Below, piece by piece: positions 1 to 64,000 of a DNA stretch of 64,000 nucleotides. This stretch comes from Macrostomum hystrix (Eukaryota; Animalia; Platyhelminthes). The notes beneath the pieces are model-generated. The model was given only the letters and a program-made list of their open reading frames with translations. It made no database searches and was not told the DNA's origin. The stretch spans positions 17,856,001-17,920,000 of the forward strand of contig CATNEN010000001.1 in assembly GCA_950097015.1 (NCBI GenBank), written 5' to 3'. Both the position numbers and the translations under genes were made by a program. Positions within the stretch are counted from its first letter, which is position 1; each line of letters opens with the position of its first letter.

Positions 1-93
1 CCTATGCTCCATCAACTCTACTGGGCGCGTGGTTCGTGTTTTGTTAATTCGGAGCTCCATCGAAATTTCGAAATCGACCGGCCGAGTTTATAA

Positions 94-194
94 TTTTATA
101 AGTACCCCCGGCACCGCCAACCCCCTGTTTCCTTTCCTCTATCCCCGCTTCACTCGTGAAATGAATTCCGTTCCAGAATGTTCTAGAATGTTCT
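94..194 (-). promoter_or_regulatory. Heat-shock promoter: perfect HSE plus TATA box pointing out of the left edge of the window
   Basis: TTCcaGAAtgTTCtaGAAtgTTC at 171-193 = five contiguous alternating nGAAn units. TATAAAA on the minus strand at 100-94, about 70 nt downstream of the HSE in the minus direction. Confidence 0.7.
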
Positions 195-1761
195 GCAGTT
201 TTAGCTGTCATGTTCAGCCTAGATTCTCCCAAATGTGCCTTATCTAAAAACAAACCTCATAAGCAAACAAGATAGATCATCTTCGTTGCAACGAGCGTGT
301 GAATTAAAAAATGACTGTCAACACAGGTGGACAGGCGGCTTATTCTGAAGTTCTGACGGGCTTTAAGTTCTCTGAGTCGTTGTTCCCTTTGAGAAAACAA
401 ACTTCAGAATTTTTAGATAAGGGTCAGCATGGCGTAACCCAGTCCATGGACTGAACACTTCTGCAGCCAGCAGCTTGATCTTCGTAAAAATATTTTGTTT
501 TATAAAATTAAAAAGCGAGAAAACCAAAACCGAATTGATATTTAGAACTGCAGCAGCATTACACAGTTGTAGTTAGAATTTTCATAATGTACAGCGCTAA
601 TTTCCTACGGCATTGTCAGTCTTGACGCCACTTTGGCTTAACAACAGCCAGTGAAAAAGTGTTTTTGTCCTTCAAAAAGCCAGTCACAGCAATAGTTAGA
701 AAATCATAAACATATTTCATATATCACATATTTCTCAAACGTAGAATTTGAGAATTCACATTTATTTTGGCTTGAGCAAATCACTTTTTAAGCTGCAATG
801 CACTGCAAACCTTTGTTTTCACTTTCACTTTCACTTCTCCGTTAATCTAATGCACGTGTGAAATTTTAAACCGATCAACATAAGTTGACACTGAAATTAA
901 TTAGACAAGACGAAATAAATACAAAGACTCATGAGATTTTTTCCTGCCAATTCTTCACGAAACATAGGGAAAGTTTATTTTGCAAAGCTAATTATTATTT
1001 CAAGCATTTAATTGCTAGGAATTTCAGCCATGTCATAATTATTTGAGTTGGCATTTGTATTTAGAGTATGTTATGTGAATACAGCAGCAAAGTGTGTTCT
1101 TATGAAGTTTGTGTATAGGTTCTGAAATATTTATGCACTGTAGCTACAGTTTTTACAGAAGGCACATTTTTACCTTTTTACCTTTAAGTCTCTTATAGCA
1201 GCTCAAGTTCTGTGTTTATCTATATTAGCAAATTTTGAAATGTAAACTAGGGATAAAAAGAGGGCCTCAGTTTAATCAATATTCATAAAGGCATTCAGAA
1301 CAAGATTAGTTTATTCACAGTTAGTCAATCATGTCTTTTTGGTTGGCACTCAACAGGCTGTTGTTGATTGTTGGCCATTCAGCTTCAACACCAGACTAGG
1401 ATTCTTGGGACTCCTTGTCCTGTTAGATAGGCTCTCCTTGTCCTGTTAGGTGTGAGAGGTGAGACAGTTGGTTTGCTGTTTGTATTTAGATCTATAGCTA
1501 GGCAAGAAGGGGCAGAAGGCTGATAAGAGCTTATAAATGATTGTTAGCTATATTAGGTTGAATAGGACCACAATTGAGGTAATTATACAGGGCTGGTATG
1601 AACTGTGTATGGGGCTTGAGCATAAATGTACAAGATCTGATAGCTCAAGTGTACACTCTAGTACATCAGATAACTCAGTAAAGATAGCTAGCAATGCCAC
1701 AATTCTAGCTAGTGTTATAAAGACCTGGGGAAAATAGTGTTCATAAATTCATTAGCTAGAG

Positions 1762-3350
1762 GAATTTCATAAACAGCAGTTTCAAGGCAAACAACTGCTC
1801 ATGCAGTATCAAAACCAATAGCTCAAGGCAAACTGCTGTGCGTGCATTATCAAAACTGAGAGCTCAAGCAACCAGCAAAAAATTTGTGTGTTGGGTATCG
1901 TGGGCTGGATTGGGCTAACACTGAGAAATGATTATGTACTCAAGCACTTACCATAGCCTTTAATCATATGTGATTAGTTCTCATATGCCCTTAGCTATAC
2001 CATGAGAGTGTAGACAACCAGATGCCGCAATTCCAGCTAGTGAGCCAGTGTGATAAAGACCTGGTAAAATAAAGTTGATAAATAAATAGTCATTATAATG
2101 AATTTTCAGAGCAAAGTTATATACCTGTACCAGACCAAATAACTCTAGTGTACACTAGGATCACTTATATTGCTTGTAGAAACAAGAAGAGAAGAGGAGA
2201 ATAAAGGCAGGAGAGAAGAGCAGAGGAAAGAAGAGCAGAGGAAAGGAGGGGAGAGGGGGAGAGGAGAGGAAAGAAAGAGGAAAGAAAAGCAGAGGAAAGG
2301 AGGGGAGAGGGGGAGAGGAGAGGAAAGAAAGAGGAACGAAGAGCAGAGGAAAGGAGGGGAGAGGGGGAGAGGAGAGGAGAAGAGGAGGGGGAGAGGAGAA
2401 GAGAAGAGGAGAGAATTTGATAAACAGCAGTTTTAAGGCAAACTACTGCTCATGCAGTCTCAAAACCAATAGCTCAAGGCAAACTACTGTGCATGCATTA
2501 TCAAAACTAAGAGCTCAAGCAACCAGCAATTGTGTGTTGGTATCTTGGGCTGGGTTGGGCTACCACTAAAAATGATTATTTACTTAAGCACTTACCATAG
2601 CCTTTGATCCTATGTGATTAGTTCTCATATGCCCTTAGCTATGCCATGAGAGTGAAGACAGCCAGATGCCACAGTTCCAGCTAGTGAGCCAGTGTGATAA
2701 AGACCTGGTAAAATAAAGTTGATAAATAAATAGTCATTATAAGGAAATTTCATAGCAAATTTATATAACTGTACTAGACCAAATAACTCTAGTGTACACT
2801 AGGATCACTTATATTGCTTGTAGAAACAAGAAGAGAAGAGGAGAAAAAAGGGCAGGAGAGAAGAGGAGAGGAAAGAAGAGAGGAAAGAAGAGCAGAGGAA
2901 AGGAGGGGATAGAGGGAGAGGAGGGGGGAGAGGAGAGGAGAAGAGGAGGGGAGAGAATTTCATAAACAGCAGTTTCAAGGCAAACTACTGCTCATGCAGT
3001 ATCAAAACCAATAGCTCAAGGCAAACTACTGTGCATGCATTATCAAAACTAAGAGCTCAAGCAACCAGCAATTGTGTGTTGGGTATCTTGGGCTGGGTTG
3101 GGCTAACACTAAAAATGATTATGTACTTAAGCACTTACCATAGCCTTTAATCATATGTGATTAGTTCTCATATGCCCTTAGCTATGCCATGAGAGTGAAG
3201 ACAGCCAGATGCCACAATTCCAGCTAGTGAGCCAGTGTGATAAAGACCTGGTAAAATAAAGTTGATAAATAAATAGTCATTATAAGGAAATTTCATAGCA
3301 AAGTTATTTACCTGTACCAGACCAAATAACTCTAGTGTACACTGGGATCA
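1762..3350. repeat. Tandem triplication of a ~550-650 bp unit with GA-rich tracts
   Basis: gaattt(c/g)ataaacagcagttt...gctcatgcag recurs at ~1762, ~2413 and ~2955 with high identity. Confidence 0.9.
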
Positions 3351-4100
3351 ATTGTTATTGCTTTGCAGGAGCTAACCAACAATTTTGGGTTGGGTATCTA
3401 GCAAACACTTTACAAAAAATGATTAGCCAAGCCTTACCAGTTCTCAGATGCCAGCCTGAAGATAGCAAGCAAAGCCACCATTCCAGCTTGTGTGATAAGG
3501 ACCAGTTAAGATGTACTAAGCCTCACTGCAGTTTGCTAAGTTTTTATCATCCTTTTAACTGCTTTCACTTTCTTAAATCCTTAATTCCTTTCAGGCTCTT
3601 CAATTATTTGTAGCCACATTTCACTTCTCTTGTAAGCTTTCAGCTATGATGCCTCTGACATCATCCATGAGCAATGAGCTGCAGCTCAGGAGCATTGAGC
3701 TAAAAGCTAGGCTTCTTTAGCTAGTGAAACCAAGCTACACACTTTTACCATCCTTTAACTACCTTAAATCCATTTGAAGATTTTAAACACCCTTTGATAC
3801 ACTTATTTTACTCTTATTCACTTCTACTTTTGCTTTACCTTTACTTTTACTTATTTACTTTTCAATTTTCAGAGAATTCGGACATTTCAGAGAACTTACT
3901 CACTTCACCTCTATTACACAGCAGCCACAGCAGCAGTAACAGCAGATTTCTGAATATCTGAATAACAGCAGATTTCAGAGTACTTACTCACTACACCCCT
4001 ATTACACAGCAGCTACAGCAGCAGTAACAGCAGATTTCTGAATATCTGAATAACAGCAGATTTCAGAGTACTTATTACTCACTACACCTATTATGGATAC

Positions 4101-4101
<1 letters not shown>

Positions 4102-4149
<48 letters not shown>
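4102..4149 (+). repeat. (CAG)n microsatellite
   Basis: 14 contiguous CAG units followed by CAA CAG. Confidence 0.95.
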
Positions 4150-4380
4150 CTGCAGCCACAGCCCAGCAGCCCCTGGGCGCTGCTGCCCACCACAGTGGAC
4201 AATAACGTCAATAAGGTCCAGTGGTGGAAGGAGAAGGGAGGGGCCGGGGCGGCCACTAACTTCACGCCGCCGAGGCCCCGGTGCCCTCCCCGACCGGCGA
4301 AGAAATAAAGGTTTGTCTAAGCTACCTATATGTGATACCTTTATTCCTTAATTCTTAATCCTTAATCGTTAATTCTTTAA

Positions 4381-4785
4381 ATAAGCGCTATAGTAGTAAA
4401 ATTATACCCGAATGCCGAGAATTCTGGGATCCAGAATGCCGCCACCAGCATCTACGGCCCGACTATCACAGTGGACGCCGTCGAATGGATGACGGCCACG
4501 TTCGTCGGTAGCCGCATCGTCGACATGCTCCATCGAGCCAAGGACCGCCGAGGAGCCAGACCGCATCGACGCCTGTCAGTTTCAGGTCCAGGGTCATCTG
4601 CCACGAGTTCGCCAGCCGTCGCCCCGCCAGCCGGCGGTAAAAGACCTGGCTCGCAGCTCAGTCATGCCTCGCAAAAAAGGCATTCTTTGCAGCCGCATCA
4701 CAGTCGAGCAGCTCCAACTGAGCTGTTGGAGTGCTCCGATGAGGAGGCTGATTGCCTGATGAGCTACATGACTGAGGAGGACTAA
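4381..4785 (+). pseudogene. GC-rich coding-like fragment, possibly the C-terminus of a DUF4806/BEN-like transposon accessory protein
   Basis: Open frame ...FVGSRIVDMLHRAKDRRGARPHRR resembles the L..A.DR.G.R end motif I recall for DUF4806-type proteins; the upstream frame has stops. Confidence 0.25.
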
Positions 4786-4796
4786 GTCCCAGGTCC

Positions 4797-5364
4797 CTAC
4801 CAGTTGCGGGACCTGGTTGATTTGTTATAAAAGATAAGTAGCGTTTGAATTTCATGTCTTTCATAGTCATATCTTATAATGGAACAAAAACACAGAAGCA
4901 TCTTGTCTTTTGCATCAATTACATAATGAATAATTTTTTCCAGTTCTACCATTGTGCCGGGACGTCTACCGGTTGCGGGACCTGGTTGACTGGCCATAAA
5001 AGATAAGTAGCGTTTGAATTTCATGTCTTTCATAGTCATATCTTATAATGGAACAAAAACACAGAAGCATCTTGTCTTTTGCATCAATTACATAATGAAT
5101 AATTTTTTCCAGTTCTACCATTGTGCCGGGACGTCTACCGGTTGCGGGACCTGGTTGACTGGCCATAAAAGATAAGTAGCGTTTGAATTTCATGTCTTTC
5201 ATAGTCATATCTTATAATGGAACAAAAACACAGAAGCATCTTGTCTTTTGCATCAATTACATAATGAATAATTTTTTCCAGTTCTACCATTGTGCCGGGA
5301 CGTCTACCGGTTGCGGGACCTGGTTGACTGGCCATAAAAGATAAGTAGCGTTTGAATTTCATGT
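4797..5364. repeat. 169-bp tandem repeat, ~3.3 copies
   Basis: Near-identical units; repeated minus-strand ORFs offset by 169. Confidence 0.95.
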
Positions 5365-5460
5365 CTCCAATGTTTAATCTTATGCTCGATCTTGTATTTC
5401 AACTCATTCTGAATCTCATGTTTGATCTTATGCTCAATCTCATATTTCCGCTTATTAAGA

Positions 5461-5727
5461 ATCTTTGCTTCATCTCGTTTACAATCTCAAATCTTATGTA
5501 CCTCAATCCATATACATCTCATATCTCATATCTTTGCTTCATCTCGTTTACAATCTCAAATCTAATGTACCTCAATCCATATACATCTCATATCTCATAT
5601 CTTTGCTTCATCTCGTTTACAATCTCAAATCTAATGTACCTCAATCCATATACATCTCATATCTCATATCTTTGCTTCATCTCGTTTATAATCTCAAATC
5701 TAATGTACCTCAATCCATATACATCTG
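5461..5727. repeat. 69-bp tandem repeat, ~4 copies
   Basis: atctttgcttcatctcg at 5461, 5530, 5599 and 5668. Confidence 0.95.
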
Positions 5728-6105
5728 GATTCTATCTCACTCGATCTCTATTCTCTGCATTGATGTACATGTGTATGTAAACATGTAATTTTACAGTAAA
5801 CCTTGCACATACAACTAGTCGTGCATACTTTCCAATTTCTCCAGCAAACCAGTCAGCCGGTTACGCGACGACATGGTCGACTGGCGGAGGTGGCATGACA
5901 GGGACAACTGGCGCAGGTGGCATGACAGGGACAACTGGCGCAGGTGGCATGACAGGGACGACTGGCGGAGTTGGCACAACTAGGACGACTGACTGGCGCG
6001 CAGGTGGCTTGACAGGGACAAAATGTGGACTAATTTTCGTGCTTTGTATTTACTTAAAAACGTATACCGTACTGTCTTTGCATGATGACACTCTAAGTCT
6101 AAAAC

Positions 6106-9030
6106 TCTCTCTCTCCACCATCTCTCTATATCTCACCATCTCTCTCCATCTCTCTAAATCTCTCCATCTCTCTCTATATCGCTCTATCTCTCTCTATATC
6201 TCTCCATCTCTCTCTAAATCTCACTATCTCTCTCCATCTCTCTCTAAATCTCTTCATCTCTCTCCACCTCTCTCTAAATCTCACCATCTCTCTAAATCTC
6301 TTCATCTCTCTCTAAATCTCTCCATCTCTCTCTAAATCTCTCCCTCTCTCTAAATCTATTCATCTCTCTCTAAATCTCTCCATCTCTCTCTAAATCTCTC
6401 CATCTCTCTAAATCTATTCATCTCTCTCTAAATCTCTCCCTCTCTCTAAATCTCTCCATCTCTCTAAATCTATTCATCTCTCTCTAAATCTCTCCATCTC
6501 TCTAAATCTATTCATCTCTCTCTAAATCTATTCATCTCTCTCTAAATCTCTCCATCTCTCTAAATCTCTCCCTCTCTCTAAATCTCTTCATCTCTCTCCA
6601 TCTCTCTCTAAATCTCACCATCTCTCTCCATCTCTCTAAATCTCTTCATCTCTCTCTAAATCTCTCCATCTCTCTCTAAATCTCTCTAAATCTCTCCATC
6701 TCTCTAAATCTATTCATCTCTCTCTAAATCTCTTCATCTCTCTCCACCTCTCTCTAAATCTCACTATCTCTCTCCATCTCTCTCTAAATCTCACCATCTC
6801 TCTCCATCTCTCTAAATCTCTTCATCTCTCTCTAAATCTCTCCATCTCTCTCTAAATCTCTCTAAATCTCTCCATCTCTCTAAATCTATTCATCTCTCTA
6901 AATCTCTCCCTCTCTCTAAATCTCTCCCTCTCTCTAAATCTCTCCATCTCTCTAAATCTCACCATCTCTCTCCATCTCTCTAAATCTCTCCCTCTCTCTC
7001 TAAATCTCTCCATCTCTCTCTAAATCTCTCCATCTCTCTAAATCTATTCATCTCTCTCTAAATCTCTTCATCTCTCTCCACCTCTCTCTAAATCTCACCA
7101 TCTCTCTCCATCTCTCTAAATCTCTTCATCTCTCTCTAAATCTCTCCATCTCTCTAAATCTATTCATCTCTCTCTAAATCTCTCCACCTCTCTCTAAATC
7201 TCACTATCTCTCTCCATCTCTCTCTAAATCTCACCATCTCTCTCCATCTCTCTAAATCTCTTCATCTCTCTCTAAATCTCTCCATCTCTCTAAATCTCTC
7301 TAAATCTCTCTAAATCTCTCCATCTCTCTAAATCTATTCATCTCTCTAAATCTCTCCCTCTCTCTAAATCTCTCCCTCTCTCTAAATCTCTCCATCTCTC
7401 TAAATCTCACCATCTCTCTCCATCTCTCTAAATCTCTCCCTCTCTCTCTAAATCTCTCCATCTCTCTCTAAATCTCTCCATCTCTCTAAATCTCTCCCTC
7501 TCTCTAAATCTCTTCATCTCTCTCTAAATCTCTCCACCTCTCTCTAAATCTCACCATCTCTCTCCATCTCTCTAAATCTCTCCATCTCTCTCTAAATCTC
7601 TCTAAATCTCTCCATCTCTCTAAATCTCTTCATCTCTCTCTAAATCTCTCCATCTCTCTCTAAATCTCTCTAAATCTCTCTAAATCTCTCCCTCTCTCTA
7701 AATCTCTTCATCTCTCTCTAAATCTCTCCATCTCTCTCTAAATCTCACCATCTCTCTCCATCTCTCTCCATCTCTCTAAATCTCTTCATCTCTCTCTAAA
7801 TCTCTCCATCTTTCTCTAAATCTCTCTAAATCTCTCCATCTCTCTAAATCTCTTCATCTCTCTCTAAATCTCTCCATCTCTCTCTAAATCTCTCTAAATC
7901 TCTCTAAATCTCTCCCTCTCTCTAAATCTCTTCATCTCTCTCTAAATCTCTCCATCTCTCTCTAAATCTCACCATCTCTCTCCATCTCTCTAAATCTCTC
8001 CATCTCTCTCTAAATCTCTCCATCTCTCTAAATCTATTCATCTCTCTCTAAATCTCTTTATCTCTCTCTAAATCTCTCCCTCTCTCTAAATCTCTTCATC
8101 TCTCTCTAAATCTCTTTATCTCTCTCTAAATCTCTCCCTCTCTCTAAATCTCTTCATCTCTCTCTAAATCTCTCCACATCTCTCTAAATCTCACCATCTC
8201 TCTAAATCTCACCATCTCTCTAAATCTCTCCACATCTCTCTAAATCTCTCCACATCTCTCTAAATCTCACCATCTCTCTAAATCTCTCCACATCTCTCTA
8301 AATCTCTCCACATCTCTCTAAATCTCACCATCTCTCTCCATCTCTCTAAATCTCTTTATCTCTCTCTAAATCTCTCCCTCTCTCTAAATCTCTTCATCTC
8401 TCTCTAAATCTCTCCCTCTCTCTAAATCTCTTTATCTCTCTCTAAATCTCTCCACATCTCTCTAAATCTCACCATCTCTCTAAGTCTCACCATCTCTCTA
8501 AATCTCTCCACATCTCTCTAAATCTCTCCACATCTCTCTAAATCTCACCATCTCTCTCCATCTCTCTAAATCTCTTTATCTCTCTCTAAATCTCTCCCTC
8601 TCTCTAAATCTCTTCATCTCTCTCTAAATCTCTCCACCTCTCTCTAAATCTCACTATCTCTCTCCATCTCTCTCTAAATCTCACCATCTCTCTCCATCTC
8701 TCTAAATCTCTTCATCTCTCTCTAAATCTCTCCATCTCTCTCTAAATCTCTCTAAATCTCTCCATCTCTCTAAATCTATTCATCTCTCTCTAAATCTCTC
8801 TCTCTCTCTAAATCTCTCCCTCTCTCTAAATCTCTCCATCTCTCTAAATCTCACCATCTCTCTCCATCTCTCTAAATCTCTCCATCTCTCTCTAAATCTC
8901 ACCTCTCTCTAAATCTCACCTCTCTCTATATCTCACCATCTCTCTCTATATCTCACCTCTTTCTATATCTCACCATATCTCTCTATATCTCTCCATCTCT
9001 CTCCATGTCTCTCTATATCTCATTGTATAT
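6106..9030. repeat. ~2.9 kb CT-rich satellite (ctctctaaatctctccat variants)
   Basis: Continuous low-complexity array, bracketed by a 64-bp direct repeat at 6042-6105 and 9031-9094. Confidence 0.95.
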
Positions 9031-9463
9031 CTTTGTATTTACTTAAAAACGTATACCGTACTGTCTTTGCATGATGACACTCTCAGTCTAAAACATTGCA
9101 ATATAAATGATGTCTGTAGTTCCGTTACTCTTCTTTTCAATCATGGCTTTTCCCTTTCTGAATGCGCTTTATAACATGTTTCATATGCATATTCAGCATA
9201 TTCAGGAATAATGCTGCTCTGTGCGACCGATTCGCTTTGAAATTGATAAAAAATCTGTACCTTTAGCTGCGTCAAAAGTATTCAATGAGACTAGAAGAGA
9301 CATATTCGTAAACCATTTATAGCGGTGACGAATAGAAAATTTACATGAGCATGTTCAATTTTATTTATTTAAAGTGATTGCCGCTTTATATATACGGCGT
9401 GCATACAACAAAATGAAACATACGTATGAAAAGTACATGGTCAGGAGGGAGGGGGCAGCGTGG

Positions 9464-9568
9464 CGAGCGGAGCTGCTGGGGCAGGAGCGGAGCTGCTGGG
9501 CAGGAGCGGAGCTACTGGGCAGGAGCGGAGCTGCTGGGCAGGAGCGGAGCTGCTGGGGCAGGAGCGGA
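9464..9568. repeat. 19-bp minisatellite (ggagcggagctgctgggca)
   Basis: About 5 tandem copies. Confidence 0.9.
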
Positions 9569-9755
9569 ACTAATGCGAAACTAAAAATTTAAATTGTTTT
9601 CTTTGATCTCTCTCTGACTTATCATGTCATTAATGGCATTAATAAAATTAATTAAAACTTTAAATAACTGACTTCCCTGTACACCTGGGAACATTCGTAA
9701 ATACAACTCAACTCGGATTCCTGGGAAATCTACTGCATCTAACTACCACACTTCC

Positions 9756-10218
9756 TCTCACCCTACTGCTCTCCCTCTCACTCTACTGATCTCCCTCTCA
9801 CTCTACTGATCTCCCTCTCACCCTACTGCTCTCACTCTCACCCTACTGCTCTCCCTCTCACCCTACTGCTCTCCCTCTCACCCTACTGCTCGGTGTCCCA
9901 ATAGATTTGAGCACAGTTTATCGAGTGGGATTCAATTGAAAATCAATCTAGAAATGATTTCCTACACGACTGAGTTGGTTTCATGATTTCAAATGATTTC
10001 CACTCGAACTTATTAACCTGGAAAGTCACCTAGAAAATTTTATCTTGACTCTGACTATGTCAGCAGTATATGGCTGTCATCGGTGTCCCAATAGATTTGA
10101 GCACACTTTATCGAGTGGGATTCAATTGAAAATCAATCTAGAAATGATTTCCTACACGACTGAGTTGGTTTCATTATTTCAAATGATTTCCACTCGAACT
10201 TATTAACCTGGAAAGTCA
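9756..10218. repeat. 20-bp minisatellite followed by a 138-bp direct duplication
   Basis: ctctcaccctactgctctcc units at 9756-9890; 9891-10028 repeated at 10081-10218. Confidence 0.9.
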
Positions 10219-10235
10219 AAGCTTAAAAAAATCAC

Positions 10236-10470
10236 CTCCAGGATGGTCTCGTAGCCCGCAGCTGTCTGGTGTTGTAGCAGCCAGTCCAGGAGGCTCTTCA
10301 GCAAGGTGTGTAGCTGGGTGGCATTCAGCTCAGCATTCGGGCAGTGGCGCTGCAGGCAGGTCAGCTGCTCCAGTCGTCCTCGGTGCGCCAGGAACGGGGC
10401 CAGGCAGGCGATGTCGCATCTGGCCAGGAGTGCCACGATGGCCGGCGAGCCGAACAGCGCCACAGGATGA
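10236..10470 (-). other. Isolated GC-rich coding-exon-like segment
   Basis: Open frame HPVALFGSPAIVALL...LLKSLLDWLLQHQTAAGYETILE ending at a GAG|GTGATT donor (10236/10235); no partner exons found. Confidence 0.35.
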
Positions 10471-10854
10471 GCATTCATCGTGGTTCTACGCACCCAACAA
10501 TGTCGTGAGTGCAGCAGCAACGCGTCTAACACTAGCTAATACCACTATAGTCACTATATATCCCACAGTATATTGGAAAAATTTCGATCGATCATCACAG
10601 TGCGAAATGGGTCCCTAACTCAGGTGCGGGCAGTGGCATGGGGCTGCAGTCATCATGTAATGTAAGATAATACCCTGCATGAAACCCATTTCATAGAATG
10701 TTTGAACTGCATTCCGCTGCTGTCACAACTGCGCCATTAGGAACAAAATTATCATGACTGGTATATGTATTCAATCAGCCAACCGATCTCGCACCTAACA
10801 CTGCAACAATTGCTATCAGTAGTAATCAATTTAGAATTATAGCAAAGCGGGTCG

Positions 10855-11197
10855 CGGGCTCTTTTGCTGCATAAAAAAGCATTAAGGGTTGAGTCGGGCT
10901 CTTTTGCTGCATAAGAAAGCATTAAGGGTTGAGTCGGGCTCTTTTGCTGCATAAGAAAGCATTAAGGATTGAGTCGGGCTCTTTTGCTGCATAAGAAAGC
11001 ATTAAGGATTGAGTCGGGCTCTTTTGCTGCATAAGAAAGCATTAAGGGTTGAGTCGGGCTCTTTTGCTGCATAAGAAAGCATAGGGGACTCGGCTGGGCT
11101 CTTTTGCTGCATAAGAAAGCATAGGGGACTCAGCCGGGCTCTTTTGCTGCATAAGAAAGCATAGGGGACTCGGCTGGGCTCTTTTGCTGCATAAGAA
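10855..11197. repeat. 40-bp minisatellite (gggctcttttgctgcataagaaagcattaagggttgagtc)
   Basis: About 8.5 tandem copies. Confidence 0.95.
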
Positions 11198-12558
11198 TCG
11201 CTACATAAAAAACCATAGACTACACAGCCGGGTTGAATTGCCGCTATTGCAATTTCAATAGAGAGAGTGAGTGCGAGCGAGGAAAATATGTTCATGTGTT
11301 TCACATTTTTAAACTCTCCAAATATAAAGAATTGAATTTAAGTGAAAAAATAAATAAACGAATGGTTTTATAGGATAGCCGAATGATGTTGTTCACATGT
11401 CTAAGTAAATGGAATAATTCATTTACGTAGGAAGTTGCAATAACAAATATCAAAATCAAAATCAAAATCCAAAAATCAAAATACACAAAGAAAAGAAAAA
11501 AGAATCGAATTAAACTGATGCCAACATGCACTCGAAGCGCATTTGACCCTAAATAGCAGATTACTTAGAATACATTCTAGGCCTAATTAGTTTAATTCAA
11601 ACCAGTATAAACTAGTTTGTGTGACTGTAAGGCATGCTTATTTAAATTATTAATAATTAAATAACTTGAAATTCTTTTACGATAATCATACTATTTGCAA
11701 TCAATGACATAAAGCTGCATGTTGCAGTCGCGACCATATGCCTATTAATATTTACAGATAACGCTTCTTCTGACTTCAAATAATATATCATATGTTCCTT
11801 AAGATTGAGCTGTGGACTCACGTGTGGAAGCCTGCCGATATTGCCAATTTAAAAGAAAACAGCCAGCTAGTAAGAAAATCATTTGCCTTGCCTACTTACT
11901 AATGCAAATACATTTGCTGAGCCGCAGATATTTCGCATTCACTTACATCTGACTGACTTCGATTTGTCGCGGCTCTATGCTTCGCTTCTGTTAATATCCT
12001 AATGTTTATACTGCGAACTATCTTTGGGCTTCAGACCCACTTGGCCATAGACAAATCGCGATCGATTTAACAGGCTTGTTTACTAGACCCGCTTGGCCAT
12101 AAACTAAGCGTTGGAGGGCTAGTCGATTCTACGTTATTCTGTGGCTTCGCCAGTTCAGCATGCGGCAGCGGGTGGGGGTTTATCGACTGCTTTCACCCCA
12201 CCCCTCCCGTTTTTTAACCCCTCCTTCCTTTTCCTTTTAACTTTGACCCTCAACCCCCAGCCAGTTAACGGCGCCCTCAGAATTTCAGCCCCCATTCCTT
12301 CCTTCCCCCGTCCAGGACTTGTTTACTCCATTTCGCTTATCGATCGATTCCAATTCTTGCCTAGAGTGTGTGTGTGTGTAGTTTATGCTCGTTTAGGCTC
12401 TGCAGTGAAGACTTTATTTGTGATAAGAAAGAGAAGATAGATAAATAAGAAAATATATCAAGTCTATGCACTTTTTATTTACAAAAAATAAGAAAATGTA
12501 GATAGCATTAAAAATCAATAATCAAACAGTTGCTTCAAGACATTTTATACAATTTGAA

Positions 12559-12728
12559 CAGGGGCGTAGCCAGGATTTTTTTGGGGGATATCGGTTTTGG
12601 TTCTATCCAGCGTATCCAGAAAAAAAAACAATTCATTTCTTTCGAAGAAACTGAATGCGAAAAAACTTGAGACATCAAATTTTGGGGGTATCGGCCGATA
12701 CACCGATACCCCTCTCGCTACGCCACTG
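12559..12728. mobile_element. hAT-type MITE, 170 bp
   Basis: TIRs CAGGGGCGTAGC / GCTACGCCACTG (11/12); perfect 8-bp TSD AATTTGAA at 12551-12558 and 12729-12736. Confidence 0.9.
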
Positions 12729-14479
12729 AATTTGAATGATTTTTAACGCAATTACGTATCACTGAAGTATGTAAAAATTATATATTTAAAAGGAACCGAT
12801 AAGGTAGCTATTTGTTGAAAATTTAAAACTACACACTCCAGCGTGTTGGGCCCTCAAAGCTCCCAAATCCGACCGTTGTCGCTTCAGACACCCAAACCCA
12901 TAGGCCATAGAATACTGTTTCATCTTTCCCTTGTCTCATCTCCCCCGAGTGTTACCTCTCCCGTGTCTCATCTCTCCTTTGTCTCATCACTTCCGTGTCT
13001 CATCTCTCCTCTGTCTCAACTCTCCCCTATCTCTGATATATTTCTCTTATATTTCTAGTCAATGCGTCCCGCTGTCGTCTTTTAGGTTTTCTTTTTGGCC
13101 TGCTTGCTAATAAGTTTGCCGACCCCTGATTAATAGCATAATCCAATCAAAGATCTCCATTTAGGGCTTGCTATACTACTGTACCTACTGACTGTAGTTC
13201 TATAAACATAAAACTATAACACATGCTATTTATTGAATAAAAAAGCCCTCGTTGACTGTTGACTGAACTAAAAAAAGCTCAGTAGTAACAGTTCCCAGGA
13301 AAATTTTCGATTTTTGCCATTCGATTCATGCAAAAAAGCTACGGTACTGTAATTTATTTTCGAAGCAGCTTGATAATTAAGAAGATTGCGTTCAGATATT
13401 TTTAAATTGTTAAACAATATAATATACGAGTGTTTAAAAAGTTTTAGCTTTTTTAAGCCTTTTTCACGCTTTATTTCTATTTTACTATTAAACGGGCCTT
13501 TTAAGCGCAACATATTTATGTATCCTATAAATCACTAATAACCAGGATCACGGAATTCAACCCGGGAATTTGGCCAATCCCGGGATCAGGAAGAAAAGGA
13601 TTTTAAGCTCTGGAAGTTAAATTTTAAGAGGGAAGATCCTTACTTTTGTTCTTCTCAAGCTCAATTGAGAATCGTTGAGATGAGACTGGCCGGGCTCTGG
13701 GGTTCGAATTAGAAGCATTGATGTGCGTGTGAAGTGGCGAATTACTATTTACAACTATCTGAATAATATAATAGTAAGTTTCAAAGCTCTACTTTCCATG
13801 TGATGTACTCGTAGATGTAAAAAGTATTGAAAATAAATTCCATAATTCTATATATACTGTAAGACTCAACTTTTTACTTTTCAGATTCTAGAAGACAATG
13901 TCATTGTCAATTACTCAATCAGTCCTTGTATTTCAAATTAAAAAAGGGTAATGAGCACATGATCTTAAAGCAATGACAGCAGTAATGCAAATCTAAAATG
14001 AAGTGAAAACACAAAATTGTGACTTGTGATTTTGAATGTAAGGTGTCAGTCATGACTCGTGTGAACCATGGCCATGTGTTGTTATTGTGAATCCTGATTA
14101 AAAAACTCTACCGTTCAATGGATATTAATTGTTTGCTGTTATAATTATTTTCATTAATAAACTGAATTCTGAAAATTGAAAAGCCCATAGAAGTCGTCAC
14201 GACTCCGGCGCGAGTCACGAGTCCACGTTATAACACGACACGACACGACCCATTGCAGTAGTACGTAGACTTCTTAGTCGTCGACTTGTGGTAGTTTTAA
14301 CAAATAAAATTACAAATAAAAAACTATTTAAGGAGTTGGAACTCGGCATTGAAAAATCTGTCCGTTTTTGCACTTAATCTTTTTAAAAAGAAAAAATTGC
14401 TCCGGGATTTTGGACCCTAAATCCCGGGATTTCAAATCCCTAGCTCCACCTAATCAATAGATAATAGAACCTATACTCA

Positions 14480-14870
14480 ATCTCTAATCTATATCTGCCT
14501 TCCCCTCTCCCATTTGTCTTCCCCTCTCCCATCTGTCTTCCCCTCTCCCATCTGTCTTCCCCTATCCCATTTGTATTCCCCCCTCCAATCTTTCTTCCCC
14601 TCTCCAATCTGTATTCCCCTCTCCAATCTTTCTTCCCCTGCCCTTCCGCCTTCCCCTCTCATATCTATCTTCCTCTCTCCATCTATCTTCCCCTCTCTAA
14701 TCTGTCTTCCCCTCTGCCATCTGTCTTCCCCTCTCTAATCTGTCTTCCCCTCTCCCATCTGTCTTCCCCCTCCAATCATTCTTCCCCTCTCCAACACTCT
14801 TTCCCTCTCCCACACTGTCTTCCCCACTATCACACTGTCTTCCTCTCTCCCATCCATTATTCCCCTCTCT
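14480..14870. repeat. CT-rich ~19-bp minisatellite (tcttcccctctcccatctg)
   Basis: Degenerate tandem copies. Confidence 0.85.
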
Positions 14871-15147
14871 CTGCTCTACAGAATCATGGACGTTGGTGGC
14901 AGCTTCGGAGGCTGTTCCGGCTAAGGTTCAGGAGAACAGGCCTACATGCAGCGGAACCGGCGGGTTGTGCTGGCTGCCCGGCTGGGTTTTATTGGCTTGG
15001 CGACCCGTAGGCCGTGGCCAGCGAGCTAGGAGGCAGTTTTTTAAATAGATTCGACACTATTTCTCTGAGCAAATGAGTCAAAGCCAATCAGAACAGTCTG
15101 CTGAGATCATCTGCTGAGATGCACTATTCATTCACACTGCTGCTCTC

Positions 15148-15468
15148 CCTCTCCCGTGTCTCATCTCTCCCGTGTCTCATCTCTCCCGTGTTTCATCTCT
15201 CCCGTGTTTCATCTCTCCCGTGTCTCATCTCTCCCGTGTTTCATCTCTCCCGTGTCTCATCTCTCCCGTGTCTAATCTCTCCCGTGTCTCATCTCTCCCG
15301 TGTCTCATCTCTCCCGTGTCTCATCTCTCCCGTGTTTCATCTCTCCCGTGTTTCATCTCTCCCGTGTCTCATCTCTCCCGTGTCTCATCTCTCCCGTGTC
15401 TCATCTCTCCCGTGTTTCATCTCTCCCGTGTTTCATCTCATCCGTCTCACCTCTGCCGTCTCATCTCT
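15148..15468. repeat. 17-bp minisatellite (tctcatctctcccgtgt), a dispersed family
   Basis: Related arrays at ~12920-13030, 34325-34890, 39040-39306 and 45760-45820. Confidence 0.9.
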
Positions 15469-15722
15469 ACCATGGTTATAGAATAATCAGATAAAAATAC
15501 TAAAAAGCTAAATCTAAAGCAGGTGACTCGGCTTCACAGGACTTTCACCTGAAGAGCAGAACTTTTGAGCCAATTTTTTTCCTTATCAGCGACCCAAAAA
15601 ACCAGACCTCATTGAAATGAAGTTACACAGTCTGCGTTGATATGCGTTTCGGTTGCTAGGTCTGGACATAGCTAGTAAGAGGGGCCACAGTCAAATTGAT
15701 TTGTCTCAAACTGTATAAATTT

Positions 15723-16800
15723 AGTCTAACAGTTGAGCAGTCTGTCTAACAGTTGAGCAATTTGTCTAACATTTGAGCAATTTGTCTAACAGCTCGGCTA
15801 TAAAACTAACAGTTGAGCAGTCTGTCTAACAGTTGAGCAGTCTGTCTAACAGTTGAGCAATTTGTCTAACATTTGAGCAATTTGTCTAACATTTGAGCAA
15901 TATGTCTAACATTTGAGCAATTGGTCTAACAGTTGAGCAATTTGTCTAACAGCTCGGCTATAAAACTAACAGTTGAGCAGTCTGTCTAACAGTTGAGCAA
16001 TTTGTCTAACATTTGAGCAATTTGTCTAACAGCTCGGCTATAAAACTAACAGTTGAGCAATCTGTCTAACATTTGAGCAATCTGTCTAACAGTTAAGCAG
16101 TCTGTCTAACAGTTGAGCAGTCTGTCTAACAGTTGAGCAATCTGTCTAACAGTTGAGCAATCTGTCTAACAGTTGAGCAATCTGTCTAACATTTGAGCAA
16201 TCTGTCTAACATTTGAGCAATCTGTCTAACATTTGAGCAATCTGTCTAACATTTGAGCAATCTGTCTAACAGTTGAGCAATCTGTCTAACAGTTGAGCAA
16301 TCTGTCTAACAGTTGAGCAATCTGTCTAACATTTGAGCAATCTGTCTAACAGTTGAGCAATCTGTCTAACATTTGAGCAATCTGTCTAACATTTGAGCAA
16401 TCTGTCTAACAGTTAAGCAGTCTGTCTAACAGTTGAGCAATCTGTCTAACATTTGAGCAATCTGTCTAACAGTTGAGCAATCTGTCTAACAGTTGAGCAA
16501 TCTGTCTAACATTTGAGCAATCTGTCTAACAGTTAAGCAGTCTGTCTAACAGTTGAGCAATTTGTCTAACATTTGAGCAATTTGTCTAAAAGCTCGGCTA
16601 TAAAACTAACAGTTGAGCAGTCTGTCTAACAGTTGAGCAATTTGTCTAACATTTGAGCAATATGTCTAAAAGCTCGGCTATAAAACTAACAGTTGAGCAA
16701 TATGTCTAACATTTGAGCAATTGGTCTAACATTTGAGCAATTGGTCTAACAGTTGAGCAATTTGTCTAACAGCTCGGCTATAAAACTAACAGTTGAGCAA
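15723..16800. repeat. 20-bp minisatellite (tctgtctaacagttgagcaa) with variant units
   Basis: About 50 tandem copies. Confidence 0.95.
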
Positions 16801-17215
16801 ACGGTCAAACAAATTCGTCTAATTTTTATAGATACTGATAAATATGGTATTCCTCAAATTTCTCGATCCTATTAAATGGAATATTTTTCATGTCGTGCGT
16901 CCAAGGTAGAATGAATTGAAAATCTAATCATTTTAAATACTTTACTTAGCAGTATTAAATTAGAGTGGACATTCCAGTTGGGGCTTGCCCCATTTTCCGA
17001 TCGGATGTTTCGCACGCTGACTACCAGCGTTAGGGATCGAGGTCGTTTAGAACTTATATTGATTAAACTGGGCAAAATGTAGCCGAAAAGTTATATTAAA
17101 ATGTAGACTTTTACTATTTAAAAGTATATTTGCGATAATCAAAACTTCAAATCCAGCTGCAAAAGAACTTATTACACAAAGTGCTTTTTATTTGTTTACC
17201 CAGCTCAAAGCAATC

Positions 17216-18349
17216 TCAAGATAAGCCGCGAATCGGCGGCACCCTGCCAGTTTGCATCCACTCCGATACCAATCGAGCGTTCTGCGCCACATTCAGCATT
17301 TGGCGGGACATGACGCTCGCCGGATCGTGCTGCAACAGCCGCTGCTCCGTAGTGCCCCTGCGCACCCTCCTAGTCAGGCCTCGGAGCCATTCGGCTTGGT
17401 CAAGACGTTGTCGAACTGCTTGACATTTTTCGCATCTCGCCGGGTTGTGCATAGCCGCTGATGTCAGTACTCGACCACCGCGACGCAGACTGTCTACTAG
17501 AAGCTGCTCGACAGTGAGGCGAGGAACTTCTAAGCCGATTGTTGTTGGTAAAATAGGAAAATAGCTGTTGGGGTGATGATGCGAGTCTACTGCAGGTTTG
17601 AAGGGCTTCGAGCGCAGTCGTCTGAGCAGAGCTCGCGCAGTCGCCTCGGCGCTCTGCGCATCGACGAATGCCTCCGACGGCTGCAGCGCCGATGACTTCG
17701 TCTTCGGCAGCAGGGCTGGAGGTGAAGTCGATTCAAATGACGACTCGCTGCGAGCTGTACGAGCCAGACGCTCGTGAGCGTCATCTAGGAAGCGATACTC
17801 TGCCTGCACTTCAGCGTTAGCAGCCGTCAGCTCTTCGATCGACATAATTCGCAGGCGACTCATTGTGCCGTTCAAGCCGTCGCAATTCGATGACGATGAC
17901 GAATCCTCGCTTGCTGATCGCCGACTTTCTGTTCTTGTTCGCCGAGCTGAACGCGAGTTTGTCACGGTTCCAGTGCCAGTTGTTGTAGCTTCGAAGCTGC
18001 TCGAGTAGCTGACTGAGGCCTGATTCGCCGTTGAACGCCGGGATCTGGCAGTGAGCAGGGGCTGCGCAGGAGCGCCTAGCAGCACACCCAGATGAGCTTC
18101 AGCATCGTCAGCAGACTCGCCGTTCTCCTCGCCTCGGAAGAGCAGGGTTGGCGCGTAGATGCAGATTAAACGCTTATGTGGCTCGTCGTGATAGCGGTAA
18201 GACACGGCAGCATCGTCTGGATGCTCGTCAGTCTCGCTGGAGTCAGTCTGCTCTGCTGCCGCTCGCAGCGATCTGTCTGAGTTGCTGATGCCAGTTGAAC
18301 TGTGGAAGTCCTCGGCATAGCTGGCTCCTGTAGCTAAGGAGTCTGACAT
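17216..18349 (-). CDS. 377-aa single-exon protein, C8orf48/DUF4606-like C-terminus
   Basis: Long GC-rich non-repetitive ORF; AATAAA ~25 nt after the stop (17192-17187); VP-x24-H-x4-CxxC-x3-R-x2-L motif matches my recollection of C8orf48. Confidence 0.7.
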   Translation of the reverse strand: MSDSLATGASYAEDFHSSTGISNSDRSLRAAAEQTDSSETDEHPDDAAVSYRYHDEPHKRLICIYAPTLLFRGEENGESADDAEAHLGVLLGAPAQPLLTARSRRSTANQASVSYSSSFEATTTGTGTVTNSRSARRTRTESRRSASEDSSSSSNCDGLNGTMSRLRIMSIEELTAANAEVQAEYRFLDDAHERLARTARSESSFESTSPPALLPKTKSSALQPSEAFVDAQSAEATARALLRRLRSKPFKPAVDSHHHPNSYFPILPTTIGLEVPRLTVEQLLVDSLRRGGRVLTSAAMHNPARCEKCQAVRQRLDQAEWLRGLTRRVRRGTTEQRLLQHDPASVMSRQMLNVAQNARLVSEWMQTGRVPPIRGLS

Positions 18350-19049
18350 GTTGCAGTCAGTGCTTGAGAAATTAAAACACGCTTTTGTGTAAATATCTTA
18401 TCCTCTGACCAACGATTTGCAAGCCTGAAGCGTATTATTGTATCAATGCCTTTGTGTTGTTTCCTTGTATGTTCTCTCTTTCTGAATTTTTTCTCTCCAC
18501 TCTTTTCTCTGCATGCCTATCTCTCTCTCTCTTTAGCCACGAGCTGCGCCTGCCTATCCACTGAGTACACTTCAGGTGTACGCAGAGCTGATGAGCAGCG
18601 GCACTGACAAATTGGCATGGAGTTGGCATAGTACCGACTCTCCTCTCTTCTCTTTTAGCCACTCTATCAATGCTGTACATGAATGCTCTGCACTGTACAT
18701 TACCTTTCGCGTGGCTCTGCTTTATAGATTTTACAAACTTTTAATCGGGATATGATGGCAATGTGAGGGATTAACAAGTATTATGATCGCAATTAAGTGT
18801 CTTTCTCGTGGGCCACAAAATACCACAAAGTACTATCGATTGCAATTTAGATTTATAGACCCATTCAAAATACTTATCGAAGGTCTTACAGCTGATAAAA
18901 CCAAATAGATAAACAATCGAGTCTAATTGAGCTACGAGGAAAAGTCTTGGGTTGGAATTCGAACTCCAGACATCTCTGTTAAGAAGACTAAATGTATAAG
19001 TGGCTAGAAAGCTTAAAATGGTCTGCATTAAGGTCAAGCGACCCTGAAC

Positions 19050-19092
19050 CAAGGACTACTAAAATAACCTATCTTTAATTTAGTAGTCCTTG
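19050..19092. mobile_element. Ultra-short (43-bp) TIR element or footprint
   Basis: Perfect 14-bp TIR CAAGGACTACTAAA / TTTAGTAGTCCTTG; flanking 8-bp near-TSD CCCTGAAC / CACTGAAC. Confidence 0.6.
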
Positions 19093-20902
19093 CACTGAAC
19101 TAAAACTACCACTCTAAAGAATACGCTCATGTTCATGTTCTGAGATTAACTGTAATCGGTGGAGCGTTACATGTAAATATAGCTCGTATTTATGATCCAA
19201 ATGAAATATCGAGATACAATACACTGGCGCCTCGAGCGCTTGTGAGCTTTAGCTTAATTTACATCAACTGTAAAGATCGATAAACATATTTTACTTTAGG
19301 ACCACTAGAAGAAGTATAGCTTTTTATTCCACTATTTTTGGATTCATCGACATAATGCAGACCTCGTCTTGTCTGCTTCTTGTCTGAGCCAAATCTACAG
19401 CTGCTAGTACGACTTTTCTTTTTTTTAAAGTTATCATTTTTTCCAAGTCGGGTTCGACTCTCGGTTGATCATGTATATTGCTCCAAAAACGACATTGTAC
19501 AAAGATCGAAATATATAAAACCAAGACTAAATATGACAGAGGAAACTCTAATCTAAGAGTGTTGAGATTTCAGTTTCAGTGCCCGAGATTCAAAGCGCAT
19601 CATAAAATATTTGGTTTGATGCAAATTAGGAATTCTAATTTTTCGTAGACGATAAAAGAAATTTGAGGCTGTGATGAGGTCGACTCGTGTTATTACAGAC
19701 ACATAGAAAACTTTTTCGTAAAACACTAGAGCCAATAGAGCATACAGCATAGATATCTATAAATGCAAATTAAATGTATTTTAATCGCCTTTCTTAGGTG
19801 TAAAACTGAAATTTTGTTTTTTCGAGTAAACTTTTTGCACATTTTTAATGGAAATTCTGTCTCGAATGAAATTTATTTCACAGGAATATATTTACCTTTG
19901 ATCGAATACATGTAGAAAATGTCCCGTACCTTTATTTTAATTTAAGCACTCCTAATGTTTCTCTTCTATAAAAAAATTATTTCTCAATGAAAAAATATTT
20001 CAAAAATACTGAGTAACTCATCAAATTCAGTCTTATTAAACCTTAAAAGAAATAAATGCTGTTTTAAGTTTCATTATTTTATATTGGTTGCAAAACTAGG
20101 CCCTAGTCTATTTGTTCCTCAATTCTTTAAGAATTCAAATTTTTCCGGAAAAAAGTTGTATAGTTATGATGAAACATTGTTTATTTCTACATTATTCTCT
20201 TATCTCTATGTCTAGGGTCAAGGCTATAGCATCCCTAGGATATGCCGATCTAAAAAGATGAGAGTCAAGGCTACAACCACCAAGTGCCAAAGAGTCTAAA
20301 TGTTAGGGCATTTTTGTTGGGAAAACAGGTTTATAATAATACCTTGAATTTTTTACTAAATGAAGTGGATGTGATTCTTGTAAATTCACTTGCTTTTAAA
20401 TTGGAAATTAATTTTCAGGCTTTCATATCAAAATGACCATGCACCAAAATGGCCACTTGACAAAAATGCTGCATATCACAACAGCAACTATAAATAAAAC
20501 AACTAGGCCTACAGTCTTTGAATTTAACTGTTTAGAATGTAAAGCATAAAATTCTAATTCTGCTAAACTTACAAACATTTAGAAACTTTTTGAAATTCTT
20601 GCTGTGTCAAAAGTATGGTTATGTTGTGGAATTTACAGTATTTAATTGCTTATTTATACCTTTACACCTCACATTTGCACATGGGCTATGTAATTTAGTA
20701 TACTTGCACCATATTTAGCCTAGAAATTATACCCTTTTATTATAATGTCTGATGTCTATTCACATTATAATTATTAAGACTCATTTTGTCTTAATTATTA
20801 AGGATTATTAAGGATATACAATTACAAGTAGTAAGACAAAATCCAACTCCATTGGTTCTTTTTACCATTCAGAGCAAAATTTGTTTATATAGTATATTAA
20901 AT

Positions 20903-21663
20903 GGTACCTGGACACTTCGTCATCTTACAACTTCGTCATCTAGATGACAATCTGTCCAATATTTCAGAAGGTGGATGACAAAGAGACTTAGACTTGTAGA
21001 CACTTTGTTATCCATTAAACAAAAGTTTTCAAAGTTAGAACAAAACCACCCCTCCTCATATCGTGTTGGCACCTATCTTTTAACTCTTATAGTTATATTA
21101 TAATAAAATCAGTTTTGACACCTATTTTTGACTATTTAGAGTATAAAGTGTGTTCACACCTCTGTCCTACCACCCCACCCTCACTTTATTGATGATAAAC
21201 TTGATTTCTTGTTATTAGCCTAGATGGAATTCTTGTAAAAAATCACAATGCGTTATGTGATTACACCAAAAAAATGTGATTTTGCATAAAAAAATCCGGA
21301 AAAATGTGGCACAGAATTTAATTGCTAATTCTTAATATATGCAAAAGTGCGCTTGAGATATTGGATTTTGCAAAAGATAATCCTACTAGCTAAGATCACA
21401 AAGAAACAAAGAATAAAAAGTAAAAACTAAATAAGGCACAAAAGTAAAAATTCAAAAAAATTCTATAAAAAGTAGAAACTTGTAACATTCTCTAACATAC
21501 GTATTTGGACAAAAATTCAAATCACTACATTGTCTTAGAATGCTTTTTTCGTTATTGTCTTATTGATTACTTTTTTAGATTGGTTTTAAATTGGTTGGAT
21601 GACAAAGTGTCCTACCTTCCAAGTTGATGATAAAGTTGTAAGATGATAAAGTGTCTAAGATCC
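20903..21663. mobile_element. MULE-like MITE, 761 bp
   Basis: ~38-bp imperfect TIRs (ggtacctggacacttcgtcatcttacaacttcgtcatc vs rc ggatcttagacactttatcatcttacaactttatcatc); 8-bp TSD TATTAAAT at 20895-20902 and 21664-21671. Confidence 0.75.
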
Positions 21664-22752
21664 TATTAAATTAGTACTTTTGTGTGGCCATTATGTCATC
21701 TGGCATTATGCCTTTCAGCCATTTCATTTGTGGCCATTTTGACATATACTGGTTTTTAATACAGTACTTATGGAAATTCAATAATACCTATTATTATATA
21801 TGTAACATTAAAAGCTTAATTGAATCAAATGCTTGACAAAAAATAAATACAAAATTCTGAATTTTAATTTATTTACATATATTACTTTCAAATAAGGAAT
21901 ACAAAATTTTATCAGTAAGTTTAACATATATTTGTATTTTGAAAACTCCAATAGAGTGCTCTTGCACATTACATTGCATATTCTATATTCAGAAAAATAA
22001 ATATATAAAGCCTACATGTGGAGGCATAAAGCAATATACAAATTAGTTAAAAAATTATATAATGATTAGCAAATTTTTAATAAAAAATCAAATATGATTT
22101 ACACATTTTTTACAGTTTTAATTTTTAAATCATAACTTACAATGTTCCACAATGCATTAGGAAAAATTCTGAATTCAAAAGTCTAGTATTTGTCCTAAGA
22201 ATCCTAAATTATTAGAAGCCAACACTAAGCAGTATGCCATGATATTTTGCTCATTAACACTACATGTATACAAATAGAATTACAACTAAATTTTATTGCT
22301 AGAAAGAAAGCAAGATCAAATTAAATTAGTATTTGCTTATGGCTACTCCTTTGCATTCTAATTGCTAGATGTTGACCTTTAGTTGTCCACTTTTTATGTG
22401 TTTACAAGATAATATATTTTCAATATATCTTAATAAAAGCTACAAAATAATTTTCTGATTTTAGGTCTTGTTTTGCACATAGCACATTAGCCTAGTCTCA
22501 TTTGTTTTTCATCAAATGTATAACCTGGTGACTAACTATATCGGTATTAAATAGTAATATATAGTTATAATATTGTTTTATTTGATATGTTGCTTAGATT
22601 TTCTAGTGATCATATAAGTAGATTACTAAGACTATTGTACTTCTTATACCTAGGAGTGTGAGGATAATGATGATCATTAAAGTTATCAAGATTAAGTCGC
22701 CGATTAAAATGTACTAAACATATTTTTTGTTCCCTTTATTGCAGACTAACAA

Positions 22753-25700
22753 ATGTCAGGCGAACAAGGTGACACTGCTGGCAGCAGCAGCAGCAAAGCA
22801 CTAGTAAAATCAGCAGCAGGTGGCTCCAAAGTACCCCTGGCTGAAGCATTGAGCGCACTAAAATTGTCAACTGCGTCATCTGGTGCAGCTGAAACGGTGG
22901 CATCGGGCAGTAGTACAAGTGCACCTCGTCGCATGGACGAAGCCAAACAAAGGGAGTACAAATTCTGGGCAACCCAGCCTGTGCCACAGGGCTTCGCTGC
23001 TGAGTCTCAGCCAATTAGCGAGCCGATTGAAGCCGATAAGCCTAAAGAGGAGATTCGTCAGGAGCCCTACGACATTCCCAACATTTTTGATTGGAGCGAG
23101 GTCGACTTAGAAAACGAATCCCAACTGCAGGAGTTGTACACTCTGCTAAATGAGAACTATGTTGAAGATGAGGACGAGTTGTTCAGGTGAGTTTTTCTTT
23201 AGGAACTCACCTTAGGGTCATTCGTGTGTCAGGAACTCACCTGATGGCCATAAGAGTTTCAGAAATTCACCTGATGGTCATAAGAGTTTCAGAAATTCAC
23301 CTGATGGCCATAAGAGTTTCAGAAATTCACTTGATGGTCATAAGAGTTTCAGAAATTCACCTGATGGCCATAAGAGTTTCAGAAATTCACTTGATGGTCA
23401 TAAGAGTTTCAGAAATTCACCTGATGGTCATAAGAGTTTCAGAAATTCACCTGATGGTCATAAGAGTTTCAGAAATTCACTTGATGGTCATAAGAGTTTC
23501 AGAAATTCACTTGATGGTCATAAGAGTTTCAGAAATTCACTTGATGGTCATAAGAGTTTCAGAAATTCACCTGATGGTCATAAGAGTTTCAGAAATTCAC
23601 CTGATGGTCATAAGAGTTTCAGAAATTCACTTGATGGTCATAAGAGTTTCAGAAATTCACCTGATGGTCATAAGAGTTTCAGAAATTCACCTGATGGCCA
23701 TAAGAGTTTCAGAAATTCACTTGATGGTCATAAGAGTTTCAGAAATTCACCTGATGGTCATGGAGTTTGTCAGGAACTCATCTGAGGGTCATGGAGTGTC
23801 AGGAACTCATCTGAGGGTCATGGCGTTTGTTAGGAACTCACCTGAGGGTCATGGAGTGTCAGGAACTCACCTGAGGGTCATGGAGTTTCTCAGGTACTGA
23901 CCTGAGGGTCATGGAGTGTCAGGAACTCACCTGAGAGTCATGTAGTTTGTCAGGAACTCATCTGAGGGTCATGGAGTGTCAGGAACTCACCTGAGGGCCA
24001 TGGAGTGTCAGGAACTCACCTGAGAGTCATGTAGTTTGTCAGGAACTCACCCGAGGGTCATTGGGGTGTCAGGAACTCACCTGAGGGTCATGGAGTTTCT
24101 CAGGTACTGACCTGAGGGTCATGGAGTGTCAGGAACTCACCTGAGAGTCATGTAGTTTGTCAGGAACTCACCCGAGGGTCATTGGTGTGTCAGGAACTCA
24201 CTCTATGATCAGTTACTCTCGTCAGTCTCAAGTGTATTCCCCACGGAACCTACGCTCAGGTTTGACTATTCCCCGGCCTTCTTACGCTGGGCTCTGCAGC
24301 CGCCTGGTTGGCGACCCGACTGGCACGTCGGCGTCCGAGTTCGCAGCAATCGCAAACTGGTTGGCTTCATTAGCGCCATCCCTGCGGGCGTTCGGGTTCG
24401 CGATCGGCGCGTCGACATGGTCGAGATCAACTTCCTGTGCGTGCACAAACGATTGCGCGGCAAACGAGTCGCCCCCGTGCTCATCAAAGAGATTACCAGG
24501 CGGGTGAATCTCACTGGCCGATTTCAGGCTGTCTACACTGGCGGCGTTGTGCTGCCTAAACCCGTTGCCACCTGCCGGTATTATCACAGGTGGGCTTTTA
24601 TCATAGTTGGCTGATTCAAGGCTGTGTACTTACCCTAATTTATAGAGAATTAGAAATCTCATTGCTTAAGAACACCATTTTTCGTACTATTTGTGGGCTA
24701 CAAGCTTGGGTTATTAGTTTTGGCAAATATGCATTGGTCATTGTGACATGGTCGGAACACAGGTGTTTTCATCTGCCCTGACTTTTCTCATCGTCACACT
24801 TTCCTAATCCGTTGTAAATTTTACCCCTCTTCCCCTTTCGTCAGATCGCTTAACCCGCGCAAGCTGGTGGAGTGTCAGTTCAGCTCACTGCAGCGCAACA
24901 TGACCATGGCCCGAGCCATCAAACTGTACAAGCTGCCAGACGAGCCGAAGAATCCTAGCTTTCAGGTCATGCAGTCGAAGCATATGAGCCAGGCATTTCA
25001 GCTGCTCAAAGACTATTTGGCCACGTTTAAGCTGGCGCCTGAATTCAATGGTGAGATTTTTGCGACCATTTTACCTGGCCATCCTTAATCCCGTCTGGAA
25101 TCCCGTCACGAATTTGAGTCTAATCCCAAACCCCCGTCCTTTTTAATCATTATATCTCCTTCTGCTACATCGAAAGTCCCTTCCCAGATCCCCATGTCCT
25201 CCCGAATCCCTTCCCAGATCCCCATGTTATCCCGAATCCCTTCCAAGATCTCCATGTCATCCCGAATCCCTTCCCAGATCCCCATGTCCTCCCGAATCCC
25301 TTCCCAGATCCCCATGTTATCCCGAATCCCTTCCAAGATCTCCATGTCATCCCGAATCCCTTCCCAGATCTCCATGTCATCCCAAATCCCTTCCCAGATC
25401 CCCTTGTCCACCCAAATCCCTTCCCAGTTCCCCATGTCCTCCCGAATCCCTTCCCAAATCCCCATGTCCTCCCGAATCCCTTCCCAGATCTCCATGTCAT
25501 CCCGGATCCCTTCCCAGATCTCCATGTCCTCCCGAATCCCTTCCCAGATCTCCATGTCATTCCAAATCCCTTCCCAAATCCCCATGTCATCCCACATCCC
25601 TTTCCAGATCTCCATGTCATTTCAAATCGCTTCCCAGATCCCCATATCATCCCAAATCTCTTCCCAGATCCCCATGTCATCCCACATCCCTTCCCAGATC

Positions 25701-27176
25701 TCCATGTCATCCCACATCCCTTCCCAGATCCCCATGTCATCCCAAATCCCTTCCCAGATCTCCATGTCATCCCAAATCCCTTCCCAGATCTCCATGTCAT
25801 TTTAAATCGCTTCCCAGATCCCCATGTCATCCCGAATCCCTTCCCAGTTCCTATATGATATTAATTCCCTTCCCAGATCTCCATATCGTCCCAAAGCACT
25901 CTCCATGCCTTCTCATATCCCTTATCATCCTAAATGTCTTCACAGATACGCCAAAAACCTAGTAGGCCTGTTAATTAAAGGGGCTTTACGCCTATAAAAT
26001 CCTTTTTTATTTTGATTCGCTGAATCCCGCATTCAGCAAAGCTCCGATCCCATACGAACTTCCTGACTGTTTTCCACATCCAACAGAGGAGGAATTCGCC
26101 CATTGGTTCACACCTCGCGACGGCATTGTGCAGTCGTTTGTCTGTCTAGACCCGTCAGACAATAGCCGGGTAACAGACTTCGCCTCATTCTACTGCCTGC
26201 CTTCGTCCGTGATCAATCACCCGATTCACAAGACCCTGTTCGCAGCCTATTGCTTCTACAATGTGGCCCGCTCGGTTAGCTGGATAGACCTCATGCGAGA
26301 CCTGCTAGTGGAAGCGAAGCGACGCGGCTTCGACGTTGTCAACTGCTTGGATCTGATGGAGAATAAAAAGTTTTTAACTGATTTGAAATTCGGGGCCGGC
26401 GACGGCTACCTGCACTATTACCTGTACAATTGGCGCTGCTCGGACTTGAGGGCTGAAGATGTGAGTTCTATTCGTTGAGCATGCTAGGAAGCTGTCCTTA
26501 AAGCGGTTGCGGTTAGGAATATTAATTGAAAACCATTGTCTTGAGTTTGTTTTTATGCTTTTATTGAATCCGAAAGGTGTGTAGGGAATCAGATAGGTTT
26601 GTAGGGAATCAGATAGGTGTGTAGGGAATCAGATAGGTGTGTAGGGAATCAGATAGGTGTGTAGGGAATCAGATAGGTTTGTAGGGAATCAGATAGGTGT
26701 GTAGGAAATCAGATAGGTGTAGGAAATCAGATAGGTGTGTAGGGAATCAGATAGGTGTGTAGGGAATCAGATAGGTGTGTAGGGAATCAGATAGGTGTGT
26801 AGGGAATCAGATAGGTGTGTAGGGAATCAGATAGGTGTGTAGGGAATCAGATAGGTTTGTAGGGAATCAGATAGGTATGTAGGGAATCAGATAGGTGTGT
26901 AGGATTTAAAGGATTAAAGGATTTTGCGTGATAATGTTAGTAATATTGGCAGAATAAGAATGTCGTGGTCAGATTATAAATAATTTGTGATTGATTAAGA
27001 TGTTGTGACGAAGGATCCGAGATTTCTTATGTTATAGGAGTTTCGAAGAATCTGTTTAGTCTAAGTCTGTTGTTTGTTTGTTGTTTAATTCTAGGTGTTT
27101 CATTTAATTATCCCTATGTTAATTTTTATGATTAATTGATGACTTCAAATTTCAGGTTGGCCTAGTACTCCAGTGA
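22753..27176 (+). CDS. NMT: Glycylpeptide N-tetradecanoyltransferase (N-myristoyltransferase), 454 aa, 5 exons
   Basis: Exons 22753-23186, 24260-24589, 24845-25050, 26087-26460, 27156-27176, all GT-AG and in frame. Motifs [36 protein letters not shown] and C-terminal VGLVLQ*; AATAAA at 27744. Confidence 0.97.
23220..24200. repeat. ~30-bp minisatellite in NMT intron 1
   Basis: cacctgatggtcataagagtttcagaaatt units grading into caggaactcacctgagggtcatggag variants. Confidence 0.95.
25178..25885. repeat. 30-bp minisatellite in NMT intron 3
   Basis: cccgaatcccttcccagatc(c/t)ccatgtcat units. Confidence 0.95.
26575..26905. repeat. 20-bp minisatellite in NMT intron 4
   Basis: gtagggaatcagataggtgt units. 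Confidence 0.95.
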
Positions 27177-27982
27177 AGTTGTTCAAAGTCCATTGCCATC
27201 GTGCAACCAACTGATTCGACACTGCATACTGACAGTAGTATGATGCGAGAATATGTTTTTATTAATACCACGCGTACTCAGACACGATATCACTGAACAG
27301 GTCCCATTGGATATGCTCTAATTGTTTACTCTTGACTAAATTCTATCAACACTTGCTCTTCTTTCCTGCTAGACTGGACTAAAGTGTCTGTTTAGGCCCC
27401 AACACTATCTAGCTGGATAAATGCCCGTGAGTCCTTTTATCCACGCAAGGAGCAGTAGTTTAAATAATTGTATTATCCATTTTTCTAATTTCTTTTGGTG
27501 TTACTATCAGATCGAATGCTAGTTTATTCTGTTCAGCTTTGTGGATTTATATAATTTTTTTATTTAGTCCTATTTCATAAAATACGAATGCTAAGTTGTA
27601 GAGTCAGTAAATTTATTAGCTTATGAATATAACTCTACGCGATTCGTTAAATTTTACTACCCTACTTGTATGTAAAATTGTTTGTTTTGTTAGAAAATCT
27701 TCAATTGTTTTAACTTATGTTAACTTTATGTGTTATGCCGCACAATAAATGCTTTATATTGCTTAGGCTTGATAGAATTTATGAGTAATACATTCTTGAC
27801 CTTTCATTTTTATATTATTGTTATAAAAATTAAGGCAGTATTCAATCAAAGACTTATGATCAGTCCCCCAATCATGGCACTGAGAGAGACATCCGATTTA
27901 TGAGGATAGAGAAGGCAACCTTTAGAGTCGTATGGGTATTGATCATAGGATAGAGTATTGATCATTTTATTAAGTATCTAAG

Positions 27983-28067
27983 GATGCTATGATGACACTG
28001 ATAGGGACATCTGAATTTGTCCAAAACATATTTGAAGAAATTGGCTACAAGCCATTATCTGAGCGTC
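27983..28067 (+). ncRNA. SNORD74: Box C/D snoRNA, SNORD74/snR64-like, type B copy 1
   Basis: Terminal stem gatgc/gcgtc, C box ATGATGA 27989, guide GATAGGGACA-T-D' CTGA 28011, C' TTGAAGA, D box CTGA 28059. Confidence 0.85.
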
Positions 28068-28966
28068 GGCATCGTATTTTAATATTTTTGCCACACAGCG
28101 GGATGTATAGAAATTAGACCCGGACAGTTAGTGAAAAATCAACATAGTAAACTCGGTAATCTACACCTCTGCCCTCAATGTACATAGAACTGGGAATCTA
28201 CACCTCTGCCCTCAATGTACATAGAACTGGAATCTACACCTCTGCCCTCAATGTACATAGAACTGGAATCTACACCTCTGCCCTCAATGTACATAGAACT
28301 GGGAATCTACACCTCTGCCCTCAATGTACATAGAACTGGGAATCTACACCTCTGCCCTCAATGTACATAGAACTGGGAATCTACACCTCTGCCCTCAATG
28401 TACATAAAACTGGAATCTACACCTCTGCCCTCAATGTACATAGAACTGGGAATCTACACCTCTGCCCTCAATGTACATAGAACTGGAATCTACACCTCTG
28501 CCCTCAATGTACATAGAACTGGGAATCTACACCTCTGCCCCCAATGTACATGGAACTGGGAATCTATACCTCTGCCCCCAATGTACATGGAACTGGGAAT
28601 CTATACCTCTGCCCCCAATGTACATAGAACTGGGAATCTATACCTCTGCCGCCAATGTACATAAAACTGGGAATCTACACCTCTGCCGCCAATGTACATA
28701 GAACTGGGAATCTACACCTGCCCTCAATGTACATAGAACTGGGAATCTACACCTGCCCTCAATGTACATGGAACTGGGACTCTACATTGAACCGAGAATC
28801 TATACTTGACTAAGTTGTTTTTAACCTAAAATTCTCATATCATTTTTTCAGGTGCCATAAAATGTCTTTTTATGACACTAGTTTCCTTTTTTCTTGTCAG
28901 ACTTTTGACTATTGTTAAATTATTTAGGACTTATAAACTAAAACTTTATTATAACACAAAGACATG

Positions 28967-29049
28967 TACCATGATGACACCGATAGGGACATCTGAATAC
29001 TAAAAATATTGAAGACTAATAAGGTATTGTTGCCTTAACTGTCTGAGTA
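28967..29049 (+). ncRNA. SNORD74: Box C/D snoRNA, SNORD74-like, type C copy 1
   Basis: Stem tac/gta, C box 28971, guide GATAGGGACA, D' 28993, C' TTGAAGA, D box 29043. Confidence 0.8.
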
Positions 29050-29257
29050 TTTGTTTTTGTGTTTTAGTTTCTAAGGGCTCACATGTTAATTTTCCAGATT
29101 ATGTAACTAATTTTACATTGCTGCTTAATCCAATAACACTAATAAGGACTTCCAAAAAATTTTAGGATAAACAAGGCAACCTTTTGATTCGTAAATTATT
29201 GTCTGATGGTTACTGAAAATAGGCAAGAGTATTGATTGTTTAATTAATCTATCTAAG

Positions 29258-29342
29258 GATGCTATGATGACACTGATAGGGACATCTGAAATTGTCCAAA
29301 ACATATTTGAAGAAATTGGCTACTAGCCATTATCTGAGCATC
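29258..29342 (+). ncRNA. SNORD74: Box C/D snoRNA, SNORD74-like, type B copy 2
   Basis: Stem gatgc/gcatc, C box 29264, D box 29334, same guide. Confidence 0.85.
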
Positions 29343-30349
29343 GGCATCGTATTTTAATATTTTTGCCACACAGCGGGATGTATAGAAATTAGACCCGGAC
29401 AGTTAGTGAAAAATCAACATAGTAAACTCGGTAATCTACAGCTCTGCCCTCAATGTACATAGAACTGGAATCTACACCTCTGCCCTCAATGTACATAGAA
29501 CTGGAATCTACACCTCTGCCCTCAATGTACATAGAACTGGAATCTACACCTCTGCCCTCAATGTACATTGAACTGGGAATCTACACCTCTGCCCTCAATG
29601 TACATAGAACTGGAATCTACACCTCTGCCCTCAATGTACATAGAACTGGAATCTACACCTCTGCCCTCAATGTACATAGAACTGGGAATCTACACCTCTG
29701 CCCTCAATGTACATAGAACTGGGAATCTACACCTCTGCCCTCAATGTACATAGAACTGGGAATCTACACATCTGCCCTCAATGTACATAAAACTGGAATC
29801 TACACCTCTGCCCTCAATGTACATAGAACTGGGAATCTACACCTCTGCCCTCAATGTACATAGAACTGGAATCTACACCTCTGCCCTCAATGTACATAGA
29901 ACTGGGAATCTACACCTCTGCCCCCAATGTACATGGAACTGGGAATCTATACCTCTGCCCCCAATGTACATGGAACTGGGAATCTATACCTCTGCCCCCA
30001 ATGTACATAGAACTGGGAATCTATACCTCTGCCGCCAATGTACATAAAACTGGGAATCTACACCTCTGCCGCCAATGTACATAGAACTGGGAATCTACAC
30101 CTGCCCTCAATGTACATAGAACTGGGAATCTACACCTGCCCTCAATGTACATGGAACTGGGACTCTACATTGAACCGAGAATCTATACTTGACTAAGTTG
30201 TTTTTAACCTAAAATTCTCATATCATTTTTTCAGGTGCCATAAAATGTCTTTTTATGACACTAGTTTCCTTTTTTCTTGTCAGACTTTTGACTATTGTTA
30301 AATTATTTAGGACTTATAAACTAAAACTTTATTATAACACAAAGACATG

Positions 30350-30432
30350 TACCATGATGACACCGATAGGGACATCTGAATACTAAAAATATTGAAGACT
30401 AATAAGGTATTGTTGCCTTAACTGTCTGAGTA
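30350..30432 (+). ncRNA. SNORD74: Box C/D snoRNA, SNORD74-like, type C copy 2
   Basis: C box 30354, D box 30426, same guide. Confidence 0.8.
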
Positions 30433-30640
30433 TTTGTTTTTGTGTTTTAGTTTCTAAGGGCTCACATGTTAATTTTCCAGATTATGTAACTAATTTTACA
30501 TTGCTGCTTAATCCAATAACACTAATAAGGACTTCCAAAAAATTTTAGGATAAACAAGGCAACCTTTTGATTCGTAAATTATTGTCTGAGGGTTACTGAA
30601 AATAGGCAAGAGTATTGATTGTTTAATTAATCTATCTAAG

Positions 30641-30725
30641 GATGCTATGATGACACTGATAGGGACATCTGAAATTGTCCAAAACATATTTGAAGAAATT
30701 GGCTACTAGCCATTATCTGAGCATC
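30641..30725 (+). ncRNA. SNORD74: Box C/D snoRNA, SNORD74-like, type B copy 3
   Basis: C box 30647, D box 30717, stem gatgc/gcatc. Confidence 0.85.
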
Positions 30726-31223
30726 GGCATCGTATTTTAATATTTTTGCCACACAGCGGGATGTATAGAAATTAGACCCGGACAGTTAGTGAAAAATCAA
30801 CATAGTAAACTCGGTAATCTACAGCTCTGCCCTCAATGTACATAGAACTGGAATCTACACATCTGCCCTCAATGTACATAAAACTGGAATCTACACCTCT
30901 GCCCTCAATGTACATAGAACTGGGAATCTACACCTCTGCCCCCAATGTACATAGAACTGGGAATCTACACCTCTGCCCCCAATGTACATAGAACTGGGAA
31001 TCTACACCTCTGCCCCCAATGTACATGGAACTGGTACTCTACATTGAACCGAGAATCTCTACTTGACTAAGTTGTTTTTAACCTAAAATACTCTTATCAT
31101 TTTTTCAGGTGCCATAAAATGTCGTTTTATGACACTAGTTTCCTTTTTTCTTGTCAGACTTTTGACTATTGTTAAATTATTTAGGACTTATAAACTAAAA
31201 CTTTATTTTAACACAAAGACATG

Positions 31224-31306
31224 TACCATGATGACACCGATAGGGACATCTGAATACTAAAAATATTGAAGACTAATAAGGTATTGTTGCCTTAACTGTC
31301 TGAGTA
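31224..31306 (+). ncRNA. SNORD74: Box C/D snoRNA, SNORD74-like, type C copy 3
   Basis: C box 31228, D box 31300, same guide. Confidence 0.8.
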
Positions 31307-31514
31307 TTTGTTTTTGTGTTTTAGTTTCTAAGGGCTCACATGTTAATTTTCCAGATTATGTAACTAATTTTACATTGCTGCTTAATCCAATAACACTAAT
31401 AAGGACTTCCAAAAAATTTTAGGATAAACAAGGCAACCTTTTGATTCGTAAATTATTGTCTGATGGTTACTGAAAATAGGCAAGAGTATTGATTGTTTAA
31501 TTAATCTATCTAAG

Positions 31515-31599
31515 GATGCTATGATGACACTGATAGGGACATCTGAAATTGTCCAAAACATATTTGAAGAAATTGGCTACAAGCCATTATCTGAGCATC
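31515..31599 (+). ncRNA. SNORD74: Box C/D snoRNA, SNORD74-like, type B copy 4
   Basis: C box 31521, D box 31591, stem gatgc/gcatc. Confidence 0.85.
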
Positions 31600-32238
31600 G
31601 GCATCGTATTTTAATATTTTTGCCACACAGCGGGATGTATAGAAATTAGACCCGGACAGTTAGTGAAAAATCAACATAGTAAACTCGGTAATCTACAGCT
31701 CTGCCCTCAATGTACATAGAACTGGAATCTACACCTCTGCCCTCAATGTACATAGAACTGGAATCTACACCTCTGCCCTCAATGTACATAGAACTGGAAT
31801 CTACACCTCTGCCCTCAATGTACATAGAACTGGAATCTACACCTCTGCCCTCAATGTACATTGAACTGGGAATCTACACCTCTGCCCTCAATGTACATAG
31901 AACTGGAATCTACACCTCTGCCCTCAATGTACATAGAACTGGGAATCTACACCTCTGCCCCCAATGTACATGGAACTGGGAATCTACACCTCTGCCGCCA
32001 ATGTACATAGAACTGGGAATCTACACCTGCCCTCAATGTACATGGAACTGGGACTCTACATTGAACCGAGAATCTATACTTGACTAAGTTGTTTTTAACC
32101 TAAAATTCTCATATCATTTTTTTAGGTGCCATAAAATGTCTTTATGACACTAGTTTCCTTTTTTCTTGTCAGACTTTTGACTATTGTTAAATTATTTAGG
32201 ACTTATAAACTAAAAGTTTATTGTAACACAAAAACATG

Positions 32239-32321
32239 TACCAGGATGACACCGATAGGGACATCTGAATACTAAAAAGTATTGAAGATAAATAGGTATT
32301 GTTGCCTTAACTGTCTGAGTA
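32239..32321 (+). ncRNA. SNORD74: Box C/D snoRNA, SNORD74-like, type C copy 4 (variant C box AGGATGA)
   Basis: C box variant 32243, intact guide and D', D box 32315. Confidence 0.65.
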
Positions 32322-32402
32322 TAGCTTTTTGTGTTTTCGTTTCTAAGGCCTCGCAGGTTAATTTTTCAGATCAGCTTTCATGTTTTTCTCAACTTCCGCT
32401 CA

Positions 32403-32484
32403 ATCCTATGATGACACTGATAGGGACATCTGAATGCGTTGACATTGAAGATATCCAAGGCTTTTGCCTTCAGATTCTGAGGAT
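32403..32484 (+). ncRNA. SNORD74: Box C/D snoRNA, SNORD74-like, type M
   Basis: Stem atcc/ggat, C box 32408, guide GATAGGGACA-T-CTGA, C' TTGAAGA, D box 32477. Confidence 0.85.
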
Positions 32485-32514
32485 CGAGCACGAAACGCAT
32501 TTGTTTTTTATTTA

Positions 32515-33280
32515 AATGTACATTCAACCAACCCTATGCATCACAGCCAATGTACATTTAACCAACCCTATGCATCACAGCCAATGTACATTCAACCAAC
32601 CCTATGCGTCACAGCCAATGTACATTCAACCAACCCTATGCATCTCAGCCAATGTACATTCAACCAACCCTATGCATCACAGCCAATGTACATTCAACCA
32701 GTCCTATGCATCACAGATAATGTACATTCAACCAACCCTATGCATCACAGCCAATGTACATTTAACCAACCCTATACATCACAGCCAATGTACATTTAAC
32801 CAACCCTATGCATCACAGCCAATGTACATTCAACCAACCCTATGCATCACAGCCAATGTACATTTAACCAACCCTATACATCACAGCCAATGTACATTCA
32901 ACCAACCCTATGCATCACAGCCAATGTACATTCAACCAACCCTATGCATCACAGCCAATGTACATTCAACCAACCCTATGCATCACAGCCAATGTACATT
33001 CAACCAGTCCTATGCATCACAGCCAATGTACATTCAACCAGTCCTATACATCACAGCCAATGTACATTCAACCAACCCTATGCATCACAGCCAATGTACA
33101 TTTAACCAACCCTATGCATCTCAGCCAATGTACATTCAACCAACCCTATGCATCACAGCCAATGTACATTTAACCAACCCTATGCATCACAGCCAATGTA
33201 CATTCAACCAACCCTATGCGTCACAGCCAATGTACATTCAACCAACCCTATGCATCTCAGCCAATGTACATTCAACTAAT
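32515..33280. repeat. 34-bp minisatellite (aatgtacattcaaccaaccctatgcatcacagcc)
   Basis: About 22 copies; shares the caatgtacat core with the upstream 32/33-bp repeat. Confidence 0.95.
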
Positions 33281-33334
33281 GTACTGTTTTTAATTTTCAA
33301 GAAGCGACATTAACTTTTGCTTATGTAATCACAG

Positions 33335-33439
33335 TATCCAATACGATGATGAAAAAGATAGGGACATCAGAAAGCTTAACTGTTCTGTTTGTTGACAAAC
33401 GAAGGTATGTAGCCTTCTTAAAATTCTGAGTATTGGATA
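33335..33439 (+). ncRNA. SNORD74: Box C/D snoRNA, SNORD74-like, type N
   Basis: Perfect 10-bp terminal stem TATCCAATAC/GTATTGGATA, C box 33346, guide GATAGGGACA, D' variant CAGA, D box 33426. Confidence 0.85.
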
Positions 33440-33555
33440 ATAATAAATTTATTATAAAAAAATTGATTAATCGTATAAATTTTCCTGTTTCAGCTAGAGT
33501 TCGCTCGTCTATTTTTATTTCCCTAAATATCTAATTAGACAAACAGACTTGCTAA

Positions 33556-33903
<348 letters not shown>

Positions 33904-34324
33904 TTTAACTGCGGTTTATCATTAATATTGTTTATTAAATTATTAACTTAGGAAAACAGCTCTCTGTAGTTATTTAAGGTCGAATATTTCACCATCAGTT
34001 GGTTGGGACACATCGTGCGCTTTTGTCTGACTCGCCTACTCACACTGTGAGCAGCATATTCTGATTAGTAAAATAGTAATTAATTTAGACTCTAACATCT
34101 TTAGCTTTAGCTATAAATATATATTCACTCCCTAGTAACAACAAGTTAGATTTTTACTGTTTCAGTTTTTTGGTGCTTTAAAAATTATATAAATTAGTAA
34201 AAGTGCTACAAGTTTCGATTTTGTTTGTCAAGAAATAAACTTGAGAACTTGGTTTAGTTTTAAATTTAACAAATCGTTTGTCTTTTTTATTCTTTAATGT
34301 TTCTTTTTTTAAAAACCCTATGAC

Positions 34325-34890
34325 TCGTCATCTCTCCCCTGTCTCATCTCCTATCTCCTCTCTCCCCTGTCTCATCTCTCCCCTGTCTCATCTCTCTCCT
34401 ATCTCATCTCTCCCCTGTCTCATCTCTCTCCTATCTCATCTCTCCCCTATCTCATCTCTCCCCTGTCTCATCTCTCCTATCTCATCTCTCCCCTATCTCA
34501 TCTCTCCCCTGTCTCATCTCTCTCCTATCTCATCTCTCCCCTGTCTTATCTCTCCCCTGTCTCATCTCTCTCCTATCTAATCTCTCCCCTGTCTTATCTT
34601 TCCCATATTTTTTCTCTGGCCTGTCTCGTCTCTCCCCTGTCTCACTCATCTCTCCCCCGTCCCATCTCTCCCCCATCTCATCTCTCCCCCGTCCCATCTC
34701 TCCCCTGTCCCATCTCTCCCCCGTCCCATCTCTCCCCTGTCTCATCTCTCCTGTGTCTCACTCATCTCTCCCCCGTCTCATCTCTCCCCCGTCCCATCTC
34801 TCCCCTGTCCCATCTCTCCCCCGTCCCATCTCTCCCCTGTCTCATCTCTCCTGTGTCTCACTCATCTCTCCCCCGTCTCATCTCTCCACA
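34325..34890. repeat. 17-bp CT-rich minisatellite (tctcatctctcccctg)
   Basis: Same family as 15148-15468. Confidence 0.9.
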
Positions 34891-35186
34891 GTAAATTAGT
34901 CCCACTATCTTAATTTTTGTCTTTGGCCCGCAGTGTAAATAAGATATCCGACCCTTAGTATAGCATGTCCGATAGTTGGTTTTAATCACGCCACTTATTA
35001 TCAACCTCCCTGCACAAGCGTCTGCTGTTGGCACTGTCAGGTTTAGTCGGACCATTTATTCTTTTTTCGAAAAACTCTACCCAGTAATGAATGACCCTTC
35101 ATGAATCATGACCCACCGCTGTCTGGGGCGACCTCGCAAAGATGAGTTTCAATGAATGAATGCGAGTAGGTGGCTTTTATGGCCTC

Positions 35187-35193
35187 TATAAAT
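35187..35193 (+). promoter_or_regulatory. Candidate TATA box for ELOVL
   Basis: TATAAAT ~200 nt upstream of the ELOVL ATG, next to GC-richer sequence. Confidence 0.35.
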
Positions 35194-35393
35194 ATAGCGA
35201 CCCCGCTCTGGTATTTATATTACTAGCAAATTGTACGTTTATTTCTTTAATTAATTCTAGACCTTATCGAAATTGCTTTCTGACTCATTTTTTAATTCTT
35301 AAATTCGCTAATTTCCAGCTGCTCAGGTGTCAATTTTGCCAGCTGTCAATTTAATTGACTCTTTGCCGACAGTCCGTCCGATACACGGCAGCT

Positions 35394-38393
35394 ATGGACT
35401 TGGCCTGGATTGCCGATAGGGCGGGACACGCATACGACTTCTATCTGTGGACACTTAGTAGGGCCGGTGAGTGCTGCATCATTCACATACTCATGTCTGT
35501 CATTGTACTGCCGCAGTGTCTGTAACAGTCTGTCATCTCACCTCCTGCAGTGTCTGTAACAGTCTGTCATCTCACTTCCAATAGTGTCTGTAACAATCTG
35601 TCATCTCCCCTCCTACAGGCTTGTCTGTAACTGTAAGGACTTTAGACTGAAGGCTGGCCAAGAATTGATTTACAACTGTGTCGAGCCAGTTGGGAGTTGC
35701 GGCTCGTTATATTATCGCTCTGTTCTATTTGACCCTAGGGCTTAGGGCACGGCTGGGCCCCGCGGGCCAGCCACCTCAACCAGCACGCAAACCACGCGTG
35801 ACACTGGTAAACAACTCAGCTTGCACTAAGAACCGACAGACGTAAACACTCGATGGTAGCAAAGCCATGATACAAAGTGGTGCAGAGTGAACGCATTAAA
35901 TAACATTCAAGAGGCCATTGAATAACATCACAGTAACAGTCTGTCATCTCACCTCCTACAGTGTCTGTAACAGTCTGTCATCTCACCTCCTACAGTGTCT
36001 GTAACAATCTGTCATCTCACCTCCTACAGTGTCTGTAACAGTCTGTCATCTCACCTCCTACAGTGTCTGTAACAGTCTGTCATCTCACCTCCTACAGTGT
36101 CTGTAACAGTCTGTCATCTCACCTCCTACAGTGTCTGTAACAGTCTGTCATCTCACCTCCTACAGTGTCTGTAACAGTCTGTCATCTCACCTCCTACAGT
36201 GTTTGTAACAGTCTGTCATCTCACCTCCTACAGGCTTGTATGTAACAGTCTGTCATCTCACCTCCTACAGTGTCTGTAACAGTCTGTCATCTCACCTCCT
36301 ACAGTGTCTGTAACAGTCTGTCATCTCACCTCTTACAGTGTTTGTAACAGTCTGTCATCTCACCTCCTACAGGCTTGTCTGTAACAGTCTGTCATCTCAC
36401 CTCCTACAGTGTCTGTAACAGTCTGTCATCTCACCTCCTACAGTGTCTGTAACAGTCTGTCATCTCCCCTCCTAGAGGCTTGTCTGTAACAGTTTGAAAT
36501 CTCACCTACAGTCTGTCACCGCATCCCGTGACTGTCCCCATCCCACAGACAAACGCGTGAATGGGTGGTTCCTGATGCAGGACTACTGGCCCACCTGGGC
36601 TCTGATGATTGCTTACCTGCTGGCTGTGCACTTCGGCAAGAAGCTTATGGCCAACAGGGAGCCATTCTGCCTTCGTTGGCCGCTAATTATCTACAATGCT
36701 GGCTTGGTTGTGCTCAACTTTCACATCTTCTGGGAGGTTAGACCGCTTGCAGTTAATGGATGAGTAGACTAGAGTCTGCTTAGTAGATGATAAGAAGACT
36801 GGTAGATGGATGAGTAGACTGGTAGGTTTATGAGTAGACTGGTAGGTTTATGAGTAGACTGGTAGGTTTATGAGTAGACTGGTAGGTTGATAAGTAGACT
36901 GGTAGATCGATAAGTAGACTGGTAGATGGATGAGTAGACTGGTAGGTTGATAAGTAGACTGGTAGATCGATAAGTAGACTGGTAGATGGATGAGTAGACT
37001 GGTAGGTTGATAAGTAGACTGGTAGATCGATAAGTAGACTGGTAGATCAGAAGTAATGGCAATGAGTTGATCTGCTTCCCCTGAAACTGTTTTGCGCTCT
37101 TCAGCTGCTGTACTGCTCACTGAAGCGCAGCTACAACTACCTGTGCCAGCCAGTTGACTACAGCGACAATCCGTTCGAGGTTCGCATCGCTAAAGCTCTA
37201 TGGTGGTACTACTTTTCAAAGTGCATCGAATTCATGGACACAATATTCTTTGTATTGCGCAAGAAGAATCACCTGATCAGCTTTCTGCATGTGTACCATC
37301 ACGCCACAATGTTTCCTCTGTGGTGGATTGGCGTCAAGTGGGTCGCCGGCGGGCAGTCGTTTCTAGGCGCCATGATCAACTCGTTTGTTCACGTGGTCAT
37401 GTATACCTACTATGGCCTGTGCGCTCTGGGCGAGTCAGTGCACAAGTATCTGTGGTGGAAGCGCTACCTCACCAGAATGCAGCTGGTTAGTTGTAGCCAA
37501 CTGCCTGTGCACCCTTACTGATGTCTGTAGAGTGCTGGTACCTCTCTACTCCTTCAGGGTGTCTTCATTTCATTCGTTACTTCAGGGTGTCTTCATTTCA
37601 TTCGTTACTTCAGGGTGTCTTCATTTCATTCGTTACTTCAGGGTGTCTTCATTTCATTCGTTACTTCAGGGTGTCTTCATTTCATTCGTTACTTCAGGGT
37701 GTCTTCATTTCATTCGTTACTTCAGGGTGTCTTCATTTGCTCCGTTACTTCAGGGTGTCTTCATTTCTTTCGTTACTTCAGGGTGTTTTCATTTCTTTCG
37801 TTACTTCAGGGTGTTTTCATTTCTTTCGTTACTTCAGGGTGTTTTCATTTCTTTCGTTACTTCAGGGTGTCTTCATTTGCTCCGTTACTTCAGGGTGTCT
37901 TCATTTCTTTCGTTACTTCAGGGTGTTTTCATTTCTTTCGTTACTTCAGGGTGTTTTCATTTCTTTCGTTACTTCAGGGTGTTTTCATTTCATTCGTTAC
38001 TTCAGGGTGTTTTCATTTCTTTCGTTACTTCAGGGTGTCTTCATTTCGCCGTATCCTCTGTTTTCTCAGCTGCCCATTCTATCTCATCTGGAGCCCTAAC
38101 CACCCATCGCCCAATCCTGCCAGGTGCAATTCTTCATCGGTATGGCTGTTGGCAGTCACTCGCTGCTCACAGGCTGCGGCGCTGTGCCCATCTGGATGGA
38201 GTACGGAGCCATGTTCTATGGCATGTCCATGATCGCACTGTTTGCCAACTTCTATCACAAGGAATACGTCACCAGGTACAATGCCAGTAGGAAGGCTAAG
38301 CTATCAACGCAACCGAATGGCAACGGAGTCCATAGCAACGGCGATAGCAACGGATTTGCTAGGCAGCATAGCAACGGAAAGAAGACTAATTGA
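35394..38393 (+). CDS. ELOVL4: Very-long-chain fatty acid elongase, ELOVL4-like, 303 aa, 4 exons
   Basis: Exons 35394-35466, 36549-36736, 37105-37485, 38124-38393, all GT-AG and in frame. Motifs [34 protein letters not shown] and C-terminal dilysine KKTN*. Confidence 0.95.
35514..36515. repeat. 34-bp minisatellite in ELOVL intron 1, interrupted by a solo LTR
   Basis: cagtgtctgtaacagtctgtcatctcacctccta units. Confidence 0.95.
35632..35932 (+). mobile_element. Solo LTR, 301 bp
   Basis: TGT...ACA termini, 5-bp TSD GTAAC (35627-35631, 35933-35937), ATTAAA ~35 nt before the 3' end. Confidence 0.8.
36758..37048. repeat. 20-bp minisatellite in ELOVL intron 2
   Basis: tgagtagactggtaggttga-type units. 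Confidence 0.9.
37552..38047. repeat. 28-bp minisatellite in ELOVL intron 3
   Basis: ttcagggtgtcttcatttcattcgttac units. Confidence 0.95.
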
Positions 38394-40709
38394 TAAATAG
38401 AAAGCAACTTTCTAGAACTAACCCACCTACTACTGGTCAGTAGTCTGTTTTGTAGAAATGTTTTACTTGTTTTTTTTATACAAAAAATTTTTTTTTAACT
38501 TTAATTTACTACAACTCAGCGCTTGCGGCTTGCTGGATCATTTGAAGCAACAAAGGTTCTCTTCTCAATCTCAGTTCACGCTTTCTATTTAGCTTATATT
38601 CACATTTTACTCTTTCCTTAGCAATTTGTTTTATTCTAATGCAATTGTTTCACTCGCACCTTATTTGTTGTCACCGCTATCGCCCGGGCGAACTAAACAC
38701 ATTTTATTACATAATTCTCTGTTCTCTGTTCGCTTCAATTGTTTTAACATTGTATTGCGTTGCCGACCACACAAACATGACGTTGTATCAAAGCTAAAAG
38801 ACAAACAAAAATATTTATAGATATTAGACATTTCTGTCTTACTGTTACATTGAATTCCTGTTTTTTCATCTCTCTATTTATTATTTGCTTGGCATAAATA
38901 TATCAGATTATCAGTTTTAAACTGCTTTAGTAGGATTTTTACTAACTAATAACCGTTTAACATCTCTGAATGCTCTGAGATTGCCTGGCTGCATTTATTT
39001 AGCTCACCGGCCCCTTTAACCACTCCTGTCTTATCTGCACTGTGTCTGGTCATCCCTTCTCTTCTCCCCAGTCTCATCCCTCCACTGTCTCATTCCACCA
39101 CTTTCTCATCTCTCCCGTGTCTCATCTCCACCGTGTCTTATCCCTCCCCTATCTCTTCTCTCCATGTCTCATCTCTCCCGTGCCTCATCTCTCTAAGTCT
39201 CATCTCTCCCGTTCCTCATCTCTCCCGTGTCTCATCTCTCCCGTGCCTCATCTCTCTAAGTCTCATCTCTACCGTGTCTCATCTCTCCCGTGCCTCATCT
39301 CTCTAACCCGTATAAAACGGAATGGTCACAAAAAAGGGGCTGTGACCGTTGTTGTGACTGTCATGGTCACATGTTACCGTTAGTGACCACGTTTTGTGAC
39401 CGCCATGGTCTCATGTTACCACTTGGTGTCCATAAAATGTGACCATTTGTCCGGGTCACCATGTGACCGTTCATTGTGACCGTATTTTGTGACCGTTATG
39501 TTCAGGGTCACCATGTGACCGTTCACTGTGACCGTATTTTGTGACCGTCATGTTCAGGGTCACCATGTGACCGTTCACTGTGACCGTATTTTGTGACCGT
39601 TATGTTCAGGGTCACCACGTGACCGTTCACTGTGACCGTATTTTGTGACCGTTATGTTCAGGGTCACCATGTGACCGTTCACTGTGACCATATTTTGTGA
39701 CCGTTATGTTCAGGGTCACCATGTGACCGTTCACTGTGACCGTATTTTGTGACCGTTATGTTCAGGGTCACCATGTGACCGTTCACTGTGACCGTATTTT
39801 GTGACCGTCATGTTCAGGGTCACCATGTGACCGTTCACTGTGACCGTATTTTGTGACCGTCATGTTCAGGGTCACCATGTGACCGTTCACTGTGACCGTA
39901 TTTTGTGACCGTCATGTTCAGGGTCACCATGTGACCGTTCACTGTGACCATATTTTGTGACCGTTATGTTCAGGGTCACCATGTGACCGTTCACTGTGAC
40001 CATATTTTGTGACCGTTATGTTCAGGGTCACCATGTGACCGTTCACTGTGACCGTATTTTGTGACCGTTATGTTCAGGGTCACCATGTGACCGTTCACTG
40101 TGACCGTATTTTGTGACAATACATTCTACTTGCTCCCAGCTTGTCCTTTAAATATTAGCTAGTGGAGCAGCTGAATGCACTGCGGTCAGTTGGCATTGAA
40201 TGGCATTGACTATGAACAGATCAAGCGTGCGGTGTCTGTCTATGTGAAGGGAGGTTTCAGCAGTACAGACGGCGATAAAATGCTCCGGACCCTGTACCGA
40301 GCAGTCTTCTCAACCGAGGAGCTAACGACCCGTTCCTACACCGGCCGCAAGACAAAAAAGGATGGTCCGCCGCCGAAGCCGGAAGTATCTAAGAAGAAAA
40401 AGTTCGCCATTAAGGCTTTTATAAGTGGGCTAAAGTTCCCTGAGGAATTTCCGAAGAAGTCCTATGCCACGATTTTCAAGCGCACTGCCTTCTGCGCTGC
40501 CCGAAAATTGAAGTCACCACTCAAAGTGACACCCAGCGGTCGCACTGGAAGGAACAAGGGCGGAAGGAAGGAAGCCGGTGATGAAGAAGGCGGCGGTGAC
40601 CTTGACAGCGCCAAGGAACTTGACCTTGACGGCGGTGACGTTGACGCCAAGGAGGACGACGACAGTGGCGACGACGACGAAGCCGCAGCCTCTAGCGACT
40701 CTTCCGGCA

Positions 40710-40793
40710 GCTTGGCGAACGGCTTCCCACATTCGCGCGCAAGCGCAAGTGCCAAGCGGACAGTCCGAGGAATCGGCTGGCAAAGAAGAAGCC
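40710..40793 (+). ncRNA. Candidate HDV-like self-cleaving ribozyme at the LINE 5' end
   Basis: P1 GCTTGG/CCAAGC, P2 GGCTTC/GAAGCC, P3 CAC/GTG, GG after P1, P4 with a GGAA loop, then G-C-AAA; G1 is the first base after the TSD. L3 is atypical. Confidence 0.55.
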
Positions 40794-41083
40794 AGGGGGG
40801 GGGAGGAGCCCGCGGACTCAGAGTAACATCTGAGGTCCGTGGGAAAAACCCCCTCCAACAGAGTGGTGACCCACTAACCACGGATCACACCTCTATAACC
40901 AATAGAACAGTGAGGCACCCTGGTGCCAACTCGGACGAGGAGGAGGAGGAGGAGGAGAAGGAGAAAGAAGAGTCGGAAGGAGAAAATAGAGAAGACGGAG
41001 GAACGAGAAGGACCGAAAAAGGAAAGAAAAGCAAAGAAAAAGAAAAAAATCAGAAAAAAAATCAGAGAGAAAATAACAAGAAT

Positions 41084-44000
41084 ATGAAACAAGAAGGGGA
41101 CTCGCAGAGATCGATTGAAGCAGGAATTAAGTTGCACCTGAGCACCATTGAGAAAAACCCAGGACCCAGGAACGCGGACCAGAGGAAAACAAGAAACAGG
41201 AGAAGAACGCTAAGAAGAAGGAAAAGAAAAGAGAAACGAATAAAGCAGAAGACGGAAGAGGCAGAATCGGACTGGAAAGAATTAAGAATAAAGATAGCAA
41301 CCTGGAACGTACAGCGGGCCAACATCGGTTCGGCAAGGTTTGGCGAGATCGTGAAGGCAGCCAGCAAATGGCAAATCACCTTAATCACGGAAACCCAAGT
41401 GACACAAACAGGAATCCGGGAATACAAAACAGTTGAAGGGACAAGCCACCTAATCCATTCCGGAAGGGTAGGCATCCTACTCTCTGAACCGGCATGGCTA
41501 CTGTGGCTGAAAGAAGGGAGAAAGATGCAACCACAAGAAAGAAGCCTAGCAATAGAACTAGGCGACTGCATCCTGGTGTCGGTTTACCAACCAGTCAAAG
41601 GTGTCGAAGGATACGACAGCACAATCATAGAGGTAAGAAGCGAACTCGAAAGAATCTTGACCACGGCGGGACAGAAGAAAGCCATTTTCATCGGAGGTGA
41701 CTTTAACGCATCAGTTGGAAGTAACAACACAGGAATGAACCCGAGGTCTGGAACCCCGTTCACCTGCATCGGAAAATGTAGCACACGAACAGCGAACGAC
41801 CAAGGCTTGGAACTAATGCTATGGATGGAAGAATGGAACTTGGTGTGGACAAGTTCTTTTTTCAAACAAAAGAAAGGAGGCACCTGGAAGAACCCGAGAA
41901 CGAAGAGATGGTACGAGCTAGACGGTTTCATTGTAAGGAAAGACCAACGGCACAAGACCGTAAGAAAAGTGTACACGGACCACAGCCCGAGGCTGTCGGA
42001 TCACTTACCGAAGGTCTTGTGGGCACACCCGAACCTGGCAAAACAAATCAGGAAGATCGCAAAGAAGAACAAAATAACAGCGATCAAGAAACAGAAGAGA
42101 AAGAGGATCGAGTGGGAAAAACTCAGAGAAGAGGAAGTTCGAGAAAAATTCGCAAAAGAAACGTCCCAGGAAACAGGAAATAACCAATGGGAAGAAGTGG
42201 AAAGAAACCTGGTGAAGAAGGCGGAAGCAGTATGCGGCATCAAGAAAAGACAGACTAACCCTTGGATGGCCGGGAAGGAAGAAGCACTGAAGGAACTTAA
42301 TATCGGTATCAAAAACGCCCTAAGAGAAAGGAACGAAGCAAATCGTGAGTGGCAGGAAACGCAGAACGAAGAAGACAGAGTGAAACTAGAAACAAAAAAG
42401 CAAGTACTCCGAGAGACGAGGAAAAAGAAAAACGAATGGCTCACGCAATGGGAAGAGGTCTGGTGGAACACACTAGCCGAAAAGTGTAAAGAGAACTGTG
42501 AGAAAGGAAACGTTGCAGGGATGTATGAAAACCTAAGAGAGATGGGTGCAGCGGAGATGGGTAACAGGAACCAGAGCAGAGGAAAGAACCTGTTCAGCGC
42601 AAACGATTTCAAAGAACATCTCGAACAAGTGCAGAAAGACCGTTTCGAGAATGACCCAACAACTATGTTGGCCAGGATTGACACGTTCGCTAAGCTTCAA
42701 GTACCCAAAAAAGTCCAAAGAACGGCAAACGAATCCCTGGTCGAACCCATCACTAGAACTGAATTCGAGAGAGAGATAAACAAGATGAAGAACGGTGCAC
42801 CGGGAGAAGACGACGTCAGACTGATTTACATCAAGACTGCGAACACAACCGTAAGGGAGAAATGTTTCACCGAGATTACGAGACTCTGGGAAGAACCAGC
42901 CAAGGAGTGGAAGGAAAGTCAGAAACTAGGACTGATCATCCCCTTACATAAGAAAGGCGACAAAAAAGACCTGAACAATTACCGAGGAGTATGTCTACTA
43001 CCAATGACAAGCAGGATACTGGCGAGAATCATCGCGACTCGCATAAACAAATGGGCAGAAGAAACCGAATGCCTAGATGATAACCAAGCCGGTTTCAGAC
43101 GCAACAGATCGACAATGGACGCCACCCAGATCATCCTGAGATTACAAGAAGACGCGACACTGATGAAGGAAATACGTGCAGACAGGGAAGAAAACGCGAA
43201 CAACAATGAGAACAACGAGAGCGACGAAGACAACGACGAAACCACGATAAAGCTACTAGACCTAAAAAAAAGCCTACCCACGAGTGAATAAACCCGCACT
43301 GTGGAAGCTGTTAGCGCACTACGAGATGCCAAAGAAGATGATTGATAAACTCAGAGACCTGCACGAGTACACCGCCTATAAGGTGCACACAGAGGATGAG
43401 GACAGCCAGACATTCTTCCCCCAGAGAGGACTACGCGAAGGATGCGCGACCTCACCGGTGCTCTTTAATATCTACCACCAGGCGGTCATGCGAGAAGCTG
43501 AGATAGAAAGGAAAGCGGCAGCGACAAACAAGGGCTTAGAAGTAGGTATTGAATGGGCGTACCTACCAGGCAATGACCTGCCCCCACAGAGGAACTACAA
43601 ATTCACGGAGGAAACAGTCACAACGCGGATCACTTGCTCACTGTTCGCGGACGACACCACGGTGATAGGCGAGAAAAAAGAGATCAAGGAAGGAACAGCG
43701 ACGGTAAAGAAGGTCATGGGATGGCTAGAGGAAAGAACAAATGATGCGAAGGAAGAAACAGCAACGTTAGGAACAGAAGAAAGCAATAAGATCCGAATGC
43801 TAGGAACGTGGCTAGGTAAGAAAGAAGACACCCACCAAAGACTGCAGAGAGCAACAAGCGCGTGGACTAAAGTCAAGAAAAGACTCAGGAGAACGAGACT
43901 GACCAAAAGAACCCAGGCGAGAGTAGTCGAAGCATGCGTAGAAAGTACGATGACGTTTAATGCAGGAGCAAGACCGTTCAAGAAAGGGGAAATTGACCAA

Positions 44001-44924
44001 CTGCAAAGAACAATGGACAAATTCTACCGCTATATATGGAGCAGCAAAACGAAAGAACCACTACGAGAAATGGAAGAGAAACAAATGAACATGTGGGACG
44101 TAAGAAGATCAATGGGAGTCAAATGTATCCAGAGAAAAATCGAGATCGCGCACTGGAGACGAATGGGACACGTTCTTAGACTACCGAACACCAGCCTCAC
44201 AAAGATCTGCGTAATGGGATGGAATAAAAGGTTAGAAAAGGCGAAAAGACCGAAGAAGAGGAGAACAACTATAATTACGTATTGGAGAAAACTGGTTCGG
44301 AAAGCCAAACTCGACCCATTGAAGGTCGGACAATACGCGAACGACAGAACCAAGTGGAAAGAGACCATCAGAAAGAGAGACGCCGAATGGGAGAAGATCG
44401 AACGGCTAAGATGCAAAGGTAGAGAAGGAAACGAAACCGTAGAACTGGAAGAAAGGAACCAGGCCAGCAGCCCCCAAACGGAAGAAAACGAACTAACAGG
44501 CTTCAGATGCTGGGAAGTAAACTGCGGAAAGATATGTAGATCGAGAGGTGGGCTGGCCATCCACCGGAAGAGAATGCACAAAACCGACACGGGAATAAGA
44601 ATGAAATGCGGAAGGTGTAACGACGAGTTCAGAACGGAAGCAACAAGGAAAAATCACGAGCAATGGTGCTCAGGAGGCAGAACGGAAGGAACAAAAAGAG
44701 AGTGCAACAACTGCAAGAGATGGATCAGTAAGACGAATTATGCAAGACATAGAAGGCAATGCGTAGAGGACCCGCCGGCAATCAAAAGCCCGAGGACGGT
44801 AGACGAGGTGACAAGAACGGTGGCGAGAATTCATAAGAGGAAGAGAGCGGAATGCCGATACTGCAAGAAATGGCTGTCAGCAACAAACATGGCACGGCAC
44901 GAACGAGGATGCGGCGAGCATTAG
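41084..44924 (+). CDS. RTE polyprotein: 2A-like peptide, APE endonuclease, reverse transcriptase and C-terminal zinc fingers; one +1 frameshift in A8 at 43264-43271
   Basis: Deleting one A restores LLDLKKAYPRVNKPALW and a ~1279-aa ORF; no other disruptions seen. Confidence 0.9.
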
Positions 44925-47371
44925 GAGAAGAGCCTACGTCCGAGACCCAGGGTGCCACCTACGCCAGATGGCGATAAAATGGTGGAAGAAGAAGAAGAAG
45001 AAGACTCTTCCGGCAACCCATCAGCGGAGGCGAAGTAGAGCCTGAAATTAAGCCATTTGAACATTATTATTTTTCAGTTTTTTTGTGACGGATCGCTAAA
45101 CTAAGTGCGAAATGCACTACAATTGTACAATGCCAAATTATATTATGTTTTAATGACAGTATTATGTTTTTTCTTAATAGTTACTGGCTATGGCCTTCCT
45201 TGGACTGGCTTTGGTGTGCAGAAAATTATGAAGCATGACACGGCCAACAATAGTTGCTGAACATAGCAAGACAAGTGATGCAAAGTGTCCAGTGAAAGCT
45301 GGCTGGAAAGCAGGTAGTGCCAGTAACTAATTACACCTTGTACCTTTATATGTTTCCTAAAATTGCTTATAACCATCGATACCAATATTTACATATAAAA
45401 AGTTATGGCATTTGATGCGCGGGCAGTTTGCCGATACAAATACAGCGACTTTTTACTAGCTATATTTTACTGGCTATTTTTGTTACTGCCACTACTGCCT
45501 TTTTATCAATATAAAGAAAGTCATGGCATTTTACATTTGATATAATTCATAATAAATATTAAGTATATTCAGATGTATAGATTTTTTTCTTGTTACTATT
45601 TTCTGGTGCTACTGCCAGTCACACAACGGACACACAGAATGGTCACACAAAATATGGTCACAGTGAACGGTCACATGGTGACCCTGAACATGACGGTCAC
45701 AAAATATGGTCACAGTGAACGGTCACATGGTGACCCTGAACATAACGGTCACAAAATATGTGTCTTATCTCCCCCGTGACTTATCCCTCCCCTATCTCAT
45801 CTCTCCCGTGTCTCATCTCTAATCTCAGAGAAACTTAAAAGGGTTCTCTGCACACCCAAAATGTTGCAGATACAACATGACTTCCATAGAGTCTCACGCC
45901 CACGTTTCACGCCCCAGCAGCATTCTTTGGGAGAGCAACTTTCTCTGACTATTAGGCGTGCTGTGCTGCGGGTGGCAGGAGTTTGCAATAGAAGGCTGCA
46001 GTCGCATGGAGACAGGAGAGTGTACTCAGCTGGAATCGGATGTCTTCAGGCCCGCCAAGCCATTTCCTTTCTTGAACTGGCCTCTGTTAGCTTTTTGCTT
46101 GGTTTTCTTTTGTCTGCGGCATCGCATTTCGTTGCCAATTTCCTTGCTTAAACACGAAGTCGCTGCCTGGCTTCAGCTGCGGCCGCGTGCACTGTTCTTG
46201 AGTTCTGCTTTGTTAAGGAAATTCAACTTCAACTTCAATTGGGTTCTATAAGCCGGTCGGTAGTGGGAATTCCACGAATGTTTGGCGGCCGCCACAGTCC
46301 ATGGACTAAACAGGTGTACACAGACTTGGGGAATCGTTGACAGAAATATGATAATTTTCCCTTAACCTCCCCTGATAACTTTTTGCTGTGTCTGCTGTGA
46401 GAACACGTGCCAACTTTTTGTTGCGCATCTTCTGAGACAATAATCAAGTCGCCAGCCCTTCAGACCGTCAAGATATTCAACGGTTCTGGCCGAGGGTCTG
46501 ATCTTTGCCCTAAGAGCTAGTGTACTTGTACAGTGTATTTCATCTTCAATTTTCTCGATCGACAGCCATCAATTATCCAATTAAAGTTTCTGGATCTGGC
46601 TAAAATGCTGCATTAATCCTTCATTGCCGGGTAAGAATTCTGCTTAACTGTCATCATCCGGCTCAGCAATTCAGCCCCAGCCAGTTAAAATTCCTAAACG
46701 TTATGATGATGAATATTTAATTGCTTCCCAGCCTGCTATAGAAGTGGCAATTCTCGCCTTATCGGGGCCGTGACAAAAGAATTGCCTCATCTTTTTGCTG
46801 CCTTCTCCGCTCTATTTGAGTCTGGTTTACTCAGACTCATGCGTGCTCAAGAAATCGTCTTTGAAAAAAATGGCCCGGGGGGTTAATGGGAAAAAAGTCT
46901 TTCAACAATTTTCATTTCTCCCCAGCCTCCCCTCACCTATCCGGCTTTCTAGTCTCAAAAGTTCACTCGTGTCGAGTACCCGACGCCACTTTAGCGTGGT
47001 GCTGACTCGCCCAACTGTTCTCAAAGCTGTGTTTACAAAGGCATTTGAGCACGGCAAAAAATGAATTTGAATTATTTAGAAGATCTTCAGTCAGGAGGGG
47101 GTCTGCTCAGTCAATGACAGACTGACTCCAGCTCAACCGCCATCAATTTGCACTTTCCCTGCTCTGCAGGATTCTCATTAAGGCGGACCACTTAAGATTT
47201 TGTCATTCAACTTTCTATGCTCAGTTGAGCACAGATGACGGAGTGGCATTCCAATGGCTGCTTTGGAGATCAACTTGAGATCATCTGAGCTCAGGTGTAC
47301 TTTAGCTGCAGCTGTACTTTGAGAATCCTTAATTCGCATAAAAATCAATAATCCATAATCAGGATCCTAGA

Positions 47372-49790
47372 CTACTCTCCCCAAATCTTCCCCTGAGATC
47401 TCCCAAAATCTTCCCCTGAGATCTCCCCAAATCTTCCCCTGAGATCTCCCCTAAATATTCCCCCGATCTCCCCAAATATTCCCCGATCTCCCCAAATATT
47501 CCCCGATCTCCCCAAATATTCCCCGATCTCCCAAAATCTTCCCCTGATATCTCCCCTAAATATTCCCCCGATCTCCCCAAATCTACCCCCGATCTCTCAC
47601 AAATCTACCCCGGATCTCCCCAAATATTCCCCCGATCTCCCCAAATCTACCCCCGATCTCTCACAAATCTACCCCCGATATCCCCAAATCTACCCCCGAT
47701 CTCCCCAAATATTCCCCGATCTCCCCAAATATTCCCCGATCTCCCCAAATCTTCCCCTGAGATTTCCCCTAAATCTACCCCGATCTCCCCAAATATTCCC
47801 CGATCTCCCCAAATATTCCCCGATCTCCCCAAATCTTCCCCTGAGATCTCCCCTAAATATTCCCCCCCGATCTCCCCAAATATTCCCCCGATCTCCCCAA
47901 ATCTTCCCCTGAGATCTCCACTAAATATTCCCCCGATCTCCCCAAATATTCCCCCGATCTCCCCAAATCTACCCCCGATCTCTCACAAATCTACCCCTGA
48001 TCTCCCCAAATATTCCCCCGATCTCCCCAAATATTCCCCGATCTCCCCAAATATTCCCCGATCTCCCCAAATCTTCCCCTGAGATCTCCCCTAAATATTC
48101 CCCCGATCTCCCCAAATATTCCCCGATCTCCCCAAATATTCCCCGATCTCCACAAATCTTCCCCGAGATCTCCCCTAAATATTCCCCCGATCTCCCCAAA
48201 TATTCCCCGATCTCCCCAAATCTTCCCCTGAGATCTCCACTAAATATTCCCCCGATCTCCCCAAATATTCCCCCGATCTCACCAAATCTACCCCCTATCT
48301 CTCACAAATCTACCCCTGATCTCCCCAAATATTCCCCCGATCTCCCCAAATATTCCCCGATCTCCCCAAATATTCCCCGATCTCCCCAAATATTCCCCGA
48401 TCTCCCCAAATCTTCCCCTGAGATCTCCCCTAAATATTCCCCGATCTCCCCAAATATTCCCCGATCTCCCCAAATATTCCCCGATCTCCCAAAATCTTCC
48501 CCTGAGATCTCCCCTAAATATTCCCCCGATCTCCCCAAATCTACCCCCGATCTCTCACAAATCTACCCCCGATCTCCCCAAATATTCCCCCGATCTCCCC
48601 AAATCTACCCCCGATCTCTCACAAATCTACCCCCGATATCCCCAAATCTACCCCCGATCTCCCCAAATATTCCCCGATCTCCCCAAATATTCCCCGATCT
48701 CCCCAAATCTTCCCCTGAGATTTCCCCTAAATCTACCCCGATCTCCCCAAATATTCCCCGATCTCCCCAAATATTCCCCGATCTCCCCAAATCTTCCCCT
48801 GAGATCTCCCCTAAATATTCCCCCCCGATCTCCCCAAATATTCCCCCGATCTCCCCAAATATTCCCCGCTCTCCCCAAATCTACCCCCCATCTCTCACAA
48901 ATCTACCCCCCAATCTCCCCAAATCTTCCCCCGATCTCCCCAAATCTTCCCCCGATCTCCCCAAATCTACCCCGATCTCCCCAAATCTACCCCGATCTCC
49001 CCAAATCTTTCCCTGAGATCTCCCCTAAATATTCCCCGATCTCCCCAAATATTCCCCCGATCTCCCCAAATATTCCCCGATCTCCCCAAATCTTCCCCCG
49101 ATCTCCCCAAATCTACCCCGATCTCCCCAATTCTACCCCGATCTCCCCAAATCTACCCCGATCTCTCACAAATATTCCCCCCGATCTCCCAAAATCTACC
49201 CCGATCTCCCCAAATCTTCCCCTGAGATCTCCCCTAAATATTCCCCTGATCTCCCCAAATATTCCCCTGATCTCCCCAAATATTCCCCGATCTCCCCAAA
49301 TCTACCCCGATCTCCCCAAATCTACCCCGATCTCCCCAAATCTACCCCGATCTCTCACAAATATTCCCCCCGATCTCCCAAAATCTACCCCGATCTCCCC
49401 AAATCTTCCCCTGAGATCTCCCCTAAATATTCCCCCGATCTCCCCAAATATTCCCCGATCTCCCCAAATATTCCCCGATCTCCCCAAATCTACCCCGATC
49501 TCCCCAAATATTCCCCGATCTCCCCAAATCTACCCCCGATCTCCCCAAATCTACCCTACGATCTCCCCAAATCTACCCCGATCTCTCACAAATCTACCCA
49601 CATCTCCCCAAATCTTCCCCCAATCTCCCCAAACCTACCCCGATCTCCCCAAATCTACCCCCGATCTCCCCAAAATCTACCCCGTTCTCCCCAAATCTAC
49701 CCCCGATCTCCCCAAACCTACCCCGATCTCCCCAAATCTACCCCCGATCTCCCCAAATCTACCCCGTTCTCCCCAAATCTTCCCCGCTTT
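47372..49790. repeat. ~20-bp C-rich minisatellite (ccccgatctccccaaatatt)
   Basis: About 2.4 kb array with higher-order duplications. Confidence 0.95.
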
Positions 49791-50027
49791 CAAAAAGCAA
49801 TTTTCTGTAGCCTCTAAGAATTTATTTTAACTCTTTAATCATCCCTTTAAGATCATACTAGCTCACTCCTCATTGGTCAGCTAGTCTTCTGTGCCACCCA
49901 GCCAACCAGTCCACACTCTCACCCTCCCTAAACTTTCCAAACTAAATGCCAGCACCAGTTTCTAAAATTGCCATTGACTCAGCAGTGTTGGATTGAGGGC
50001 GTTCACCTTTGACAAACTCGCTCAGCC

Positions 50028-51960
50028 ATGGTGCTGGTGGTTGAAGACTCCTGCCTGATGGTTGCAGCCAGCAGGTCCTTCCACCGGGTGAGTGGCATCA
50101 GCTTTGAAACTACTGCGACTAGGCACCTGTTCAATGCATCTGCCTCTCCCAATCTCACCCTAACTCTCTTAATCTCACCCTAACTCTCTCAATCTCACTC
50201 TGCCTCTCCCAATCTCACTCTGCCTCTCCCAATCTCACTCTGCCTCTCCCAATCTCACTCTGCCTCTCCCAATCTCACTCTACATCTCTCAATCTCACTC
50301 TACCTCTCTCAATCTCACTCTACATCTCTCAATCTCACTCTACATCTCTCAATCTCACTCAACCTCTCTCAATCTCACTCTACCTCTCTCAATCTCACTC
50401 TACCTCTCTCAATCTCACCCTAACTCTCCCAATCTCACTCTGCCTCTCCCAATCTCACTCTCCCTCTCCCAATCTCACTCTACATCTCCCAATCTCACTC
50501 TGCCTCTCTCAATCTCACTCTACATCTCTCAATCTCACTCTACATCTCTCAATCTCACTCTACCTCTCTCAATCTCACTCAACCTCTCTCAATCTCACTC
50601 TACCTCTCTCAATCTCACTCTACCTCTCTCAATCTCACTCTACCTCTCTCAATCTCACTCTGACTCTCCCAATCTCACTCTGCCTCTCCCAATCTCACTC
50701 TGCCTCTCTCAATCTCACTCTGCCTCTCTCAATCTCACTCTACCTCTCCCAATCTCACTCTGCCTCTCCCAATCTCACTCTGCCTCTCCCAATCTCACTC
50801 TACCTCTCCTAATCTCACTCTGCCTCTCCCAATCTCACTCTGCCTCTCCCAATCTCACTCTGCCTCTCCCAATCTCACTCTGCCTCTCCCAATCTCACTC
50901 TGACTCTCCCAATCTCACTCTACATCTCTCAATCTCACTCTACCTCTCTCAATCTCACTCTACATCTCTCAATCTCACTCTACATCTCTCAATCTCACCC
51001 TAACTCTCCCTATCTCACTCTACCTCTCTCAATCTCACTCTGCCTCTCTCAATCTTACTCTGCCTCTCCCAATCTCACTCTGCCTCTCCCAATCTCACTC
51101 TGCCTCTCCCAATCTCACTCTGCCTCTCCCAATCTCACTCTGCCTCTCTCAATCTCACCCTAACTCTCCCAATCTCACCCTACCTCTCTTAATCTCACCC
51201 TACCTCTCTTTATCTCACCCTCACTCTCTCAATCTCACCCTAACTCTCTCGATCTCACCCTAATTCTCTCAATCTCACTCCGCCTCTCCCGCAGCCGCGC
51301 CCGCTGTCGCAGTCGGTCAACAATCATCAGCGCAGCGCTGCCAGTCGGTCGCAGCTGCTGGCGCCCATCTGCTGCCAGCCTGCAGGCATGTCGGCATCGC
51401 ACTCGTCAGCCGCGCATTTCTCCGAGTCCATCTGCATCAGGCCGGACATTGCTCGAGTTGGCTCAGTGGCAGCCGATTGCGCCAGCGGCGTCACCATGAC
51501 AACCGAGTCAATCCTGCTCTACAGCTCGCGTCTGTATCAGCAGGAGGTTCGGCTGTTGCTGCAGCCGCAGGCGGTGGTGTCCAGCAAGCTGCAGCTGGTC
51601 ACCACGCCAGACGGCCGGTCAGTCACCCGCCGGGTTGTGGTCTGCGGTCCGCGCTGGGTCGAGTCCGGCCGCTCCTGCAGCCAGCGGGATGACCCGGAGG
51701 CCCAGCCCGTCACCTACTTCGCCAGCCGGGTCAGCCGGGCCGGCGTCAGGCACGAATTCCGCAGCGAACTCAGTCTGCCCAGACTGAAGACTTTGAGCAG
51801 TGCGGACTCGCAGCTGGCTGGCGGAATTCTTGAGCACATCCGGCGTCAGCGCTACCACCTGTGCGAGAGATTTTTCATGCTCAATGTCAACAACAACGAG
51901 GCCACCGTGCCGCTGTCCGTGTTCAGGGTCATCACAAATGAGTGCGCCACTAGTCAGAAG

Positions 51961-51997
<37 letters not shown>

Positions 51998-52059
51998 TGA
52001 AGCAGAAGCGACAGAAACTTTTTGCCTCCGCTTCGAAACTCAGTTTGAAGGCTTCGTGA
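50028..52059 (+). CDS. 274-aa two-exon protein with C-terminal polyQ, weakly refilin/FAM101-like
   Basis: Exons 50028-50087 (gccATGg...CGG|GTGAGT) and 51295-52059 (ccgcag|), in frame, GC-rich codon usage. The family call is weak. Confidence 0.65.
50140..51290. repeat. 20-bp intronic minisatellite (aatctcactctgcctctccc)
   Basis: About 57 copies running right up to the acceptor at 51294. Confidence 0.95.
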
Positions 52060-52199
52060 TTTAGGACAAATTTAATCAACAAGGTATTAAGCGATCTGCT
52101 TGTATTGGTCATTCCACTCCGTGTTCTTGCTTCGTAGATTTCGGCCCCCACATGACGCCTTCCTCCCTTATTTCTTCCCTTTTTAATCCATATTTTTCC

Positions 52200-52925
52200 C
52201 TCCCTTTCATCCACCTCCCTTTCTCCCCATCTTCATCCCTATCTCCCCATCTCCCTCCCATTTTTCCCATCTTCCTTCCTTCCTCCTTATCTTCATCCCT
52301 TTCTCCCCATCTTCATCCCTTTCTCCCCATCTTCCTTCCTTTCTCCCCATCTCCCTCCCTTTTTTCCCATCTTCCTTCCTTTCTCCCCATCTTCCTCCCT
52401 TTCTCCCCATCTTCCTCCCTTTCTTCCCATCTTCATCCCTTTCTCCCCATCTTCCTCCCTTTCTCCCCATCTTCCTCCCTTTTTTCCCATCTTCCTTCCT
52501 TTCTCCCCATCTTCCTCCCTTTCTCCCCATCTTCCTCCCTTTCTCCCCATCTTCCTCCCTTTCTCCCCATCTTCCTCCCTTTCTTCCCATCTTCCTCCCT
52601 TTCTTCCCATCTTCCTTCCTTTCTCCCTATCTTCCTCCCTTTCTCCCCATCTTCCTCCCTTTCTCCCCATCTTCCTCCCTTTTTCCCCATCTTCCTCCCT
52701 TTCTCCCCATCTTCCTCCCTTTCTCCCCATCTTCCTCCCTTTCTCCCCATCTTCCTCCCTTTCTCCCCATCTTCCTCCCTTTCTCCCCATCTTCCTCCCT
52801 TTCTCCCCATCTTCCTCCCTTTCTTCCCATCTTCCTCCCTTTCTCCCCATCTTCCTCCCTTTCTCCCCATCTTCCTCCCTTTCTTCCCATCTTCCTCCCT
52901 TTCTTCCCATCTTCCTCCATTGCTC
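52200..52925. repeat. 20-bp CT minisatellite (ttctccccatcttcctccct)
   Basis: About 35 copies. Confidence 0.95.
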
Positions 52926-53206
52926 CCTCCTTTTTTGTCGAAGTATCGGCTCCTAATTAGTTGTGTTGAATCCAATCTGAAGACCTAACAGTTTTATTAT
53001 ACACTTTTGAATGACAATTGAATTCTGCTTTTTTTCTTACTTAAACTACTTCTGTGTTAAAGCAACAGTAGTCATGTGCGAATCAACATGATATTTTTTG
53101 TCAGATAATAATTATACCTGCCGACATGAAAACTACCGGTTTCAATTATTTGTTGTTATACTAATTAAACCAAAAATGCCTGTACGAGTTGCTTGCTATA
53201 AAAATA

Positions 53207-53966
53207 CCACCCTGAAGTATCAGAGGATAAGCAGCTGTCACCCTGTAGTATCAGAGGATAAGCTGCTGTCACCCTGTAGTATCAGAGGATAAGCTGCTGT
53301 CACCCTGTAGTATCAGAGGATAAGCAGCTGTCACCCTGAAGTATCAGAGGATAAGCAGCTGTCACCCTGTAGTATCAGAGGATAAGCAGCTGACACCCTG
53401 AAGTATCAGAGGATAAGCAGCTGACACCCTGAAGTATCAGAGGATAAGCAGTTGTCACCCTGAAGTATCAGAGGATAAGCAGTTGTCACCCTGAAGTATC
53501 AGAGGATAAGCAGCTGTCACCCTGTAGTATCGGAGGATAAGCAGCTGTCACTCTGGAGAATCAGAGGATAAGCAGCTGTCACCCTGAAGAATCAGAGGAT
53601 AAGCAGCTGTCACCCTGAAGAATCAGAGGATAAGCAGTTGTCACCCTGAAGAATCAGAGGATAAGCAGCTGTCACCCTGAAGAATCAGAGGATAAGCAGC
53701 TGTCACCCTGAAGAATCAGAGGATAAGCAGTTGTCACCCTGAAGAATCAGAGGATAAGCAGCTGTCACCCTGAAGAATCAGAGGATAAGCAGCTGTCACC
53801 CTGAAGAATCAGAGGATAAGCAGCTGACACCCTGAAGTATCAGAGGATAAGCAGCTGTCACCCTGTAGTATCAGAGGATAAGCAGCTGACACCCTGAAGA
53901 ATCAGAGGATAAGCAGCTGTCACCCTGAAGAATCAGAGGATAAGCAGCTGACACCCTGAAGTATCG
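53207..53966. repeat. 31-bp minisatellite (cagaggataagcagctgtcaccctgaagtat)
   Basis: About 24 copies. Confidence 0.95.
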
Positions 53967-54439
53967 GATAATAACACAGGTTCCAAACTCAAACTAGAGA
54001 TTTTCACAAAAATGCGTTTTATTCTACTTTTCTGATAAGCAAGTAGTCAGATAAGTAGTTGCTTGGCAAATGCAATTTCTTTGCCTAAAGTGACTTTAAT
54101 CTTCCGCCAATAAGAAAGCAGCTGTTGAGAAGAGGAACATGTGTAAGCACCAATGAGTGCGCTAGGGAACAGGATCTGGGGATAAAGGCTTGAGCAGCAG
54201 TTGGATTCTAATAAGGACCCTGAGATTCCTGTTGGATTGTCTGCAACTTCAGCAGCGACTGCATCTGGGCTTGAAGAGCAGAGCGTGGATTTCTAGGAAA
54301 AATGCCCCAACGGAGGGGATTTTTGGCCCCGCAGAACACATTTTTGGACACCATCGCCACGCGATTCGATGGCACTCGTGAGTTCGTTTGCTTGACCTGT
54401 GCGCTTATTAATAATAGAGCTTAATTATGAGTTGTGAAT

Positions 54440-54760
54440 TTCAGAAACCTGACTTTCGGGTTTCTAAAGTTTCGGAACCTGAATTTATTAGGTTTTCGGA
54501 AACTGGGTATTTGGGTTTCGGAAACTGGATTTTCAGTTTTCGGAAACTGGATTTTCGGGTTTCGGAAACTGGATTTTCGAGTTTCGGAAACTGGATTTTC
54601 AGGTTTCGGAAACTGGATTTTCGGGTTTCGGATACTGGATTTTCGGGTTTCGGAAACTGGATTTTCGGGTTTCGGAAACTGGATTTTCGGGTTTCGGAAA
54701 CTGGATTTTCGGGTTTCGGAAACTGGATTTTCGGGTTTCGGAAACTGGATTTTCGGGTTT
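54440..54760. repeat. 22-bp minisatellite (ggaaactggattttcgggtttc)
   Basis: About 14 copies. Confidence 0.9.
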
Positions 54761-55219
54761 ATAGATCTTGTTTCTGGTATATTATTAGTTAATTAACCGA
54801 TTAAGCAATCGAACAAATCTGGACAATGAGTCCCTTTGTAACCAATCAGAATCATTAATTGCTGAATAAGTTTTTATTTCGTGAGCGATTTGCTGGTGTG
54901 TAGCGATAATCAAGCACTTTGATGGTAAACAGTGCTAGCTTTGAGTACATTTGGCTGCATGAGTTGCTATCGTTCTCATTGTGCTACTTAGAAGAATAAA
55001 CTCAACAGACTCTACACAGCCCAGCGATAGCTTTGATTGCACAGCTGCTTGGGTCAATGTCGGGACAGACTTTTATGAGGCCCGGGCCGGGATCAGTGGG
55101 ACCTGATTTCTTGCCGATCCCGGCGTGGCCCAGCCGTAATCCCTGATCCCCTAGGCGCATTGTTCACATACTGCTTGGGCAATACTGGAGAAATCTGAGA
55201 GGAAGAGACACATAGGATT

Positions 55220-57340
55220 GTAGAACAGGGAGAGGGCAGAGATAGAACAGGGAGAGGGGAGAGATAGAACAGGGAGAAGAGAGAGATAGAACAGGAAAGG
55301 GGAGAGATAGAACAGGGAGAGGGGAGAGATAGAACAGGGAGAGGGGAGAGATAGAACAGGGAGAAGAGAGAGATAGAACAGGAAAGGGGAGAGATAGAAC
55401 AGGGAGAGGGGAGAGATAGAACAGGGAGAGGGGAGAGATAGAACAGGGAGAAGAGAGAGATAGAACAGGGAGGGATAGAACAAGGACAGGGGAGAGATAG
55501 AACAGGGAGAGGGGAGAGATATAACAGGGAGAGATAGAACAAGGAGAGGGGAGAGATAGAACAGGGAGATATAGAACAGGGAGAAGGGAGAGATAGAACA
55601 GGGAGAGATAGAACAGGGAGGGATAGAACAGGGAGAAGGGAGAGCTAGAACAGGGAGAGATAGAACAGGGAGGAGGGAGAGATAGAACAGGGGGATATAG
55701 AACAGGGAGAGGGGAGAGATAGAACAGGGAGAAGGGAGAGATAGAACAGGGAGGGATAGAACAGGGAGAAGGGAGAAATAGAACAGGGAGAGATAGAACA
55801 GGGAGAAGGGAGAGATAGAACAGGGGGATATAGAACAGGGAGAGGGGAGAGATAGAACAGGGAGAGATTGAACAGGGAGAAGGGAGAGATAGAACAGGGG
55901 GATATAGAACAGGGAGAGGGGAGAGATAGAACAGGGAGAAGGGAGAGATAGAACAGGGAGAGATTGAACAGGGAGAAGGGAGAGATAGAACAGGGAGAGA
56001 TAGAACAGGGAGAAGGAAGAGATAGAACAGGGAGAGATAGAACAGGGAGAAGGGAGAGATAGAACAGGGAGAGATAGAACAGGGAGAAGGGACAACTAGA
56101 ACTGGAATAGGAGAGAAACGCGGAGAGAAAGAATGATTTCCAACTAAACCACAATTAGCTTACTGTTATTCAGTCCACAGTCGCATGTCATTGCATTGAG
56201 GATATTGAAACTATTGTTATTGCGGTGTCACCAGCAAAACAATCTACTAATGCCTGGAAGTATAAATATATACTGGAGATCGCAAGCGTCAGTAAAGACA
56301 ATTCTGATTCGATCGCTGTATTGTACTAGAAGTTCCTAGAAAAATGCCCACTGAAACACAATATCATTCGCATCTCATTCCACGCCCGAGTCCCATGGTG
56401 ACTAAAGCATCTGTAGATTAAGTGATGTTCCCCTTTTAGCCTGATTACTCAAGCCACTTGTGTTAGTCGAATAGTCATATCAATGATCATTGGTGCTCAT
56501 ACTAAGGCTTAGTCCTTGAGCAAATAATTGAGCAGCGATCATGTTGAGCAGGTAGACAGTGCAATTACCCCCCTAGCAACTAACCTGCACAGACAAGCCG
56601 GTCTCCGGTTGCTCAGCCGTCGAAAAAAAAGTAAGAAAAAGGAAGTTCTCCATCTGGCTTGTTGGGTTGAGTATAGGACTCCGACATGACTGCTCACACC
56701 TCCAACGCCTCCGCCATCGACTTCTTCCTTGCTGCCGCCAGTCATTATGACTCCATCGCCACTCCTGACTCACTGCCTGCATTCTCTATGCATACTGTGA
56801 GTCACAGCTCAGATTTCACGTCTGGCAGTCGCTACCAACAAAGCTGAGTGCAGACATCCCACTGACCACCCTGACACCATCTAGACTGCTCTGCCTAACC
56901 ACTGTGTTCTATCTTTCCCTGTTCCATCTCTCCCCTCTCCCTATCCTCTCTCCCCTCTCCCTGTTCTATCTCTCCCCTCTCCCTATTCTATCTCCTCCAT
57001 CTCCCTGTTCTATCTCTCCCCTCTCCCTGTTCTATCTCTCCCCTCTCCCTGTTCTATCTCTCCCCTCTCCCTGTTCTATCTCTCCCCTCTTCCTGTTCTA
57101 TCTCTCCCCTCTCCCTATCCTATCTCTCCCCTCTCCCTATCGTATCTCTCCCTCTCCCTGTTCTATCTCTCCACCTCCCTGTTCTATCTCCTCCATCTCC
57201 GTGTTCTATCTCCTCCATCTCCCTGTTCTATCTCCTCCATCTCCGTGTTCTATCTCCTCCATCTCCCTGTTCTATCTCTCCCCTCTTGTCCTCTTCTATC
57301 TTTCCTCTTTCCTGTTCTTTCTGTCCCGTCTACCTATTCT
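55220..57340. repeat. Inverted pair of gagatagaacagggagagg minisatellite arrays (55220-56092 and 56905-57340)
   Basis: The right array is the reverse complement of the left unit. Confidence 0.9.
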
Positions 57341-58031
57341 ATCTCTTCAGAATGAGAAGTATTCAGGCTTCTCGTTCTTTAATAGTTTGATGCTCTGAGG
57401 TCAAGGCTCATACGTCTTATAAGCCCTGAATTGAGTGCCACCTTTGTTAAAAACAATCATTCATGCATAAGTTTAAAGTTTTCTTCCTAATTCAACAGTC
57501 GCTACTAAAGCATGGTCAGAATATTCATTGCGATGGAAAGAGCTTGGAAAACAACTGCTTTCCGACACTTTTGGACACCTCGAAGTCTAACTATAAGTGG
57601 CACAGCTAATTTTACAATGCGCCGCACAGAATTTTGCTTCTAGAAGCACATTTTAACCTCATAATCAAATTAGCCACCCACCTACCCTCAAAGTCCTGCG
57701 CCCGTTCAGAACTGCTTAAAAACTGAAAAAGAAATCTAGAAAGGCCCCAGTAGACAGGGTTGAAAGCTTCTAATACTGCAGGACTTCACATCCCAGCAGC
57801 TTTGCATTAGGCCGGAAAAGAGGAGAAACTGATTTTTAATTGCACCGCACAGCATTTGGCGCTAGGCAGGTGCTTGATAGGCGGTTTTGGTCCAAGTCCA
57901 GACCAGCGACAATTCAGGCTTAATAAAATTTCTGGATGAAATTTCAGATTTTTATTTCTACTGCGGTTTCTGATTGGGTTTCTGGGCCCGGCAATGTGTT
58001 AAAAGGACTTTTACTTTACCTTTATCACATA

Positions 58032-58172
<141 letters not shown>

Positions 58173-58994
58173 ATTGAAAGCCCTCCTAAGGCTGTAACTA
58201 GGCAATTTAAGTCGCCAATAAGTGCAGAACTTTCTCCAGCCGGGATTTCATTCTTTGCCCTATTGGCCCCGTCAATTCCTCTCTTTCCCTGTCTCCCCCT
58301 TCGCCCTGGCAACAAATTTGATGGCCGCCGCAGGAGCAGAAAGTGGGGGGAAGTTCTGTGTGGCTGATGAGGACGCTGCAGCATCATTCCGCATCAGCTG
58401 GGCCCCATAACACACCGGGGGATGGTCTGAGGCGAATGGTCAAAGCTAACTGGGCCATTTTCAGTGGGATAAATTAGCAATCAGTTCTGAGTCTATACTC
58501 GGGGACGCTGAGAATAGAAGTCGGGCGGTGGGGGGAGATGGAGAAGAATGGCAAAAACGATGAATTCAAAGAGAGAGAGAGGGGTCGCAGCCTTCCTGTT
58601 CCTTGCGCTATAGCGGAATAAATAGTGCACAGCAGCAGCAACAGCAGCAGCAACAGAAACAGCAGCAGCAGCAGCCGTTCACTTCCTGAAAGTTCGTTTG
58701 CAGCCTTTTGTGAAAACATTTTTCTACTAAAAGCGGCCCTATACGCAAGAATCGCTTGCTGGCCTAAAGAAACCAGTGAGAGTGGCCAGTGCGAGGAAGT
58801 GCGCCTGTTCGAATCCCAGCAATCTCTGACTGAGCTCGCTGATTCCTCCTTTGCAAACAAATAGCACATGATTTAGCCAGTTCTGATTGACTGGCTGAAT
58901 TGCTGCTGAAGGAGTGAGCTCAGATGAGTCCAGCATGCTTGGGACACTGGACTGCTCAACGGTTGAAGTGTTTACTTGCTAAAAAATAGGACAG

Positions 58995-59340
58995 TTAGAA
59001 AGAGATTAAAAGAAAAGAGAAAGCGGGGAGAAAGAGGGCGAAGGAGGGCAGAAAGAGAGGGATGACTGAGGGGTAGAAAGAGGGTGGAGGGGGAGGGGGA
59101 GAAAGAGGGTGGAGGGGGGGAGAAAGAGAGGGGCGACAGAGGGGGAGAAAGAGGGTGGAGGAGGGGGAGAAAGAGATAGTAGACAGAGCGGGGAGAAAGA
59201 GGGTGGAGGAGTAGGGGGCAGAAAGATAGGGTAGAAAGAGGAAGAGAAACAGTGAGAAAGGAAGGAGAGAATGAAAGGGCGAAAGGGAGAAAGAGTGGTG
59301 AAAAAGAGCGGCAGAAAGAGGAAGAACAAGAAGGGAAATT
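58995..59340. repeat. GA-rich low-complexity tract
   Basis: Purine-rich degenerate repeats. Confidence 0.8.
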
Positions 59341-60019
59341 AAAAGTATCAAAAAATCCACTTTGGCTGAAAGAGAGCGTGGACTCAGTTTGAGATGGAGA
59401 GAGTGGTGGAAGTGAAATAAAAAAGCAGTGAAAATGAATAAAAAATCTGAACAAAATAATATGTGAAAGCCGAAGACTAAAAATAGTCTAAAAAATATCC
59501 GAAATCATGGCACAGACAGTTGGGGGGATTAATTTAAACAAGTATTCCACCAGATTAGAGACCGAGTTGATGCTAGTTAGGCCCAGTGCCGCCACTCATA
59601 TAGCTGAGCAGTGCTCAAAGCCAATGCCCAATGTATCAGTTGTCCTGCATGGCATGGCATGCGGGAACCGCCACCTCACCCACCTCCAGGACCGACTCCG
59701 TGTTGGTCGGCTAAGGGAGAGAAAGGATTGAGCAGCCTTGACTGGGCGAGAACTGTCTGGCATTGCTGTGAGAGAGAGGAGGTGGGGTGGCTGCGGCAGC
59801 GACTGCGCTGAATGCGGAATGAGCTCCGGGAGAGTTGCTTTTCGCTGCAAAACAAAAGCGACGGACTCATGGAACAGGGGCTGCAAAATTGCCTGGCCTG
59901 GCTTTGCTAGGAGAAACTAGTAAAAACTATTGCTATAGAGAATATTGCGTACCGGGAAGGTGGGAATGGCATTTCCCGATTTGCAGCAGACAATGACCTT
60001 TGCTTTTAGTTACTGCATT

Positions 60020-60713
<694 letters not shown>

Positions 60714-61009
60714 GGCAGTCAGATTCAGCTCCTGGGAATGTCGAGTGTGGCAACAGGACCATCTGTGCTGTCCCAGGATTTCACAGTCCGCTGATCATAG
60801 AGAAGGAAATGCCGCAATAGGCTTTACAAGCATGCAAATATGCCATTGGGGCTGAATTAATAAGCCATCCAAACTAAGGTCACGAACCTTGGAAACCTTG
60901 GCGGGAATTCTTTAATGATTTTTCATTCTCAAATTACATTTGTTTTTGTTTCGCATTATGGCCGTGTTACTACGCATGAAGAGAACGTTTTGACATCTTG
61001 GGCAAGAGA

Positions 61010-61378
61010 AAGATGGGGAGAGAATGAGAGGGAGAGTAAATGGGAGAGTAAAATGGAAAGTTAAAGGGACAGTTTAAGGGAGAGTGAGAGGGGGGAAAGA
61101 AGGAGGGTGAGATTAAAAGGGAGAGTGAGAAGGAGGGTGAGAGTAAAAGGGAGAGTGAGAAGGAGGGTGAGAGTAAAAGGGAGAGTGAGAAGGAGGGTGA
61201 GAGTAAAAGGGAGAGTGAGAATGAGGGTGAGAGTGAGAAGGAGAGTGAGAAGGAGAGTGAGAGGGAGAGTGAGAGGGAGAGTGGGTGGAGAGTGAGAGGG
61301 AGAGTGAGAGGGAGAGTGAGAAGGAGAGTGAGAGGGAGGGTGAGAGGGAGAGTGGGCGGAGAGTGAGAGGGAGGGTCT
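61010..61378. repeat. GA-rich minisatellite (gggagagtgaga)
   Basis: Degenerate 12/30-bp units. Confidence 0.85.
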
Positions 61379-63442
61379 ATTGGCGGGGGAATAAAAGGCA
61401 TTTAATCTCTAAAAGACGGGAGCAAAGGTGAAATAAATTGTTGGGAGCACCGGGACCAGACAAAGGGGTGATCAGAAAGCGGATCGGGGTTAGCAGAAGG
61501 TGAGACTAAAATGAAATACGCAATGAAATCTGTAGATTTGCAGCCTTTCGACAACAGAAAGCAAAGAGAACAATTTTATTCACCGATTTGATGCATTTTC
61601 AAGAACTTGTGGGATCAGCCATTTGGCTGCATTCTATACTTTTACGACTCAACCAAAATATAGGGCGACTGGTGTTTTGGAATAGGCGTTGAGCATATCG
61701 TCAGTTTGCAAAAACAGCTCACCCTCGTCCACATCTGCGCAGTCATTTTGAGAGCCCACTTGCTTAATCTGCTTAATCTGCTTAATCTGCTAATCACTGC
61801 TGAAATCTCACTGTACACTGTACACTGTCTGGCATTGCGGACTTGGGGATAATGGGAAAATAGGCTGATTGTCTGTCAGTAAGTGCTGCTGCTGTTGCTG
61901 TTGCATCATAGCAATAATTGCAATTATGATAATAATAATTGCAGGAGGGCTGCGGGCTGTGGCATGACACTTGGTGACACTAGACCCGCAGCCAGCGAGG
62001 AGGCATCTGACCTGACTTTCTCATCGTCAGGCAGTGTACACTCTCACTTGTGCCTTGGAGTTTGGCCCTCAACGGCGCGAATTGCAAGACAAGCCTTTGG
62101 CACTGCTCTGCCACTGACCCCCGGTCCACGGACTGAACAGCTGTGCACAGACTTTGTAATGGTTACTTTTTTCTGATTCTGTCTGATTCTCAGTTTCTCA
62201 CCTGTTCTCTGCCTAGCTCCATCTCTCCCGCCCCCGACCCGTAGGGCAGAACTCCGAGCAGTGGGATCAATACAGGATAGGGAGCTTTAGATAAGGCCCA
62301 CCCACGTAAGCTCAGCTCGGATTGTGTTAGGCCAGGCATGATAATCGTAATGATGGGATAAAAATCCTGGGATTATTTCCAACCAAATCCAGCAGCCTCC
62401 CACTGATTAGCTGGCAAAGCCGGCAGAACTGCTTCTAGGCTTATTAAGCTTTTTCTTCTCCCAATTTTATAATCCCATAATCACACAAAAGGGATTGGCC
62501 CGTTAGGGCTGTTTTTGGGGAGTTGGGTAAGTTACGAGATTATTATCGCGCATCGGGTTCAATAAAATAACAAAAAGATAAAATAGAAAGATATTGGAGC
62601 CAGTGTTATGTTACAGTGTTACAAGAAACACGAGAAATGTTACAAAAAATTCATTTGGTAAATTTTCGAATCAATCTTCTAAGTACGTGTGTTTCTAAAA
62701 ATAGACATTCGTTGAATGCGTACATTCGGCACTGTACATTCGGGGATGACTTTATTGGGTGATTCACTCACTTCCGCATAAAATGTACATTTATTTCTAA
62801 AAATAGATTTTAGTCGAATACGTAGATTCCGCACTGTACACTCAGGGATGACTTTGCTAAGTGACTCACTCTCTTTTTTCAGAAGATAAACATAGTTTTC
62901 TAAAAAATAACTTAGCGTATATATTTGCGAACTAAACGATAGTATTTCAGTTATTTACGTTTGCTTCTAAAAATACTTGTAGAATTACCAAAAATTTCTG
63001 AACACTTGATAAAAACGCAATGAAAATGTTTTTCAATCCAGCGAGCTTTTCTCGTGTACTTTTATGCTTGCGTGCGACTTAAAGAAATCCAGTAAATGTA
63101 CGAAAAATTCTCTTTCTTCTACTTGACACGCTTGTCACAATCCTTCTCATTTTTTTCAACTCTACTAAAAAACACGCCCACTAAATGCGACCAGGTGAGG
63201 TCAAAATCTTTGATTTATTTAAGTCGATAGGTCCCTCTCCCTGCCGTGCCTGCATGCTCCACCCATTCATTTTGCTTTCTCCGTGTCCCAACTAGAGCTT
63301 TTTAATTTGGCAAATTTCTTGTGGATTGCGAGAGGGTCGCAAGAGGCGTGTTTCGGCCGTTGGGGATCTCAGGGCGTGATTTATTAGCAGGGAGCGGCAG
63401 GATCCAGAGATAAATTTAATGAAATCCCTACTTTAATGAAGT

Positions 63443-63684
<242 letters not shown>

Positions 63685-64000
63685 GAATGATTTGAGTAAC
63701 TAAACGAGAATTGAGGAACACACAAGGCGGGGCGAGGTAGGCTGTATTCGCATCCGGAATGTACTTTTAGCTGGGCATTAATAAGCAAACATTTGACACC
63801 CGTGTATGCAGCAAAGACACACACGACCTGTGCCAGTTTTTCTACTAATATTCTACCTCAGTCTTTTTGATTTGCTTTGTGAAAGAAGCCACACACAAGC
63901 AGCCCAAACAAAAAAATTGCTCTTTTTGGCAGCATGATGCCCATTGTCTCATTTGGGGGAACAATGCCCCACTGACAAGATGGCAGATTGGTAGGCCACC

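Follow-up and report, generated by a model that had tools for sequence, protein, structure and literature searches.

A cis-duplicated cluster of ten putative box C/D snoRNA genes sharing one predicted LSU rRNA guide in Macrostomum hystrix

The window analysed here (64,000 nt of Macrostomum hystrix, positions 17,856,001 to 17,920,000 of contig CATNEN010000001.1, assembly GCA_950097015.1) contained a locus that, with a probability of about 0.8 as judged from its sequence, was a cis-duplicated cluster of ten box C/D snoRNA genes plus four dead relics, which would be the functional counterparts of U74/SNORD74, snR64, snoR44, and Me28S-Cm2645 and would share a D'-side guide, one precursor, and a history of block amplification. 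All ten units were predicted to guide one and the same 2'-O-methylation in LSU rRNA. Human U74/SNORD74 (Rfam RF00284, clan CL00069) is hosted in GAS5 intron 1, and its counterparts are yeast snR64, plant snoR44/J54, Drosophila Me28S-Cm2645, and Aspergillus Afu_335. The cluster looked real, yet it represented an ordinary kind of gene array, in which nothing is surprising to a specialist.

Ten intact units and their predicted rRNA target

The units were captured by a generic C/D scan (C box [AG]TGATGA or A[TG]GATGA, CTGA 45-130 nt downstream, and a terminal stem with 4 bp or more), which was applied to both strands of the whole 64 kb (128 kb) and matched ten units and no others. They lay on the plus strand between window positions 27983 and 33439 and fell into four body types (B in four copies, C in four copies, M, and N):

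27983-28067, plus strand: snoRNA B1; stem GAUGC/GCGUC (one G-U pair), C box 27989-27995, guide 28000-28010, D' CTGA, C' TGAAGA, hairpin GGCU/AGCC, D box 28059-28062
28966-29050, plus strand: snoRNA C1; stem GUAC/GUAU, C box 28971-28977, guide 28982-28992, D' CTGA, C' TGAAGA, hairpin AAGG/CCUU, D box 29043-29046
29258-29342, plus strand: snoRNA B2; stem GAUGC/GCAUC
30349-30433, plus strand: snoRNA C2; identical to C1
30641-30725, plus strand: snoRNA B3; identical to B2
31223-31307, plus strand: snoRNA C3; identical to C1
31515-31599, plus strand: snoRNA B4; recognized by the box/guide scan
32238-32322, plus strand: snoRNA C4; diverged C copy with C box AGGATGA, unlike C1 in 6/88 columns
32403-32484, plus strand: snoRNA M; stem AUCC/GGAU, C box 32408-32414, guide 32419-32429, hairpin AAGGC/GCCUU, D box 32477-32480
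33335-33439, plus strand: snoRNA N; 10-bp terminal stem UAUCCAAUAC/GUAUUGGAUA, C box 33346-33352, guide 33356-33367, D' CAGA, hairpin GAAGG/CCUUC, D box 33426-33429

Every unit harbored a C box (ATGATGA, except for AGGATGA in C4), the guide GATAGGGACA(T) ahead of D' (CTGA; CAGA in N), a C'-like box (TGAAGA; degenerate TGACAA in N), an internal hairpin between C' and D (predicted by folding for every body type), a D box (CTGA), and a terminal stem, with a C-to-D span of 73-84 nt. The terminal stems were 4-10 bp long, with one unpaired nucleotide ahead of the C box and none past the D box, and they comprised four unrelated sequences, all pairing: GAUGC/GCAUC, GUAC/GUAU, AUCC/GGAU, and UAUCCAAUAC/GUAUUGGAUA. 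With respect to the box C/D class, a RUGAUGA C box (AGGAUGA in C4), a CUGA D box, and a closing terminal stem were found in 10/10 units; the guide GAUAGGGACA was followed by a single U and then by D', a spacing that fits the class (guide of at least 10 nt). The guide sequence GATAGGGACAT was present ten times in the window, always on the plus strand (28000, 28982, 29275, 30365, 30658, 31239, 31532, 32254, 32419, and 33357), versus a mean of 1.35 in shuffled sequences, and none of the 100 shuffles reached ten. The terminal stems of B, C, and M were short (4-5 bp), and the predicted minimum-energy fold of the B units paired guide GGACA with downstream UGUCC.

The host genome's own 28S contained CACUGUCCCUAUCUAC, and the guide was complementary to UGUCCCUAUC of this 28S over 10 bp in nine units and over 11 bp in N, which paired the fifth nucleotide upstream of D' to the first C of CCC (about C2660). 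The Rfam consensus guides of SNORD74 (GGUAGGGACAUCUGA) and Afu_335 (GAUAGGGACAuCU) represented the same guide in the same register. U74 has been assigned to 28S C3820 (PMC6856654) and snR64 to 25S C2337 (PMC2806949), and snR64, snoR44, and U74/Z18 have been equated, with the guide on the D' side (PMC2653536). The features of the SNORD74/snR64/snoR44/Me28S-Cm2645 group, namely a complement of LSU CUGUCCCUA(U/C)C and a +5 position on the first C of CCC, were both present here. A search of the full rDNA unit for a further target, on the D side, gave only 8- to 10-nt matches at sites differing by type; the sole D-side 10-mer (B1/B4 versus 5' ETS) was judged to be a chance match and was lost in B2/B3. 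Because the D side had no conserved rRNA guide and carried a short C'-D hairpin in that place instead, the units would be single-guide RNAs. A 10-bp duplex, as found in nine of the ten units, is at the low end for functional guides.

The initial annotation had proposed ten units of ~80-105 nt with a stem, boxes, and an invariant guide, together with their four body types and box details, all of which the motif counts and the scan confirmed. Its assignment of these units to a single rRNA site, that of SNORD74/snR64, gained support from the host-28S pairing, the +5 register, and the Rfam consensus guides, and the target tract that it had named as a check was present in the host 28S; its "first C" was correct if taken as the one that opens the CCC run and incorrect if taken as the C in "AC". 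Its count of ~14 paralogues was reached only when four decayed relics were added to the ten intact genes. The Rfam match that it had likewise named as a check (SNORD74/snR64 families) did not appear: the whole window gave no match at gathering thresholds, and permissive scans gave sub-threshold C/D matches only, including three families of clan CL00069, the best scores being 22.5 bits (threshold 41) for SNORD74, 23.3 (48) for Me28S-Cm2645, and 24.6 (48) for snoR44_J54.

Box C/D units with the identical module were borne by 28 metagenome contigs, and only 2/20 module-bearing contigs used as an Rfam control reached the gathering score, so this criterion was insensitive outside the seed taxa. Extra genomic copies were sought with three patterns: the module TGATGA-N(3-14)-TAGGGACANCTGA (C box-guide-D') was found only at this locus in the 220-Mb assembly, and six one-mismatch sites elsewhere in the genome were rejected as coding-like or minisatellite sequence without D'. 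A search of one paper library found no description of Macrostomum snoRNAs.

Relics, minisatellites, and duplication history

Four relics, in which the C box, guide, and D' were lost, were recognized:

27867-27933, plus strand: relic P0; decayed M/B-like copy with C box ATCATGG, guide GAGAGAGACAT, D' CCGA, and D CGTA
29130-29206, plus strand: relic P1; decayed boxes and guide, CTGA retained at 29203-29206, alignment to P0
30513-30589, plus strand: relic P2; block 99.8% identical to block 1
31387-31463, plus strand: relic P3; block identity and relic alignment

The local alignment of P0 to M had a z of 5.6, and 1/300 shuffles was equally good; neither the relic alignments to N nor those to the C4-M spacer reached significance. 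The relics show what unconstrained copies look like. The repeated GAUAAACAAGGCAACCUUUUGAUUC/guaaau (slash, candidate splice site) was considered as a mini-exon and rejected, since its alignment corresponded to the 3' half of a decayed P relic; being part of that relic, the repetition of GAUAAACAAGGCAACCUUUUGAUUC was no evidence for an exon.

Minisatellites of 37 bp and 34 bp sat between the units, and no unit lay inside them:

28150-28786, no strand: 37-bp minisatellite, 17.4 copies, between B1 and C1
29425-30169, no strand: 37-bp minisatellite, 20.4 copies
30808-31043, no strand: 37-bp minisatellite, 6.4 copies
31682-32060, no strand: 36/37-bp minisatellite, 10.4 copies
32515-33276, no strand: 34-bp minisatellite, 22.4 copies, between M and N

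These were separate intervening arrays, and the earlier wording "disguised as satellite DNA" was overstated. The ORFs of at least 120 aa in the interval (31710-32087 and 32516-33313) fell within minisatellites.

The central blocks X1-X3 were 98.9-99.8% identical, non-functional flanks included (one difference in 638 positions between X1 and X2), and the edge blocks were about 81-90% identical. Between body types, 22-26 of the 26 positions from C box to D' were identical, and the D'-to-D part had 50-63% identity in gapped alignment, near shuffle level. The near-identity of the three central blocks points to a probable recent duplication, and the likeness of the body types in little but boxes and guide points to what would be old paralogues under constraint; the initial annotation's older divergent paralogues plus recent block duplication fit these identities (99-99.8% central and about 81-90% edge). 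The four old body types would have diverged except in boxes, guide, and stems, and a P-B-minisatellite-C block would then have been amplified to four copies via unequal crossing-over, the central copies being the youngest.

A less probable reading, still to be taken seriously, is that only a minority of copies work, the central blocks and C4 being neutral by-products of minisatellite-associated unequal crossing-over, some of them silent or decaying, and the effective genes numbering about 3-4. The conservation of X1-X3 is uninformative on selection because the non-functional flanks are equally identical, and the recent copies give no readout of selection either, B1 differing at 3/85 positions next to an after-B flank with 100% identity; in addition, C4 has a changed C box and differs from C1 at 6/88 positions in the RNA versus 6/178 in the upstream flank, C4 is possibly under relaxed constraint or decaying, and the four relics indicate that copies here do die. 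In contrast, every box, guide, and pairing terminal stem was kept in 10/10 units, and, if there is one common precursor, intact copies would all be processed alike. An origin of the three near-identical blocks in misassembly (haplotypes or collapsed reads placed in tandem), with a lower true copy number, is improbable: X1 and X2 do differ at only 1/638 positions, but the minisatellite copy numbers differ among blocks (17.4, 20.4, 6.4, and 10.4), the blocks are set apart by 1-7 substitutions, and they lie within a 27.5-Mb contig of a 42-contig assembly. Chance box-like motifs in AT-rich repeats, or pieces of mobile elements, are already disfavoured and very hard to credit as the source of the units, because the AT-rich, repeat-laden surroundings and the missing Rfam gathering match are set against a guide expected 1.35 times and observed ten times, a generic scan with no other match in 128 kb counting both strands, the same 26-nt module plus pairing stem in four unrelated bodies, exact complementarity of this module to a universally conserved methylated 28S site, and an interval from which poly(A) tails, transposon ORFs, and target-site duplications were all absent.

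Genomic setting and proposed expression

The cluster occupied the gap between an NMT gene and an ATP synthase subunit c gene, and the neighbouring NMT, ATP-synt_C, and ELO genes were all on the plus strand, the same as the units. ATP synthase subunit c is a candidate host or downstream gene, and the cluster may lie in its 5' leader:

33494-33906, plus strand: ATP synthase subunit c exon; CDS 33559-33903 plus stop; PF00137, E 2e-13

Candidate AG/GT sites flanked each unit (e.g. ...gccacacag/CGGG...CUCG/guaauc after B units), and an acceptor-like ...uuuccuguuucag ended at 33493, 54 nt after N (candidate acceptor ...cuguuucag/, 54 nt beyond N). Because the units had the same orientation as the flanking genes and no upstream motif in common, they would most likely be excised from one Pol II precursor, which most likely starts just past the NMT gene (about 27.86 kb) and would correspond either to the introns of a host transcript with short exons or to the 5' leader (intron/outron) of the ATP synthase subunit c gene. 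AATAAA was found directly past N and TATAAAT at 33474, and a separate ATP synthase c promoter is thus also possible.

The proposed mechanism follows what is established for box C/D RNAs: with the terminal stem closing them, the C and D boxes would form a kink-turn assembling Snu13/15.5K, Nop56, Nop58, and fibrillarin; the 10- to 11-nt guide would pair with 28S UGUCCCUAUC(U), and fibrillarin would 2'-O-methylate the first C of CCC (about C2660), opposite the fifth position upstream of D'. A wider proposal, put forward tentatively, is that the whole array represents the 5' leader (introns/outron) of the mitochondrial ATP synthase c pre-mRNA and that canonical rRNA guides are amplified across the Macrostomum genome in a lineage-specific manner, driven by minisatellite-laden introns.

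Comparison with known snoRNA arrays

The units resembled U74/SNORD74 in being box C/D RNAs with a D'-side guide and the identical core UAGGGACAUCUGA, and their register picked the same conserved C in LSU CUGUCCCUA(U/C)C (PMC6856654, PMC2806949, PMC2653536). The flatworm locus differed from U74/SNORD74 in (i) its ten copies versus one, (ii) bodies unrelated to the Rfam seeds (22.5 bits versus 41), (iii) a C-to-D span that was longer (73-84 nt) and included a C'-D hairpin, and (iv) its position beside or within the gene for ATP synthase c rather than in one resembling GAS5. Duplication in cis that places snoRNA paralogues in consecutive introns of a single host gene has been described as "intragenic duplication and divergence", with GAS5-like genes of vertebrates and the U80 pair of chicken as examples (PMC2653536). 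The flatworm cluster shared with these duplicates the tandem arrangement on one strand and the diverged bodies with guide and structural elements kept, but it displayed a higher copy number per specificity and minisatellites within the repeat unit, and its exon-intron structure was putative. Mammalian SNORD115/SNORD116 are imprinted, brain-expressed tandem arrays of orphan snoRNAs with dozens of copies; here, too, snoRNA and flanking host sequence were amplified head to tail, but the guide of the flatworm array was a canonical one for rRNA, and its recent blocks numbered only four.

No other source of this guide, which serves a universally conserved methylation of LSU rRNA, was found in the genome, and with this locus a group described chiefly in vertebrates, yeast, plants, and flies gains a flatworm member. 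The locus also constitutes a natural experiment, in which four old bodies kept only boxes, guide, stems, and hairpin and four relics at the same locus lost them, thereby revealing the constrained parts of a single-guide box C/D RNA. Such arrays resemble satellites and are thus relevant to annotation, and they also concern snoRNA dosage. If the cluster does lie in the ATP synthase c leader, each transcript of a highly expressed OXPHOS gene would release up to ten guide copies; if the genome-wide amplification is real, it would be an invertebrate counterpart, for housekeeping guides, of the mammalian SNORD115/116 arrays.

Box C/D snoRNA units and relic copies

Ten units with full box C/D snoRNA anatomy were found on the + strand when 27600–33700 was read through, falling into four body types (B, C, M, and N). 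A generic scan of both strands of the 64-kb window for a C box followed at 45–130 nt by CTGA, with a terminal stem of 4 bp or more, recovered these ten units and no further match, confirming the snoRNA array proposed in the initial annotation. The sequence GATAGGGACAT occurred exactly 10 times, always on the + strand, while dinucleotide shuffles gave a mean of 1.35 (0/100 reached ten).

snoRNA units (limits including the terminal stem) and relic units
27983–28067, +, snoRNA B1
28966–29050, +, snoRNA C1
29258–29342, +, snoRNA B2
30349–30433, +, snoRNA C2
30641–30725, +, snoRNA B3
31223–31307, +, snoRNA C3
31515–31599, +, snoRNA B4
32238–32322, +, snoRNA C4
32403–32484, +, snoRNA M
33335–33439, +, snoRNA N
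27867–27933, relic P0, decayed copy before B1
29130–29206, relic P1, decayed copy before B2
30513–30589, relic P2, decayed copy before B3
31387–31463, relic P3, decayed copy before B4

The units displayed a common layout: (i) stem, 1 free nucleotide, AUGAUGA, 4 nucleotides, GAUAGGGACA, U, and CUGA (D') in the 5' part and (ii) a 12–21-nt spacer, UGAAGA (C'), short hairpin, CUGA (D), and stem after D'. There were three exceptions, namely AGGAUGA in C4 and, in N, D' CAGA and a degenerate C'. The hairpin between C' and D was predicted at 4–6 bp in all four types. In the B units, the predicted minimum-energy fold joined GGACA of the guide to a UGUCC lying 8 nt beyond D' (28005–28022 in B1, same place in B2–B4) and thereby masked half of the guide; this UGUCC was a copy of part of the rRNA target, but the pairing may be a chance match of a 5-mer within ~45 nt.

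Each B unit was preceded by a decayed copy. P0 aligned with M across the whole 5' module (z 5.6) and contained C box ATCATGG, guide GAGAGAGACAT, and D' CCGA; its 3' half retained the AAGGC..CCUU hairpin and had lost the D box. The earlier count of ~14 paralogues holds only with relics included: intact genes numbered 10, the other four being relics.

Guide, rRNA target, and counterparts elsewhere

The assembly comprised 220 Mb in 42 contigs, with rDNA on contigs C15 and C17. The genome's own 28S contained ...GAUUCCCACUGUCCCUAUCUACUAUCUAGCG..., and the tract around the predicted methylation site was CACUGUCCCUAUC, with the first C of CCC as the predicted methylated nucleotide. The guide paired with UGUCCCUAUC over 10 bp (11 bp in N), and, counted from D' (U1, A2, C3, A4, G5), its fifth nucleotide paired with that C, which is nucleotide 2660 within the Rfam-delimited 28S. 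The same register was seen in the Rfam consensus of SNORD74 (...GGUAGGGACAUCUGA) and Afu_335 (...GAUAGGGACAuCU). U74 has been assigned to human 28S C3820 within CACTGTCCCTACC (PMC6856654), and snR64 to yeast 25S C2337 (PMC2806949); a chicken survey placed snR64, snoR44, and U74/Z18 in one group with the guide on the D' side (PMC2653536). The shared register and the complementarity to a tract present in the host 28S thus upheld the annotated SNORD74/snR64 target, if its "first C" means the first of the CCC run.

When the sequences upstream of D were compared with the full rDNA unit for a D-side guide, only 8–10-nt matches were obtained, at places differing by type; the units are single-guide RNAs. 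A second target considered for B1 (28040–28058) and B4 (31572–31590), in which D-side ACAAGCCAUU gave a 10-mer match in the rDNA 5' external transcribed spacer (transcript-sense position 1208 of L014, the rDNA unit used), was judged to be chance; the match was lost in B2 and B3 via an A-to-T change.

The 15-mer GATAGGGACATCTGA had nine occurrences and TGATGA-N(3-14)-TAGGGACANCTGA eight in the genome, all inside the cluster. Six one-mismatch sites elsewhere were rejected as coding-like or minisatellite sequence without D'. Judged from the assembled genome, the cluster is the sole source of this guide.

The window units matched no Rfam family at gathering score, and the annotated family was in this respect not recovered: the sub-threshold matches included Afu_335 and, in clan CL00069, SNORD74 (22.5 bits), Me28S-Cm2645 (23.3), and snoR44_J54 (24.6). 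As a control, metagenome contigs were scanned for the identical module, which was present in 28, nearly all in a recognisable box C/D unit. Since only 2 of the 20 then run through Rfam reached gathering (Afu_335, 89.6 bits; Me28S-Cm2645, 48.1), the miss reflects the reach of the models, not a different kind of RNA. Because 27 of these contigs carried one copy and one carried two, ten copies is a high number relative to this sample, whose contigs are short. The two-copy contig, L032 (6132–6525), had identical copies 365 bp apart at 59% G+C. Some environmental counterparts (contigs L031, L039, and L047) were double guides: their D-side AGAUAGUAGAU was complementary to AUCUACUAUCU, which adjoins the 3' side of the first target in 28S. 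Such an RNA would cover two neighbouring 28S sites; in the flatworm units, a hairpin takes the place of the D-side guide.

Genomic setting and candidate precursor

The array filled the 5.8-kb gap between the N-myristoyltransferase and ATP synthase subunit c genes, and all genes lay on the + strand.

Neighbouring genes
ends ~27175 (AATAAA ~27746), +, N-myristoyltransferase gene (PF01233, PF02799), upstream of the cluster
33559–33903, +, CDS of ATP synthase subunit c, single exon (PF00137)
downstream of ATP synthase subunit c, +, ELO-family elongase gene

The best full-length matches of ATP synthase subunit c were from Macrostomum lignano (80%) and other flatworms, and its CDS included a 39-residue presequence. 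At 40175–44924 lay a LINE-like element whose two adjoining ORFs contained endonuclease and reverse-transcriptase domains.

Separate promoters are unlikely, because no upstream motif was common to the four types. We prefer one Pol II precursor from ~27.86 kb, from which the snoRNAs would be released; it may correspond to the ATP synthase c 5' leader. The units were flanked by plausible splice sites, for example (i) ...gccacacag/CGGG...AACUCG/guaauc, 40 nt after each B, (ii) ...uuuuccag/, located 48 nt past each C, and (iii) an acceptor after N, where acceptor-like uuuccuguuucag ended at 33493, 54 nt after N and before the ATP synthase subunit c exon. Against the leader reading, AATAAA directly after N and TATAAAT at 33474 would equally permit a separate host gene plus a separate ATP synthase c promoter.

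Divergence and amplification of the cluster

Between body types, 22–26 of 26 positions were identical from C box to D', and the D'-to-D segment showed 50–63% identity (gapped alignment), hardly above shuffles (z 0.2–3.7). The terminal stems were four unrelated sequences, all pairing (GAUGC/GCAUC, GUAC/GUAU, AUCC/GGAU, and UAUCCAAUAC/GUAUUGGAUA), and the elements lost in the relics were exactly those kept by the ten units. Together, these features point to old paralogues selected for snoRNP assembly and this single guide. The recent copies are uninformative on selection, because B1 and B2 had 100% identical downstream flanks while their RNAs differed at 3/85 positions. C4 differed from C1 at 6/88 columns, C box included (upstream flank of C4, 6/178), and may be decaying.

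The inter-minisatellite C–P–B segments of blocks 1–3, the near-identical repeats of relic P, B, minisatellite, and C, were 98.9–99.8% identical; compared to them, the C4 segment was ~90% and the P0–B1 segment ~81% identical. Minisatellite copies in the four blocks numbered 17.4, 20.4, 6.4, and 10.4. Young central and older edge copies are the product expected of unequal crossing-over in a tandem array, and this pattern argues against the near-identical blocks being a simple assembly duplication.

The minisatellites were separate elements, so the snoRNAs were not satellite in disguise as had been suggested. Those at 28150–28786 (37-bp) and 32515–33276 (34-bp) had different units with a common core CAAUGUACAU, which contained palindrome ATGTACAT; the 5' flank of C-type units was ACATGTACC. 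Nearly all N-myristoyltransferase and ELO introns in the window held their own 16–37-bp minisatellite of 0.2–0.8 kb (22733–27175, 35390–38390; 25177–37000 generally), e.g., 23200–24200, 25177–25895, 26566–26903, 35933–36507, 36783–37050, and 37540–38040. The cluster arrays thus follow a pattern general to introns in this genome.

Segment identities and body divergence bore out the proposed old divergent paralogues plus recent four-block duplication, and a mono-specific cluster of SNORD74/snR64-type snoRNAs with this history is supported. Paralogous snoRNAs that arose by cis-duplication and kept their guides as their bodies diverged are well documented (PMC2653536), and the cluster resembled those paralogues in both respects. 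The array is a further case of this already described class, here with ten intact genes.
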